Virus record (IMG/VR): IMGVR_UViG_3300001751_000003
Location: 1-56,835 of that record
Strand: one strand, 5' to 3'
Source: a virus
Taxonomy: Duplodnaviria; Caudoviricetes
DNA: 56,835 nt
Positions within the stretch are counted from its first letter, which is position 1. Each line of letters begins with the position of its first letter. The notes below the pieces were generated by a model. It had not been told where the DNA came from and did not search any database. It saw only the letters and a program-made list of their open reading frames with translations. Shown piece after piece: positions 1-56,835 of this stretch. The position numbers were made by a program, and so were the translations under genes.

Positions 1-65
1 TATTATATATATATATATATAGTTACCTAATATAATATATATATATATATATATATATAGAAAAG
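1..65. repeat. Terminal direct repeat (65 bp), identical to 56771-56835; probably the assembly overlap of a circular or permuted genome
   Basis: Exact match tattatatat...agttacctaa...atatagaaaag at both ends of the window. Confidence 0.9.
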
Positions 66-372
66 GTAATTCAAATTATTAACATATAACATATACATAT
101 GTATATATAATTATATATATAAAAATATATAATAGCTTATAAAAAATAAAATTTGGTAACAAATCGCTGTAAGCTAGATTACTACTAAGCTAGAGGCGTT
201 ACAACTATCAAGTAACACAAGTAACTTGATTCTTGTAATAAGCATTATAAGCAAATTACAAGATGTTACTAAAAAAGTAACGTTATTTTATTACAAGTAA
301 CATGTATATATATGTTTTATCATTTGTCAATTAAAAGGAATTTATTGCATCATGTAACTAGCATGTAACTAG
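1..372. other. Putative replication origin, right half: (TA)n core plus GTAAC/GTTAC iterons
   Basis: GTAAC/GTTAC at 22, 156, 198, 212, 221, 265, 277, 297, 354, 365; non-coding; continues across the join from 56571, beside the DUF927 helicase operon. Confidence 0.6.
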
Positions 373-658
373 AATAAAAATTATTGCAGTATAATTGATG
401 ATTTACTTTTAACCGAAAAATGATATAATGTAATTACTAATACATTAAATCTGATATATTTATGATATGAGGAATAAATATATTTTTATAATATAAGTGA
501 TAATATCTTTTTGTTTAGTTTTTATTTTTTTATTGGTTGTAAGGGTTTAAAAAAAATTACTGGATTTATTCTAGCAATTTTTTTATTTATGTAATATAAT
601 TTAAAATGAATTATGCATATATGACAAACGGATCAGTCATTCTTTCTAAACATGAGCG

Positions 659-688
659 AGCCCGATATATAAAATTATATATCGGGCT
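659..688. repeat. Perfect 14-bp inverted repeat (operator or hairpin)
   Basis: agcccgatatataa-aa-ttatatatcgggct, just upstream of a TTGACG-17-TATAAT promoter at 702-730. Confidence 0.7.
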
Positions 689-882
689 ATAAAAATATCA
701 TTTGACGATATTTATTCTATGTAATATAATAAATTCAAATACTAAAATAAACGATATTGATTGTTATTTTTTTCCGAATATATTTAAAATATATTCGTTC
801 TCCTAGTAAAAGTAGATTTATTTTTTTGTTAAAGTATCATATTTTAGATATGATACTTTTTTTGTTTTTTTTTGGAAAAACA

Positions 883-911
883 TTGACAATATATCTATTA
901 CGTAATATAAT
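883..911 (+). promoter_or_regulatory. Consensus sigmaA early promoter, copy 1
   Basis: TTGACA(883)-17 bp-TATAAT(906) within ACGTAATATAATTATAGTATA; AGGAGG RBS before 962. Confidence 0.85.
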
Positions 912-961
912 TATAGTATATAAAAATAAATTTTTTAAAAAATCTAGGAGGTAAAAAATCT

Positions 962-2539
962 ATGACATTAAAACAATTATCTAAAGAAATTCAAGGTTTA
1001 TTAGAGGAAGGTATTGCTATAATATATGTTTGGAAAATAGATAAAAGCTGGAAATTTTATGAATTCTGGTATGAAGATTTAAACGAAAAAACATTTTCAT
1101 TGGAAGATAAAATGTTAATAGATAGTATTATGGAAGCTGACAAAGCTGCAACAAGCTTCAATGGATATGAAGAATTCGGCAGTTACACTTTAAAATATAT
1201 TGAAGATAGAATTAAATATGGATATTTGAGAAGCAAACAAGATATAAGAGAAAATGAAATTGAAAAAGCATTCAAAAAGATTGAAGATAAAAAAGAAGAA
1301 GTTAAAGAAGATCAAACATTTCTTGAATCAGAAATCGAATTTTGGAATGATGAAGTTGAAGAAGATAAAAAAGAAACTTCTAAATATAAAATAGGTCAAT
1401 ATCTTTACAATTGTGGAGATATGGCGAATGATTCGGGATGGTATAAAATTACAAACATAAACATTGACAAATTTGGAATTTTTTATGATGTTAATGAGAT
1501 AGGTGGAGACAGAAAAAACACTTATCATGAAGCATATATAAGCGAAGTCGATAGAATGAATGGATCGACAAGAATTGTAACAATGGAAGCTAAGATCAAG
1601 GCAACAAATGAATCATATGTTTATAATCAAATAAATGCTTTACTTGGCAAAGATCATGACGAAAGAATAGATATAGTTTCTAAAGATCATGAAGAAAAAA
1701 TAAAAGAAACTGAAGAAGTTAATAAAAAATGGTATCAAATCACAGATCATGAAGAAGAAGAAAAAAAAGAAATAATTAATAATTTAGTTGAAACTTGCAA
1801 TGCTGGAATTAAAACAGAAAAAGAAATTAGAATTTATTTCAATCGTTTAGCTAAAGATCAAAGAACAAAAGTTATTAATAAATTTCAAAGAGAAAAGAAG
1901 GGTTTAGACATTAATTTATTTTATTATAATACTTTTCTAAATGAAGAATTTTATTTATCAGAATTGCAAGAAATAAGATCAAAAATCATTAAATATATAG
2001 ACTTTCTTAATAATTTTAGAAATTCAGTTATAGAAGAAATCAATAATTATAATGAACAAATAAAAAATTTCAAGAAAGAAAAAGAACCTTTTTATAATAA
2101 TACTTTCAAAATTTTAAAAGATGAAGATTTTAAAATAATTAAATTAAATGCTGATATAACATTTGGAAATGGCAATCTTTGTTATATTGATGAATATACC
2201 CTATATCATAAAGACCTTGGATATGCTTCAATGAATGGACAAACCCCATATATTCCCGAAGGTGGAAGGGTTGCTTTAAAAGCAATGATAGATGAAAAAA
2301 CAATTGATTCAATACCTCATTGGATTGAGTCAGCTAAATTTAAATATACCTATAGATCAAGAGGGTTTTCTCCTTCTTGTCAGCCTATGAACGGATTAAT
2401 AAATCATGAGAATCAAAAAGGATACAAGTTTGAAGTTATAACTTATAACAGAAAACTAACTTGTAAAGAAATTTCTGATTTTGAATTAATTGATTTAAAT
2501 GAAGAGGGGATAAAATCCCCTCTTAGGAGTAGACTGTAA
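962..2539 (+). CDS. Large early polyvalent-type protein with a C-terminal DarA_C-like (defence against restriction A) domain
   Basis: C-terminus YTYRSRGFSPSCQP...ITYNRKLTCKEISDFEL resembles the DarA C-terminal consensus; strong promoter and RBS. Confidence 0.55.
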   Translation: MTLKQLSKEIQGLLEEGIAIIYVWKIDKSWKFYEFWYEDLNEKTFSLEDKMLIDSIMEADKAATSFNGYEEFGSYTLKYIEDRIKYGYLRSKQDIRENEIEKAFKKIEDKKEEVKEDQTFLESEIEFWNDEVEEDKKETSKYKIGQYLYNCGDMANDSGWYKITNINIDKFGIFYDVNEIGGDRKNTYHEAYISEVDRMNGSTRIVTMEAKIKATNESYVYNQINALLGKDHDERIDIVSKDHEEKIKETEEVNKKWYQITDHEEEEKKEIINNLVETCNAGIKTEKEIRIYFNRLAKDQRTKVINKFQREKKGLDINLFYYNTFLNEEFYLSELQEIRSKIIKYIDFLNNFRNSVIEEINNYNEQIKNFKKEKEPFYNNTFKILKDEDFKIIKLNADITFGNGNLCYIDEYTLYHKDLGYASMNGQTPYIPEGGRVALKAMIDEKTIDSIPHWIESAKFKYTYRSRGFSPSCQPMNGLINHENQKGYKFEVITYNRKLTCKEISDFELIDLNEEGIKSPLRSRL

Positions 2540-2707
2540 AGGTTTAGATTGATTTAAATATTATACTGTAATTTGTGCTTATTTTGTCATAAAAAAACAT
2601 TATTGATTAAAAACAAATAATATGATTGCCTTGAAATAAAAATACAAAATTAGGGCAAAATAAAAGCAAATTACAGTATATAAAAAAATATAAGGAGAAT
2701 TAATGAT

Positions 2708-3028
2708 ATGGAAAAAGATTATAGCAATATAAAAAATAATAGAATAATAAATTCATTGAAAATGTTGGAATTATTGAAAAATAATTCGAGAATGAAAGCT
2801 AGAGAAATAAGTGAAAAAATAGGTGTTAATAATCAAAGATCGATTTATTATTACAAGGTAACATTAGAACAACTAGGATATAAGATAGTCACTCATGGAG
2901 GATATGATGGAGGTTATGAACTTATCAAGCCTGAAAGATTGACAGAGGATGAACTAGATTATATTGCGGAAAAAATAAATGATTCTTCTTTAATGAGAAA
3001 AATTGAAAGAATAAATAAAAGAGATTAA
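2708..3028 (+). CDS. Winged HTH (HTH_11/PafB-like N-terminal) DNA-binding protein
   Basis: MKAREISEKIGV..RSIYYY..LEQLGY.I...GGYDGGYEL pattern. Confidence 0.65.
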   Translation: MEKDYSNIKNNRIINSLKMLELLKNNSRMKAREISEKIGVNNQRSIYYYKVTLEQLGYKIVTHGGYDGGYELIKPERLTEDELDYIAEKINDSSLMRKIERINKRD

Positions 3029-3029
3029 A

Positions 3030-3647
3030 TTGGAGGAAATTAAAATGAATAAAAATAAATCAATAGTAAAAATAATAATGATTGTAAGTGGTATTTTCTT
3101 TATAGGCTGTTTTCTGGTATGTTTAGGAATTGGAAGTTTCTTTATAAGTGATAGTGAAATTCAAACCCCAAATAATAAAAATAATTCTGAATACAAAACT
3201 AAACTTTTAAAAGATAAGAAAATAGCTAAAATTAAAAATACTAAAAAATCAACAACTACAAAATTAAAGGCTACAACTAAAAAGCCTACTCCAACAGCGA
3301 CACCTAAAAAGACAGCCACAAAAAAACCAGTTAGTCAATTGAATGATCAATTAAAGATTTTAAAAGAAAATTTTAAGGACTCAGCAAATATTAAGTATAA
3401 AAAAGATATCAAGATTATAGAAATTATTCCAATTGAAAAATCATTTATGCTTGAAGCTATGCAAGCATACAATGGAGATATAGAAAAAACAATAATTTGG
3501 AATGATTTAGTAGAAAGTATAAGAAAGATATCTCAACAAATAGAAGATAATCAAATAAGTATAGTAATTGTTAATAATCTAAATTCAGAAAATTATTTAT
3601 TAATAATTCAAGATGGAATAGTATTATATGATTTTATAAATAGTTAG
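3030..3647 (+). CDS. Membrane-anchored protein with a Thr/Lys/Pro-rich linker (possible superinfection-exclusion or surface protein)
   Basis: N-terminal hydrophobic helix IIMIVSGIFFIGCFLVCLGIGSFFI, then KSTTTKLKATTKKPTPTATPKK; likely start 3045. Confidence 0.5.
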   Translation: MEEIKMNKNKSIVKIIMIVSGIFFIGCFLVCLGIGSFFISDSEIQTPNNKNNSEYKTKLLKDKKIAKIKNTKKSTTTKLKATTKKPTPTATPKKTATKKPVSQLNDQLKILKENFKDSANIKYKKDIKIIEIIPIEKSFMLEAMQAYNGDIEKTIIWNDLVESIRKISQQIEDNQISIVIVNNLNSENYLLIIQDGIVLYDFINS

Positions 3648-3812
3648 TAGGTGATATTATGCCAAATCCAGAAGAAACATACAAAGATATCATTGATAAA
3701 AAAGAAATTGAAGAACAAAAGAAAAGAGAAGAAATAATTAAATCTAATAATAAAAGCTTTGATGAAGATCAATTTAAAGAAAATTTAAAAAAGGTAAAGG
3801 AGAATTTAAGAA

Positions 3813-4148
3813 ATGTTTAATAATTTTAAAAAAGAAAAAAATTCGGCAAAAAAAAGCATTATAAGTATGTTGGAAACTATTAAGGAAGCCTTAGAAACTG
3901 TAGAATTAAAGTCTGAAGTAATTCTAGTTAATGAAATTATTGATAATATTAATGATTCGATTAATGAAAATAATGATGCTAGAACTTACAAAAAACCATG
4001 TTATATTGATATAGATTATTCCACTGGTTCTAAAGATGATGATTCTATTATTATCAACAATAATAAAGGACAGATTAACAATGTAAATGGCAATGGTATT
4101 ATTAATTCAAATCAAACAATAAAATATAATACAAAATTTAAAATTTGA
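3813..4148 (+). CDS. Hypothetical protein
   Basis: 111-aa ORF with AAGGAG RBS in the early operon. Confidence 0.55.
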   Translation: MFNNFKKEKNSAKKSIISMLETIKEALETVELKSEVILVNEIIDNINDSINENNDARTYKKPCYIDIDYSTGSKDDDSIIINNNKGQINNVNGNGIINSNQTIKYNTKFKI

Positions 4149-4421
4149 AATAATGTATTTAAAATGTACCGTAAGAGGAAGAAATCCAATTTATTCAATT
4201 ATAGATAATAACAAGGCTATTGCTAATTTATTTATTAAAAATAGAGAAGTTGAAAAAATAAATATATTAAAAAGTTATATTTCTTTTAATGAATTTGATG
4301 AAATATATAAATTGATATTTTCTTATAATCAAACATTGAATAAATTTCATAAATAGTATTAAAGCATAAAGCATTATGCTTTAAATAAATAAAAAAAAAT
4401 AAAAGAAAAGAGGATTTTAAA

Positions 4422-5423
4422 ATGTCAGAAAAAATTACACAAAAAAGTAATAAATCTATTATATGGGATGCATATAAAGAAAAATTAGAAGAGGTTAAAA
4501 GATTAAAAAATGAAACAATATCTGAAAAGAGAGATAATGCCACTATATCAATGGCTAATACTGTAGTTAAAGATTATAATATTATAACAAAAGGTTTAAA
4601 TACTTTCTTAAATGATTTTAATGAAAAAGTTAATACTTTAAATGATCTTGATAAAGCTATTTTAATTAAATCTAAGTAAATGAAAAGCTTGTATGATATT
4701 GAGGTTGAAGCTTCAAGCCTTGAAGCTGTTAAATTGGCTATTAATGAACTTGATAAGGAAAGAGATTCTTTAGAAAATAAGTTGGAAGAAAAAGAAGATG
4801 AAATCAATGATTTCTATGATGAAGGAATAAAAGAAGCTAAGAAAAAAATAGAAGAATTTAAGGAAGAAGAATCAAAGAAATTTGATAGGGAAAAAGATCA
4901 AAAGAATTATGATTTTATAAGGGAAAAGAAACTTAGGGAAGACAAATTAAAAGATGAATTATCATATCAGAAAAAGACTTTTGATGAATATGTTTCTAAT
5001 AGAAAAAAAGAAATTGAAAATGAAAATAAAGAACTAGATCAAAGAATTAAAATAATTGAATTAAGAGAAGAAGATATAAATGAATTACAAAATGAAATAA
5101 AAGATTTAAAAGATAAAAATCAAAAAATCTATGATGAAACAAAAGAAGAAATCAAGAAAAAAATGGAAGAAGAAAAAGAAACTGCCTTACGTATTCAAAA
5201 TGCTAGATGTGAATCGGATAAACTTCATCTAAATTCTATCATAGATTTAAAGAATGATACAATCATAGATTTAAAACAAAATATAAAATCATTAGAAAAT
5301 AAGCTGGATGCCGCTTATGTAAAAGTCAATGAAGTAGCAACAAGTGCCATTAGTTCAACCAAGGAAAAGGAATTAAGGGATTTTATGTCCAATACAATAA
5401 AATCTGTTAAAAGTGAAAAATAA
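4422..5423 (+). CDS. Coiled-coil protein apparently split by an in-frame TAA (4677-4679) into 85-aa and 247-aa ORFs
   Basis: Both ORFs share a frame, ATG directly follows TAA, and E/K-rich heptads run through both. Confidence 0.5.
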
Positions 5424-5629
5424 TGAAAATAAATAAGGATATTAAAAACAGAGATAATAATAATAATAATAATGTGAAGTATTGCAAAGTTTGTGGATGT
5501 AATTATCATAATGACTTGTATGGACGTTTAGAACATGAAACATACATAAAATGCGGACATTCTTGTTGCGATATGAAACCAAAATGTTTTGTTTGTAAAG
5601 ATGACGATTGTACATGTAACGAACATTAA
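5423..5629 (+). CDS. Small Cys-rich (zinc-binding) hypothetical protein
   Basis: CKVCGC, CGHSCC and CFVC motifs. Confidence 0.5.
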   Translation: MKINKDIKNRDNNNNNNVKYCKVCGCNYHNDLYGRLEHETYIKCGHSCCDMKPKCFVCKDDDCTCNEH

Positions 5630-5657
5630 AAAAAGGGCTTTAAGCTCTTTTTTTTTT
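5628..5657 (+). terminator. Intrinsic terminator ending the early operon
   Basis: aaaagggc/gctctttt stem followed by a long T tract. Confidence 0.6.
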
Positions 5658-5737
5658 GCATACTTTGATAAATTCTGAGCTTTCTTTTTGTTTTACAATA
5701 TTTATAGTACAATATAGGTAAAAATAGGGGTGATAAG

Positions 5738-6592
5738 ATGAAATATGGCAAAATGAAGGTTGAGAAGGTAAATATAAATGATTTAATTTTTCCTGAATAT
5801 AATCCAAGAAGAGAATTGAAACCAGGGAATGAAGAATACAAAAATATAAAAAATAGTATTGAAAAGTTTGGTTATATTGATCCAATAATAATAAATAAAG
5901 ATAATACAATAATAGGTGGAAATCAAAGAGGAAATGTATTAAAAGACCTTGGTTATAATGATATTGATGTTATAAGATTAAGTCTTAATAAAATAGATGA
6001 AAAAGCCTTAAACATTGCACTTAATAAAATATCAGGTGAATGGAATAATCAGAAATTATATGAACTCTTGAAAGATTTTGAAGAAGATAATTTTCTTGTA
6101 ACTGGTTTCGATAATGAAGAATTCAAAGAACTAGAAAAGGAATTTAATGAATTAAATAATTCTGAAGGAACCGGATCAAATGAAAATGATAATAATAATG
6201 CTGAAAGCCTATATACTGATAAAATAGAAATTCCTGAGTATACTCCAAAAATGGAGGAAGCACCACCTATTAATGATCTTGTCAATGCTGATAAAACAAA
6301 AGAATTAATTAAAAAAATTGAATCAAGTAATATTGATGATAAAACAAAAGAATTTTTAATATTAGCGGCAAATAGATTTTTAACTTTCAATTATGAAAAT
6401 ATTGCAGAATTTTATTGTCATCAAAATAATGAAACCCAAGAATTAATGGAAAGTTTGGCTCTTATTATAATTGATATGGATAAAGCTATAGTCAATAATT
6501 TAGTTGATTTTTCTAAAAAATTAAATGAATTAAGAGAAGATCAAAAAGATCCCATTGATAAAGATTTATTTGAGGATGGTGATTTTAATTGA
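5738..6592 (+). CDS. ParB/Srx N-terminal domain protein (type associated with DNA modification and packaging)
   Basis: YNPR...IKNSIEKFGYIDPIIIN...IIGGNQR...EKALNIALNKISGEW. Confidence 0.8.
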   Translation: MKYGKMKVEKVNINDLIFPEYNPRRELKPGNEEYKNIKNSIEKFGYIDPIIINKDNTIIGGNQRGNVLKDLGYNDIDVIRLSLNKIDEKALNIALNKISGEWNNQKLYELLKDFEEDNFLVTGFDNEEFKELEKEFNELNNSEGTGSNENDNNNAESLYTDKIEIPEYTPKMEEAPPINDLVNADKTKELIKKIESSNIDDKTKEFLILAANRFLTFNYENIAEFYCHQNNETQELMESLALIIIDMDKAIVNNLVDFSKKLNELREDQKDPIDKDLFEDGDFN

Positions 6593-7455
6593 GAAATGAT
6601 TTTTGTGTTTTTATTTTAAGCCATGGAAGAGCCGAAAAAATACATACACTTGATATGCTGAATAATCTTGGATATAGCGGTAAATGGTTTATTGTAATTG
6701 ACAATGAGGATAAAACTTCGGATCAATATTTTGAGAAATATGGAGCTGATAAAGTTATAATGTTTGATAAAGATCAAGCCTATAAAAAGTTTGATAGAGC
6801 TGAAAATTTTACTGATAGAAAAGTGATATTTGCAGCAAGAAATATTTGTTTTGATTTAGCAAAAGAATTAAATTATAAATATTTTATGGAGTTGGATGAT
6901 GATTATAAATCAATAGATTATAGATTTAATAAAGATTTAGAATATAGGCATAAAAAGATAGAAACGCCTATTTTTGATCATATTATTGATAATATGATTA
7001 AATTTCTTGAATGTAATAAAAATATTGTAACTATAACACTTGCCCAAGGTGGTGACTTTATCGGTGGCACTAACAATCCAAATGGAAAGCGAATAAGAAT
7101 AAAAAGAAAAGCCATGAATAGTTTTTTATGTAGCACCGAAAAACCATTTAATTTTGTTGGTAATATTAACGAGGATGTAAATACTTATGTTCGATTAGGA
7201 CAAGAAGGCAAAATATTTATTATGTTGAATCATATAGCCTTAGAACAATATCAAACACAAAAACAATCTGGTGGAATGACTGAAATATATTTAAAATATG
7301 GAACTTATGTTAAAAGTTTTTATACTGTAATGATTTGTCCTTCATGTGTAAAAATTTCAATGCTAATAAATAACAAGTCAAAAAGAATGCACCATAAAAT
7401 ATCATGGAAAAATGCCGTTCCTTGCATTCTCAATGAAAAATATAAAAAGAGTTGA
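6589..7455 (+). CDS. TAGT/GREB1-like GT-A glycosyltransferase
   Basis: ILSHGRA, ARN, ELDDD, KRKAMNSF, NEDV, GGMTEIY, RMHH.I.W motifs; coupled to ParB and terminase genes. Confidence 0.7.
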   Translation: MRNDFCVFILSHGRAEKIHTLDMLNNLGYSGKWFIVIDNEDKTSDQYFEKYGADKVIMFDKDQAYKKFDRAENFTDRKVIFAARNICFDLAKELNYKYFMELDDDYKSIDYRFNKDLEYRHKKIETPIFDHIIDNMIKFLECNKNIVTITLAQGGDFIGGTNNPNGKRIRIKRKAMNSFLCSTEKPFNFVGNINEDVNTYVRLGQEGKIFIMLNHIALEQYQTQKQSGGMTEIYLKYGTYVKSFYTVMICPSCVKISMLINNKSKRMHHKISWKNAVPCILNEKYKKS

Positions 7456-8072
7456 TCTATATGCCAAAAGAAAAAAAAACTGGCAGAAATAATGCATATG
7501 ATACTATAATCGAGCCTAATCTAAATAAAATAAAGTTTTGGCTAAACGAGGGTTATTCTCACAAACAAATTTATGAAATGTTGGGAATAAGCAAAGCAAC
7601 TTTTTATAAATATTCTGAATTGAAAACAGACTTTAAAGACATATTAAGTAATAGTAAACAAAACTTAGAAATAAAACTAACGGACGCATTATACAAAGAA
7701 GGAACTGGCTTTGAGCATACGGAAACTCATATTGAAATTGATGAGGAAGTCTTGGTTAGTAATGGGATAGAGAATGTTATAAAAAGAAAGAGAAAACAAA
7801 AGAAAATCACTAAATTTCATAGAGGTAATGTAAATGCCTTGATATTTGCATTATGTAATAGATTTCCGACTAAATGGAAAAGAGTTGATCAAGAAGTTAT
7901 TGAAGAATTTTCTAAAGGTAGAGTTAAATTAAATATAACTGATAAATATATTGATAAAGCTTTTGAGGCTCTATATCCTGCCATAAATGATGAAGATTTC
8001 ATCGAGCTTGAAAAACAAGTAAAGGAAGAAGAGATATTAAATGCCAAAACTGAAAACAAAAAAGAAGAATGA
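7452..8072 (+). CDS. terS: Terminase small subunit (HTH)
   Basis: HTH GYSHKQIYEMLGISKATFYKY, ALIFALCNRFPTKW; directly upstream of TerL. Confidence 0.7.
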   Translation: MIYMPKEKKTGRNNAYDTIIEPNLNKIKFWLNEGYSHKQIYEMLGISKATFYKYSELKTDFKDILSNSKQNLEIKLTDALYKEGTGFEHTETHIEIDEEVLVSNGIENVIKRKRKQKKITKFHRGNVNALIFALCNRFPTKWKRVDQEVIEEFSKGRVKLNITDKYIDKAFEALYPAINDEDFIELEKQVKEEEILNAKTENKKEE

Positions 8073-9504
8073 AAGAACCATAATTCGGCAATGTGATTTA
8101 GTTTCCTTTGCTCTTATAAATGCAATAAATTTAAGAAAACAATCTATTCCTAGTTTTTCAAATATCGTTGATATTGATGAAAGTTACATTGGAACAGCAC
8201 CAAGAACGAAAAAAGATTTGGCAATTTATTGTGCCACAGTATTAAATAATAAGTTTCCATATCCTAGATCAACTAACGAATATTGTGTAAAAAATGATCA
8301 TAAATCGCCATTGGATGCGATATGGAGTGCCTATTCTGAACAGGATTCATTTTCAATCTGGTATGCTATGCGTGGAAGTGGCAAAACTCGTGCTTTAGCA
8401 TTGTTGGGATGGTTTGAAAGTGTATTCAAGCCGCATTGTTGGACTACAGTTCTTGGAGGAAGCTTAGAACAATCAATAAAAGCTGTTTCATACACAAATG
8501 AAATATGGAATATGCCTTCAATAGCTCAATTAAGAAATAAATTACTTGTAAATGGTCAAGTAGCTGGAAGAGGTTTCAAAACTACTCATGGATCACAATT
8601 TCAAGCTTTAGCAGCCTCAACCAAATCAATAAGAGGTCCCCATCCTCAAAAGTTAAGACTTGATGAAGTTGATGAAATGGAAGAAAAAATTTATTTAGGG
8701 GCCCTTGGGCAACCTAAGACAAATTATGGAATTTTAGATAATGTAATTATTTCCTCAACACTTCATAATGCTTTTGGTCTAATGTCTAATATAATCGATA
8801 GTAGACATGAAATTGGAGCAGATTTATATGCCTGGTGTATTAATGAAGTATTAGAACCAAGAGGTTTTTGGACATTAGAAGAATATGAGAGAAAAGTAAG
8901 ACAATGCACCAAGGCAATGGTTGATGCTGAATATCTATTAAAAAGACCTAAAGTCGGGGAAACGATTTTTGAATTCGATTCCGTTGATAGATCATATAAT
9001 AGAGGTAGAAAAGATAAATTCCAGAAAAAAGTTTATACTGAGGCTGGAATTGATTGGGGATATTCATTTACGGCATTATCTATTGTTCAAGACCCAAGGG
9101 AAGTTTTCAGAAATAATATAACTAAATATTGGGAATATGTAGAATTAAAAGAACGTTGCGAAAATATCGCAAAATTATGTATAGAGTATAATATAACAAG
9201 AGTATATTGTGATAGTAATCCTAAAGATAGCAATATAACTTTGCAAAAAACTTTAAGAGAAAAAAGAGTTCCAACTCAAGTTATACCAATTGCATTCAAC
9301 AAATGGAAAGATATAGGCATCAATGTATTAAGATTTTTATTAGAAAGAAATAAATTAAATATTACTAGCAAAATAGCCCAGGAAAAAATGAAAAAATATC
9401 ACTATAGTAATCCAGATTTAGGACAGATAGCAAAAGAGGATGACCACATTCCAGATAGTTTGATTGCTTGGGCTACAAGTAGGTATAAAATCTTAGGAAT
9501 TTAG
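8041..9504 (+). CDS. terL: Terminase large subunit
   Basis: Walker A AMRGSGKT, Walker B LRLDE, RNase H-like GIDWG and DDHIPD. Confidence 0.9.
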   Translation: MPKLKTKKKNERTIIRQCDLVSFALINAINLRKQSIPSFSNIVDIDESYIGTAPRTKKDLAIYCATVLNNKFPYPRSTNEYCVKNDHKSPLDAIWSAYSEQDSFSIWYAMRGSGKTRALALLGWFESVFKPHCWTTVLGGSLEQSIKAVSYTNEIWNMPSIAQLRNKLLVNGQVAGRGFKTTHGSQFQALAASTKSIRGPHPQKLRLDEVDEMEEKIYLGALGQPKTNYGILDNVIISSTLHNAFGLMSNIIDSRHEIGADLYAWCINEVLEPRGFWTLEEYERKVRQCTKAMVDAEYLLKRPKVGETIFEFDSVDRSYNRGRKDKFQKKVYTEAGIDWGYSFTALSIVQDPREVFRNNITKYWEYVELKERCENIAKLCIEYNITRVYCDSNPKDSNITLQKTLREKRVPTQVIPIAFNKWKDIGINVLRFLLERNKLNITSKIAQEKMKKYHYSNPDLGQIAKEDDHIPDSLIAWATSRYKILGI

Positions 9505-9540
9505 GAGATAGAAAAAAAATTATTAAAGGAGTGAATTAAA

Positions 9541-11040
9541 ATGGCATTTTTGCATCCAAAAAGTAATTTCCCACCAAAAGATTGGAATTTTTGGTTTCTA
9601 AAGTATAATGAATGGGCTGTTTGGTATTCTGGCGATCCACAGCAATTATTAGAATTTTATACAAAAACAGCCGCAGGAATTGATGGAACTAAAGAAAAGT
9701 TTTGGGCAAGATTAGAAGCCGAAGAAAGAAATGGAATAGTACATTTTCCATTAGCTGGTGATATTTGCGGAACTTCGGCGGATTTATTATTTTCTGAGAG
9801 TCCAATATTTAAATATGATGAAAAAGTTAAGGGAGGACAAAGACTAAATGATATTTTAGCTAAAAATGGTTTTAATAGTATTCTTTTGGAAGGTGCGGAA
9901 ATGTCTGCGGCTTTGTCAGGTTGTATTTTAAAGCTAGACATAGCACCACAATTGGAAAATGTACCAATTGTACACATTGTCAATCCATTACAGTTTATTC
10001 CGACGTTTTGGTGGGGAAGACTTTGGGAAGTATTGTTTTTTAGAATAGTAAAACAAACAGATAGTAAGATATATAGATTATTTGAGAATCGAAGAAGGGA
10101 AGGGAATTCACTTATAATAGAATTCAAGCTAAATGAAGGTACACATAATAAAGTTGGAAGAGAAGTTGATTTGGACTATTTATCGGAAACTCAAAATTTA
10201 AAACTATCTCAATTTACAGAATATAAAAACATGAATGGACTAGGTTGTGTTTATGTTCCAAACATGAGACCCAATAAATTGGATGTTGGAAATACTTTAG
10301 GAATAAATGATTATTCAGGCGAAATAAGTCTTTTAGATTCTCTGGACTTTGCATGGACAAGTTGGATGCGTGACATAGAGTTAGGAATGGGGCAAATTTT
10401 CGTTGATGAAGAATTACTCCATACATCAAAGACAGATGTTAATGGAACCGATGTATTCTTAAATAAATTTAGTAAATTTCAAAAATCATTTATTAAGCTT
10501 AACCTAACAAATTGGAAAATGGGTGGCGAGAGTGGCGCAAAGCCAATTGATGCGGTACAACTTGATATAAGAGTTGATGAACATATGAAAACATGTTCGG
10601 AGCTATCCCAGCATATAGTTAGTTTATGTGGATATTCACCACAAACATTTGGATTTGGAGACTTTGGGAATGCTCAATCTGGAACTGCATTAAAAATTAG
10701 GGAAAATAAGTCTCAGAAAACAAGATCAAAAAAGGAAAAATATTTTAGACCTGCAATATTGAAACTGATGGAACAAGCTCAAAATTTTGATAAGTCAAGT
10801 GGATTATCTTCTAACTATGAAAATGTTGATATGAGTGTAGAAATAGAAGATTCTATTATGACAGATAGCAAAGAAGTATCGGAAACAATCAGAAATTTAT
10901 ATCAGGCAAAGGCCATAAGCAATTACATGAAAGTAAAACTACAGCATCCCGATTGGGATGATATTAAAATAAATGAAGAAGTTGACAAGATCAATAAGGA
11001 AGAAGGAATAACAAGTGAAATAATAGAAACTGAGGTTTAG
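9541..11040 (+). CDS. Portal protein (SPP1 gp6/A118-like)
   Basis: Follows TerL; SADLLFSE, CGYSPQTFG, SGTALKIRE motifs; 499 aa. Confidence 0.85.
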   Translation: MAFLHPKSNFPPKDWNFWFLKYNEWAVWYSGDPQQLLEFYTKTAAGIDGTKEKFWARLEAEERNGIVHFPLAGDICGTSADLLFSESPIFKYDEKVKGGQRLNDILAKNGFNSILLEGAEMSAALSGCILKLDIAPQLENVPIVHIVNPLQFIPTFWWGRLWEVLFFRIVKQTDSKIYRLFENRRREGNSLIIEFKLNEGTHNKVGREVDLDYLSETQNLKLSQFTEYKNMNGLGCVYVPNMRPNKLDVGNTLGINDYSGEISLLDSLDFAWTSWMRDIELGMGQIFVDEELLHTSKTDVNGTDVFLNKFSKFQKSFIKLNLTNWKMGGESGAKPIDAVQLDIRVDEHMKTCSELSQHIVSLCGYSPQTFGFGDFGNAQSGTALKIRENKSQKTRSKKEKYFRPAILKLMEQAQNFDKSSGLSSNYENVDMSVEIEDSIMTDSKEVSETIRNLYQAKAISNYMKVKLQHPDWDDIKINEEVDKINKEEGITSEIIETEV

Positions 11041-11068
11041 GAAAAATTTTTCCTAAACCTTGTTTTTT
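11033..11068 (+). terminator. 28-bp perfect palindrome plus T tract after portal
   Basis: aggtttaggaaaaa/tttttcctaaacct. Confidence 0.5.
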
Positions 11069-11094
11069 ATAAATTTTTATAATACAATTCTTAG

Positions 11095-11592
11095 ATGGAG
11101 GTTAAAATGAAAAAACAAAATGATGTTATAAAATTCAAATGGGAAACTGATAAAGAATATGAGTATAGGAATAATATTTATTTATTTTCTGATAAATTAA
11201 ATAAAATATTAGGAGATTTAGAAAATTTGGCAAAACAAAGCTTGCCGAATTATCAACCAATGCTCGACAAGATCAGAAGCAATTATGGCAGATTTATTAA
11301 ATTATTAGTTCCTGATTGTTATAAAGATTTTCATACCATTTATAAAAGCGGACTTGAATATTATATGAAAGGACTAGTAATTTTGGTTAATACTTTCATT
11401 GATAAAAAAGAAAACAAACTTCACGATAATGATAAAAATGTAATTGCTAAAATTACAAAAGCCGGTAATTTTTTTCAAGCTGGCGATGCATATTTTAGAA
11501 TTGCCAATACAAAGAATTTTGAATTATTTGAAAAACAACAAATAAAATATCATGAAGAACAAGAAAAACAAAAAAATAAGGTGAAGAAATGA
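11095..11592 (+). CDS. Hypothetical protein
   Basis: ORF with GGAGG RBS (likely start 11107), coupled to the minor capsid gene. Confidence 0.55.
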   Translation: MEVKMKKQNDVIKFKWETDKEYEYRNNIYLFSDKLNKILGDLENLAKQSLPNYQPMLDKIRSNYGRFIKLLVPDCYKDFHTIYKSGLEYYMKGLVILVNTFIDKKENKLHDNDKNVIAKITKAGNFFQAGDAYFRIANTKNFELFEKQQIKYHEEQEKQKNKVKK

Positions 11593-12767
11593 ACATTGAT
11601 AGATATGAAGATTACGGAAAAAATTTATATTTGTCTGCTCAAAATGTAGTTTTTGGAATGCTGATTGCTACAAAAAAATTACTAGAAAAAATAAATAATG
11701 ATCCCACAAATGTTACTAATTATAAAAAAGCGTATATTACAGAAGTCACAACAATTGCCAAAACATTCAATAAAGATTGGAAAAGTTGGGCAAACAAAGA
11801 TTTAGCAAAAGCATATATCGCAGGAATAAACCATGCAAAAGCAGATTTAAAATATAATAATTTATCTTTATCAATTATAAAGAGCATCAAAAATGGATCT
11901 TTTTTAATTGAAAGTCCACCACCAATTTCAATCCCAGCATTAAGCAGCGAGACTTTATCATTATTTAAAAATATATCTGAACATGTACCTTTCTATAAAA
12001 CTTTTAGAGATGCAGCATATTACAACTTAGATAATCAGCCAATTCAAATACTAAGAAAAGCTGAGGATATTTATCGAAATGCAGCTATACAAGCAGGTGA
12101 GAAGTATTTCAAAGAAGGTGATATTTACACAAGGATAAAATACTCTCAAGAAATGATGGATCAACTAGCAAAACAGGGAATTCAAACTATAACTTATAAA
12201 AATGGAGCAAAATATTCAATAGATACTTATTGCGAAATGGTCGGTCGTACTGTCTCAGGTAGATGCTCTTTACAGGCTAATTTAAATCGTTATTTTGAAA
12301 GCGGATTTACTTTGGTTGTTGTCTCTTCTCATTTTAGAGCTTGTGATCTATGCACTCCATACGAGGGCGTAACTTTAAGTATAGAACGTCATCCAGCCTA
12401 TGAAAGCGTGGATGATGCTGAAACACAGGGACTTTTTCATTGTAATTGTAAACATGATGTAAGTCTATGGTTTGAAGGTAAAGAACCATTGCCGCCACGA
12501 GTTGATCAAGCTGAACAACAATTAATTGACGAATATGGCTATAATGAAGCTCAAAAAATATCTTATAATGCTCAGTTAAGACAAAGAGCAATAGAACGAA
12601 ATATTCGCAATTGGAAAAGAAGATCAGTTGGAAGTCTTGATAATAATGTTAAAAATATTGCCGATAATAAAGTTAAATATTGGCAAAAAGAGCAAAGAGA
12701 ACATTTAAAAGATAATACGTTCCTTAATAGAAATTATGCTAGGGAACAAATTGGGAAGGCTCATTAA
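11589..12767 (+). CDS. Phage minor capsid protein (Phage_min_cap2 / gp7-like)
   Basis: VSSH..AC.LC.PYEG, GLFHCNCKH, QRAIERNIRNWK, RNYARE. Confidence 0.85.
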   Translation: MNIDRYEDYGKNLYLSAQNVVFGMLIATKKLLEKINNDPTNVTNYKKAYITEVTTIAKTFNKDWKSWANKDLAKAYIAGINHAKADLKYNNLSLSIIKSIKNGSFLIESPPPISIPALSSETLSLFKNISEHVPFYKTFRDAAYYNLDNQPIQILRKAEDIYRNAAIQAGEKYFKEGDIYTRIKYSQEMMDQLAKQGIQTITYKNGAKYSIDTYCEMVGRTVSGRCSLQANLNRYFESGFTLVVVSSHFRACDLCTPYEGVTLSIERHPAYESVDDAETQGLFHCNCKHDVSLWFEGKEPLPPRVDQAEQQLIDEYGYNEAQKISYNAQLRQRAIERNIRNWKRRSVGSLDNNVKNIADNKVKYWQKEQREHLKDNTFLNRNYAREQIGKAH

Positions 12768-12793
12768 ATTATGATACTTATTTTTAAAGACTA

Positions 12794-12822
12794 TTGACAT
12801 AAATATTCTAAAAGAATAAAAT
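12794..12822 (+). promoter_or_regulatory. sigmaA promoter at the start of the glycan island, with a direct repeat
   Basis: TTGACA(12794)-17 bp-TAAAAT(12817); aaatattctaaaa repeated at 12801 and 12828. Confidence 0.6.
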
Positions 12823-12857
12823 TGAACAAATATTCTAAAAAGAAAAGGATTAAATTT

Positions 12858-13646
12858 ATGTCAAAATTAGTATTATTAAAAAATAATCAACCATTAACAA
12901 CAAGTTTAATTGTCTCAGAAGAATTAAAAAGAACTCATAAAAGTATTACAAATTTATGTAAATATTATGAAGATTCTTTTAAAAAATTCGGAACTTTTGG
13001 AATTTCAAATTCTAAAAGTAAAGGGGGAAGACCAGAAAAATTTTATTATCTTAATGAACAACAATTGACATTTTTGATTATGATGTTGAGAGTTAAAAAA
13101 AATGAAAATGATAAAGTTTTAGAATTTAAAGAAAAAATTACTCAAGAATTTTTTAGAATGAAAAATTTGTTATTAAATTTATCTACTCAAAAAGCTAATC
13201 AAGAATGGTTGGAAGTTAGAAAAAAAGGTAAAATATCAAGATTAAAACAAACTGATATATTAAAAGAATTTAGACAATATGCAATTGATCAAGGTAGTAA
13301 AGGTTATATAAAGCAAGATAGAGTTTATTTGACTTTTACAAAAATGGAAAATGATAAATTATTTATAATTGATAAATTTATTGTTGAAGATTTAAAAAAG
13401 AAAAAGAAAAGTTTAAGAGATTTATTAAATATTAATCAATTAGATGAAGTAAAACAAGCTGACGAAATTATAATAAAAGCTTTGTTTGATGGAATGAATA
13501 AAAAAATGCATTATAAAGAAATTTATCAATTAGCAAAAAAAAGAGTTGAAATGTTTGTTGATTTAAAAGGTCAAAGTCCAATACCATCAATTGAATTTGA
13601 ATATCTTGGGAAAGAAAGGATAAAAGAATTAAATGGAAAATCTTAA
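12858..13646 (+). CDS. Rha family phage regulatory protein
   Basis: PLTTSLIVSEEL.R.HKSI, GGRPEKFYYLNEQQ.TFLI, EFK..ITQEFFRM. Confidence 0.8.
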   Translation: MSKLVLLKNNQPLTTSLIVSEELKRTHKSITNLCKYYEDSFKKFGTFGISNSKSKGGRPEKFYYLNEQQLTFLIMMLRVKKNENDKVLEFKEKITQEFFRMKNLLLNLSTQKANQEWLEVRKKGKISRLKQTDILKEFRQYAIDQGSKGYIKQDRVYLTFTKMENDKLFIIDKFIVEDLKKKKKSLRDLLNINQLDEVKQADEIIIKALFDGMNKKMHYKEIYQLAKKRVEMFVDLKGQSPIPSIEFEYLGKERIKELNGKS

Positions 13647-14046
13647 AGAAAAATTATTAAATGATAAAGAATTATTAAGAATATCAGTTAAAGAAAATTC
13701 TCAATTTAGCACAGCCGATCTATTAAATATTGTGGCTGATTTGATAGATTATACTTTAAATAATAATTTAGATAATAAAAATATAGGTTTAGATGATTGC
13801 AATCAAATGGATATAAATATAATTAAAAAATTAATGCAGTTAGAAGAAGATAAGAAAAATTCAAGAACTAAAAAAGATAATTTTAAGTCAGAATTTAATA
13901 ATTATCAAAAAAGATATCAATTAAATCAACTTCAAGATTTAATTAACAAATATAAAAAAGAAAAAGAATCTATGATTGATTCTTTAGATAATTTATTAAG
14001 TAATGTTATTTGTGATTTTGAAAATTTAAAAAGAGAAATTATTTAA
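13633..14046 (+). CDS. Hypothetical coiled-coil protein
   Basis: 137-aa ORF coupled to Rha. Confidence 0.5.
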   Translation: MENLKEKLLNDKELLRISVKENSQFSTADLLNIVADLIDYTLNNNLDNKNIGLDDCNQMDINIIKKLMQLEEDKKNSRTKKDNFKSEFNNYQKRYQLNQLQDLINKYKKEKESMIDSLDNLLSNVICDFENLKREII

Positions 14047-14058
14047 AAGGAGAAATTA

Positions 14059-15018
14059 ATGAATAAGTTTTATAAGAAAGTCCTAATAACAGGTGGAACA
14101 GGAACACTTGGCAAAGAACTTACAAAACAATTATTAAATAGTGATAAATATATCAAAAAAATTTATATTTATTCTAGAGATGAATATAAACAATCAGAAA
14201 TGAAAAAAGAATTTAAAAATAATCCAAAACTATCTTTTTTTATTGGTGATATAAGAGACAAAGATCGATTATATAGAGCATTTAATGAAATTGATTATGT
14301 AATACATGCAGCCGCTCAAAAGCATGTTCCTTCATGCGAATATAATCCTTTTGAAGCTGTTAAAACAAATGTTATTGGATCAGCAAATATAATTGATGCG
14401 GCTATTGACCAAAAAGTTAAAAAAGTTTTGACAATTTCAACTGATAAAGCTGTAAATCCTATAAATCTCTATGGTTGTACAAAAGCATGTATGGAAAAGA
14501 TGTTTATTGATGGAAATAATTATTCAGGTGATAATTCAACAATATTTTCGGTTGTAAGATATGGAAATGTTATTGGTTCTAGAGGTTCAGTAATTCCATT
14601 TTTCAAGAAAATAGCCAAAGAAGGTGGTAAGTTTCCTTTAACTGATTCCAAAATGACTAGATTTTGGACAACTGTAGACAATGCCGCAAAATTTGTATTA
14701 AGTTCTCTTGAATCTATGAAAGGTCAAGAAATATTTATACCTAAGTTACCCACTTTAAAAATAATTGATTTAATAAAAGCAATAAAAGAAAATGCTGAAA
14801 TAGATATTATAGGGCTAAGAAAAGGTGAAAAAATTCATGAAATATTAATCAGTTATGAAGAATCAAGAAATATAGTAATTTATGATGATTTTTACAAGAT
14901 TTCTTATAAAAAACTGCCAGAATCATGGATCAATCACAATCAATTTGAATATTCTAGTAGTAACAAAGATAATGTTTTGAGTATTGAAGAAATGAGGAAA
15001 ATGTTAAATGAATTGTAG
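14059..15018 (+). CDS. pseB: UDP-N-acetylglucosamine 4,6-dehydratase (inverting)
   Basis: ITGGTG, YSRDE.KQ, HAAAQKHVP.CEYNPFEAVKTN, STDKAVNPINLYG.TK, RYGNV.GSRGSVIPFF, MTRFW, GEKIHE. Confidence 0.92.
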   Translation: MNKFYKKVLITGGTGTLGKELTKQLLNSDKYIKKIYIYSRDEYKQSEMKKEFKNNPKLSFFIGDIRDKDRLYRAFNEIDYVIHAAAQKHVPSCEYNPFEAVKTNVIGSANIIDAAIDQKVKKVLTISTDKAVNPINLYGCTKACMEKMFIDGNNYSGDNSTIFSVVRYGNVIGSRGSVIPFFKKIAKEGGKFPLTDSKMTRFWTTVDNAAKFVLSSLESMKGQEIFIPKLPTLKIIDLIKAIKENAEIDIIGLRKGEKIHEILISYEESRNIVIYDDFYKISYKKLPESWINHNQFEYSSSNKDNVLSIEEMRKMLNEL

Positions 15019-15238
15019 GGAAATGACTCATGGAGAATTAAAAATTGAATTTAGTAAAAAATCTATTGAGAATGAAAACCTTAAAATTACTAATGAATTA
15101 TTATTAGATAATATAAAAAGATTAAGGGAACAAGTTCTTGAACTAGAACAAAGAAACAATGAATTAATCGATAGATTTAGTTCAATAAAAGAACAAGATG
15201 TCGAAAGAAAAAAGGAGAGAATCTTTAATAATGATTAA
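15008..15238 (+). CDS. Hypothetical coiled-coil protein
   Basis: 76-aa ORF overlapping the pseB stop and pseC start. Confidence 0.45.
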   Translation: MNCREMTHGELKIEFSKKSIENENLKITNELLLDNIKRLREQVLELEQRNNELIDRFSSIKEQDVERKKERIFNND

Positions 15239-16310
15239 TTATGCCAAACATTATATAGATTTTTATGATAAAGCGGAAATTTTATCCGTTTTGGATAGTA
15301 ATCATATAACTCAAGGACCAATGATTGAACGATTTGAAAAAGCTTTGACAGATTATACAGCTTATAATTATTGCAAAACTTTAAGCAGTGGAACTGCCGC
15401 CTTACATGCCGCATGTTATGCAATTGGCATTAAATCAGGTGATGAAGTAATTATTCCAACAATTTCATTTGTAGCTACTGCCAATTGTATAACTTATTGT
15501 GGGGGAAATCCTGTTTTTGCTGATATTGATCCAGATACACTTTTAATTGATATTGAGAGCATAAAAAAACATATAACATCTAAAACAAAGGCAATAATAT
15601 CAATGGATTATGCCGGTCAATTATGTGATTATAAAGCAATTAAAGAAATTTGTGATAAAAATAATTTATATTTCATAAGCGATTCTTGTCATTCATTTGG
15701 TGGAATCAATTATTTAGCTGAAAATCAAATCCCAGATATTGTTTGTTATTCATTCCATCCAGCAAAACACATAACAACAGGCGAGGGTGGAGCATGTTTA
15801 ACAAATAATTATATTTTTGATTTAACAATTAAAAGATTTAGAAATCATGGAAGAGATGAAAAGGGTATAATGCAACAACTAGGATTTAATTATAGAATGT
15901 CTGATATTAACGCCGCTTTGGGATTAAGTCAATTAGAAGATAAGCATCTTAAATTCACAAGTAAAAGATATAAAATCGTTGATAGATATGATCTTGAACT
16001 AAAATGTAGCAAGTTAAAGAACGTAGATAAAAGAATTCATGTTTATCATTTATATGTTATAAAAGTAAATAAAAGAAAAAAATTCATCGAATTCATGAGA
16101 AATAATGGAATTCAATGTGTTGTACATTTCAAACCAATTTACGAACATATGTATTATTTTAAAACTGAGTTAAATTATAGTTTAACTTATCCTAATACAG
16201 AAAAAATAAAAAATAATATAGTTAGTATACCATTATTTTATTCATTAATGGAAGCCGATCAAACTCATATTATTAATTGTATAAATAATTTTGTAAAAAT
16301 CAATGATTGA
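15231..16310 (+). CDS. pseC: DegT/DnrJ/EryC1/StrS PLP aminotransferase, PseC-like
   Basis: ITQGP, SSGTAALH, SFVATAN, DSCHS, SFHPAKHITTGEGG (catalytic Lys), LGFNYRMSD. Confidence 0.88.
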   Translation: MINYAKHYIDFYDKAEILSVLDSNHITQGPMIERFEKALTDYTAYNYCKTLSSGTAALHAACYAIGIKSGDEVIIPTISFVATANCITYCGGNPVFADIDPDTLLIDIESIKKHITSKTKAIISMDYAGQLCDYKAIKEICDKNNLYFISDSCHSFGGINYLAENQIPDIVCYSFHPAKHITTGEGGACLTNNYIFDLTIKRFRNHGRDEKGIMQQLGFNYRMSDINAALGLSQLEDKHLKFTSKRYKIVDRYDLELKCSKLKNVDKRIHVYHLYVIKVNKRKKFIEFMRNNGIQCVVHFKPIYEHMYYFKTELNYSLTYPNTEKIKNNIVSIPLFYSLMEADQTHIINCINNFVKIND

Positions 16311-16473
16311 TAAAATTAATAATTACTATGTTTTGGTTTGTGATGGTTGCGGTGAAAGTGAAAGTTTTGATTCATTTGAGGAAGCTGTTGACTTTGCTAA
16401 AAACAATGATTGGCAATTTAAAAAAGTAAATGGAGAATGGGAAAATTATTGTATTGATTGCAGTGAGGAATAA
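16303..16473 (+). CDS. Small zinc-finger protein (56 aa; below the ORF track cutoff)
   Basis: MIDKINNYYVLVCDGCGE...ENYCIDCSEE, two CxxC motifs. Confidence 0.6.
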   Translation: MIDKINNYYVLVCDGCGESESFDSFEEAVDFAKNNDWQFKKVNGEWENYCIDCSEE

Positions 16474-16481
16474 GAGAAATA

Positions 16482-16676
16482 ATGAAATTAATAATTTTTA
16501 TTATATTTACTTTGTTATATATATATGGAAATTATTCGTATATAAAAAAACATAAAAAATTGGAAAAACAAATAAAAGAATGGAGAATAAATTCAATGTT
16601 TGAAAAAGAAGGATATGAAAAGAATTTTGATTATGAAGAATTTAAGAAAATGAAAAAAAAATTAATAGTCTTATAG
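16482..16676 (+). CDS. Small membrane protein
   Basis: N-terminal hydrophobic helix. Confidence 0.4.
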   Translation: MKLIIFIIFTLLYIYGNYSYIKKHKKLEKQIKEWRINSMFEKEGYEKNFDYEEFKKMKKKLIVL

Positions 16677-16779
16677 AAGAAAATAGAAAATTAAAATATG
16701 AGAATGAATTTTTAATATCTAAGATGAATTTAATAAATTCTGTGGCTGATAATGCAATAAATTTTAGGGAGCAAAAATA

Positions 16780-17097
16780 ATGAAACCAAGTGATAGAAAT
16801 ATTAGAGAGTATCTTTTAAAGAAAGATTTAATCAAATTTTTAAATAAGAATCTATTAAAATATAACATTTCGCTTGTTGAGGAATTTGTTACTATTTTTA
16901 ATGGATTTAAGCATTATTCAATTATTTTAATAGATAATTCTTATGATGAATTTATTTATAATAGTAAAACAAAATCTTTATCTATTAGTAAAAACAAATC
17001 GAATTTAAATATAGAATATATACAAAAACATTTAAATGATTTACTGAAATTAGAAAACTATTTAAATAGTTTTTTTGAAGAAAAAAAATTAAAATAA
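16780..17097 (+). CDS. Hypothetical protein
   Basis: 105-aa ORF with GGGAG RBS. Confidence 0.45.
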   Translation: MKPSDRNIREYLLKKDLIKFLNKNLLKYNISLVEEFVTIFNGFKHYSIILIDNSYDEFIYNSKTKSLSISKNKSNLNIEYIQKHLNDLLKLENYLNSFFEEKKLK

Positions 17098-17116
17098 AAA
17101 AGGAGAATTTTTAATT

Positions 17117-17713
17117 ATGCAAAATGCAAGAAATTATAATAATGAATGGGAAAAATATTTTGGAATTAAAGAAATAGAGGCAATTCCAATGACTTATGGA
17201 GAATATCAAGAAATGAAATATAAGGATAATAAATTTATATCGTCTATACCCCAAGATAGTGAAGGATATGCTATAAAGTATGAAGATAATTATATTTCAT
17301 GGAGTCCAAAAAAAGCTTTCAGATTTTATAAGAAAATCAATGGTAATTTGTCAAAGGTTTCTTTAACTGATTTGGGGGAAGAATTATTAACGGAAGATCA
17401 TACCTATATAGTACATGACGAAATAGTTAATAATGCACCGCACAATTATTTAATAAGAAATAAAGATAATCATGATATTTTAGCAGGAATACATTTTCAA
17501 TGTGGTCATGTTAATGAAGTTGATTTAAACGGAATCTTTTTACCTGACATGATAGCCGTTTGCATTAATATGATAGAACATTTTCAAAATTCAGATTTTA
17601 AATGTAAAGAAAATGATATTGCAATAGATGGTTTGAAAGCGGCTATAACAGCATTAAGAGCAAGAACTAATAGCAGAAAAGAAAGAGGAGTGCATGGAAA
17701 ATTTGAAAAATAA
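17117..17713 (+). CDS. tad1: Two-domain protein: N-terminal phage domain (KxIEAxPMT...EGY...YISWSPK) fused to a Tad1-like anti-Thoeris sponge
   Basis: C-terminal APHNYLI...IHFQCG...NGI..D....FQ...F.CKEN..A...L..A...L..R...R.ERGVHG matches the Tad1 pattern as I recall it. Confidence 0.7.
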   Translation: MQNARNYNNEWEKYFGIKEIEAIPMTYGEYQEMKYKDNKFISSIPQDSEGYAIKYEDNYISWSPKKAFRFYKKINGNLSKVSLTDLGEELLTEDHTYIVHDEIVNNAPHNYLIRNKDNHDILAGIHFQCGHVNEVDLNGIFLPDMIAVCINMIEHFQNSDFKCKENDIAIDGLKAAITALRARTNSRKERGVHGKFEK

Positions 17714-17718
17714 AAGGA

Positions 17719-18384
17719 GTGATTATATTGAGTCAAATAATTCTAGACTTTGGTAGTGGAAATACATGTAAAAATGAATCAAAATATATAAAAAGAATGT
17801 ATGATGAATTAAAAAAAATTGATACTCATAAGCATGAAGTTATAATTAAATGGCAATTATTTAGTGTTTGTGGTGGAAATATTCCATTAACTAAAGAATG
17901 TTTTGAATATGCCTGTTATTATGGCGATCAATTAGGATATAAAACTACTTCATCCGTTTTTGATAGAGAGACATTGAAATATTTATTATTATTTGATGTT
18001 CCTTTCGTAAAAATACCAAACAGGAGACATTTGGATTATTTGATCGATCTTGTACCTGAACATGTACCTGTATATGTTTCAAAATCAAGTTTGCTTGAAA
18101 TACAACATGAAGTAAAAAACATTGAAGGATATGGCTGTTTTTCAGCTCCTAGAACAGAAATGGAACAACTTTGGTGTATAAGTAAATATCCAGCACAAAT
18201 ACGTGATTATGAAAAATTAAAAATGCAAAGATATGATAATATTTCGGATCATACAAATAGTTTTGATTTGTTTTATAGATATGAGCCGAAGATAATTGAA
18301 TGGCATTATAAATTGAAAGATTCTACTGGTTTAGATGCGAGTGAATTTGCTAGAACTCCAGAACAACTAAAGGAAATATTATAA
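17719..18384 (+). CDS. Minimal NeuB/PseI-family nonulosonic acid synthase lacking the C-terminal SAF domain
   Basis: KWQ, SSVFD, VKI, CISKYP, SDHT, IIEWHY, GLD...TPEQ echo NeuB motifs KFQ, STPFD, CxSxYP, SDHT, IEKH, GPD. Confidence 0.75.
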   Translation: MIILSQIILDFGSGNTCKNESKYIKRMYDELKKIDTHKHEVIIKWQLFSVCGGNIPLTKECFEYACYYGDQLGYKTTSSVFDRETLKYLLLFDVPFVKIPNRRHLDYLIDLVPEHVPVYVSKSSLLEIQHEVKNIEGYGCFSAPRTEMEQLWCISKYPAQIRDYEKLKMQRYDNISDHTNSFDLFYRYEPKIIEWHYKLKDSTGLDASEFARTPEQLKEIL

Positions 18385-19049
18385 TGATAATAACATTGAT
18401 TCAAGCAAGAATGAAAAGCACAAGATTTCCAAACAAGTGCATAAAAGATATGGCTGGTATACCTATGACAGCTTATACAATAGAAGCGGCGAAAGCAAGT
18501 AAATTAAATCATTTTACAGGTTTGATATTTCCTGATTGTGATAAGCAAACTTTTTTTAATTTATTTTTTGATAAATGTTTTTGTTATGCTAGTAAAGCAA
18601 AGGAAGAAGATGTATTAACTAGATATTATGAGGCATTTAAATATATAAATAAAACTACCAAAGAAAATATAAATACTGTAGTTAGAATAACATCCGATTG
18701 TCCAATGTTGGCTTTCTATACTAGAGTAATTGATGAAACCATAAACAAACATTTAATAAATAATGCGGATTATACTCATAATAGAGGAATTCATGGTTTC
18801 CCTAGTGGTTTAGACGTTGAAGTAATGAAAAGCAGTGTTTTACAATATGTTCACGAGACAGCAAAGGAAAAAGAAGATAGGGAACATGTAACCTTATTTA
18901 TAAAAAAACATCCTGAACAATTTAAAATACATGAAGTTAACGCAATATTTAATTTTGATTATAAATGGAGTGTAGATACTCCGGGAGATTTTGTAAGGGT
19001 TGAAGATATTATTAAAATATTAAAAATAAGGAGAAGATATGAACGATAA
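18384..19049 (+). CDS. SpsF/PseF-type cytidylyltransferase (CMP-nonulosonate synthetase)
   Basis: IQARM.STRFP.K, EEDVL.RY, VRITSDCP, FPSGLDVE, REHVT, SVDTPGD. Confidence 0.85.
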   Translation: MIITLIQARMKSTRFPNKCIKDMAGIPMTAYTIEAAKASKLNHFTGLIFPDCDKQTFFNLFFDKCFCYASKAKEEDVLTRYYEAFKYINKTTKENINTVVRITSDCPMLAFYTRVIDETINKHLINNADYTHNRGIHGFPSGLDVEVMKSSVLQYVHETAKEKEDREHVTLFIKKHPEQFKIHEVNAIFNFDYKWSVDTPGDFVRVEDIIKILKIRRRYER

Positions 19050-19581
19050 TATTTATTTAGATACATTAGAATCGGAAAATTTAGAAATGTTGAGACAATG
19101 GAGGAATAAAAATTCAAGATATGGTGTTTATAGAACGCCATATCTACTTACTTATAATATGCAAAGAAAATTCTTTGATGATATTGTTAATGATAGAAAA
19201 AGTAATTCAAGATTTTTTGGAATATTCTTGAAAGAAATGAACACTATAAAAACTTTTGTGGGTTATTGTGGTCTTGATAATATTCAGTGGGAGAATGGAT
19301 TAGCTGAAATTGCTTTAACAATTGGACAAAATTATATAGGAAAAGGTTATGGCTCGACAGCTTTAGAGCTTATTTTAATTGAAGCTTTTAATAATATGAG
19401 GATTTATAATGTTTATGGGGAATGTTATAATTGTAATCCAAATTTAGCATTTTGGGAAAAAATGATTGATAAATATAATGCATATAAGACAATTTTACCT
19501 GATAGAAAGTTCTATGATAATCATTTATGGGATTCTATCTATTTTGATTTTAATTATTATAATTGGAAAAATGAATTATGA
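19039..19581 (+). CDS. GNAT N-acetyltransferase, PseH-like
   Basis: LEMLRQWRN, VGYCGL, AEI...IG...GKGYG acetyl-CoA motif. Confidence 0.75.
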   Translation: MNDNIYLDTLESENLEMLRQWRNKNSRYGVYRTPYLLTYNMQRKFFDDIVNDRKSNSRFFGIFLKEMNTIKTFVGYCGLDNIQWENGLAEIALTIGQNYIGKGYGSTALELILIEAFNNMRIYNVYGECYNCNPNLAFWEKMIDKYNAYKTILPDRKFYDNHLWDSIYFDFNYYNWKNEL

Positions 19582-20252
19582 AGATAGTTATAGTTACTAT
19601 AAAAAATGTACATTTGGCGAATGCTGAAATAATGAGAAAATATTTTACTAATATGTTAGTAATCAATGATAAAGAATTTTTAACCTATAAAACTTTAAAA
19701 GAATATAATCCTAATTATGTGTTTTTTATTCATTGGTCATGGTATATTCCGGAAGAGATTTATAATAATTTTAATTGCATACTCTTTCATTGTGCGGATT
19801 TGCCACATGGAAGAGGTGGAAGTCCTATTCAAAATCAAATATTAGATGAAATTATTCATACAAAAATATGTGCAATTAAAATTGAAAAAAACATTGATTC
19901 AGGTGGAATTTATTTAAGTAAAGATATTTGTCTCAATGGAAGTTTAGATGAAATATTTATCAGAATATCAGATATTGTATTTAAAAAAATGATTCCAGAG
20001 ATAATTAATAATAATTTAAAAGCAATTAATCAGTATGGTGATCCTAAAATATATAAAAGACGAACTGATAATAAAATAAGAGAATCATTTAAATTAAATA
20101 AAATATATGATTTTATTAGGATGTTAGATGGTGATGGATATTCCAAAGCATATATTGAATATGGTAAATATAAGATTGAATTTTCACGAGCTGCCTTGAA
20201 AAATGATCATATAATTGCCGATGTAAAAATCAGGAGAAATGATAATGCATAA
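19578..20252 (+). CDS. Sugar N-formyltransferase (methionyl-tRNA formyltransferase-like)
   Basis: FFIHWSWYIP, FH..DLP.GRGGSPIQN, IDSG.IY, YDFIRMLD..GY..A. Confidence 0.85.
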   Translation: MKIVIVTIKNVHLANAEIMRKYFTNMLVINDKEFLTYKTLKEYNPNYVFFIHWSWYIPEEIYNNFNCILFHCADLPHGRGGSPIQNQILDEIIHTKICAIKIEKNIDSGGIYLSKDICLNGSLDEIFIRISDIVFKKMIPEIINNNLKAINQYGDPKIYKRRTDNKIRESFKLNKIYDFIRMLDGDGYSKAYIEYGKYKIEFSRAALKNDHIIADVKIRRNDNA

Positions 20253-20952
20253 TAATGTAATGGCTATAGTAGCTCATCCAGATGATGAGCTAATCGGCGT
20301 TGGAGGAACATTGATAAAACATGTAGAAAATGGAGATAGAGTAAGTGTATTAATTTTAGGAACTGGAATAAGTTCAAGATATGATATTTATGAAAATAAA
20401 GAAATAGAGCAATCAAGAGAAATATTCAAAAAAACTGATCAATTAAAAAGAATTTCTGAAAAGGTAGCAAAATATTTAAGATATAATGTTTATTTTGATA
20501 ATTTGATTGATCAAAGATTCGATATTATTCCATTGCTGGAAATTGTAAAAATAATTGAATCATGGATATTTTCAATTAAACCAAATATTGTTTATACGCA
20601 TAGTTACACTGATTTAAATATTGATCATAGATTAACTTTTGATGCAGTCCTAACAGCAACAAGACCATGTAATAATGATCAAGTAAAAAAAATATATGCT
20701 TTTGAAACTTTATCATCAACGGAATGGCAATTTCAGGATTCAAAAAGTTTTAAACCAAATTATTTTAATGCAATTTCACTTGATATATTAAATGAAAAAA
20801 TTGCGGCTTTAAGAATGTATAAGGATGAATTAAGAGAAAGTCCACATCCTAGAAGTATTGATAAAATAATAGATAAGGCTAGTGTTAATGGAAGTACAAT
20901 TTTAAAGCAATATGCCGAAGCTTTTGAAATAATAAGAATTATAAAAGATTAA
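20239..20952 (+). CDS. PIG-L/LmbE family deacetylase
   Basis: AHPDDE..GVGGT, D.NIDH, ETLSSTEW, PHPRS, AEAF. Confidence 0.9.
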   Translation: MIMHNNVMAIVAHPDDELIGVGGTLIKHVENGDRVSVLILGTGISSRYDIYENKEIEQSREIFKKTDQLKRISEKVAKYLRYNVYFDNLIDQRFDIIPLLEIVKIIESWIFSIKPNIVYTHSYTDLNIDHRLTFDAVLTATRPCNNDQVKKIYAFETLSSTEWQFQDSKSFKPNYFNAISLDILNEKIAALRMYKDELRESPHPRSIDKIIDKASVNGSTILKQYAEAFEIIRIIKD

Positions 20953-20962
20953 GGAGAAAACA

Positions 20963-21796
20963 ATGGCAAGAAGAATACCAATAAAAGTAAAAAGAATAAA
21001 TTATTTTAAACATGCTTTTTTTTATTCAAATTATCTAAAAGGAAAAAATATTATTATAATTGGTCCTAGTGATATTTTAAATGGAACCAAACAAGGAAAA
21101 AAGATTGATAGTTATGATATTGTTGTAAGACTTAATAATACATTTCCAATAAATCCATTACATGAAGATTATTCGGATATACATGAAGATATTGGAAATA
21201 GAACAGACATATTATATCATACAGGAGCAATTATGCGTTCCTTAAAATGGGCGGCAAATAGATATAATACAGGTAGAATTAAATTATTAGATAGAGACAA
21301 GATAAAATGGATTGTTGCAAAACGTGATCCAGTCTATGGAGCCGAAAAAGAAAGAAGGGCATTAAATAGATTTGTATTATTAAATAGAAAATATGTTGCC
21401 GCAGAAAAGACAAAAGGAATAACCCTAAATACTGTTTTTGATTTCTTTGTAAATGATTTAAGAGAAAAACTTGATGGAACTGAGCCAAACATGTCAACAA
21501 TTGCAATTATGCACTTATTAGAATTTAATATTAAATCATTAGAAATATTAGGGTGTGATTTCTATTCTGGATCATATCATAAAAGTTATTTTATTCCTGA
21601 TTATTTAGAATGGGATAATTTAAATAAAGTATTAATAAGAAAAGATGGACAAAAAAGAAAAACACCACAAGCACCACATGATTATAAAAGACAAATTAAA
21701 TTTTTACTTAATGTTTTTGAAAATGATAAAAGAGTAATTATTGATAATGCAACAATAGAATTATGGAAGGAAAAATTAAAAGATGAAAAAATATGA
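20963..21796 (+). CDS. GT29 (sialyltransferase-like) glycosyltransferase
   Basis: Sialylmotif-L-like IIIIGPS..L.G...G.KIDSYDIVVRLN...P...EDIG.RTD; S-like PNMSTIAI..LL...L.ILGCDFY; later H..Y and HD motifs. Confidence 0.65.
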   Translation: MARRIPIKVKRINYFKHAFFYSNYLKGKNIIIIGPSDILNGTKQGKKIDSYDIVVRLNNTFPINPLHEDYSDIHEDIGNRTDILYHTGAIMRSLKWAANRYNTGRIKLLDRDKIKWIVAKRDPVYGAEKERRALNRFVLLNRKYVAAEKTKGITLNTVFDFFVNDLREKLDGTEPNMSTIAIMHLLEFNIKSLEILGCDFYSGSYHKSYFIPDYLEWDNLNKVLIRKDGQKRKTPQAPHDYKRQIKFLLNVFENDKRVIIDNATIELWKEKLKDEKI

Positions 21797-22379
21797 TATA
21801 AATAATGGAACATTAGAAGATTGTCTCAAATATTGGGCAAATCCTGACAGAATAAACGAGCCTATCACATATAATGCGGAAAATACACTTGAAAGAAGTG
21901 AATTATTATTAGAATTATTTGAAAAATTCAAGATATTTAAAAATGATAAAATTCTTGAAATAGGTTGTAATTGTGGTAGAAATTTAAATTATTTGAGTCA
22001 ACATGGATATAAATGGTTAACTGGTATTGATATAAATAAAAAAGCTTTAGAACTGCAAAAAGAATTATTTCCTGATTTGAAAGTAAATTTGATACATGAC
22101 TCAATAGAACATAGTATTCCTAATTTTTACAATTCCCAATTCGATGTAATTTTTTCTATAGCAGTCTTACAGCATATACACATTGAAAGTAATTGGATAT
22201 TTGGTGATATAGCAAGAATAACAGAGGGATATTTATTTTTAATTGAGCTTGAGGCAAGAGATTATGAAAGCATATTTAAGGATAGAGGATTTGAATTAAT
22301 ATATTCTGAAAAATGTAATAATACTAAATATTTTAAGGAGTATAGAATATACGTTTTTAGAAGGTGTAAATATGATTGA
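21783..22379 (+). CDS. Class I SAM-dependent methyltransferase
   Basis: ILEIGCNCGRNL, GIDIN, FDVIFSIAVLQH. Confidence 0.85.
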   Translation: MKKYDINNGTLEDCLKYWANPDRINEPITYNAENTLERSELLLELFEKFKIFKNDKILEIGCNCGRNLNYLSQHGYKWLTGIDINKKALELQKELFPDLKVNLIHDSIEHSIPNFYNSQFDVIFSIAVLQHIHIESNWIFGDIARITEGYLFLIELEARDYESIFKDRGFELIYSEKCNNTKYFKEYRIYVFRRCKYD

Positions 22380-23076
22380 TGTAATTTATTTAACTGGTGG
22401 AATAGGTAAAAGAGCAAATTTAGGATATCCTAAACAATATGCTAGGTTAAAAGGTAAACCTATAATGATATATGGATTGGAAACTTTAAGTAAAATCGAA
22501 GAAATTGGGAATATTTTAATTTCTTGTGACACTGATAATTCACATGTTATTGATATTATTTCAAATTATGATTTTGATAATATTGTATTGTCAAAATCCA
22601 AGGAAACTCGTCAAGAATCAATTTATAATGAATTGAAACATATCAATACTAATCAAGTCTTGATATGTGAGAGTGTAAGACCTTTTATGAGTGAAAAATT
22701 AGTAAGAAAAGTTATTAATATGGATAGTGATTGTGTTATTCCAATTGATTATTCTTTGGCAACTGTTGTTGATATATTGGGAAATACTTTTGAAAGACAG
22801 GACATAGGGTGCGTTCAAATGCCACAAAAATATAATACTGAAAAATTATTAAAAGTTCATGAATTTATGAATGCTAAAAATGAAACTTGTACGGATGATT
22901 ACGACTTGATATCTAAATATAGATTTATGCATGGGGAAAAATCATTTAGTCAATTTCCTTTTAATCGAAGAGTCGTTTTTCATGGAGAAATAGAGAATAT
23001 CAAAATTACTTATCCTATTGATCTTAAGATTGCAGAAGCTATTTTAAATTATATGGAAGGTGGTTTTCTTGAATAG
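22372..23076 (+). CDS. IspD/TarI-family cytidylyltransferase (CDP-ribitol/alditol synthase)
   Basis: L.GGIGKR....PKQY, TRQES, ESVRPF, QMPQ, TDD, NIKITYP.DL. Confidence 0.85.
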   Translation: MIDVIYLTGGIGKRANLGYPKQYARLKGKPIMIYGLETLSKIEEIGNILISCDTDNSHVIDIISNYDFDNIVLSKSKETRQESIYNELKHINTNQVLICESVRPFMSEKLVRKVINMDSDCVIPIDYSLATVVDILGNTFERQDIGCVQMPQKYNTEKLLKVHEFMNAKNETCTDDYDLISKYRFMHGEKSFSQFPFNRRVVFHGEIENIKITYPIDLKIAEAILNYMEGGFLE

Positions 23077-23716
23077 TATAATTATAACTGGCTCTAGTCG
23101 TGGAATAGGTGCGGCAATTGCTAAACAATGGTGTAAAAGAAATAAAAACAATTTATATTATGCAATTTCAAAATATAATGATTTTGATGTTACAAACTTC
23201 AAACAATTCGAGAAATGTATTAAAGATTTTTATGATTTTGAAAGTGATTATTACCTTCCATATGCATTAATAAATAATGCAGGAGTAGCCGAACAAGGAA
23301 ATATATTAGAAATAGATATTGATTCAATTGATAGACAATTTAATGTAAATTTTAAAGCTGTTGTAAATTGTACTCAACAGTATGCAAAATTTTGTATCAA
23401 GAAAAAAATAAAAGGTAAAATAATTAATATTTGTTCTACTGCTGGACTTGGAGCAAGACCTGGGCGATCGATTTATGCAGCCTCCAAAGCGGCTTTGATT
23501 AATTTCAGCTTATCAATGTCGGAAGAATTAAAACCGTACGGAATAAAAGTTTATTGCATATGTCCTTCCGCTGTAAATACAGATATGAGACGTTTTCTTG
23601 AGCCTGATGATAATTTTGAAAATATGCTACAACCTGAGGAAGTCGGAACATTTGTTTGTGATTTAATTGAAAATGGAAAATATTTAGACAATCATATTTT
23701 GGAGGTTAAGAAATAG
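23060..23716 (+). CDS. SDR oxidoreductase (probable ribulose-5-P reductase partner, as in Bcs1)
   Basis: ITGSSRGIG, NNAG, YAASK catalytic motif; adjacent to the IspD/TarI gene. Confidence 0.8.
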   Translation: MVFLNSIIITGSSRGIGAAIAKQWCKRNKNNLYYAISKYNDFDVTNFKQFEKCIKDFYDFESDYYLPYALINNAGVAEQGNILEIDIDSIDRQFNVNFKAVVNCTQQYAKFCIKKKIKGKIINICSTAGLGARPGRSIYAASKAALINFSLSMSEELKPYGIKVYCICPSAVNTDMRRFLEPDDNFENMLQPEEVGTFVCDLIENGKYLDNHILEVKK

Positions 23717-23717
23717 A

Positions 23718-24833
23718 ATGAAAATTTTAAATAAGGCACATTATACAATAGAAATAGATGGAATTACTTTTAAACCTTTTAAAGAAATAGAAATAACAAA
23801 AATTTCCGATCTCACATTACGTAAAATGAGAATGAATAGAAGCTTAAGGATTGGAAAAACAAATAATCAAAGTTATATTGAAAGACATGGACTTATTGAT
23901 GGAAATAGAATTAACTTTGTTTACGATAATCTTAACCAGCACGCCGGAGCTAGTTATGTTGGAGCAATACAGACTTTGGCAAATCCAATAATGAAACATA
24001 TGTCAGATAAAATGATTGGATATACTAAGCATCCGCTAACTGGAATGAATGTAAGATTTTTTAATAGTGCTAGAATAAACGAACAAGGAAAAGCCCCAGT
24101 AGGACCCCATGATTTATTTTTTTCTCATGGAATAGGTGATAAAAATTATTGGAAAGGCTCAAAGATAAAAGATTACAAATATGTTTTTGTTCCGGGACCC
24201 GCTTGGGAAAAGAGAATGAGGAATACTGGGTATAAAGGCGAAATCTTTATTTGTGGATATACTAAATTAGACCCGATAATAGGAAAGGAACCAATTAAGA
24301 AAAATTCTAAGCCGACAATAGTTTGGGCGCCTACTCATGGATATCATTCTAAAAATAGGGGAAGATCAAGTTTTCCAATGTTTCAAAAATATTTGAATAA
24401 AATTCCAAAGGATTTTAATCTGGTTACAACTTTACATCCAACTACTAGAATGCATAGAAAAGAAAAATTATCACCAATTGAAATCTTGTTAAATGCTGAT
24501 ATTATAATTGCGGATGCTGGATCAACACTTTACGAAGCATGGATATTAGGAAAACCAGTTATTTTTCCTGATTGGATTTGTTGTAAAGATGTATTAAATC
24601 ATTTTAAAGGTGATACTGCAAACTTTGAATATCAGATTTATTCAAAAAAGATAGGCTATCATGCAAAAAGCATGGAACATATGATCAAATTATTTGATAT
24701 TGCTTTAAATGATGGTATGAGAGACTTGGAAAAAGAATTTATTGAGGATATTTATCCTTCAGATATTAGAGGAAAAGCCGGAGAAATAGCCGCAAAACAA
24801 ATTTTGGAATTGGCAGATAGATTGAAAATATGA
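23718..24833 (+). CDS. TagF/TarF-like CDP-alditol phosphotransferase family protein
   Basis: SHGIGDK, GYTKLD, IVWAPT, LHP, ADIIIAD.GST.YE...LGKPVIF. Confidence 0.7.
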   Translation: MKILNKAHYTIEIDGITFKPFKEIEITKISDLTLRKMRMNRSLRIGKTNNQSYIERHGLIDGNRINFVYDNLNQHAGASYVGAIQTLANPIMKHMSDKMIGYTKHPLTGMNVRFFNSARINEQGKAPVGPHDLFFSHGIGDKNYWKGSKIKDYKYVFVPGPAWEKRMRNTGYKGEIFICGYTKLDPIIGKEPIKKNSKPTIVWAPTHGYHSKNRGRSSFPMFQKYLNKIPKDFNLVTTLHPTTRMHRKEKLSPIEILLNADIIIADAGSTLYEAWILGKPVIFPDWICCKDVLNHFKGDTANFEYQIYSKKIGYHAKSMEHMIKLFDIALNDGMRDLEKEFIEDIYPSDIRGKAGEIAAKQILELADRLKI

Positions 24834-25099
24834 TCAGTATTGAATTATCAAAAAAATTAAATATATCACATAGAGCAATAATTTTATTATTGAAAAAATA
24901 TATTGATGATTTTAAAAAATATGGTGAAATGAATATTATTACTGTAAAACGTGATAAAGGAACCACAGGAGGAAGACCTTATCAATATTTTGAATTAAAT
25001 GATAAGCAAATAGATTTATTGATTATATATTTATCTCCTAAAAATAATATAATCAGGGAATATAAAAAACTTTATATTCATAAATTGTATAGAAATTGA
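24830..25099 (+). CDS. Short Rha-like protein
   Basis: SIELSK....HRAI..L..KY..DF..G, GGRP..YFELN..Q; similar to the N-terminus of 12858-13646. Confidence 0.65.
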   Translation: MISIELSKKLNISHRAIILLLKKYIDDFKKYGEMNIITVKRDKGTTGGRPYQYFELNDKQIDLLIIYLSPKNNIIREYKKLYIHKLYRN

Positions 25100-25168
25100 T
25101 ATAATATTATATGGCTTACAAAGGATTGACAGGTTTTTGATGTTACTTATTGATTTAATGATGTTATG

Positions 25169-25205
25169 AAATAAAAAGAGTTTAACAGCTCTTTTTATTT
25201 TTTTT
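25169..25205 (+). terminator. Intrinsic terminator closing the glycan island
   Basis: aaataaaaagag...ctctttttattt inverted repeat plus T tract. Confidence 0.65.
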
Positions 25206-25208
25206 ATA

Positions 25209-25237
25209 TTTACATTCTAATTATAGAATGCTATAAT
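25209..25237 (+). promoter_or_regulatory. sigmaA promoter with a palindromic operator in the spacer
   Basis: TTTACA-17-TATAAT with TGn extension; cattcta-atta-tagaatg at 25213-25230. Confidence 0.6.
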
Positions 25238-25271
25238 TAGAATTATTAATTGAAAGGAGAATTTATAATTT

Positions 25272-25493
25272 ATGCTTAATGATATTGAATTTATTATTAA
25301 TAGAGAAAAAAGAGATAAAACAAATGAAAATTATCAAAAACAATGTGATAGAGCTTCCATAATGATTGATAAAAAATATTTATTTATGCTTAAGGCATTA
25401 TCAAAGGAATTTAATACAACAAATAAATCATTTATAGAAGTAACCATAAAACATTTATATTCAGAAATGGAAGGAGGAAATGAAATTGAATAA
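25272..25493 (+). CDS. Probable ribbon-helix-helix regulator
   Basis: RASIMIDKKYLFMLKALS.....NKSFIE..I pattern. Confidence 0.45.
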   Translation: MLNDIEFIINREKRDKTNENYQKQCDRASIMIDKKYLFMLKALSKEFNTTNKSFIEVTIKHLYSEMEGGNEIE

Positions 25494-26127
25494 GGTTATT
25501 AATAAGATAAATAATGAACAAATAGCATTAAATGTAACAATCGAGGAAATGTTACTTGAATATAAGTCAGAATTATTTAAATTTAATAATAAAAAGAAAA
25601 TCTTTGATTATAGAATAAAAAAATATGATGATAATATAAGAAAATTTCAAAAATACAGTAATACAAATGTAGGACTTAGAGCTGATTTATATTTGACTAC
25701 TTGTGAGGAAATGATAAAGAAAAGTAAAAATTATATCAATGATATAGCTGAGGAAGTTAAATCAAAGGAAGAGTTTTTAAAACATGAAATTTGGAAATTA
25801 TTATTTGAAACTCTTGTTAATAATGTTATTCATAAAGATACAATTGTAAATAAAAATAATTGGTTAGTATATTCTTTGCCATCCGCAAAAATATATTTTA
25901 AAAAACAAATAATTATAATTGATGATGAAGAAGAATTATATAATTTTTTAGTAGAAAATAAAATTGAAAAAAAATATCTTGATATAGATCAAAATGTCTT
26001 GATTGAGATATTACGCAAAGATTTATATCTTTGTGATGATGGAAGTATATCAAATAGTGATGGATTAATTTTTAAAGGATTATCTTTAAGTGCTCCAGAT
26101 ATAAAAATCAAATTAAATAATGACTAG
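25480..26127 (+). CDS. Gam-like / Gp157-like coiled-coil protein
   Basis: Coiled coil then YSLPSAKIYFKKQ...DDEEELYNFL...GL, typical of Mu Gam-like proteins. Confidence 0.4.
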   Translation: MKLNKVINKINNEQIALNVTIEEMLLEYKSELFKFNNKKKIFDYRIKKYDDNIRKFQKYSNTNVGLRADLYLTTCEEMIKKSKNYINDIAEEVKSKEEFLKHEIWKLLFETLVNNVIHKDTIVNKNNWLVYSLPSAKIYFKKQIIIIDDEEELYNFLVENKIEKKYLDIDQNVLIEILRKDLYLCDDGSISNSDGLIFKGLSLSAPDIKIKLNND

Positions 26128-26301
26128 AAAGGAAGAATTATTATTATGAATGCTATGGAACAATATATAATGAATGCCATTGAAGAAGGTACAAACCTTT
26201 TAAAAGATAGTGATTACATTGTAGAATATAGAAAAAAAGTTAATAAAGCTATGCAATTATTATTAGAAGCTATGAATTTAATAAATGTTGATGATTAGGA
26301 G

Positions 26302-27399
26302 ATGATTAAAATGAGATGTAAAGAAAAAGTAATTTATACAGAGGATCAAAAGAATCAAATAAGAGATAGCCTTGAGAGAATATTAATATATTATGGTGCA
26401 AAGCCAACAAATTATAATTGGAATTGTATTCCACATAGACATAAAAAACCTGATTATGATTTGTCTATAAAAGGAAAAGTCTGTTGTTGTCATTGCGGAC
26501 TTAAGGGAGATTCATTCAATGTAATTTCCGAACTTGAAGGATTAAATATAAAAAAAGATTTTCATCTTATAATAAAAAAAGGACTTGAAATAATAGGACT
26601 TAATCCTACTATTTCAATGAAATATAAAAATTGTAAAAACATTATTAATGGAAATTCAGAAATAAAATTTAAAAATCTTAATAAGTTTAATTTAACAAAT
26701 ATTATACTACAAAATTTTAAAAAATCTAAAAAGTATACATATTTTTATAAAAGAAATGTAGGTAATAAGTTGATTGAAAGATATAAAATTATTTGTGAAA
26801 ATCCAAAAAATATTTTTCCAAGAGATTTATTGCCACAGGTAAATAATTTATGGGCATATCAAAATATAATTCCAGTTTGGGAGGAAAGAAAGGTTGTAAA
26901 TGTAATATTAAGACGAGATGATTATTTAAATACGCAAAATAAAAAAATACTTAATTTAAAAGATTTGCCTTTAAAAATTTGGAATGCTGGTTATATTAGG
27001 CATTCTCAAAAAAATGATAGTATCTTTCTAACTGAAGGCGTTTTTGATGGTTTAAGTATAGAATCAATTGATAATAAAGCAATTGGTTTAAACTCTATTT
27101 CTATGATCAATAAATTTTTAGAAATAGTTGAAGAATTTATTGATCAATTAAGAGAAAACAATGTAAAATTCTTTATTTGCTTTGATAATGATCAAAGAAA
27201 TCAAGAAAAACCTAATAAAAAAATGCCATCTGAGATAGCAAGAGAAAAACTTGATTTTGAACTAAGAAAAATGGGATTACATTGTTTTATTTTAAAATTA
27301 AATGAATATAAAGATATAAATGAATTTCATAATAAAAAGCCAAAAACTTTTAAATATGAAATTCTAAAAGCTATAGACTTTGGAAGGAATGTAAAATGA
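26302..27399 (+). CDS. DnaG-type primase (CHC2 zinc finger + TOPRIM)
   Basis: CIPH...CCCHC..KGD; FLTEGVFDGLS; ICFDND; KDINE. Confidence 0.8.
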   Translation: MIKMRCKEKVIYTEDQKNQIRDSLERILIYYGAKPTNYNWNCIPHRHKKPDYDLSIKGKVCCCHCGLKGDSFNVISELEGLNIKKDFHLIIKKGLEIIGLNPTISMKYKNCKNIINGNSEIKFKNLNKFNLTNIILQNFKKSKKYTYFYKRNVGNKLIERYKIICENPKNIFPRDLLPQVNNLWAYQNIIPVWEERKVVNVILRRDDYLNTQNKKILNLKDLPLKIWNAGYIRHSQKNDSIFLTEGVFDGLSIESIDNKAIGLNSISMINKFLEIVEEFIDQLRENNVKFFICFDNDQRNQEKPNKKMPSEIAREKLDFELRKMGLHCFILKLNEYKDINEFHNKKPKTFKYEILKAIDFGRNVK

Positions 27400-27503
27400 A
27401 TAATTGTAAAAAATATGATCAATGTGTAAATCATGTCAATTGTGATAAATGCATTGACTATGATTTATATATTAGCAAGGAAGATAAGGAGGATAATGAA
27501 TAA

Positions 27504-27827
27504 ATGATACTTATTAAAAAAATTTGTATAAGTATAACCGATTCTCAATATTTATATATATCTTATAAAGGAATTGAAATTAGAATATATGAAAATCAAA
27601 GGTATTTAATAGAATATATTTTAGATCAGATAAAAAACAAGGAAGATAATTTTAATAGAGTATATGATTTTTCATATAATTTAAAAGATTTATATGATCA
27701 ATGCGATAGAAATAATTTTTTTATTTATGCCTTTTCATATCAGAATAAAAGTTTTGTTAAGTCTGAAATATTTTCAAAATGGAAACGTTTAGGAAAAGTA
27801 TTGCAAAATAAAAGAAATATTATATAA
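27504..27827 (+). CDS. Hypothetical protein
   Basis: 107-aa ORF preceded by AGGAGG. Confidence 0.45.
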   Translation: MILIKKICISITDSQYLYISYKGIEIRIYENQRYLIEYILDQIKNKEDNFNRVYDFSYNLKDLYDQCDRNNFFIYAFSYQNKSFVKSEIFSKWKRLGKVLQNKRNII

Positions 27828-27853
27828 AAACGTCAAATGATCACACTAAAACT

Positions 27854-27911
27854 AAACAAACAAGCATGTTTTGAATTCTATGTAGAATATTCAAAACATG
27901 CTTGTTTGTTT
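27854..27911. repeat. 23-bp perfect inverted repeat (terminator or operator) overlapping the -35 of the capsid promoter
   Basis: aaacaaacaagcatgttttgaat / attcaaaacatgcttgtttgttt; TTGTTT(27902)-17-TATAAT(27925). Confidence 0.7.
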
Positions 27912-27996
27912 TCGTCATTTAGGGTATAATTGCTTTAAGCCGACGGGCGTTGAACGGAATTAATTGTCGACAGACATAAAACGGGAGGAATTCAAA

Positions 27997-28665
27997 ATGT
28001 TGAAAAAGATTAAAAAGCTATTGTTATCTAGTTTCCTATTGCCTATAATACCGATATTATCGATTCCTGATGATGGAAATCAAAGTTCCGAAGATGGTAA
28101 AAATGATACCAATAATGATGATAATAATAAAAATGATGACAATGAAAATGATTCAGGCAAAGAAACCAATAAAACTGATGGCAGGGTTATTTTTGATTCT
28201 CAAGATGATTTTGATGCCCTTATACAATCAAGAATAAATAAAGCAGTAAAGAAAAAAGAAGAAGAAATGGCAGCCAATAAAGCTAAGGAAAGCATGACAG
28301 AAATAGAAAGATTAAAAGCAGAAAAGGAAGAATCAGATAAAAAAGCATTGGCAGCCACAAACAAAGCAAATCGAACACTAATCAAAGCGGAAGTAATTTC
28401 CCAAGCGACAAAATTAAACATAGTTGACCCTAGTGCGGCTTTTGCTCTAATGGATTTAGATAATGTTACCATTGATGATAATGGAAATGTTAAAGGTGTA
28501 GGAGTATCTTTGAAAGCATTAATCAAAGAAAAAAGTTATCTTGTAAATGAAAATCATAGTTCTGTAAAATCTTCTGGCGATGATCAAAACGCCGGAGCAG
28601 GAAAGAAAAAAAAGAATTTTGATATGAATGCATTGATTCGTAGAGCGGCAGGAAGGGGCGACTAG
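27997..28665 (+). CDS. Capsid scaffolding protein (DUF4355-like)
   Basis: Acidic N-terminal linker, F.SQDDFDALIQ.RI, MTEIERLKAE, position before the capsid gene; GGGAGG RBS. Confidence 0.8.
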   Translation: MLKKIKKLLLSSFLLPIIPILSIPDDGNQSSEDGKNDTNNDDNNKNDDNENDSGKETNKTDGRVIFDSQDDFDALIQSRINKAVKKKEEEMAANKAKESMTEIERLKAEKEESDKKALAATNKANRTLIKAEVISQATKLNIVDPSAAFALMDLDNVTIDDNGNVKGVGVSLKALIKEKSYLVNENHSSVKSSGDDQNAGAGKKKKNFDMNALIRRAAGRGD

Positions 28666-28683
28666 TAAAAGGAGTTGTCTTGA

Positions 28684-29667
28684 ATGGCTACAAGTATACC
28701 AAGGGCTGGTGTTGAAACATTAATGCCTGAAGAATATCAAAGAGAAATTATTGAAAGTGTACCCGAACAAAGTGTCGTTATGACTCTTGGCAATAGAGCG
28801 CCTGACATGTCTAGGGCGCAAAGAAGGATTCCATGTTTATCTGTTTTGCCTACAGCATATTTTTCAAATCCTGGTCCCTCAACTGTAGATGAAGAAGATC
28901 AATGGAAACAATTAACTGATATCATGTGGGAAAATAAATATATTGATGCCGAGGAACTCAATGTCATGGTAGCAATACCAGAGGCAGTCTTTGATGATGC
29001 TGATTATGACATTTGGGCTGAGGCAAGACCTAAATTGATTGAAGCTTTCGGAAAAGCTTTCGATCAAGCAGTATTTTACGGAGTAAATGCTCCATCTATA
29101 TGGCCCGATAATATTGTTATGGCAGCTACAGCCGCAAATAACTTCGTTACGATAGGAAGCATTGGCACTGATATATTCGACGATATTATGGCAGAGGGTG
29201 GAATAATATCAAAAGTTGAAGAAGATGGATTTATGGTAAACGGACATGCTTTATCAATGAATATGAGGTCTAAATTGAGAGGTTTAAGAGATAGTCAAGG
29301 AAATCCTGTCTTTAAGGCACTAACTAAAGAAGGAGTCCAAGGAGCCACAAATTATATGCTTGATGGGGAACCATGTTATTTCCCTAGAAATGGATCAATT
29401 ATAAGGACAAAATCTCTTGATATCTGTGGAGATTGGAGTCAATTGATGTATGCTATTCGTAAAGATGTTACTTGGAAAATCTTGACGGAAGCAGTTATTC
29501 AAAATCCAACAACCAAAGCAATAGTTTATAACCTTGCACAACAAAATATGATTGCTCTTAGAGCTTCAATGAGACTTGGATGGCAAGTGCCTAATCCAAT
29601 AAATCGCCTCAATACTGACGAGGACACACGTTATCCATTTGCAGTATTGGGAGAAGAGGCAAGCTAA
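28684..29667 (+). CDS. Major capsid protein (HK97 fold)
   Basis: LMPEE...EII, AFGKAFDQA, LRGLRDSQG.P, GDWS, NL.QQNMIALRA.MR.G. Confidence 0.9.
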   Translation: MATSIPRAGVETLMPEEYQREIIESVPEQSVVMTLGNRAPDMSRAQRRIPCLSVLPTAYFSNPGPSTVDEEDQWKQLTDIMWENKYIDAEELNVMVAIPEAVFDDADYDIWAEARPKLIEAFGKAFDQAVFYGVNAPSIWPDNIVMAATAANNFVTIGSIGTDIFDDIMAEGGIISKVEEDGFMVNGHALSMNMRSKLRGLRDSQGNPVFKALTKEGVQGATNYMLDGEPCYFPRNGSIIRTKSLDICGDWSQLMYAIRKDVTWKILTEAVIQNPTTKAIVYNLAQQNMIALRASMRLGWQVPNPINRLNTDEDTRYPFAVLGEEAS

Positions 29668-29689
29668 ATTATTTTAGCTTGTCAAGGAG

Positions 29690-29962
29690 TTGATAAAAAT
29701 GAAAGCTAAAATTGAATTTCTAAAAGAAAGATATTACAAAGGTAAAAAAGTTAAAAAAGGTGATATTCTAATTATTCCAATGCAGGATGCGAAAGCTTAT
29801 ATAAATTTTAATGCCGCAAAATTATATGTTTCTAAAAAGAAAATTTTATTAGGACAAAGAACATATAAAGAATTACAAGAACTTGCAAAAAAAAATGGGC
29901 TACCTGCTGTTGGAAAAAGAGAAGACCTTTTAAGAGCTTTAAGAGCTAAAGATGTTAGTTAG
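29690..29962 (+). CDS. Small head-associated protein with a SAP/HeH-like C-terminus
   Basis: TYKELQELAKKNGL...GKREDLL.AL. Confidence 0.55.
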   Translation: MIKMKAKIEFLKERYYKGKKVKKGDILIIPMQDAKAYINFNAAKLYVSKKKILLGQRTYKELQELAKKNGLPAVGKREDLLRALRAKDVS

Positions 29963-30030
29963 TTAGTTGATGTGAAATTATGAATGATGTAAATATACAA
30001 ATAATACATTAGAATAATGAGGTGTTTATA

Positions 30031-30234
30031 ATGCCTTATACATTAAATAATTATCCAGATAGAATAAAAAGTTTACCATCCAAAGCTAGAGAAATTTGGG
30101 TCAAAGCTTTTAATAATGCATATATTAAATATAATGGAAGTGAACAAAAATCCAATGCGACAGCTTGGGCGGCTATTGAAAAAGCTGGATATAAAAAAGA
30201 TTCACAAACAGGAGAATGGAAAAGGTGGCGATAA
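30031..30234 (+). CDS. ChaB family protein
   Basis: MPY...P..IKSLP.KA.EIW..AFN.A......A.AWAAI.K.Y.K...GEW. Confidence 0.8.
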   Translation: MPYTLNNYPDRIKSLPSKAREIWVKAFNNAYIKYNGSEQKSNATAWAAIEKAGYKKDSQTGEWKRWR

Positions 30235-30237
30235 TTA

Positions 30238-30702
30238 ATGGCATATATAACAAGCTCAGAATATGCGGCATTAACTGGAAGAGATTCTTCGGAAGCCACT
30301 TCAATTAGGATAAATATTTCCTCAAGATTGTTAGATTCCAGAATTGGAAATTATGGTATTTATGAAAATGGTTGGAAAATTGATACAAGCTCCTCAACTT
30401 GGTATGTAACTTCAATATTCTTGACTGATGATAGAGAATTTATAAATGTTTCTAATACAAATTACAGAATTGAAGTTACAACAGGACAAAAGGATGCTAT
30501 AAAAATATGGATTGCTGGAATGATAACAGAATTATTTAATAGTGACGATATGGCAAGCAATGAAGATAATTTAAAACTAGGTAGATTTAGTGTAACAAAA
30601 AGTAAAAATTCAAGTGGTACAATATTACCACAAAGTATGGGATATCATGATTCAATTTTGATTTCTTCAGGAATAATTGAAAGAAGGGTGGGCTTAAAAT
30701 GA
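30238..30702 (+). CDS. Head-tail adaptor/connector
   Basis: MAYIT..EY, SRLLD, LGRFSV; position after the capsid gene. Confidence 0.65.
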   Translation: MAYITSSEYAALTGRDSSEATSIRINISSRLLDSRIGNYGIYENGWKIDTSSSTWYVTSIFLTDDREFINVSNTNYRIEVTTGQKDAIKIWIAGMITELFNSDDMASNEDNLKLGRFSVTKSKNSSGTILPQSMGYHDSILISSGIIERRVGLK

Positions 30703-31043
30703 GTTTACCTGCCTTTAACAAAATGATGACCCATATAGTAACTTTAAGAAAAAGACAAAGAAATTCTGCAGGCGATTTTTCAGATATTTCCAGCACAACA
30801 GGATTAAAAGGGTTTGTACAATACGGAAATAATTTGATTGAAAATGAAAAAGGGGAAAAAATCTTATCAACTGCAATTGTTTTCTTAAAAGATAATTGTG
30901 AAATTGATATTAATTATCCATATTGGATGATAGATCAAACTTCACCATATACAAGATCAAATATGGAAGTATTAAAGATTGATCCTATTGATCATCCTTT
31001 AAAAGCTGGAAAAACACATCATTTTGAAATTATGGTAAGGTGA
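30699..31043 (+). CDS. Head closure/stopper protein
   Basis: Synteny; HHFEI C-terminus. Confidence 0.55.
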   Translation: MSLPAFNKMMTHIVTLRKRQRNSAGDFSDISSTTGLKGFVQYGNNLIENEKGEKILSTAIVFLKDNCEIDINYPYWMIDQTSPYTRSNMEVLKIDPIDHPLKAGKTHHFEIMVR

Positions 31044-31047
31044 TATT

Positions 31048-31416
31048 ATGTGGAAAATGTGGAGAGGCAATGAATTAATGCGATTGATTGATCAAGGAGC
31101 CAGAACAGGAGTATATATGACAATTGAAGAAGTTATTGGAGAATCGAAAAGTCAGGTTCCATTGGATGAGGGAACATTAAGAGATACAGGAGTGGCAGTA
31201 ATGGACCCTAGTGGAAAACCTGCTGGGTGTGCTACTTTTGGAGGAGGACCCGGCACTGGTCATCCTGTGGTTCCGTACGCTATTCGGTGGCATGAACAAA
31301 ACGCAAATTTTCAGCATGGAAGAAAAAGATTTTATTTAAGAGATCCACTTAATAAAATTGTTAAAAAGAAACTTCCCGAAAATATAGCACTTGCCATGGC
31401 AAATATATTGAAATGA
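31048..31416 (+). CDS. HK97 gp10-like neck protein
   Basis: VPLDEGTLRD, PYA.RWHE, YL.DP. Confidence 0.7.
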   Translation: MWKMWRGNELMRLIDQGARTGVYMTIEEVIGESKSQVPLDEGTLRDTGVAVMDPSGKPAGCATFGGGPGTGHPVVPYAIRWHEQNANFQHGRKRFYLRDPLNKIVKKKLPENIALAMANILK

Positions 31417-31820
31417 TAGCCGATGATTTCATCCAGTGGCTTGAAAATAAAGGTTTTGGAACTGTTGGAACTAATTTATTCGATAATTTTCAACCTTTAG
31501 ACCCTGACAATTGTATAACTGCTTTCGATGTTGATTCTCCACAGATTGACGAAAGTTCCAGTTTGAAAATCGATCAATTCGGATTGCAAATAATTACTAG
31601 AAATGCAAGTAAAGCACAAGCGAAAACAATTTTATATAATATCCATAAAAGTTTTATTGGGTTTGGTGGTGAATCTCTTGTAAATGGTGGAAATATTGTA
31701 AGTGCTGTTTTTATAGATCAACCTCCAAGAGCAATAGGAAAAGATGAAAAGAATCGTACCGAATATGCAGTAACTTATAATTATAGGTTACAAAGTACGG
31801 GAGATTTATACAGATTATAA
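31413..31820 (+). CDS. Tail terminator / minor capsid-type protein
   Basis: QIITR, IGKDEKNR.EY..Y; synteny. Confidence 0.65.
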   Translation: MIADDFIQWLENKGFGTVGTNLFDNFQPLDPDNCITAFDVDSPQIDESSSLKIDQFGLQIITRNASKAQAKTILYNIHKSFIGFGGESLVNGGNIVSAVFIDQPPRAIGKDEKNRTEYAVTYNYRLQSTGDLYRL

Positions 31821-31836
31821 GAAAGGAGAAATATTA

Positions 31837-32361
31837 ATGTTAAGTAATAAAACTTTTAAAATCTTTAAAAAAACATTGAAAACAATTCTTTTGGGTCCAC
31901 TTATGCCAGTATTAATGGCAAGTCCAGATAATGTTGAAAATGAAATCAAATTTGCGAATACTGTCGTAACTGTTGATTCCGAAATAGTTTCAAAGGTTAC
32001 GTCTTTCAATAAGAAAACTTCCGTTTCTGAGGAAAACATAACCGGGTCCGAAGACGTTGTTCCCGGCACTGATGTATTACATGAAGTATTTACATCAATA
32101 GCAGTCTCGGAGACCGCTGACGTTGAAGGTATAGCAATAGAATCGGCTGAAAGTGGTCCCGATGATGGTCAATCAGAACTTCAAGATGCTGTAGATGAAG
32201 GAAAAATAATAACCATGACCAGTACAAAAAACACTGGATATGGTTGGAGTCTATCAGGATTTTTTACAAGCTATGAAGAAGGAGCCGACACTTCCGGCGT
32301 ATATAAATGGAAAGCTTCATTTAGAATTAACTCAAAAACTCAAATTGCGCCGGGCTCATAA
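31837..32361 (+). CDS. Major tail protein
   Basis: Acidic tube-protein pattern, SGFFTSYEE, position before chaperones and tape measure. Confidence 0.7.
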   Translation: MLSNKTFKIFKKTLKTILLGPLMPVLMASPDNVENEIKFANTVVTVDSEIVSKVTSFNKKTSVSEENITGSEDVVPGTDVLHEVFTSIAVSETADVEGIAIESAESGPDDGQSELQDAVDEGKIITMTSTKNTGYGWSLSGFFTSYEEGADTSGVYKWKASFRINSKTQIAPGS

Positions 32362-32400
32362 AATCAATTAGAAAAGAATTAAATTGGGAAAGGTTAGAAT

Positions 32401-32850
32401 ATGTCAAAAAATACGAAATTTAAAGATAATGCCGAAAGAATTCAATATCTTGAAAATAAACAGGCTGAAATTGCACAAAATCAAGAATACAATCTTGTTT
32501 TTGATTTCGATGAAGCTTTAAAAGAAGATAGCAAACAAAAAATAGAAATTAGATTATTAGGAAAAACTTATTATCTTCCCCAAAAAATGCCTTTTAGTTT
32601 TTCAACTTTCTTTTTAAGACATTGTTATAGGAAAATAAATGGTAAATGGATTATAGCTTTTGAAGATAAATATTTAATGCCATTTCTTGAACTAATGTTT
32701 GGAAGAAAGTTTTTGGATGATCTTGAAAGATCACGAGATAACAGAATTTCTATGATGTTTGTTTATGAACAAATTGTTCCTAAAATTATGAAAGAGTGGG
32801 GATATAATGTCAATCCAAATGATCAAAAAAAAATGTCGATCCAAGGTTGA
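32401..32850 (+). CDS. Tail assembly chaperone (G)
   Basis: Synteny; ends at an A9 slippery run. Confidence 0.7.
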   Translation: MSKNTKFKDNAERIQYLENKQAEIAQNQEYNLVFDFDEALKEDSKQKIEIRLLGKTYYLPQKMPFSFSTFFLRHCYRKINGKWIIAFEDKYLMPFLELMFGRKFLDDLERSRDNRISMMFVYEQIVPKIMKEWGYNVNPNDQKKMSIQG

Positions 32851-33083
32851 TAATTTGGGCATGGGGAGCCTTGGAGGCTGATTTTCAAAGATTTTATAAT
32901 ATGGATTTAAATTATATTCATAGAAATAATTTAATAACATGGAGAAAATTTTTAATATTAATAAAAGGATTGCCGGATAATTCAGCCTATTATTATTGGT
33001 ATAAAAATAAAGATAATAGAAATTTTGTTGAATTATCCGAAAATTCAGACATTGATATATATGATTCTATCGGCAAATGTTAA
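32825..33083 (+). CDS. Tail assembly chaperone extension (GT) made by a -1 programmed frameshift
   Basis: A AAA AAA slippery site in 32825-32833; -1 frame stays open: KKNVDPRLIIWAWGALEADFQRFY. Confidence 0.75.
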
Positions 33084-33095
33084 GGGGTTGTTAAA

Positions 33096-36000
33096 ATGTT
33101 TATAGTTGGCAGAGTTACCGCTCCGATTGACGCTGATACAAATCCTTTCTTAAATGGCTTGAATACTGCGTTTGGAGCAGGTGCAAGCTTTTCAAGTAAG
33201 ATATCTAGTCATTTAAAAGGGGTAGGCACTTCAATAACTAATTTTGGTCAAAGTTTAACAAAGTTTATTACAGTTCCATTAGCGGCAGGTGTTTTAGCCG
33301 CTGCAAAGTTCGGCAAAGATTTTGAGGCAGAAATGTCAAAAGTCGTCGGACTTGTTGGAGTATCGCAAAAACAAGTAAATTCATGGAAAAGTGAAATTTT
33401 AGCTTTAAGTCCTGAAATTGCTAAACCTCCTCAAGAGCTTGCGGAAGCTATGTTTTATGTAACTAGTGCTGGACTTCGTGGAGCCGAAGCTCTTGATGTT
33501 TTAAAAATGTCTGGAAAAGCTAGTGCAGCAGGACTTGGAGAGACAAAAACAATTGCTGATTTGGTAACATCGGCAATTAATGCCTATGGCTCCGAGAATT
33601 TAACAGCCGCACAAGCTACCGACATAATGGTTGCCGCAGTTAGGGAAGGTAAAGCGGAAGCCTCAGACTTAGCGTCTACAATGGGAGCTGTATTGCCTTT
33701 GGCAAGTGAGCTAGGAGTAACATTTGACCAGGTAGCCGCTACGCAAGCGGCTATGACCAAGACTGGAACGAATGCGGCAGAAGCTGCAACACAACTTAAG
33801 TCTATTATGTCAGGACTTATCAAGCCTAGTAAACAGGCAGAGGAACAATTGAAAAAAATGGGAACTTCAAGTTCAGAAATGAGAAAAAAAATAAAAGATG
33901 AAGGACTACTCCAAGCATTAATGGACTTGCGAGAAATGACAAATAAATATGGTGAAGAAGCTATGGCAAGAGTATTTCCTAACATTAGAGCATTAATGGG
34001 TGTTCTTGATTTGATGGGAAATAATCTTGAATCAAACAAAAAAACTTTCGATGCTGTAAAAAATAGTACTGGATCACTAGATAAAGCTTTTCAAGCCGCC
34101 TCCGAAACATTAGATTTTAGATGGAATGCGGCATTGTCGGCAATACAATCTAATTTAATCAAGTTCTTTGATGTTATAAAGGGAGTTATAGTACCTGTTT
34201 TAGAAAAATTTGTCCAGGGGTTAAACTTTGTAGGAAATGCTTTTCAATCTTTGACACCTTTTCAACAAAAACTAACTTTGGCTTTCGCTGGAATGGCTGC
34301 TATAATTGGTCCTATTATTATGGCAATTGGAACTTCTATAGGAATATTAGGAGGTATAATTGGTGGAGTCTCAACAGTATTGGCACTATTAGGAACGGTT
34401 TTTGCCTCAATTTCAATACCGATTATGGCGGCGATTGGTATAATAACAACACTTGGAACTGCTTTTATTGGTTTAATTCTTAGTAGTGAAAGTGTTAGAA
34501 ATGCAATTAAAGAAAAATTTACAAGCATAGGAGCAAAGATCAAAGAAGTGGCAAGTTTCATTCAAATACATTCTAATGATATAAAAAATGCATTTAAAGG
34601 ATTATTTGAAGGAATAGCCACAGGTAATTTTGGAAATTTTATAAATGCTATGAAAAATATGATTCCTCCTGAAGCTATGACAAAAATTCATAATATAGTA
34701 ATTAAGTTTGTTGAATTCAGAGATAAACTTATAAGTATAAGGGATAAAATAATAGGTTTTAAAGATAATTTTGTTAGTGCTTTTAATTCAATTAAAGAAA
34801 AGGTAAGTTCTGTTGTGGGTGCAATAGTTGGCACAATTAGTGGATTTGTTGATTTAATAAGAGCTGGATTTTCAAATGTAAAAGAAACAATTACAAAATC
34901 TTTTGCAGGATTTGATTTTTCTGCCATTAAAAGAGCATTTGATGGAATAAAAGCAACAATGGGTCCCGTTATTACTGTATTTAAAGCTATAGGTATAGTA
35001 ATTGGAACTGTATTAGCTGTTGTTATTGGAATCGTAGTAGGTTTATTTAATGGAATTGTTAAAGCAATTGATAATGTTATAGCCGCAATTATGAATGTAA
35101 TTTCATTTATTGCCGGAGCCTTGGGAGTAATCGTTGGACTGTTTACTGGTAATTGGAAGTTAGTTGATGAAAGTTTTCAAAACATGTGGAATAGTGTATT
35201 AGAATTCTTTTCCAATATAGTAATAGCTATATGGGATTTAGTAAGCGGATTTGTAGAAGGTATTATTGACTTTTTTACTGGATTATATGAAAAGCTAGTA
35301 GGTGGTTCCATAGTTCCAGATATGATAAATGGAATAATACAATGGTTCACTGAATTACCTGGCAAAGTTTTTGAAATAGTATCAAGTTTTATAATGTCAA
35401 TTGTAAACTATTTTCTTGATTTGCAAGTTAAAATAATTAATACCTTACTTTCGCTTTTAAAGTCATCTATTGACACATGGAAAAATATAAAATCAAAGGC
35501 AATAGCTCTTATAATTGCTTTAGTTTTAGATGCAATTAATCGATTTAATACATTTAAAAGCAATTTATCGACAATCTGGACAAATATTAAAAGTAAAATT
35601 AGCTCAATATGGGAAAGTGTAAAATCGAAAGTAGTTAGTATTGCAAAAAATTTAATAAGTGATACAAAAAGTAATTTTAATAATTTATTAAGTTCTCTTT
35701 CTAGCATCATGAGTAATATTAAAAGTAAAATGAGTTCGGCTTGGAGTTCAGTAAAATCAAAGGCTATAAATGCTATAAAAGAAATGGTAACGGGTGTTAA
35801 AAATAAGATTTCTGGATTAGCCTCTTCGGCTTATTCTTCTGGCATGTCCATTGTAAATGGTATAAAAAATGGTATTAATGCCGCCGCAAATGGAACAATA
35901 ACAGCAATGAAAAATTTAGTAAAAAAATTAAGAGATTTATTACCATTTAGTCCAGCTAAAGAGGGACCATTGAAAGATTTAGATAAATTAAATTTTGCCG

Positions 36001-36218
36001 GTCCAATTAAAAAATCTCTAGAAAAAGCCGATACTTTAATTTCCGGTGATTTCTTGGGAAATTTACTATTAAATAAAGAGCCTTTATCTATTTCGGAAAC
36101 AGCAACAACAAAGGCAGTGACATTTAGTGGCGATTTTAATTTTAATGGAATTCAAGATATAGCTGATTTTATGCGACAAATGAAAGAATTTTTAAGAAGG
36201 CAAGGAGGTAAATTTTAA
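33096..36218 (+). CDS. Tape measure protein (TP901-like)
   Basis: 1040 aa, Ala/Gly/Ile-rich, FEAEMSKV, Trp/Phe-spaced repeats, PFSPAKEGPL. Confidence 0.92.
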   Translation: MFIVGRVTAPIDADTNPFLNGLNTAFGAGASFSSKISSHLKGVGTSITNFGQSLTKFITVPLAAGVLAAAKFGKDFEAEMSKVVGLVGVSQKQVNSWKSEILALSPEIAKPPQELAEAMFYVTSAGLRGAEALDVLKMSGKASAAGLGETKTIADLVTSAINAYGSENLTAAQATDIMVAAVREGKAEASDLASTMGAVLPLASELGVTFDQVAATQAAMTKTGTNAAEAATQLKSIMSGLIKPSKQAEEQLKKMGTSSSEMRKKIKDEGLLQALMDLREMTNKYGEEAMARVFPNIRALMGVLDLMGNNLESNKKTFDAVKNSTGSLDKAFQAASETLDFRWNAALSAIQSNLIKFFDVIKGVIVPVLEKFVQGLNFVGNAFQSLTPFQQKLTLAFAGMAAIIGPIIMAIGTSIGILGGIIGGVSTVLALLGTVFASISIPIMAAIGIITTLGTAFIGLILSSESVRNAIKEKFTSIGAKIKEVASFIQIHSNDIKNAFKGLFEGIATGNFGNFINAMKNMIPPEAMTKIHNIVIKFVEFRDKLISIRDKIIGFKDNFVSAFNSIKEKVSSVVGAIVGTISGFVDLIRAGFSNVKETITKSFAGFDFSAIKRAFDGIKATMGPVITVFKAIGIVIGTVLAVVIGIVVGLFNGIVKAIDNVIAAIMNVISFIAGALGVIVGLFTGNWKLVDESFQNMWNSVLEFFSNIVIAIWDLVSGFVEGIIDFFTGLYEKLVGGSIVPDMINGIIQWFTELPGKVFEIVSSFIMSIVNYFLDLQVKIINTLLSLLKSSIDTWKNIKSKAIALIIALVLDAINRFNTFKSNLSTIWTNIKSKISSIWESVKSKVVSIAKNLISDTKSNFNNLLSSLSSIMSNIKSKMSSAWSSVKSKAINAIKEMVTGVKNKISGLASSAYSSGMSIVNGIKNGINAAANGTITAMKNLVKKLRDLLPFSPAKEGPLKDLDKLNFAGPIKKSLEKADTLISGDFLGNLLLNKEPLSISETATTKAVTFSGDFNFNGIQDIADFMRQMKEFLRRQGGKF

Positions 36219-37765
36219 TGTCATTTGTATTAAAAATTAATAATGAGTTTTTGCCTTCAGGTGTTAAAGTAGCTACTAAAAGTTTAAATATAAGTTATGA
36301 TGAAACTGGAACAAGAGGCGTTTTAAGTTTTGACTTAATTGATGAAAATTTATCAGGAACATTATTTTATTTTCAATCTATTTGCGGAAAAGATGTAAAA
36401 CTCTGGGAGAACGGAATATTATTATATGGTGGTAAAATAGATACTCCAACAACAAGAAAAATAAATCAAAGACCAACTACTAGGCAGACAATTACTTGTG
36501 TAGATTATAATGAAATTTGCGATAGGATTCCAGTAAATGAATCCTATCCAAAAATGAAAATATCAGATTTAGTCAGAGATGTAATTGATAATTATTTAGT
36601 TGATGATGGAATTTGGTATGATGATAACTCTATTGATGAAACATTAAATGAAATATCAGTAAATTGTCCTTATATTTATTGCTCTAAATTATTTAATGAG
36701 CTTGTTGATCTTATAGGATGGCAATGGTATATAAGTCCAAGCAAAAAATTTCATTTAGATGACAGAACCTTACATATAGGACCACAAGTAAGAGAAAATA
36801 CTAATTACTTGTGGACATCTTTAGAAATTGGACAAGATATTTCTGAGCTAAGAACTAAAGAAGTTTTAACGGGTGTACATGCTATAACCGACGAAATTAC
36901 AGAGACAGCAAATCCAAATCCTGACGATAATAGATCATATTATGTAAGATTTAAACTGAATAATAAACCTAAGCTTTATATAACTACAGAAAAATATAAG
37001 AATAATCCAAGAGATCAAGATTTAGTCGATCCTAGATATGTCGGAATAAATGGTTTGGATTCCGATATGTATTGGTATTGGAGCAAAAATGAAAATACAA
37101 TAACTCAAGATCAAAGTCAAGAAGAATTAGCAATTGGGCAATTTTTGGTATTAAAATATATTGGACAATATCAAGTTGATATTGTAAAAGAAGATGAAGA
37201 TGCCATAAATGAAAGAAAAGCTGTTGAGGGTGGATCGGGATTATATGTTCACGTTGAGTCAGGAGCAAGTATTGAGGGAATTTTAATCGCTGAAAATAAA
37301 ATTCAAGCCGATCTTGATAGGTATTCAAGTGTAGCAAATAAAATTCAAATAGAATCATATAATCATAATTGGAGAAATGGACAAATTTGCGATACTATTT
37401 TTCCGAATTTTGGTATAAATTCATTATCATCAAGCGGTGGAGGATATCTTGTAAGAAGTTTAAAAATTCAGGATGTTGGTAATAATCTTCCATTTAAAAG
37501 AAGCGCCACACTTGTTGATGGAACTCAGATCGGAGGCTTTGTAAATTTCTTTAAAGAATGGATGTCTAAAACAAAAGAATTTACACTTAGAGAAGATGCC
37601 TCTATTGAAAAAACTTATGATATAACTGAGGAACAAAATTGGTCTGGAACTGTAGTTATAACAAAATTTGATTGTTTATATCCTGCCGATGATCCCGGTG
37701 GACTATATCCATCAAATTTATTATATCCGGGTGCAATTGATACAACAAGAACGGAAACGGATTAG
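36218..37765 (+). CDS. Tail tip/hub protein
   Basis: Directly after tape measure; W.WYI...K.FH, LYP..LYP C-terminal motif. Confidence 0.6.
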   Translation: MSFVLKINNEFLPSGVKVATKSLNISYDETGTRGVLSFDLIDENLSGTLFYFQSICGKDVKLWENGILLYGGKIDTPTTRKINQRPTTRQTITCVDYNEICDRIPVNESYPKMKISDLVRDVIDNYLVDDGIWYDDNSIDETLNEISVNCPYIYCSKLFNELVDLIGWQWYISPSKKFHLDDRTLHIGPQVRENTNYLWTSLEIGQDISELRTKEVLTGVHAITDEITETANPNPDDNRSYYVRFKLNNKPKLYITTEKYKNNPRDQDLVDPRYVGINGLDSDMYWYWSKNENTITQDQSQEELAIGQFLVLKYIGQYQVDIVKEDEDAINERKAVEGGSGLYVHVESGASIEGILIAENKIQADLDRYSSVANKIQIESYNHNWRNGQICDTIFPNFGINSLSSSGGGYLVRSLKIQDVGNNLPFKRSATLVDGTQIGGFVNFFKEWMSKTKEFTLREDASIEKTYDITEEQNWSGTVVITKFDCLYPADDPGGLYPSNLLYPGAIDTTRTETD

Positions 37766-37767
37766 AG

Positions 37768-38289
37768 GTGATTATGATTAATATTCATGAAAAGTATGGA
37801 TGGAAAGGCAAAATTAGACTTATAAAGTTTAATACTAAAACAAAAAAAATTGTAACAAATAGAGTTATCTATAATCGACTAATGAATAATGCATTGAATG
37901 AAGTAATAAAATGTTTTTATGGAACTGGCGAGACTGATTTATTATTAAAACATGTAGCTATTGGGGATGATAATACGGCAAATTTAGATACTTTAACAAG
38001 TTTATATAATGAAGTTTATAGATTTCCTATTATTTCAAAATTGCAAACCGGTACCGGATTAGTACAAAGTACTGGAATACTGTTAGATACTGAGCCAGAA
38101 GACTTAAGTGGAATTGTAACAATAAAGGAAATAGGTTTCTTTTGTGGTTCAGAATCCATCAATTGGACGGAAGGCAGTGGAAAAGATACAGGATTAATGA
38201 TAAGTCGCATAATACTCGATCCTGTCGAATCTAAAACTGCAACTGAACAAATAAATTTTGTCAGAGAGGATGAATTTACAAGGGGGTAA
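37768..38289 (+). CDS. Minor tail/baseplate protein
   Basis: HVAIGDD, L.NEVYR, IKEIGFF, SR...KT. Confidence 0.6.
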   Translation: MIMINIHEKYGWKGKIRLIKFNTKTKKIVTNRVIYNRLMNNALNEVIKCFYGTGETDLLLKHVAIGDDNTANLDTLTSLYNEVYRFPIISKLQTGTGLVQSTGILLDTEPEDLSGIVTIKEIGFFCGSESINWTEGSGKDTGLMISRIILDPVESKTATEQINFVREDEFTRG

Positions 38290-38294
38290 TTAAT

Positions 38295-38669
38295 TTGATT
38301 TTTAGAATAGATTATAAGATAGACTCAGAAAAAAAGAATGATGAAAAATATATTAAAGATATTTATAAAGAATTTTGTCAAAAATATGTTGATCAAATTA
38401 GAAATAAATTGAATTTTAAAAGTGAATTTTTATCGATATTAGATACATCAAATAAGCAAACAACTATTAATGATAATCTGACAGAAAAAGAAATTCAATT
38501 AGAAGAAGCTCAAAATCAAACTATTGATATAATTAGATTTGAAATGGAAATGATTAATCCAGTTATATCAAAAGATATGAGAATTAAAAATAAAAAACCT
38601 AAAATTTCAAGACCTACAATTACAAAAGAAGAATCAATCGAAAGAAAGAGTAAAAGGAAGGTGATATAA
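38295..38669 (+). CDS. Hypothetical protein in the tail module
   Basis: 124-aa ORF between tail genes. Confidence 0.45.
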   Translation: MIFRIDYKIDSEKKNDEKYIKDIYKEFCQKYVDQIRNKLNFKSEFLSILDTSNKQTTINDNLTEKEIQLEEAQNQTIDIIRFEMEMINPVISKDMRIKNKKPKISRPTITKEESIERKSKRKVI

Positions 38670-40447
38670 TGACTGCCTTTAATGATTTTACTGAAATAAC
38701 ATGGAATGATGGTGCTAGTCCTCCGATCAATGCTGCAAATTTAAATGCAATTGAAGGAGTACTTGGTATAACTGATTTGGAATTGGCAAGAAGTAAAAGT
38801 TTTCAATTTAATAAATATTTACAATATTTTAGAAAAAGAAATCAAAAAGATATTTGTTTGTTTAATGAAGATTATACTGTTTACGGTAATGCTAATCCAA
38901 CAGAATGTACTTTATCAAATGAAACAGCCTTAAATATACTTAATGATTTATGTCTAAAAATGACTATTGCCATAAACAATAGTGGATTTTTAGATTCGTC
39001 GATAATTTTATCAAGTGCCTTAGATTTGACAAAATTTTTTGATGAAATCGCTTCAAGTACAGGTGATCATATATTATTAATGTTTTATCTATCTGATATT
39101 GCTGCTTATAGCGGAGGATTAATTTATTTTAATATAGGCAATGGAAGTACTGCTAATACTTATGAGTATGACTTTGATGTTGATGCTTGGGGATTTGACA
39201 CTGGATGGAATGTAGCTTGGGTTCCAAAATCAGATTTTTATGTATGGGCTGGGGCTCCAAATTGGAATAATATTGATTTTGTCCAGATCGAAATTGATTT
39301 TAATGCTGGATATCAAAACGAATATATGTTAGTTCAATTATGTCAAATGAATAGACATGATCCAGATGATAGCGATTATTTTAATGCTTTTCAAAAATAT
39401 TTGGGAAGTGTATCAGGATGGGAAAATAAATTTACACAAGCTTACCCTGTTTGGAGTCTTGTAAATGATGAAGCTGAACAAGTAAATAAATTAGGAATAA
39501 TGAAATTAAACCCTGAAAATTTTGAAGCACCATTTACGCCGGATAATTATAAAAATGGAATGCTTATATATGAAAATGTAAATTGTTTTATTTCTAGATT
39601 TGAATGGATTTGTAAAGAAGCAGGAGAACTTCCATCAATGACATTTTACATTGATTCTACTCATTATGCTGAGGTTTATATTACATCCGATATACTTTAT
39701 TTAAGTGTTGCTAATGGTGGAGCTGCTGTTGATACTACTTGGAGTTTTAGTAATTCATTAGTTAAAAATGAAAAAATTATAATTTATTTTGAAAAACATA
39801 ATGATACATTACGTGTTATTGCTTCAAAACAAGGAGAAATAATTGCTATTTGTGAATATGAGACAACTTTTTCAAGTCCTGGAGATATTTATTTAGGAGT
39901 AAACAATGGATCAAGTTTTGGTATTTTAATAGACTTCTCTATATCTCATAGTATGAGTCAATTAAATCTAGTAAATGAATATAGGCCAACTGTTATAAAA
40001 AAACTTGCTAATGAATCCGTAAGTAGTTCTACAACCTTACAAGATGATAATCATTTATTTGCATATTTAAGACCAAATGAAACATATATAGTCGAATTAT
40101 ATTTAAGAGCTGCATGTACATCCGACGACAGGGATTTACAAGTAGCGTGGGAATTAACTAATTGTGAGCAAATAACTTCTAGGAATGTTATAGGTCCTAG
40201 TGTATCGACAACAAGTACATATGCCTCAAATATTAAGATTAGTTGTTTTGATGCTACGGAAGCAGCAGTATATGGAGTAACACAAGATACAACAAGAACA
40301 GCAAATATACAAGAAACATTCATTATAAAAACTAGAGAGTTTGGTGGTAAAATTCAATTACAATGGGCGCAATATTCAAGCGGCGCACAAAATTTAACTT
40401 TAAGATCAAATTCTTATATGGTATTAACGCCAGTAAATATGCAATAG
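38669..40447 (+). CDS. Tail fibre / receptor-binding protein
   Basis: W.D...PINA.NLN.IE N-terminus; beta-rich aromatic body; TLQDDNHL...IQLQWAQ C-terminus. Confidence 0.65.
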   Translation: MTAFNDFTEITWNDGASPPINAANLNAIEGVLGITDLELARSKSFQFNKYLQYFRKRNQKDICLFNEDYTVYGNANPTECTLSNETALNILNDLCLKMTIAINNSGFLDSSIILSSALDLTKFFDEIASSTGDHILLMFYLSDIAAYSGGLIYFNIGNGSTANTYEYDFDVDAWGFDTGWNVAWVPKSDFYVWAGAPNWNNIDFVQIEIDFNAGYQNEYMLVQLCQMNRHDPDDSDYFNAFQKYLGSVSGWENKFTQAYPVWSLVNDEAEQVNKLGIMKLNPENFEAPFTPDNYKNGMLIYENVNCFISRFEWICKEAGELPSMTFYIDSTHYAEVYITSDILYLSVANGGAAVDTTWSFSNSLVKNEKIIIYFEKHNDTLRVIASKQGEIIAICEYETTFSSPGDIYLGVNNGSSFGILIDFSISHSMSQLNLVNEYRPTVIKKLANESVSSSTTLQDDNHLFAYLRPNETYIVELYLRAACTSDDRDLQVAWELTNCEQITSRNVIGPSVSTTSTYASNIKISCFDATEAAVYGVTQDTTRTANIQETFIIKTREFGGKIQLQWAQYSSGAQNLTLRSNSYMVLTPVNMQ

Positions 40448-40472
40448 TAAAATAAAAAAGGTCGGATAAATT

Positions 40473-40763
40473 ATGCAAAGTATTGATTTATTAGTAAAAA
40501 TAATAGAAATAATTGAAAGAGTAGATAATAAAATTGATAATAACAATGAGCAATTAATAAAGCAAATTGCCGAAAAAATCGAAAAGATAGATAATAAAAT
40601 TGATAGTTGTGTAACAAAAGAAGAATGTAATATAAAATCAAAAGAAAATATTAATATTAGAAAAATTACAGCCCTTGGAGTAATGTTTGGGGCTATAGGT
40701 GGTAGTTTGATTGCCATTATTGACAAGTTAAGAAAATTGATTGAAACATTTATAAAAGGATGA
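40473..40763 (+). CDS. XhlA-like lysis-module membrane protein
   Basis: Coiled coil plus one C-terminal TM helix. Confidence 0.5.
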   Translation: MQSIDLLVKIIEIIERVDNKIDNNNEQLIKQIAEKIEKIDNKIDSCVTKEECNIKSKENINIRKITALGVMFGAIGGSLIAIIDKLRKLIETFIKG

Positions 40764-40769
40764 TTAAAT

Positions 40770-40961
40770 ATGGTAAATATAAAAAAATTATTAAAAAATA
40801 AAAAATTTATAATATCTATAATAACATTGATTTTATTGATATTAAATGAAATAGATGTTATTGATATAGACAGCAATAAAATTGATTCAATTATAGATAT
40901 TGTATTAACCTTGATAGTTTCGGCAGGTTTTCTATTAACTGATTTTAAAAAAACTAAATAA
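40770..40961 (+). CDS. Holin
   Basis: 63 aa, two TM helices, LKNKKF..SII, basic C-terminus. Confidence 0.65.
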   Translation: MVNIKKLLKNKKFIISIITLILLILNEIDVIDIDSNKIDSIIDIVLTLIVSAGFLLTDFKKTK

Positions 40962-41064
40962 TATGTTAAAATTAAATAGTAAAATTAAATAGATGGATGT
41001 TTTTCAAAAGGAAATTTATTGTATATTTGTTATAATTGGTTTTACATTGGTTATGTATTGTACT

Positions 41065-41098
41065 AAAAAAAATGGAGTTTTGAGGTCTCCATTTTTTT
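41065..41098. terminator. Bidirectional terminator between holin and endolysin
   Basis: A-tract-tggag / ctcca-T-tract. Confidence 0.65.
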
Positions 41099-41113
41099 AA
41101 TGTAATTTTTTAA

Positions 41114-41803
41114 TTATTTAATATATTTATCTTTAAATCTATGTAATATATGAAATGATTGCTCAACAGTTAGACTTTGGTTTGATCCGTAGTCAGTTCT
41201 AGTTGTTAGTCCTTCGCCATACGCCCACTTAGTATAAGGCATATCTGGATATACTTCCGAAGTTTTATAAGTTATTCCTAATTGACTTAATGTAGCCTTT
41301 GCAAGTTCTATTCCAATGCTTTTTATATTATTTATTATCCACAGGGCATCACTTGCGTTATCATGAAAAGCTACCTCAACTAAAGCCGCTGGCGCTACTG
41401 TATAAGCTACCTCATACATATGTTTTCCAGTTCCATAGTAATTATAACCGGCTTTTATTCCTCTGTCACTTGTTGGAGTAATTTTAGATATATTAGAATA
41501 TATCTTTTTTGCAAATTTATGGCCCGTTGACTCATTTAGTTTATAACAAAAAACTTCGCACCCACTACCTCCACCAGCATTGGAATGTATTGCTAAATGC
41601 AAGTTTGGATTTTTATTATTACTGTCTGAAACTATTTGAGATAGTGACATTGTCTTTGTTGCCTTATAGACAGTAACTCCATGTCTTTTAAGCTCAGAAT
41701 AAACAATATCGCCGATTTGGTGCATCCGGTATTCTTCCGTACCATAATTACCTATTCCCTTGTTATCTTCTTGTGTTGATGGACTTATATAAACCTTTGC
41801 CAT
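41114..41803 (-). CDS. N-acetylmuramoyl-L-alanine amidase (Amidase_3), probable endolysin
   Basis: KVYISPS.Q, TEE, LAIHSNA, G.EVF, ALVEVAFHDN. Confidence 0.85.
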   Translation of the reverse strand: MAKVYISPSTQEDNKGIGNYGTEEYRMHQIGDIVYSELKRHGVTVYKATKTMSLSQIVSDSNNKNPNLHLAIHSNAGGGSGCEVFCYKLNESTGHKFAKKIYSNISKITPTSDRGIKAGYNYYGTGKHMYEVAYTVAPAALVEVAFHDNASDALWIINNIKSIGIELAKATLSQLGITYKTSEVYPDMPYTKWAYGEGLTTRTDYGSNQSLTVEQSFHILHRFKDKYIK

Positions 41804-41913
41804 TTTTTTTAACCTTCTTTCTTTTTTATTTTTTAGGAAAACATTCATTATATTTATAACAATGCCAACATTGGTCATCCTCAATTTCTTAATTTATTAT
41901 AGGACAAATTTAA

Positions 41914-42192
41914 TCATTGATTATCATCTTCTTTTTTATCAAATTTATCTTTAATGGATCTTAAAAAATTAAAATCTTTTTTAAGATTATAAGTTCCTTC
42001 TTTTAATTCTTTTATTGTATTTTCAGAATTTTTGGATAAATCTTTTGTTATTTTTAAAAATTTCTCATACTCAAAATGACATCTTATTGTTTTATATATT
42101 ATATATACAACCGATGAAATAATTAATGCCGCATATATAGGAATAATTATAAATGTATTCATAATCAAAAAATCTATTAACCAATTTTTCAT
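41914..42192 (-). CDS. Small membrane protein
   Basis: N-terminal TM helix; start overlaps the RHH stop (ATGA). Confidence 0.55.
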   Translation of the reverse strand: MKNWLIDFLIMNTFIIIPIYAALIISSVVYIIYKTIRCHFEYEKFLKITKDLSKNSENTIKELKEGTYNLKKDFNFLRSIKDKFDKKEDDNQ

Positions 42193-42359
42193 TTTCTATA
42201 AATCTCCTTATTTATATTATTTACTTTAATATACAGCTCTATTGCTTTTTTTATCTCTGTCTTTATCCTTGTTTTTTTTTTGGTACAAATAACTTTAAAT
42301 TGAATATATAAATCATCTGGAATTTTTACATTTAAAGATGTTTCATTTACATCATTCAA
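42189..42359 (-). CDS. Ribbon-helix-helix (Arc/ParG-like) protein, 56 aa, not in the ORF track
   Basis: TTG start after AGGAGG; TSLNVKIPDDLYIQFKVICTKKKTRIKTEIKKAIELYI. Confidence 0.7.
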   Translation of the reverse strand: MNDVNETSLNVKIPDDLYIQFKVICTKKKTRIKTEIKKAIELYIKVNNINKEIYRK

Positions 42360-42382
42360 TTTAACCCACCTCCTGTATATAT

Positions 42383-42411
42383 ATTATAGGACTATTTTGT
42401 TTAAATGTCAA
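42383..42411 (-). promoter_or_regulatory. Consensus sigmaA promoter for the RHH-membrane protein-amidase unit
   Basis: TTGACA-17-TATAAT on the minus strand. Confidence 0.8.
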
Positions 42412-42496
42412 AGCAAAATATTTTACTAAAATGTCTAGACATTTTTATCGATTTATTATAAAATTAAGCTATAAAATAAAGATTAGGAGGCGTTTT

Positions 42497-43543
42497 ATGT
42501 ATAACAATCAATTGATAAAAAAACAATGTGAGGTTAGTTACGATAGTGAAAATGGAAGAGTAGAATTAAATTTGGACATAGTAAGAAATGTAATTGCCAA
42601 GGGAAATGATTTCTCGGATATGGAAATATTCTCTTTTGTAAAACTTTGTCAATATCAAAGACTAAACCCATTTTTGGGGGAAGCTCATTTGATAAAGTTT
42701 GGTGATAAAGTTCAAATGGTGGTTGGAATAGATGTATTCACAAATAGGCTTGACGAACATCCTTTATGTGAAGGTTGGAAAGCTGGATTAATAGTTGAAT
42801 GTAATGATGAATTGATAGAAAGAGAAGGAACTTTCTATAGAAAAAATAAAGAACAGATAGTTGGAGCTTGGTTTAAATGTAAAAGAAGTGATTGGAACCA
42901 AGAATTTCCATGGACCGTTACTCTTGATGAATATTTCAGAACATATTATGACAAGAATTCAGGCAAGACTAAACCAATGAGAAATTGGGCGGAAATGCCT
43001 GCAACAATGCTTGTTAAGTGTGTTATAGCTTCAGGAGCAAGAAAGATATTTACTAAAGATTTCAAGGGAACATATAGTAATGAGGAAATCGGTGCAGAAA
43101 TCAACGGCGATAATATTATTGATATACCTCTAGATGATAAAAATAAAAAGACTACTAATAATAATACAAAATCTTTATTTGTTGATAAAAATGATATTGA
43201 TAGAATGTACAAGGCTATGAAGTCAGACATAGTAAAATTAAATTCAGAGGAAGAGTATAAAATCATTGAATATGTAATCAAAGCATTAATTAAAAAGAAT
43301 CAATTAAAAGAAAAAACTGAAATTAGTAAGATTCCTAAAAATATGGTTGAAACAATGATTCTAGGAATAAAACAAACAATAGAGCTTGCCGAAAAGAAAG
43401 AAAAAGAAAAAAATAATGATCAAAAAATAATTGAAATGGAATATACCCCTGTTGATTCTAAAAATACTCAAAAAACTAATGATAATAAAGATGAAAAAGA
43501 TAATAATGGGGGCAATGTAAAAGATGAAAAGACTAAAAAATAA
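42497..43543 (+). CDS. bet: Bet/RecT single-strand annealing recombinase
   Basis: F.KLC.YQ.LNPF..EAHLIKFG, VVGID, GAW, W..MPATML.K. Confidence 0.85.
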   Translation: MYNNQLIKKQCEVSYDSENGRVELNLDIVRNVIAKGNDFSDMEIFSFVKLCQYQRLNPFLGEAHLIKFGDKVQMVVGIDVFTNRLDEHPLCEGWKAGLIVECNDELIEREGTFYRKNKEQIVGAWFKCKRSDWNQEFPWTVTLDEYFRTYYDKNSGKTKPMRNWAEMPATMLVKCVIASGARKIFTKDFKGTYSNEEIGAEINGDNIIDIPLDDKNKKTTNNNTKSLFVDKNDIDRMYKAMKSDIVKLNSEEEYKIIEYVIKALIKKNQLKEKTEISKIPKNMVETMILGIKQTIELAEKKEKEKNNDQKIIEMEYTPVDSKNTQKTNDNKDEKDNNGGNVKDEKTKK

Positions 43544-43703
43544 AAAGAAATATAAAAGAATTGTTTTTAAGTCTGGAAATAGCTTAGTTATTGCTATTCC
43601 TTCGAAACTAAGAAAAATAACTAATATATCCGAAAAAGACATATTAAATATTTATGAAGAAGATCAAAAAATCATATTGGAAAGGACGATACTAAATGAA
43701 TAA
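43524..43703 (+). CDS. AbrB/MazE/SpoVT-family protein (59 aa, not in the ORF track)
   Basis: KSGNSLVIAIPSKLRK...I...D.L.I. Confidence 0.7.
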   Translation: MKRLKNKKKYKRIVFKSGNSLVIAIPSKLRKITNISEKDILNIYEEDQKIILERTILNE

Positions 43704-44015
43704 ATCAATTAAAAAAAACTCTATAAATCTAAATGATGATTCTATGAAGTTAATATTTGCAAAAAAAATCAACTTCATAGAATTTAAAAATTGGTATTTC
43801 AAAAATTTAAAAAAAATCAAAATTTCTGAATACTTAACAATATCAGAAATAATGTTTAAAAATTATCTATTAAATCCAAATGCAAATATATCAAAAATTA
43901 TCTTATTTTACAATATTTATAGAATAAGAAAAAAAATATTAAATATATTATAAAATTAAAAATATGTAACATCATAAATAAAAGGGGGCAAATTTGTCTC
44001 CTTTTAACATTTTTG

Positions 44016-44044
44016 TTGACAGTATTGATTCCACGTAATATAAT
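44016..44044 (+). promoter_or_regulatory. Consensus sigmaA early promoter, copy 2
   Basis: TTGACA-17-TATAAT within TTCCACGTAATATAATTATAGTATA. Confidence 0.85.
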
Positions 44045-44085
44045 TATAGTATATTGAAAAAATAAATTAACTCAGGAGGATTATT

Positions 44086-47000
44086 ATGGAAAAAATAAAA
44101 ATTGATATTCAAAATGAAATATATTCAAATGGTGATTTTCATATCTATGCAGGTTGGATGGGTAGTGAGTCAGTCAGCGTGAAAGTTGACGGATTCGAGC
44201 TTGCCGATGGGGAAAAGACATTGGTTGGAATAATGGGAAATTATAAGGGTCAAAAATCTTTTCAATGTAAGTATGAAGAATTTGACTATAATTCAAAACA
44301 AGCTAAAAGCAATTTGCTTTGTTCAATACCGGGAATCAAACAAAAAACAGCGAAAAGAATCTTAGATCAAGTCGAAGATATAAATATTTATAAAACAGAT
44401 GACTATCCTAAAATAAAAGGTATTGGAGCAGGAACAGTTTTATTAATTCGAGAAGGTTTACAAAAGTTAGAATCAATGGAGACTTTTAAGGAATTAAATA
44501 TGATGTTAGGCGATAAGATCAGTCCGACCAAAATAAAATCAATCAATGAATTAGTCGAAAACTTAGAGCATGGCCTTGATGAATTTAAACTTAATCCATA
44601 CAAAATCTTAATTGAAAATGCTGATTTTGGCTTTAAAGCTGCTGATAAAATCGGCTTAGGAGTTGGCGTAAAAGTAGATAATCCTATTCGACTTAAATAT
44701 TTGGTTGAATATGTAGTTAAATATTATACTAGTATGGGAAATTGTTATATCTTAAAAGATGATTTGTTAGATAAATTATCTTCTTTAAATATAAGAAATG
44801 TGGATCAATTTGTCGAAGAAAATGAAAGATTGGAAATTGATGGTGAAAAAGTTTATACAAAAGATATGTTTGAAGCTGAGACTAGAATTCCTTATCATTT
44901 AAGAAAAATTCAAGAACAAAAAACAGATATTAAGATGTTAGATAAATATGATATAGATGAATTGATAAAAGATTTTGAAAAAATTAATAAAATGAAATTT
45001 GATAAAATGCAAATTGAAGGTATAAAAAATATTGTTAATAATAAAGTAAGTATTTTAACAGGTGGAGCAGGTTGCGTTGATTGTGACACCGAATTTTTCA
45101 ATGGACATAAATGGAAAAAAATTAGTGAATATCAAAAAGGCGAAAAAGTTTTACAATATAATCATTTTGGTAATTCTAATTTAGTTTATCCTTTAGAATA
45201 TCATAAATATAAGTCTGAATATTTGTGGCATTTTAAAACTAATAGAGGTTTAGATCAATGTTTAAGTGATGAACATAATGTTATTTATATGACATCAAAA
45301 GATAATTTATATCGCAAATCTTTTAAAGATATAAGAATAAATCATGAAGCTACAAAAGGATTTAGAGGAAAATTTCTAACAACTTTTAATTATTCTGGAA
45401 CAGGTCTTTATTTTAACGAATTTGAAATTAGATTACAAGTAGCGATAAAAGCTGATGGATGTTTGAGAAATGAAAATACTTATCATTGGGAATTTAATTT
45501 AAAAAAACAAAGGAAAATAAATAGATTAAGAATGTTACTTAATAAATGTAATATTACTTATACTGAGACAAAACAAAAAACAGAATATACAAGATTTTAT
45601 TTTAATTATTATACTTCAAAAATATTTGATTCTGAATGGTATTTATGTAATAAAGAACAATTTAATTATATTTTTGATGAAGTTACACAATGGGATGCAA
45701 GATATAAAATTAGAAATGATTTCTCATCTACAATAAAAGAAAATGCTGATTTTATACAATTTGTTGGATCTTCTTTAGGATATAGGACTAATATTTCTAT
45801 TTTAGATAGAGTAGGAACTAAAAAAAATAATAATTATGAATATAAATCTATTGAATATATAGTGCATTTTTCAAAACACACTTTAATTAGTTTTACTCAA
45901 GAAAGAGAAAATCATATTAAAACTAAAATAAATAAATATAAAACAAAAGATAATTATAAATATTGTTTTACAGTACCATCAAATAAATTAATCTTAAGAA
46001 GAAATAATAAAATATTTATTACTGGTAACAGTGGTAAAACTACTCTTTTGAAGTGTGCATTATTTATTTTAAAAGAATTAAATTTTCGTCCTTTCTTAAC
46101 CGCTCCGACTGGAAAAGCTTCAAGAAGAATGGAGCAAGCAACTGGATCATTGGCAACAACAATACATAGATTTTTAAATGTTGCTGAAGATTCTGGAACT
46201 CATCGACAATCTGTAATGGTTGTTGATGAGTTTTCAATGGTTGATACGGAATTATTTTATGATTTATTAAGAACGATGGAGGATTCACCAATTGACTTTA
46301 AAAAGTTAATTCTTGTTGGTGATCCGGGACAATTGCCAAGCGTTCAACCCGGAAACTGTTTACATGATTTAATTGAATCAAAGATAATATCATGTGTAAA
46401 ACTTCAAAAAGTTTTTCGTCAAAAAGGGGATTCAAACATAATTGATATTGCAACAAAAATTAATAAAAATGAATGTTTTGACTTATCTATTAAAAAGAAA
46501 GATTTTTATTGCAAACAAGTGAATGATTCTACTTGTAAGGATTCAATATTATATTTCTTCAATTATCTTTTAGAAAAATATGAAGACATTGACAGGTTTT
46601 ATTCTGAAGTTCAATTTATTGCACCAATTAAAAAGGGTGCTACTGGTGTTAACAATATAAATGAAATGTTGAAAAAACAAATAAATCCTGTAAAGGAAAA
46701 AGATAAGTTGTCAAAATGGTTTCCCTTTGATAAGGGCGACAAGATCATGTGCATAAAAAATGATAGAGAAAACGAAATTATGAATGGTGAAAGTGGTCGT
46801 ATCTCGGATGAAGATAAAACAACATTTTCTGTATATTACAAAGATTTGGATAGAACTGTTTGCTATAAGAAAAATTCTGAGACTGTTAAAAATTTTCAAT
46901 TAGCTTATTGTTCTACAATACACAAACTTCAAGGCTCAGAATTTAGATATATCGTTATTGTAATGAATCAAGATTCACCTTTTATGGATTCTCGTATTTT

Positions 47001-47148
47001 ATATACAGGAATAACCAGAGGGAAGCAAACAGTTATTTATCTATCAAACAAACAAACAACCGAGAAAGTTGTCGCAAGAAATAACAGAGAAAAAAGAAAT
47101 ACATTCTTAAAGGAACGAATGATTTCAGAATTCAAGGAGGATTTCTAA
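44086..47148 (+). CDS. recD2: RecD2-like SF1B helicase containing an intein
   Basis: HhH motifs, NPY, GFK.AD; spliced Walker A GGAG/SGKT; APTGKA, VVDEFSM, VGD..QLPSV, TIHKLQGSEF, YTGITRGK. Confidence 0.92.
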   Translation: MEKIKIDIQNEIYSNGDFHIYAGWMGSESVSVKVDGFELADGEKTLVGIMGNYKGQKSFQCKYEEFDYNSKQAKSNLLCSIPGIKQKTAKRILDQVEDINIYKTDDYPKIKGIGAGTVLLIREGLQKLESMETFKELNMMLGDKISPTKIKSINELVENLEHGLDEFKLNPYKILIENADFGFKAADKIGLGVGVKVDNPIRLKYLVEYVVKYYTSMGNCYILKDDLLDKLSSLNIRNVDQFVEENERLEIDGEKVYTKDMFEAETRIPYHLRKIQEQKTDIKMLDKYDIDELIKDFEKINKMKFDKMQIEGIKNIVNNKVSILTGGAGCVDCDTEFFNGHKWKKISEYQKGEKVLQYNHFGNSNLVYPLEYHKYKSEYLWHFKTNRGLDQCLSDEHNVIYMTSKDNLYRKSFKDIRINHEATKGFRGKFLTTFNYSGTGLYFNEFEIRLQVAIKADGCLRNENTYHWEFNLKKQRKINRLRMLLNKCNITYTETKQKTEYTRFYFNYYTSKIFDSEWYLCNKEQFNYIFDEVTQWDARYKIRNDFSSTIKENADFIQFVGSSLGYRTNISILDRVGTKKNNNYEYKSIEYIVHFSKHTLISFTQERENHIKTKINKYKTKDNYKYCFTVPSNKLILRRNNKIFITGNSGKTTLLKCALFILKELNFRPFLTAPTGKASRRMEQATGSLATTIHRFLNVAEDSGTHRQSVMVVDEFSMVDTELFYDLLRTMEDSPIDFKKLILVGDPGQLPSVQPGNCLHDLIESKIISCVKLQKVFRQKGDSNIIDIATKINKNECFDLSIKKKDFYCKQVNDSTCKDSILYFFNYLLEKYEDIDRFYSEVQFIAPIKKGATGVNNINEMLKKQINPVKEKDKLSKWFPFDKGDKIMCIKNDRENEIMNGESGRISDEDKTTFSVYYKDLDRTVCYKKNSETVKNFQLAYCSTIHKLQGSEFRYIVIVMNQDSPFMDSRILYTGITRGKQTVIYLSNKQTTEKVVARNNREKRNTFLKERMISEFKEDF
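45073..46029 (+). mobile_element. Intein (319 aa) with a probable LAGLIDADG homing endonuclease, inserted in Walker A
   Basis: Starts CVDCDTEF, ends YCFTVPS...FITGN followed by Ser; internal VAIKADG motif. Confidence 0.88.
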
Positions 47149-47149
47149 G

Positions 47150-47593
47150 ATGAAAATATCAAGAGTTATGCAATATACAATTAATGACGTTCAAATTGGC
47201 GATATTATCGCCTTGAACGTTTGGCAATATCATGAATATATAATTATTATTGGTGAAATAATAAAAATTGAAGGTAATTATATAAGAATCAAGGATAATA
47301 ACTCTAATGAATATCAAGAAAATGCTAGACATATAGATATTGAAAAGACTATTGAACTTAATAATAATAAAGATAATTATATTAATAAACTTGAAACAAT
47401 AGAAAATACTTTAAATGAAACTATCAAGTTAATTAATTTAGAATTAAATGATCTTAAAAGCTATTTTAGTATTAAAGGTAAATACGGTTATGAAAGAAAA
47501 ATCAATGAAATTAGGGATTATTTAAAAATAACATCTTTAGATAATGTTATTACAAAAATAAAACAAGTTTGTAGTTATTTAAGAATATATTAA
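47150..47593 (+). CDS. Hypothetical protein
   Basis: 147-aa ORF with AAGGAGG RBS. Confidence 0.5.
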   Translation: MKISRVMQYTINDVQIGDIIALNVWQYHEYIIIIGEIIKIEGNYIRIKDNNSNEYQENARHIDIEKTIELNNNKDNYINKLETIENTLNETIKLINLELNDLKSYFSIKGKYGYERKINEIRDYLKITSLDNVITKIKQVCSYLRIY

Positions 47594-47846
47594 AAGGGAA
47601 GTTCTTAGCTTCCTTTTTAATTGAAAGTAGAAGGAGATTAAATATGGATACTCTTATAACACTTATTGAAAGATTAGAAAATGAAATAAAAATTTTGGAA
47701 AATAATATAAACTCATTAAGAGAAAATAATAAAATGCTATTAGATCAAAGAAATGAATATATAGAACTTGTAGAAGAACAAAGGGAAATTATAAAAAAAT
47801 TGAGAAAAAAATATTAACAATTAAAAAAAGATAGGAGTAAAAAGCA

Positions 47847-48086
47847 ATGAAAACAAGAAGAATACGGACAATGAATAATAAATTAAAACATTATCGGGTT
47901 TGGAAAAATAGAACTCAAAAAGAACTATCTGAAGAATTAAGTATAAGTTTTAACTTAATTCAAAAAATTGAGAATTATAATCATTATCCAAAATATCAAG
48001 TAAGAAAAAAACTATGTGATTATTTTGGAATTAACCAAGACCAATTATTTATATTAGATCAGAAAGAGGATGATATTAATGACTGA
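47847..48086 (+). CDS. XRE-family HTH regulator
   Basis: LKHYR....TQKELS..L.IS...I.KIEN....P......L..YFG....LF. Confidence 0.8.
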   Translation: MKTRRIRTMNNKLKHYRVWKNRTQKELSEELSISFNLIQKIENYNHYPKYQVRKKLCDYFGINQDQLFILDQKEDDIND

Positions 48087-48468
48087 AAAAGAAAAGTTTT
48101 TTGAAGCTTTAAAAGATGATAAAAAAAGAGATAAAGTTTTTAAATTTTTGATAGAATCATCCGCAAAAAGAAAGATTGAAGAATTTAAAAAAAATACAGG
48201 ATATTCTTTAGATGAATTTTTTATTTTATTAGCTGAAGATAAAATAAAAATCATAGAAATAGATAATAAGATTCTTTATAAATGTCAATGTGGAACTAGC
48301 CATATGATTTATAGGAAAGAGGAATCAATAAATTGTTTTGAGTTAAGAAATCAATTAGATCCATCAAGTGTTAAAAATATCCCATTTACAGAATATTTTC
48401 ATTGTTTTAAATGCGGACAAAGAGCTGCAATTTATGGAGAAATAAAAAAAATTGAGGTGATATTTTGA
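48070..48468 (+). CDS. Zinc-ribbon hypothetical protein
   Basis: CQCG and CFKCG motifs. Confidence 0.5.
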   Translation: MILMTEKEKFFEALKDDKKRDKVFKFLIESSAKRKIEEFKKNTGYSLDEFFILLAEDKIKIIEIDNKILYKCQCGTSHMIYRKEESINCFELRNQLDPSSVKNIPFTEYFHCFKCGQRAAIYGEIKKIEVIF

Positions 48469-49684
48469 ATTATTTATTTGAAGTAAGAGATAAAAGCACT
48501 AAACGTAAAATAAAAATTTATGGATCGGCTTTTCATACTATATTAGGACCAGTTTTTATTATTTTTTCAGAAAATCAATTTTTATTTTCAGCTGTTAACA
48601 ATTATACACCAGCAAAAGAAATAAAAAAAATGAATATACAGATCATTATAATTCTAATGATCAAGAAGGAAGGAATGATGATAAATGAGAAAAGAAGGTA
48701 AAATAGCCATAGAAAATAATTTATTAGATAAGATATTAGAAAATAGAAAATCTAATGAAAGTATTGATGATTATATTAATAAAATTTTAGAAGATCATTT
48801 TTATTTACTTTATAAAATTGATATTAAACCAAATAAATATAAAAAAGATTTAACTATAGAAGAAATTTATAAATTAAAAGAAAATCCGAATTTCATTATA
48901 TTATCAGATAAGACAAATTATGAATTGAAAAAAACAAAAGAATTATTTAATAATTTAAAAATTATTGGTAATAAAGAAGATGAATTAATTGGGTATGCAT
49001 TAAGATTGATTCAAAGTATTAACAATACAAAATTACCTAAAGGAGAATAATATCTATGAAAATATTAAGAATTTTGCTTATTAATACATTAAAAGAAAAA
49101 GGACTATTAATTCTAAGTCCTAAATTAAAAATTGAAAATTCGGGCAATTTTCAATCAATTAAAAGCATAATTAGTAAACTAAATATAGAAAATAATTTTG
49201 CATATGAAAAAATATTTGCAACTTGTATAACTAAAAACTTAAATTATAACTATGAATACAATTTTAATTATTCAGCAAAGAAATATCAAATGAAAGATAG
49301 TAATACTAAATTATATGAAAATTGGGCATATTCTAAGTATAAATAAATTGAGGTGAAATTATGAATCAATTAACAATAGAACGTTTTTTACATAGAAATC
49401 CAATAGAATTTAAATGGAATATTTCATTTGGTGATTTACATATTTTTTCTATTGGTGATCCACATATTTTATCAAGAAAATATAATGATAAAGAAATATA
49501 TCTTGATTTTACAATTAATATTAACTCAATAACTATTATTGGGCTTAATTATAAGGAAGTATTTATAGAAACTAAATTTGGCAAATATTCTTTTAATCGC
49601 AAAGAAGAAAGTATCTTAAAAAAAATTCAAGGTAGTAACCAAAAAGAATTATTAATAAGAAGATATGAGAATGATAAGTTATGA
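48465..49684 (+). CDS. Run of four short hypothetical ORFs (48465-48701, 48685-49050, 49056-49346, 49361-49684)
   Basis: Overlapping or adjacent starts and stops with RBSs; no recognisable motifs. Confidence 0.4.
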
Positions 49685-50172
49685 TCATATTAATTGATTC
49701 TAGAGAAAAGGAGAACAGCCATATATTAAATTATATGGCTGTTAATAAAATATCGGTTAAAAGAAAACAAACATTAAAATTCGGTGATTATTCATTTATT
49801 GATCATAACACAGATTATAGAAATTTGATTGTAATTGAAAGAAAAAATAGTCTTGATGAATTAGCTCTAAATTTAACTTCAGGTAAAAAAGATAATCCTG
49901 TTAATCGTAGGGAACGATTCAAAAATGAATTTAAAAGAGCTAAAGAAGCAGGAGCTAAAATGGTTCTTTTAATTGAAAATGCTACTCAAGAAGATATAAA
50001 AGAGCATAATTATAGATCAAAATTACATCCGAATGCATTCATAGGATCATTAAATTCTTGGTATAATAAAGGATATATTGACAATATTTTCTTTTGTCAA
50101 GACAAGAATGATGCAGGATGGGCAATGTTAAAGATTTTTAAACAATACCTTAATTTATATGTTAGTAAATAA
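49681..50172 (+). CDS. ERCC4-domain nuclease (resolvase-like)
   Basis: IDSREK, L.FGDY, IERK..LDEL, RF..E..R. Confidence 0.85.
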   Translation: MIILIDSREKENSHILNYMAVNKISVKRKQTLKFGDYSFIDHNTDYRNLIVIERKNSLDELALNLTSGKKDNPVNRRERFKNEFKRAKEAGAKMVLLIENATQEDIKEHNYRSKLHPNAFIGSLNSWYNKGYIDNIFFCQDKNDAGWAMLKIFKQYLNLYVSK

Positions 50173-50184
50173 TTACCAAATCAA

Positions 50185-50213
50185 TTGACAAAATACGTTC
50201 CACGTAGTATAAT
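50185..50213 (+). promoter_or_regulatory. Consensus sigmaA early promoter, copy 3
   Basis: TTGACA-17-TATAAT within TTCCACGTAGTATAATTATAGTATA. Confidence 0.85.
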
Positions 50214-50256
50214 TATAGTATAAAGAAATAAAATTTAAAATTCTTAGGAGGAAACT

Positions 50257-50406
50257 ATGAAAAATTTTATTAATAATTTTACAAATTTAGAAATTCAAAG
50301 CATTGAAGAAATGGAAGATTGCGGCAATATCGAAGCGTGGATGCTTGTCTCAGATGCAAAAGGAAAATTATCTTATGTTGATTATACTGAGAAAGACTTA
50401 TTTTAA
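50257..50406 (+). CDS. 49-aa acidic early protein (not in the ORF track)
   Basis: AGGAGG RBS; MKNFINNFTNLEIQSIEEMEDCGNIEAWMLVSDAKGKLSYVDYTEKDLF. Confidence 0.65.
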   Translation: MKNFINNFTNLEIQSIEEMEDCGNIEAWMLVSDAKGKLSYVDYTEKDLF

Positions 50407-50430
50407 TTTATATTAAAGGAATAAGAGCAA

Positions 50431-50613
50431 ATGGCAAATAAGAATGAATTAATAAGAAATTGTCAGATAACAAGTTGTAAACATAATAATAATGGTACAT
50501 GTAATTTATCTCCAGGTGAAGATTGTACGGAAGCAACTGTTGTTAAAGACAATACAAAAGTAAAAAATAGAAAAAATGAAAAGGGCAAGAAATGGTATGA
50601 ATTAGATAAATAA
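50431..50613 (+). CDS. Small Cys-containing protein
   Basis: C...SCKHN...C....C pattern; followed by a terminator. Confidence 0.5.
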   Translation: MANKNELIRNCQITSCKHNNNGTCNLSPGEDCTEATVVKDNTKVKNRKNEKGKKWYELDK

Positions 50614-50621
50614 CAAAAATT

Positions 50622-50647
50622 AAAGAAGGGTTTTCCCTTCTTTTTTT
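50622..50647 (+). terminator. Intrinsic terminator
   Basis: aaagaaggg-tttt-cccttcttt plus T tract. Confidence 0.7.
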
Positions 50648-50838
50648 ATAAATATTAATTAGAAAGGAATTATATTTAAATGATTTGTAACTATAATGAT
50701 AAAAATTGTTACTTTTACAATGATTGTAATTGTACAAGATCAATTAAAGAAAAATGTCTAAAGGAAATTGATAATACAAGCAAAATAAAAAAAGATGCAA
50801 AAAATTATTGGAACAATTTTAAGACTAAAAAAAGATAA

Positions 50839-51195
50839 TTGCTAATTAAAAATTGCTAAGTATAAATTATATTTAGCAATTTTTTTTATCTCAAAATATT
50901 TATATTAGCAAAAAATCTTGTTGCTAAATATATTTTTTTTTGCTAATATTAAGATTGCTTGGGAAAACAAAATCTTTGCTAACTTGATTAATTCTTGTCT
51001 AGCAAAGATTTTTATTTCTAGCAAAGAAATAAATTAAAAGGTCGAATATCATTAAAAACGTTTTACCTAGCAAAATTTTTTGTTTTGCTAAATTCATTAT
51101 ATATTATACCTAGCAAAAAATAAAAAGAACTTAGCAAATATTTTTTAATTAGCAAATTATAACCTTAGCAATTTTTTTTTGCTAAGGTTATAATT
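50839..51195. repeat. Non-coding array of 16 TAGCAA/TTGCTA boxes ending in a 17-bp perfect inverted repeat
   Basis: Boxes counted directly; IR aattataaccttagcaa-T7-ttgctaaggttataatt at 51155-51195. Confidence 0.85.
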
Positions 51196-51416
51196 ATAAT
51201 TATCTTATTTTTTCTTTACCTATATAGATAGAAAATTGATTTTCATGATCTCGATTTTCATGATCTTTATATTCATTTAAGTTATAATATTTTACTTCAT
51301 CATCATCCAGCAAAAAAATATTTAGTCCATTTTTTTTATTAAAAAATATTATGCCAAAGATGAATTTTATTATCAAAACTAATATTTTGTTAGCTCCTTT
51401 CTAAGTGATATTTTTA

Positions 51417-51656
51417 TCACATTGATTTTCCACAACAGTCAAGACAAAGTTTTTTTTCGCTATCATAACATTCGATAGAATGTACATCATTTCCGCAACC
51501 TCCACCACTACTACTACAAGTTGTTGAATCTTTTTTTCTTAGTTTTTTTCCACAAACATTACATGTTATTTCATCATCATAAAGTTTACCATCTGAATTT
51601 TTATTATATGGTGACTTTTTGTTTGAAACAAAGATATATCTTGATATTTTCATCAT
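51417..51656 (-). CDS. Small Cys-rich zinc-finger protein
   Basis: CNVC...C...C..H..C...CLDC. Confidence 0.55.
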   Translation of the reverse strand: MMKISRYIFVSNKKSPYNKNSDGKLYDDEITCNVCGKKLRKKDSTTCSSSGGGCGNDVHSIECYDSEKKLCLDCCGKSM

Positions 51657-51663
51657 CTCCTTT

Positions 51664-51885
51664 TTATAAATCTCTTATGTCTGTTTTTATGCAATCGTCA
51701 CATAGTCCACGTGCTCTATTGAAACATGCTCCATGCACATATACACTTGATTTATGCTTTTTGCCATGACATATACAAGTTGTATAATCTTTTATATTTC
51801 CAGTTTTACCACAAACAGCACATGTAAACTCATTTTCATTATTATTGTTGTATTCATCTTTTTTAAATAAGTCAAAAAATCCCAT
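51664..51885 (-). CDS. Small Cys-rich zinc-finger protein (similar to its neighbour)
   Basis: CAVC...CIC...H.AC...CDDC. Confidence 0.55.
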   Translation of the reverse strand: MGFFDLFKKDEYNNNNENEFTCAVCGKTGNIKDYTTCICHGKKHKSSVYVHGACFNRARGLCDDCIKTDIRDL

Positions 51886-51998
51886 TTATTTTTCCTTTCT
51901 TTTTTTTAGGTCTTCTATCCCCTGCCGAAAAAATGTCTCTATTTTATCATTTTTGACCTCAAAAGAGGGTAGGGAACAACTAAAATTTGTAAATTAAA

Positions 51999-52346
51999 TT
52001 AATATCTTTTTTTCTGAGATATTGCCACAGCAATATTTTTATCATGTAAATCTTTAAAAAATAATTCTTTATTGGCGAAAGAAAACCTTATCTTATAGCC
52101 ATAATTACCATCAAAAAATATAAATGCTCTTTTTTCATTCCATAGAACAACTGTTAATTGTGAAGTCATAGCAGAACCGCCAATTCCTTCATGACCTCCA
52201 CTTGTATTGCCCCATATTTGAGTAAATGATTCTAGTTGAAATCCTTCATTTGGTTGCTCTATTAATTGTAGCAGCCTATCGTAAATACTAAGGAAAATCC
52301 TTGCAATTCTAGGCATATCATAATATCTATATTTCATCATATTCAT
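51999..52346 (-). CDS. Phage hypothetical protein
   Basis: FTQIWGNTSGG..GIGGSAMT motif. Confidence 0.55.
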   Translation of the reverse strand: MNMMKYRYYDMPRIARIFLSIYDRLLQLIEQPNEGFQLESFTQIWGNTSGGHEGIGGSAMTSQLTVVLWNEKRAFIFFDGNYGYKIRFSFANKELFFKDLHDKNIAVAISQKKRY

Positions 52347-52426
52347 TTCCCTTTCTACAACTTATTGGAGTGTTATATTCTCCGTAATCTCCGCTTGTAT
52401 CAGCTTCAAAAACAATGGCTGTATTA

Positions 52427-52927
52427 TCAGTGAATGTTATTTTTATCCTTATAAATTTTATCTATTTCAACAACTTCAATCCTATTTTGCAAGCCAATAT
52501 TTGAAATATCAGCTCTTATTTTATGTGGTTCTAAGTTGTTTATTGAACAAAAAATATTTAACATTGATTCAATATCTAAGAGATCATTTAAGGAATAAAT
52601 CACAACGTAACATTTATCATCTTGTCTTATATGATTCATTTCCGAAAATTGTAAAAAATGTTTAGTGTTCTTTTTATCCCAATTAAACTCAAAGACCATC
52701 CATTCAAGTTTTTGATATTTATTTGACCTAATCCTTATTTCTAAAAATTGTTTTTCTTCAATTTCTTTTTGGCAATCAGTACACAATGCTAAGTTATTTG
52801 TTACATGTACTCTATGACAATATGTGCATTTTATTCTTTTTTTCATTGTTTTATTCCTCCATAGTTTTAAAATTTTTAAATTCTTTTTGAATTCTATTTT
52901 TAATTGATAATTATTCATCAATATCAA
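52427..52927 (-). CDS. Hypothetical zinc-ribbon protein (likely start ~52846)
   Basis: CTYC...CTDC; GGAGG RBS before MKKRIKC. Confidence 0.5.
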   Translation of the reverse strand: MILMNNYQLKIEFKKNLKILKLWRNKTMKKRIKCTYCHRVHVTNNLALCTDCQKEIEEKQFLEIRIRSNKYQKLEWMVFEFNWDKKNTKHFLQFSEMNHIRQDDKCYVVIYSLNDLLDIESMLNIFCSINNLEPHKIRADISNIGLQNRIEVVEIDKIYKDKNNIH

Positions 52928-53357
52928 TCTCCAAGCTAAATAATCTCGTTATATCTTCTGGCTTATGTCCATCATATTCTGGGGCGTTTTTCAGAGTTTT
53001 TATTGTTAAGAAGTAATTCCAGTATTTAATATTATAATGATAAGTATATTGTCCATCTGGTGTATTAATTCCAACTATAAACATATTATCAAACATTGTA
53101 TTATCATGATGAAATAAACTTTTCCAAGCTTTATTTCTATATTTTCGACATATAATCGAAAATAAAATCATTCTATGAAAGTATAATTCATCAAATGAAT
53201 GGTAGCCATCTGAAATTCTACCAGTATAATTCTTTTCACTTTTAAAGATAAGATTACAGTGATTGCATTGAAAAACGTTACCACTTAGAAAACAATTCAA
53301 TTGCGAATCAAGTTCTAAGCAGTCTGGACATATTACAACTTTAATTTCATTATTCAT
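52911..53357 (-). CDS. WDGH-like phage protein with an N-terminal zinc ribbon
   Basis: SDGYHSFDELY.HR..LF, AWKS..H.D, GQ.TYHY, AP.YDGH. Confidence 0.65.
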   Translation of the reverse strand: MNNEIKVVICPDCLELDSQLNCFLSGNVFQCNHCNLIFKSEKNYTGRISDGYHSFDELYFHRMILFSIICRKYRNKAWKSLFHHDNTMFDNMFIVGINTPDGQYTYHYNIKYWNYFLTIKTLKNAPEYDGHKPEDITRLFSLEIDIDE

Positions 53358-53414
53358 TATCTATTATTTTTCCCTTCTTTTTTCATTTCTTCAATTAGCC
53401 ATTTAGAAAAATCT

Positions 53415-54002
53415 TTATTTTTTTTTACATCCAACATCATTAAAAATAATTTGTGGTACTCTTTCATATGGTGGAAGTCCTTCTTGAATATTTCCAATTT
53501 CAACTTGTTTTAACATTTCAAATTCATTAATAAATGTATCAAGTTTTTCTTTTAAAAATTCAAAACAAGCTTGTTTTTTAAGACCAGTTACTATAATGCC
53601 AGTTCCAGAAAGTTTCATATGATGTCTTTCGTTATGAGTGCCTTTATGCTCTGTCCAATATTCAATATACATTTAAAAATATCCTCTCTTTTTCTTAGTT
53701 TTAAAAATCTATTTTAAATTTTTTTTAAGATTTTTATTGATATCTAATTGACTGATAATAATAAATTTACCTTCTTTCTTAGCTTCCCATTGCTGTCTCA
53801 ATTTACGATTTTCATATAATTGATTCAAAGCAATATTAAGTTTATCAACTTCAAATTTTTTTGAATCAACTTTTATTTCATAGTCTTTTGTCAATTGACC
53901 TGAAAAGAAAAAGTTGATTAGTTTTGCATCTTCATTAATTTGCTTTAATTTTATATAGTTCATAATTTTGCTTCTTTCATTTTTATAAGAACTGGAAGCC
54001 AA
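53415..54002 (-). CDS. Two short hypothetical ORFs (53415-53672, 53709-54002)
   Basis: Same strand as the replication operon. Confidence 0.4.
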
Positions 54003-54328
54003 TGCGGCTCCTCATATTCAATAGCTTTTCTAGCTAATGGAAATTTAATTATTTTTCCATCTGCCATATATACTATGACATTACAAACACTAAGTTTTAT
54101 CTTATCTTCTTCCTCGAGTTGTCTTATTGCCTCTGAAAATTCATCTGACATATTAATCCAATAATACATATTTTTATATCTTGATGGACCAACAACATTA
54201 TCTCCATTATAGTTAATATTGTTGTCTTCAAACATATCTTCTATTTGTGCGAAGCTTATACCTTCGCTTCTTTCTTGTAATAAATTTAAAATCATTTCTT
54301 TCATTTTTTCTTTCATTGTTTTTATCAT
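53960..54328 (-). CDS. SaPI-type 'pathogenicity island protein' homologue, downstream of the helicase
   Basis: SFAQIE..FE.NN.NY.G, N..YW..MS.EF..AI..L, YM.DG..I.FP, HWLPV. Confidence 0.6.
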   Translation of the reverse strand: MIKTMKEKMKEMILNLLQERSEGISFAQIEDMFEDNNINYNGDNVVGPSRYKNMYYWINMSDEFSEAIRQLEEEDKIKLSVCNVIVYMADGKIIKFPLARKAIEYEEPHWLPVLIKMKEAKL

Positions 54329-54335
54329 TCCCTTT

Positions 54336-56279
54336 TTATTTTATTTTAGGCGGCAATGGTAAATCGTTATTACTATTTAAATCATTTTTGATTTCTTCAG
54401 GAGTCATATTATCCCAAATAGTTATATTTTTATTTTTAGTTAATACTTCTGTATTAACTATTATTCGCTTTTTTAACTCATTATCGATTCTTGCATTTTT
54501 ATATTCAATAAGACCTCTATCAATAAGACTTTTTTTATCATTCCAATTAAAGCCTTTTTTTTCTAAGTACTCTTTTAATGGATTTAAAATAAAATATATT
54601 TGATCTTCCCTTACTGCTCCATAACAATAATTACATTTAAATTCTTTTCCAGTAATTTTAAAAGCATTTTCATTGATATCATAAAATTCTATTATTGTAC
54701 GTAACATTTTTATATCAGAATCTAAATTTTCAATATCTTGTAATTTTTTAACAAATATTTTGCCTAATTTAATCGAATAATTAATATCATCAATATCAAA
54801 AAATAATTTTCTATAAATATAATTTGCTAAACTTATAGAAGCTATCATATATAAATGTTGTTTATTTTTGTTTTTATTGTATATCTTATTTAAGATTTCT
54901 TGATATATATTATTTAGAATTGGTTTTAATTTAATTACTTCCTGTATATATAATTCGCCTAATTGCCCATAATTATTTTTAATGAATAGATAATTATCTC
55001 TTGCAAATTCTTCCTTTGAAAAGTCATCTAAATTTTTAAGGTTTTTTGGTACACAATCAACAGATAAACATATTACTCGATTTATTTCACCTTCTTTATT
55101 TGAATCCTTTTCCATTGAATGTTCTGAAGTACACGACATTATAGTTCTCCATGTTACTGACTCCATTATTTGTGCATTTTTATTTAATCTTTGTCTGCCA
55201 CTTTCATTCCCTACTCCATAAATATCTATTGTTTCTTCCTTTATTTCATCAATATAAAATGGCAGGTTATGAAATTTGGCTAATTTCTCCATTAATACAA
55301 GTTTTGTGTGTCCACCTGAAGAACTTAATTTTTCAGGATCACCAAAACAAGCTATTCCAAATTTATTTGCTAATGATTTAAAAGTACCTGATTTTCCATA
55401 ATAATTTATGGAAAAACTTCTTATTCCTATAAGATCGATAAGAGGTGCAGCAAATTTTTCAGATATTATAAAGTCACTATCATAATTATCATTAATAAAA
55501 TTTTTTAATTTGTTAATAAATTTATTAATTTCCCCTTTGGGCTGGAAGGCTTTTATGGTATTTTTTAAATATTTGCTTGTATCTCCTGTAAAATCAATAT
55601 TTAATTTATCTGAATATGGAAAAAATTCCGTATTATTTTCATTCCATCCCATGTATGGAATAGTTATTTTATCTGGAATTTCATTTTCTGAACTTATTCG
55701 AGTAAATAATGTAGTTAAATCTTTTTTAAATTCTTCATTTGTATTGACTGCCAATGAATTCATTAAAAAACTTACACATAATCCCCATTTTCCTATAGTT
55801 TCAGCCGAACATAATTCAATCCTTGATTCTTTTGTTACCGGATCAAAACTTTCAATTTCAAATTGATAAATATCATGATATTTACTATAAACCTTTGATT
55901 TAATAAAAAGCCATTTATCGGATATTCTAACATAATGAATATAAGTGTTTTTAGGAGTAACTTTTTCTTTTCTAACCAATATTCCTAAATTATCATAAAT
56001 AAAACCATCTGGAATTATTGAATCGTTTAATGTTATTTTTATGATAGATTCTCTATTGTATATATTTTTTATTGTATTCTTGATATATTCTCTTTCGTCC
56101 GCTGTGATATCTTTATTTATATATACAATTACTACTTTTTCTTTTAAAGTAACATTATATAAACCCTTAATGTTATCGAATTCTAAATAAACTTTTTCAT
56201 CTCCTAATCTAATAGAATTTATACGTTTATTTAAAATTGTAATTAAAGAATTTATACTTTTATATTTAATCTTCAACAT
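54336..56279 (-). CDS. DUF927/Cch-like replication helicase-initiator
   Basis: YMGW, SF.INYYGKSGTFKS (variant Walker A), LPFYIDE, GRQRLNKN, W....STSE, G.INR, NYG.LG. Confidence 0.75.
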   Translation of the reverse strand: MLKIKYKSINSLITILNKRINSIRLGDEKVYLEFDNIKGLYNVTLKEKVVIVYINKDITADEREYIKNTIKNIYNRESIIKITLNDSIIPDGFIYDNLGILVRKEKVTPKNTYIHYVRISDKWLFIKSKVYSKYHDIYQFEIESFDPVTKESRIELCSAETIGKWGLCVSFLMNSLAVNTNEEFKKDLTTLFTRISSENEIPDKITIPYMGWNENNTEFFPYSDKLNIDFTGDTSKYLKNTIKAFQPKGEINKFINKLKNFINDNYDSDFIISEKFAAPLIDLIGIRSFSINYYGKSGTFKSLANKFGIACFGDPEKLSSSGGHTKLVLMEKLAKFHNLPFYIDEIKEETIDIYGVGNESGRQRLNKNAQIMESVTWRTIMSCTSEHSMEKDSNKEGEINRVICLSVDCVPKNLKNLDDFSKEEFARDNYLFIKNNYGQLGELYIQEVIKLKPILNNIYQEILNKIYNKNKNKQHLYMIASISLANYIYRKLFFDIDDINYSIKLGKIFVKKLQDIENLDSDIKMLRTIIEFYDINENAFKITGKEFKCNYCYGAVREDQIYFILNPLKEYLEKKGFNWNDKKSLIDRGLIEYKNARIDNELKKRIIVNTEVLTKNKNITIWDNMTPEEIKNDLNSNNDLPLPPKIK

Positions 56280-56289
56280 ATAAACTCCT

Positions 56290-56472
56290 TTATTTCTCCT
56301 TATTTTCTATTGATTCAACTGGCTTTATTGTTGGTTCTATTATTAATTTGTTGTCTTCTACAGTTATAGAGATATATTCCTTAATATCAACTAATTCTCT
56401 TATCTCTTTCGATAAAACAATACATTTAGAACCACTTGAACCATATACAGATATTTTTTTGATTAATGCCAT
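56290..56472 (-). CDS. AbrB/MazE-like regulator heading the replication operon
   Basis: KKI...G.S.CIVL.KEIRE..I......VEDNKLIIEP; GGAGG RBS. Confidence 0.6.
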   Translation of the reverse strand: MALIKKISVYGSSGSKCIVLSKEIRELVDIKEYISITVEDNKLIIEPTIKPVESIENKEK

Positions 56473-56570
56473 TTCAAACCTCCAAAGTTATAATAGTCTT
56501 TTATACTTTATTTAACTTATAGTATACTACAAGTAAGCAAAAAATCAAGAATTTTTTAGTGTTTATTTTT

Positions 56571-56690
56571 TGGCAACACTTGTATATTACTAATAATCAC
56601 ATTTTAAATTCGGCAACACTTGTATATTACTAATAATCACATTTTAAATTTGGTAACACTTGTATATTACTAATAATCATGTTTTAAATT
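56571..56690. repeat. Three tandem 40-bp direct repeats (origin iterons)
   Basis: (t/c)gg(c/t)aacacttgtatattactaataatca(ca/tg)ttttaaatt at 56571, 56611, 56651. Confidence 0.9.
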
Positions 56691-56770
56691 AGGTGTTACT
56701 TTTTTTCTTGCAAAAAGTAACACTAGGTAACAAAAAAAGTAACACCAAAAAATTAGTGATATTCTGCTTT

Positions 56771-56835
56771 TATTATATATATATATATATAGTTACCTAA
56801 TATAATATATATATATATATATATATATAGAAAAG
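56771..56835. repeat. Terminal direct repeat, copy of 1-65
   Basis: Exact match. Confidence 0.9.

Follow-up and report, generated by a model that had tools for sequence, protein, structure and literature searches.

Tad1-family proteins block type I Thoeris and CBASS, according to the available part of a recent preprint (10.1101/2025.08.24.671296). In CbTad1, from a Clostridium botulinum prophage, cGAMP-type cyclic dinucleotides occupy the gcADPR pocket, and double mutants in F82, N92, R109 and R113 lose the binding of both gcADPR and 2',3'-cGAMP; some Tad1 proteins have, in addition, a cyclic-trinucleotide site that works separately from gcADPR binding (preprint 10.1101/2023.11.15.567273, as far as its available text goes). 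RyR Tad, gp68 of Pectobacterium phage vB_PatP_CB1, carries an N-terminal domain ahead of a gcADPR-binding sponge domain that is all-helical, RyR Repeat12-like and unrelated to Tad1. In the crystal, two gp68 N-domains swap strands to give a dimer with a five-stranded sheet; for type I Thoeris, the one defence system covered, the N fragment alone is described as having "no apparent activity" (preprint 10.64898/2026.06.04.730250, in the sections available).

The joining of sponges in one short protein is a recently recognised strategy, described for Tad2-Acb4, Tad2-Sequestin and Sequestin-Acb4 (preprint 10.1101/2025.07.12.664507), and double sponges of the Acb4-Tad2 and Acb4-Sequestin types are reported to work. 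In the accessible portions of the fused-sponge literature, this preprint included, no Tad1 fusion is described and the N-terminal module considered below is not named. A large sponge survey covering Tad1, Tad2 and Acb2 left out by design homologues carrying additional domains, including those with a domain matching PDB 6E3C, the phage L Dec protein (available part of 10.1101/2025.08.24.671296).

Here we consider a gene in a window of 56,835 nucleotides (the whole stretch of DNA analysed), which is a complete DTR virus record of 56.8 kb with portal, head, capsid and tape-measure genes and represents a complete siphovirus. The gene encodes a probable two-module counter-defence protein, in which a Tad1-type sponge domain is preceded by a module of the RyR Tad type, a putative dimerisation domain.

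The open reading frame and its relatives

The features of the locus are as follows.

17117-17713, plus strand: the whole ORF, a two-module predicted anti-defence protein of 198 aa plus stop, with an ATG start
17100-17105, plus strand: Shine-Dalgarno AAGGAG, 11 nt 5' of the ATG, read from the sequence
17150-17341, plus strand: N-terminal module, residues ~12-75, predicted by phrog_9467 and gp68 homology
17342-17380, plus strand: linker, residues ~76-88, variable and gapped across relatives
17381-17704, plus strand: predicted Tad1-family sponge domain, residues ~89-196, by PDB, profile, Foldseek and phrog_2428 matches
17582-17677, plus strand: pocket-codon stretch (predicted gcADPR / cyclic-dinucleotide pocket), which also carries K164 and D171
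17582-17584, 17612-17614, 17663-17665 and 17675-17677, plus strand: codons of the predicted pocket residues F156, N166, R183 and R187, respectively, by alignment to CbTad1

Judged by its sequence, the ORF is real and comprises two domains. It is present in a single copy within the virus record (self-match E 2.4e-138), and has 21 full-length relatives of 176-199 aa, with 38-100% identity and query coverage of 91-100%. Both halves are conserved in this fusion family of at least 21 clusters, which argues for selection acting on the whole fusion. The linker is the variable part: alignment columns 77-95 are variable and gapped, and in the AF2 model the pLDDT drops to 68 in the residue block 81-90. 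The fused form was absent among 135 isolate-phage Tad1 records, and no near-identical phage to the window was found. Searches of Pfam and NCBIfam with the whole protein and with each half yielded no families, yet a precomputed match to PF24729 ("Acb2_Tad1_hairpin") is listed for all 21 relatives.

The Tad1-family domain and its predicted ligand sites

The sequence-only reading, made without database searches, had taken the C-terminal part of the protein for a homologue of Clostridium Tad1, and both sequence and fold comparisons bear this out. The protein matches CmTad1 (8kbb_A, phmmer E 3.3e-12) and CbTad1 (7uav_A, E 5.3e-5), the matches becoming stronger with a profile of the 21 relatives (E 1.4e-30 and 8.9e-18, respectively), and phrog_2428 covers residues 83-197 with E 1.1e-26. 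The AF2 model of the protein (pLDDT 80) has strands at residues 96-100, 111-115 and 121-125, followed by helices at 142-156 and 164-189, thus reproducing the antiparallel beta-sheet and two-helix hairpin of the Tad1 fold. Each of the 20 Foldseek matches in PDB at E<=1e-3 belongs to a CmTad1 or CbTad1 entry; the best is CmTad1 8kbd_L with E 4.8e-7 and TM 0.81 by target, and CbTad1 7uaw_A reaches TM 0.73, both at probability 1.00. By these data, residues ~89-196 are a Tad1-family domain, with a predicted sponge function.

The hairpin Pfam family is shared with Acb2; no Acb2 chain was seen at E<=1 when PDB was searched with the profile, nor among the Foldseek matches at E<=1e-3, and the Tad1-type beta-sheet in the AF2 model distinguishes the protein from Acb2. 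A similar hairpin is found in gp184 of phage phiKZ (PDB 8Y6V chain I), where C-terminal residues 153-227 match with phmmer E 5.4e-7 and profile E 2.5e-11. This 230-aa protein differs in lacking the N-module and in having no reported sponge role; it is a minor capsid protein that belongs to the inner vertex complex, is situated on the inner capsid surface and is cleaved by the head protease (PMC11297242).

Residues were mapped using the phmmer alignment to CbTad1, where the chain index equals the residue number plus one. In this alignment F156, N166, R183 and R187 correspond to CbTad1 F82, N92, R109 and R113, and each of the four is invariant in 21/21 relatives. Hence the Phe, Asn and Arg residues previously proposed to line the gcADPR pocket are indeed kept. 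The motifs from which the homology had been guessed are present as well, namely A107-x-H109-x-Y111-x-I113, I125-x-F127-Q128-x-G130, F156-Q157-x3-F161-x2-K164-E165-N166-x2-A169 and R183-x3-R187-x-E189-R190-x-V192-x-G194, with the exception of "G+..D", which is inexact, as the segment from G139 to D144 is one residue longer and contains no basic residue.

The second ligand site shows a different pattern. The phosphate-holding arginine and threonine of the cyclic-trinucleotide site (CbTad1 R90/T97, CmTad1 R88/T95) are replaced here by K164 and D171, and each is kept in only 2/21 relatives. The CmTad1 hexamer contacts M102, W103 and K106 (Met-Trp-x-x-Lys) correspond to T178, A179 and A182 (Thr-Ala-x-x-Ala), the tryptophan being kept in 5/21 relatives. 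Thus, the cyclic-trinucleotide site has most likely been lost in this protein, unlike CmTad1 and CbTad1, and the classical hexamer, a trimer of dimers, may not form, because both the Arg/Thr pair and the Met-Trp contact are substituted; the two losses are read from 8 aligned positions. Loss of the trinucleotide site leaves the membership in the Tad1 family intact, since this site is a separate function of some Tad1 proteins.

The N-terminal module

The N-terminal string listed in the sequence-only reading is found in the protein (K13-Y-F-G-I-K-E-I-E-A-I-P-M-T-Y-G-E-Y30; E49-G-Y51; Y55; Y59-I-S-W-S-P-K-K-A-F68). It falls within a match to phrog_9467 (residues 12-91, E 1.2e-13), and the module defines a family of 325 representative clusters at E<=1e-3 (clusters at 50% identity). 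The only characterised homologue is CB1 gp68, found by BLASTP with E 4e-7 and 34% identity (residues 9-68 versus 2-62) and by the HMM of the family with E 5.3e-18 over gp68 residues 4-69; in BFVD, a structural match is an RyR-domain protein of Yersinia phage TG1 (probability 1.00). Residues ~12-75 are, as these alignments indicate, homologous to the N-domain of RyR Tad. The AF2 model of residues 1-80 has pLDDT 88.8, and the polar and aromatic positions Y14, K18, Y51, Y55, Y59, S61, W62, S63 and P64 are near-invariant across the family. When two copies of residues 1-80 were predicted as a complex, the scores of 0.37, 0.36 and 0.39 fell short of the 0.42 mark, whereas the controls scored 0.00-0.02; this result speaks neither for nor against dimerisation. 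A word-index search with the same residues, a method of low sensitivity, returned only the three closest relatives, among four candidates.

Comparisons with PDB gave nothing usable for the N-domain, either by single sequence or by a 53-sequence profile, and Foldseek gave no match to its model at E<=1e-3, the best E being 1.9 among the 44 matches listed; the PDB copies used do not contain the gp68 structure. A hidden Tad2, Sequestin, Acb4 or additional Tad1 can be rejected as the identity of the N-domain, the hhalign probabilities being 0.9, 0.4, 0.1 and 0.0%, respectively. For Tad2/DUF2829 (PF11195) in particular, there was no Pfam match at E<=10, the 0.9% refers to a 34-sequence Tad2 alignment, and the Foldseek probability against SPO1 Tad2 was 0.11-0.21. 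Lockin is an unlikely identity, as its authors report it absent from complete INPHARED genomes, and the N-module is found in 37 INPHARED records.

The phage L Dec protein (PDB 6E3C) was aligned by hhalign at a probability of 1.5%, and a 44-sequence Dec alignment at 1.2-4.3%, the alignments always covering the same segment. The 44 PDB matches listed by Foldseek (all at E >=1.9) include no Dec chain, nor is a "decoration protein" among the 50 BFVD matches listed. The 6E3C-like extra domain dropped by the sponge survey may be the N-module.

Architectures with the N-module

Among 149 proteins with the N-module scanned by Pfam, 32 also carry Tad2 (PF11195), 31 Sequestin and 9 Acb4; P0023 and P0087, with lengths of 1676 and 1306 aa, fail the N-module profile and were left out of alignment A2 and of this tally. 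The statement of the sequence-only reading that the domain occurs fused to DUF2829/Tad2 was correct: in the 32 proteins PF11195 lies after the N-module, for example at residues 66-145 of P0025. The module takes the first position in 10/10 proteins with Pfam coordinates and, across 80 viral loci, in each of the 76 ORFs that have two or three modules; it lies ahead of Tad2, Sequestin, Acb4, RyR or Tad1 domains, or stands alone. The commonest form is the triple fusion N-Sequestin-Tad2 (24 of the 80 loci). Stand-alone proteins of 56-110 aa make up 52 of 150 matches; together with the near-invariant polar and aromatic residues, these would fit an autonomous function better than a dimerisation brace.

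Genomic context

As the earlier reading had noted, the gene is hidden in a sugar cluster: it is a small insert, with tight spacing, in an operon of the pseudaminic-acid type, itself located within the head-gene block. Its neighbours are as follows.

14059-15018: PF02719 PseB-type dehydratase, upstream of the sponge gene
15198-16310: DegT aminotransferase, upstream of the sponge gene
16780-17097, plus strand: 105-aa ORF with no assigned function, upstream of the sponge gene
17719-18384: NeuB-like, downstream of the sponge gene
18384-19049: cytidylyltransferase, downstream of the sponge gene
Downstream, to 23716: GNAT, formyltransferase-C, PIG-L deacetylase, GT29-like, methyltransferase, IspD-like and SDR genes

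The gene has its own strong predicted ribosome-binding site. In the scan of 13-26 kb a promoter of its own was indistinguishable from the background (113 promoter-like sites versus 107 +/- 10 expected), and terminator-like sites were also close to it (3 versus 2.1 expected).

In the related viral contig L006 the fusion gene has the same placement in the sugar operon, with flanking enzymes 58-80% identical, and a homologue of the 105-aa ORF (121 aa, 38% identity, E 1e-13) is directly upstream; this ORF possibly travels with the sponge gene, to judge from the two loci. It belongs to no firm family, with PHROG matches at E>=0.03 and weak HEPN-like Atlas leads. Three other loci combining the N-module with Tad1 (L007, L008 and L009) lack the window's sugar genes in their vicinity: the fusion gene lies between terminase and portal in L007, follows the terminase gene in L008, and adjoins an exonuclease gene in L009.

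As to the host, the virus encodes no tRNAs, its portal is only ~33% identical to portals of Streptomyces phages, and the closest relative contig was binned with an Ignavibacteria MAG, although it may be a mis-binned phage.

Proposed function of the fusion

Taken as a whole, the data make it probable that the product of the gene is a phage counter-defence protein of two modules, a Tad1 sponge with an N-terminal dimerisation brace. The conserved pocket suggests that the C-domain would pair into dimers whose interface pockets trap 1''-3'/1''-2' gcADPR (3'cADPR/2'cADPR), the TIR-made signals of Thoeris, and may also trap cGAMP-type cyclic dinucleotides, so that the host effector would stay off. 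By analogy with the published gp68 structure, the N-module would be a strand-swapped brace joining two sponge units rather than an active sponge. The neighbourhood counts against this reading, as it consists of late-looking structural and sugar genes and not of an early anti-defence island.

A single protein would block two pathways if the N-module bound a second immune signal, of CBASS, Pycsar, type II/IV Thoeris or type III CRISPR, or else a Panoptes decoy. Binding of a second signal was suggested by the sequence-only reading and is so far not supported, the characterised gp68 homologue being a dimerisation domain without anti-Thoeris I activity in the available account. The case for it is one of guilt by fusion: recognisable partners of the N-module are almost only sponge families (Tad2, Sequestin, Acb4, Tad1 and RyR Tad), and the same logic led to Sequestin. 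In addition, the stand-alone proteins are in the size class of known sponges, Tyr, Trp, Lys and Ser positions are near-invariant, and the double sponges cited above are precedents. On the other hand, homology to known sponges is undetectable (hhalign below 1%, with no PDB match by sequence or, at E<=1e-3, by fold), and the fact that N-Sequestin-Tad2 is the commonest form would suggest a shared adaptor more readily than a third specificity. Because the gp68 fragment was tried against one defence system, a bifunctional sponge is possible, though less likely, and we rate it as rather improbable. The same rating applies to the more general proposal that the N-module is an autonomous binder of a further immune signal or decoy nucleotide; the module would then represent one more sponge family, and a large one, with 325 or more clusters at 50% identity, about one third of them stand-alone small proteins.

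The genomic context brings in two further readings. The location in a head and packaging block here, and beside terminase and portal genes in L007 and L008, could mean that the N-module brings the Tad1 unit to the capsid or procapsid, possibly as a remote homologue of the capsid-binding OB domain of Dec, and that the sponge is either packaged for delivery or produced alongside the late structural proteins. The capsid position of phiKZ gp184, the 6E3C-like domain of the sponge homologues dropped from the survey, and the label "structural protein" on Tad1 homologues (orf71 of Lactococcus phage 1706 and proteins of Bacillus phages) agree with it. However, the hhalign and fold comparisons given above do not establish a link to Dec, a Dec-type domain sits on the capsid exterior, which stays outside the cell, the labels are annotation only, and the context in L009 is different; we consider a virion-associated sponge very unlikely. 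Alternatively, the Tad1-like pocket might accommodate a nucleotide-sugar or some intermediate made by the adjacent sugar pathway, so that the gene would serve the operon in function too, as the tightly spaced placement in the sugar operon, repeated in L006, would suggest. This explanation is the least credible one and close to negligible: the sugar genes are missing from the vicinity in L007, L008 and L009, the four pocket residues are exactly those binding gcADPR or cGAMP in CbTad1, and no Tad1 relative with a role in a sugar pathway is reported in the accessible Tad1 literature.

Returning to the sponge with a dimerisation brace, the role of its N-module matters beyond this protein. The module is among the commonest partners of five sponge families and has no Pfam entry; its one solved example is functionally silent. 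Whether it acts as a brace, an avidity device, a second sponge or a targeting tag, its role would make sense of a design rule that is widespread in phage counter-defence. Were it an autonomous binder, phages would be placing it ahead of Tad1, Tad2, Sequestin, Acb4 and RyR domains to obtain two- and three-way sponges, and the protein described here would block Thoeris and a second pathway. Also, the fusion family is a natural test for separating two Tad1 functions and the hexamer, because the gcADPR pocket is kept and the trinucleotide site appears to be shed.

Comparison with known systems

The protein is of the same family and predicted fold over residues ~89-196 as CmTad1 of Clostridioides mangenotii (PDB 8KBB/8KBC/8KBD; identity ~27-28% in the structural alignment) and CbTad1 (PDB 7UAV/7UAW/8SMD), and differs from both in the extra N-terminal module of ~75 residues and the linker. 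With RyR Tad it shares the homologous N-module ahead of a sponge domain and a similar size (198 versus 183 aa), whereas the sponge domains are unrelated, and gp68 adjoins a DNA primase in an N4-like anti-signalling hotspot, as described in the available part of its report, in contrast to the sugar and head block here. Tad1 itself is well studied; its joining to a recurrent N-terminal module appears to be new, the combination not being found described in the available sponge literature. The principle of joining signal-binding modules in one short protein is the same as in the published Tad2-Acb4, Tad2-Sequestin and Sequestin-Acb4 fusions and, in the text available for it, Ab09 gp59 (Acb4-Sequestin), and the N-module heads many fused sponges of its own, namely N-Tad2, N-Sequestin, N-Acb4 and N-Sequestin-Tad2. 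What sets the present protein apart from the published fused sponges is that only one of its two modules is of a proven sponge type.

Sponge gene and its C-terminal domain

The gene encodes the following protein.

17117-17713, + strand: ORF of 198 aa (ORF list)

An AAGGAG motif lies 11 nt ahead of its ATG. The motifs named in the sequence-only reading were all present in the translation, the short G+..D excepted, and the Tad1 identity proposed for the C-terminal domain is right and strong. In a phmmer search of PDB, residues 89-196 matched Clostridioides mangenotii Tad1 (CmTad1; 8kbb_A, E = 3.3e-12), and the protein also matched the Clostridium botulinum prophage Tad1 (CbTad1; 7uav_A, E = 5.3e-5). 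With a profile of 21 full-length relatives these values became 1.4e-30 and 8.9e-18, respectively, and the same PDB search yielded no Acb2 chains at E <= 1. Residues 83-197 matched phrog_2428 (E = 1.1e-26). The C-terminal part of the AF2 model built from the 21-sequence alignment (mean pLDDT 80.0) comprises three strands plus two long helices. Foldseek matched 20 PDB chains at E <= 1e-3, every one from a CmTad1 or CbTad1 entry; 8kbd_L ranked highest (E = 4.8e-7, TM 0.81 by target, rmsd 2.0 over 127 columns), and the first hit beyond this set had E = 0.49.

According to the available text of the structural study (10.1101/2023.11.15.567273), F82, N92, R109 and R113 of CbTad1 form a pocket common to gcADPR, the Thoeris signal, and 2',3'-cGAMP, and binding is abolished in the F82A/N92A and R109A/R113A double mutants. 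Cyclic trinucleotides bind elsewhere, at the trimer-of-dimers interface, via R90/T97 of CbTad1 (R88/T95 of CmTad1), and M102, W103 and K106 of CmTad1 are among the hexamer contacts. Residues were mapped from the phmmer alignment to the Tad1 PDB chains, where the chain index equals the residue number plus one; thus, the pocket residues are F156, N166, R183 and R187 in our protein, each invariant in all 21 relatives. At the trinucleotide site our protein has K164 and D171; the Arg persists in 2 of 21 relatives, the Thr likewise in 2 of 21. The Met-Trp-x-x-Lys hexamer contact is replaced by Thr-Ala-x-x-Ala (Trp in 5 of 21 relatives). From residue conservation, we infer that gcADPR binding would be retained, possibly together with cGAMP-type binding, and that trinucleotide binding would be lost, as perhaps would the hexamer.

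Some Tad1-like proteins may be associated with the virion, as suggested by a Tad1-type hairpin at the C-terminus of phiKZ gp184 (PDB 8y6v_I), a minor protein of the inner capsid surface, and by the annotation "structural protein" of stand-alone Tad1 homologues in phage 1706 and several Bastille-like Bacillus phages. Two stand-alone homologues are located as follows.

L167 (phage locus), 2429-2782: Lactococcus phage 1706 orf71
L168 (phage locus), 1899-2285: Bacillus phage QCM8

N-terminal module and its partners

Pfam and NCBIfam scans of the N-terminal module (N-module) gave zero families; phrog_9467 matched residues 12-91 and phrog_872 residues 5-73. Scanned in full with HMMER, 1.84 billion representatives yielded 325 proteins matching residues 1-80 at E <= 1e-3. 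The best 150 of these, with two very long proteins left out and the query added, were scanned with Pfam (n = 149), and the proposed link between this module and Tad2 proved correct: the Tad2-like PF11195 was found in 32 proteins, PF21825 in 31 and PF13876 in nine. The latter two families are Sequestin and Acb4, respectively, according to the accessible parts of two preprints (10.1101/2025.07.12.664507; 10.1101/2024.12.30.630793). By coordinates, the N-module comes first and the sponge domain after it, as in three of the matching proteins:

P0025: N-module 2-66, Tad2 66-145
P0030: N-module, then Acb4 77-149
P0031: N-module, then Sequestin 69-129, Tad2 142-234

The same order was observed in crAssphage gp41, Clostridium phage CP51 gene 007 and Bacteroides phage BF1-TP2 gp46. 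A 193-aa Atlas cluster with 121 members combines the N-module with PF24729, named "Acb2_Tad1_hairpin" in the Atlas structure search.

Architectures among the best 150 of 325 proteins matching the N-module
N alone: 52
N-Sequestin: 21
N-Tad2: 20
N plus unknown: 17
N-Acb4: 8
N-Sequestin-Tad2: 7
N-Tad1: 3 (one with a further unknown stretch)
Rarer architectures: 22

The module itself is not a Tad2, Sequestin, Acb4 or Tad1 domain (profile-profile probabilities <= 0.9%), and the Atlas structure search likewise showed no relation to them. The Methods of 10.1101/2025.08.24.671296, in their available text, report removal of sponge homologues with the PF21825 or "PDB 6E3C" domain. The latter entry is phage L Dec, a possible relative of the N-module; hhalign gave the N-module 1.5% against Dec and 1.2-4.3% against the Dec family alignment, with the same 35-residue segment each time.

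Two long proteins, P0023 (1676 aa) and P0087 (1306 aa), each had 3-4 repeated partial phmmer matches to module residues 36-77 and failed the module profile; they may contain repeats of a short motif similar to the conserved Tyr/Trp-rich segment.

Genomic context

The window, 56,835 bp long with direct terminal repeats, is a complete virus record (CheckV estimate 100%) with G+C of about 25%. It also encodes helicase/exonuclease and primase-helicase genes, and the following features.

9541-11040: portal
11589-12767: minor head protein
14059-24833: pseudaminic/legionaminic-type nonulosonic-acid cluster
28684-29667: major head protein
33096-36218: tape measure

Portal, head, tape-measure and replication genes identify a siphovirus-type phage. 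Near ~50 kb both gene orientation and GC skew reverse: in 50000-56835 the primase-helicase and adjacent genes are on the minus strand, hence the genome is split into two arms, divergent or convergent.

The sugar cluster comprises 11 genes flanked by head-assembly genes and the capsid gene. It contains a PseB-type dehydratase, a DegT aminotransferase, a NeuB-like gene, two cytidylyltransferases (the second IspD-like), GNAT, formyltransferase-C, PIG-L, GT29 sialyltransferase-like, methyltransferase and SDR genes, which suggests glycosylated virion proteins or an altered host surface. As reported, the sponge gene lies inside this cluster, with the aminotransferase upstream, then three small ORFs (16303-17097) ahead of the sponge gene itself, and the NeuB-like gene downstream. 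The first small ORF (56 aa) matches phrog_17873 (E = 8.6e-6) and is Cys-rich with two CxxC pairs, the second (64 aa) has a hydrophobic N-terminus, and for the third (105 aa) the Atlas offered HEPN-like leads that were weak throughout (scores 0.90-0.92). Along with the sponge gene, these ORFs resemble a small accessory insertion in the sugar operon.

The NeuB-like ORF (17719-18384) is short (221 aa, GTG start): it reaches just positions 53-225 of the 241-position profile and lacks a SAF domain match. The related viral contig L006 has an equally short version (222 aa, 66% identical), so the ORF may be functional in truncated form and not a remnant of the insertion.

The full N-module-Tad1 architecture was found by word-index search in at least 21 clusters (176-199 aa, 38-100% identity); among 135 isolate-phage records that gave a Tad1-like match, not one covered at least 80% of the query. 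The best 80 of 415 viral-contig relatives included five N-Tad1, 24 N-Sequestin-Tad2, 19 N-Sequestin, 18 N-Tad2 and 10 N-Acb4 proteins. One full-length relative (62% identity) is on a 58-kb contig of a MAG labelled Ignavibacteria, others being in MAGs labelled Oscillospiraceae, Faecousia, Eubacteriales, Planctomycetaceae and Bacillota.

In L006 (62% identity) the sponge gene occupies the equivalent position of the same cluster, and the 105-aa ORF upstream is present too. On other viral contigs the N-module-Tad1 gene is flanked by terminase and portal genes (L007:2548-3138), lies downstream of a terminase gene (L008:4007-4558) or is near an exonuclease gene (L009). Thus, the sugar context is a trait of the phage lineage, not of the protein family, and a functional link with sugar synthesis is improbable. 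L007 and L008 are unrelated, and in both the gene is in the packaging block, not the early region.

At L018:3896-4773 and L037:3420-4459, an N-Acb4 gene comes directly after a stand-alone Tad1 gene, with stop and start overlapping or abutting; this pair is a two-gene version of a multi-sponge set.

Comparison with known sponges

Tad2-Acb4, Tad2-Sequestin and Sequestin-Acb4 fusions are reported in the available text of Tal et al. (10.1101/2025.07.12.664507). The accessible portions of the fused-sponge, Acb4, sponge-diversity and EVADES preprints contain no mention of a Tad1 fusion, a form that their supplementary tables may list, and assign no function to the N-module. We class the protein as a Tad1 sponge family member of new architecture.

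A homologue of the N-module was found in "RyR Tad", gp68 of Pectobacterium phage vB_PatP_CB1: gp68 residues 2-62 align with residues 9-68 (34% identity, E = 4e-7), and the module HMM matches gp68 with E = 5.3e-18. The N-only AF2 model (pLDDT 88.8) had no fold match in PDB; in BFVD it matched a RyR-domain protein of Yersinia phage TG1 (probability 1.00). As described in the available part of 10.64898/2026.06.04.730250, the N-domain of gp68 is domain-swapped in the crystal, strand beta1 entering the partner and completing a five-stranded sheet. Residues 12-15 form the first strand in our full-length AF2 model and not in the N-only monomer model; this difference between models would fit a swappable strand and is not evidence for it. 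By the same source, gp68 residues 1-86 on their own showed no apparent activity against type I Thoeris. By analogy with this one published experiment on a homologue, the second ligand-binding function proposed for the N-domain is somewhat disfavoured. RyR Tad and our protein share a homologous N-module, whereas the C-terminal domain is RyR-like and gcADPR-binding in gp68 (10.64898/2026.06.04.730250) and Tad1 here.
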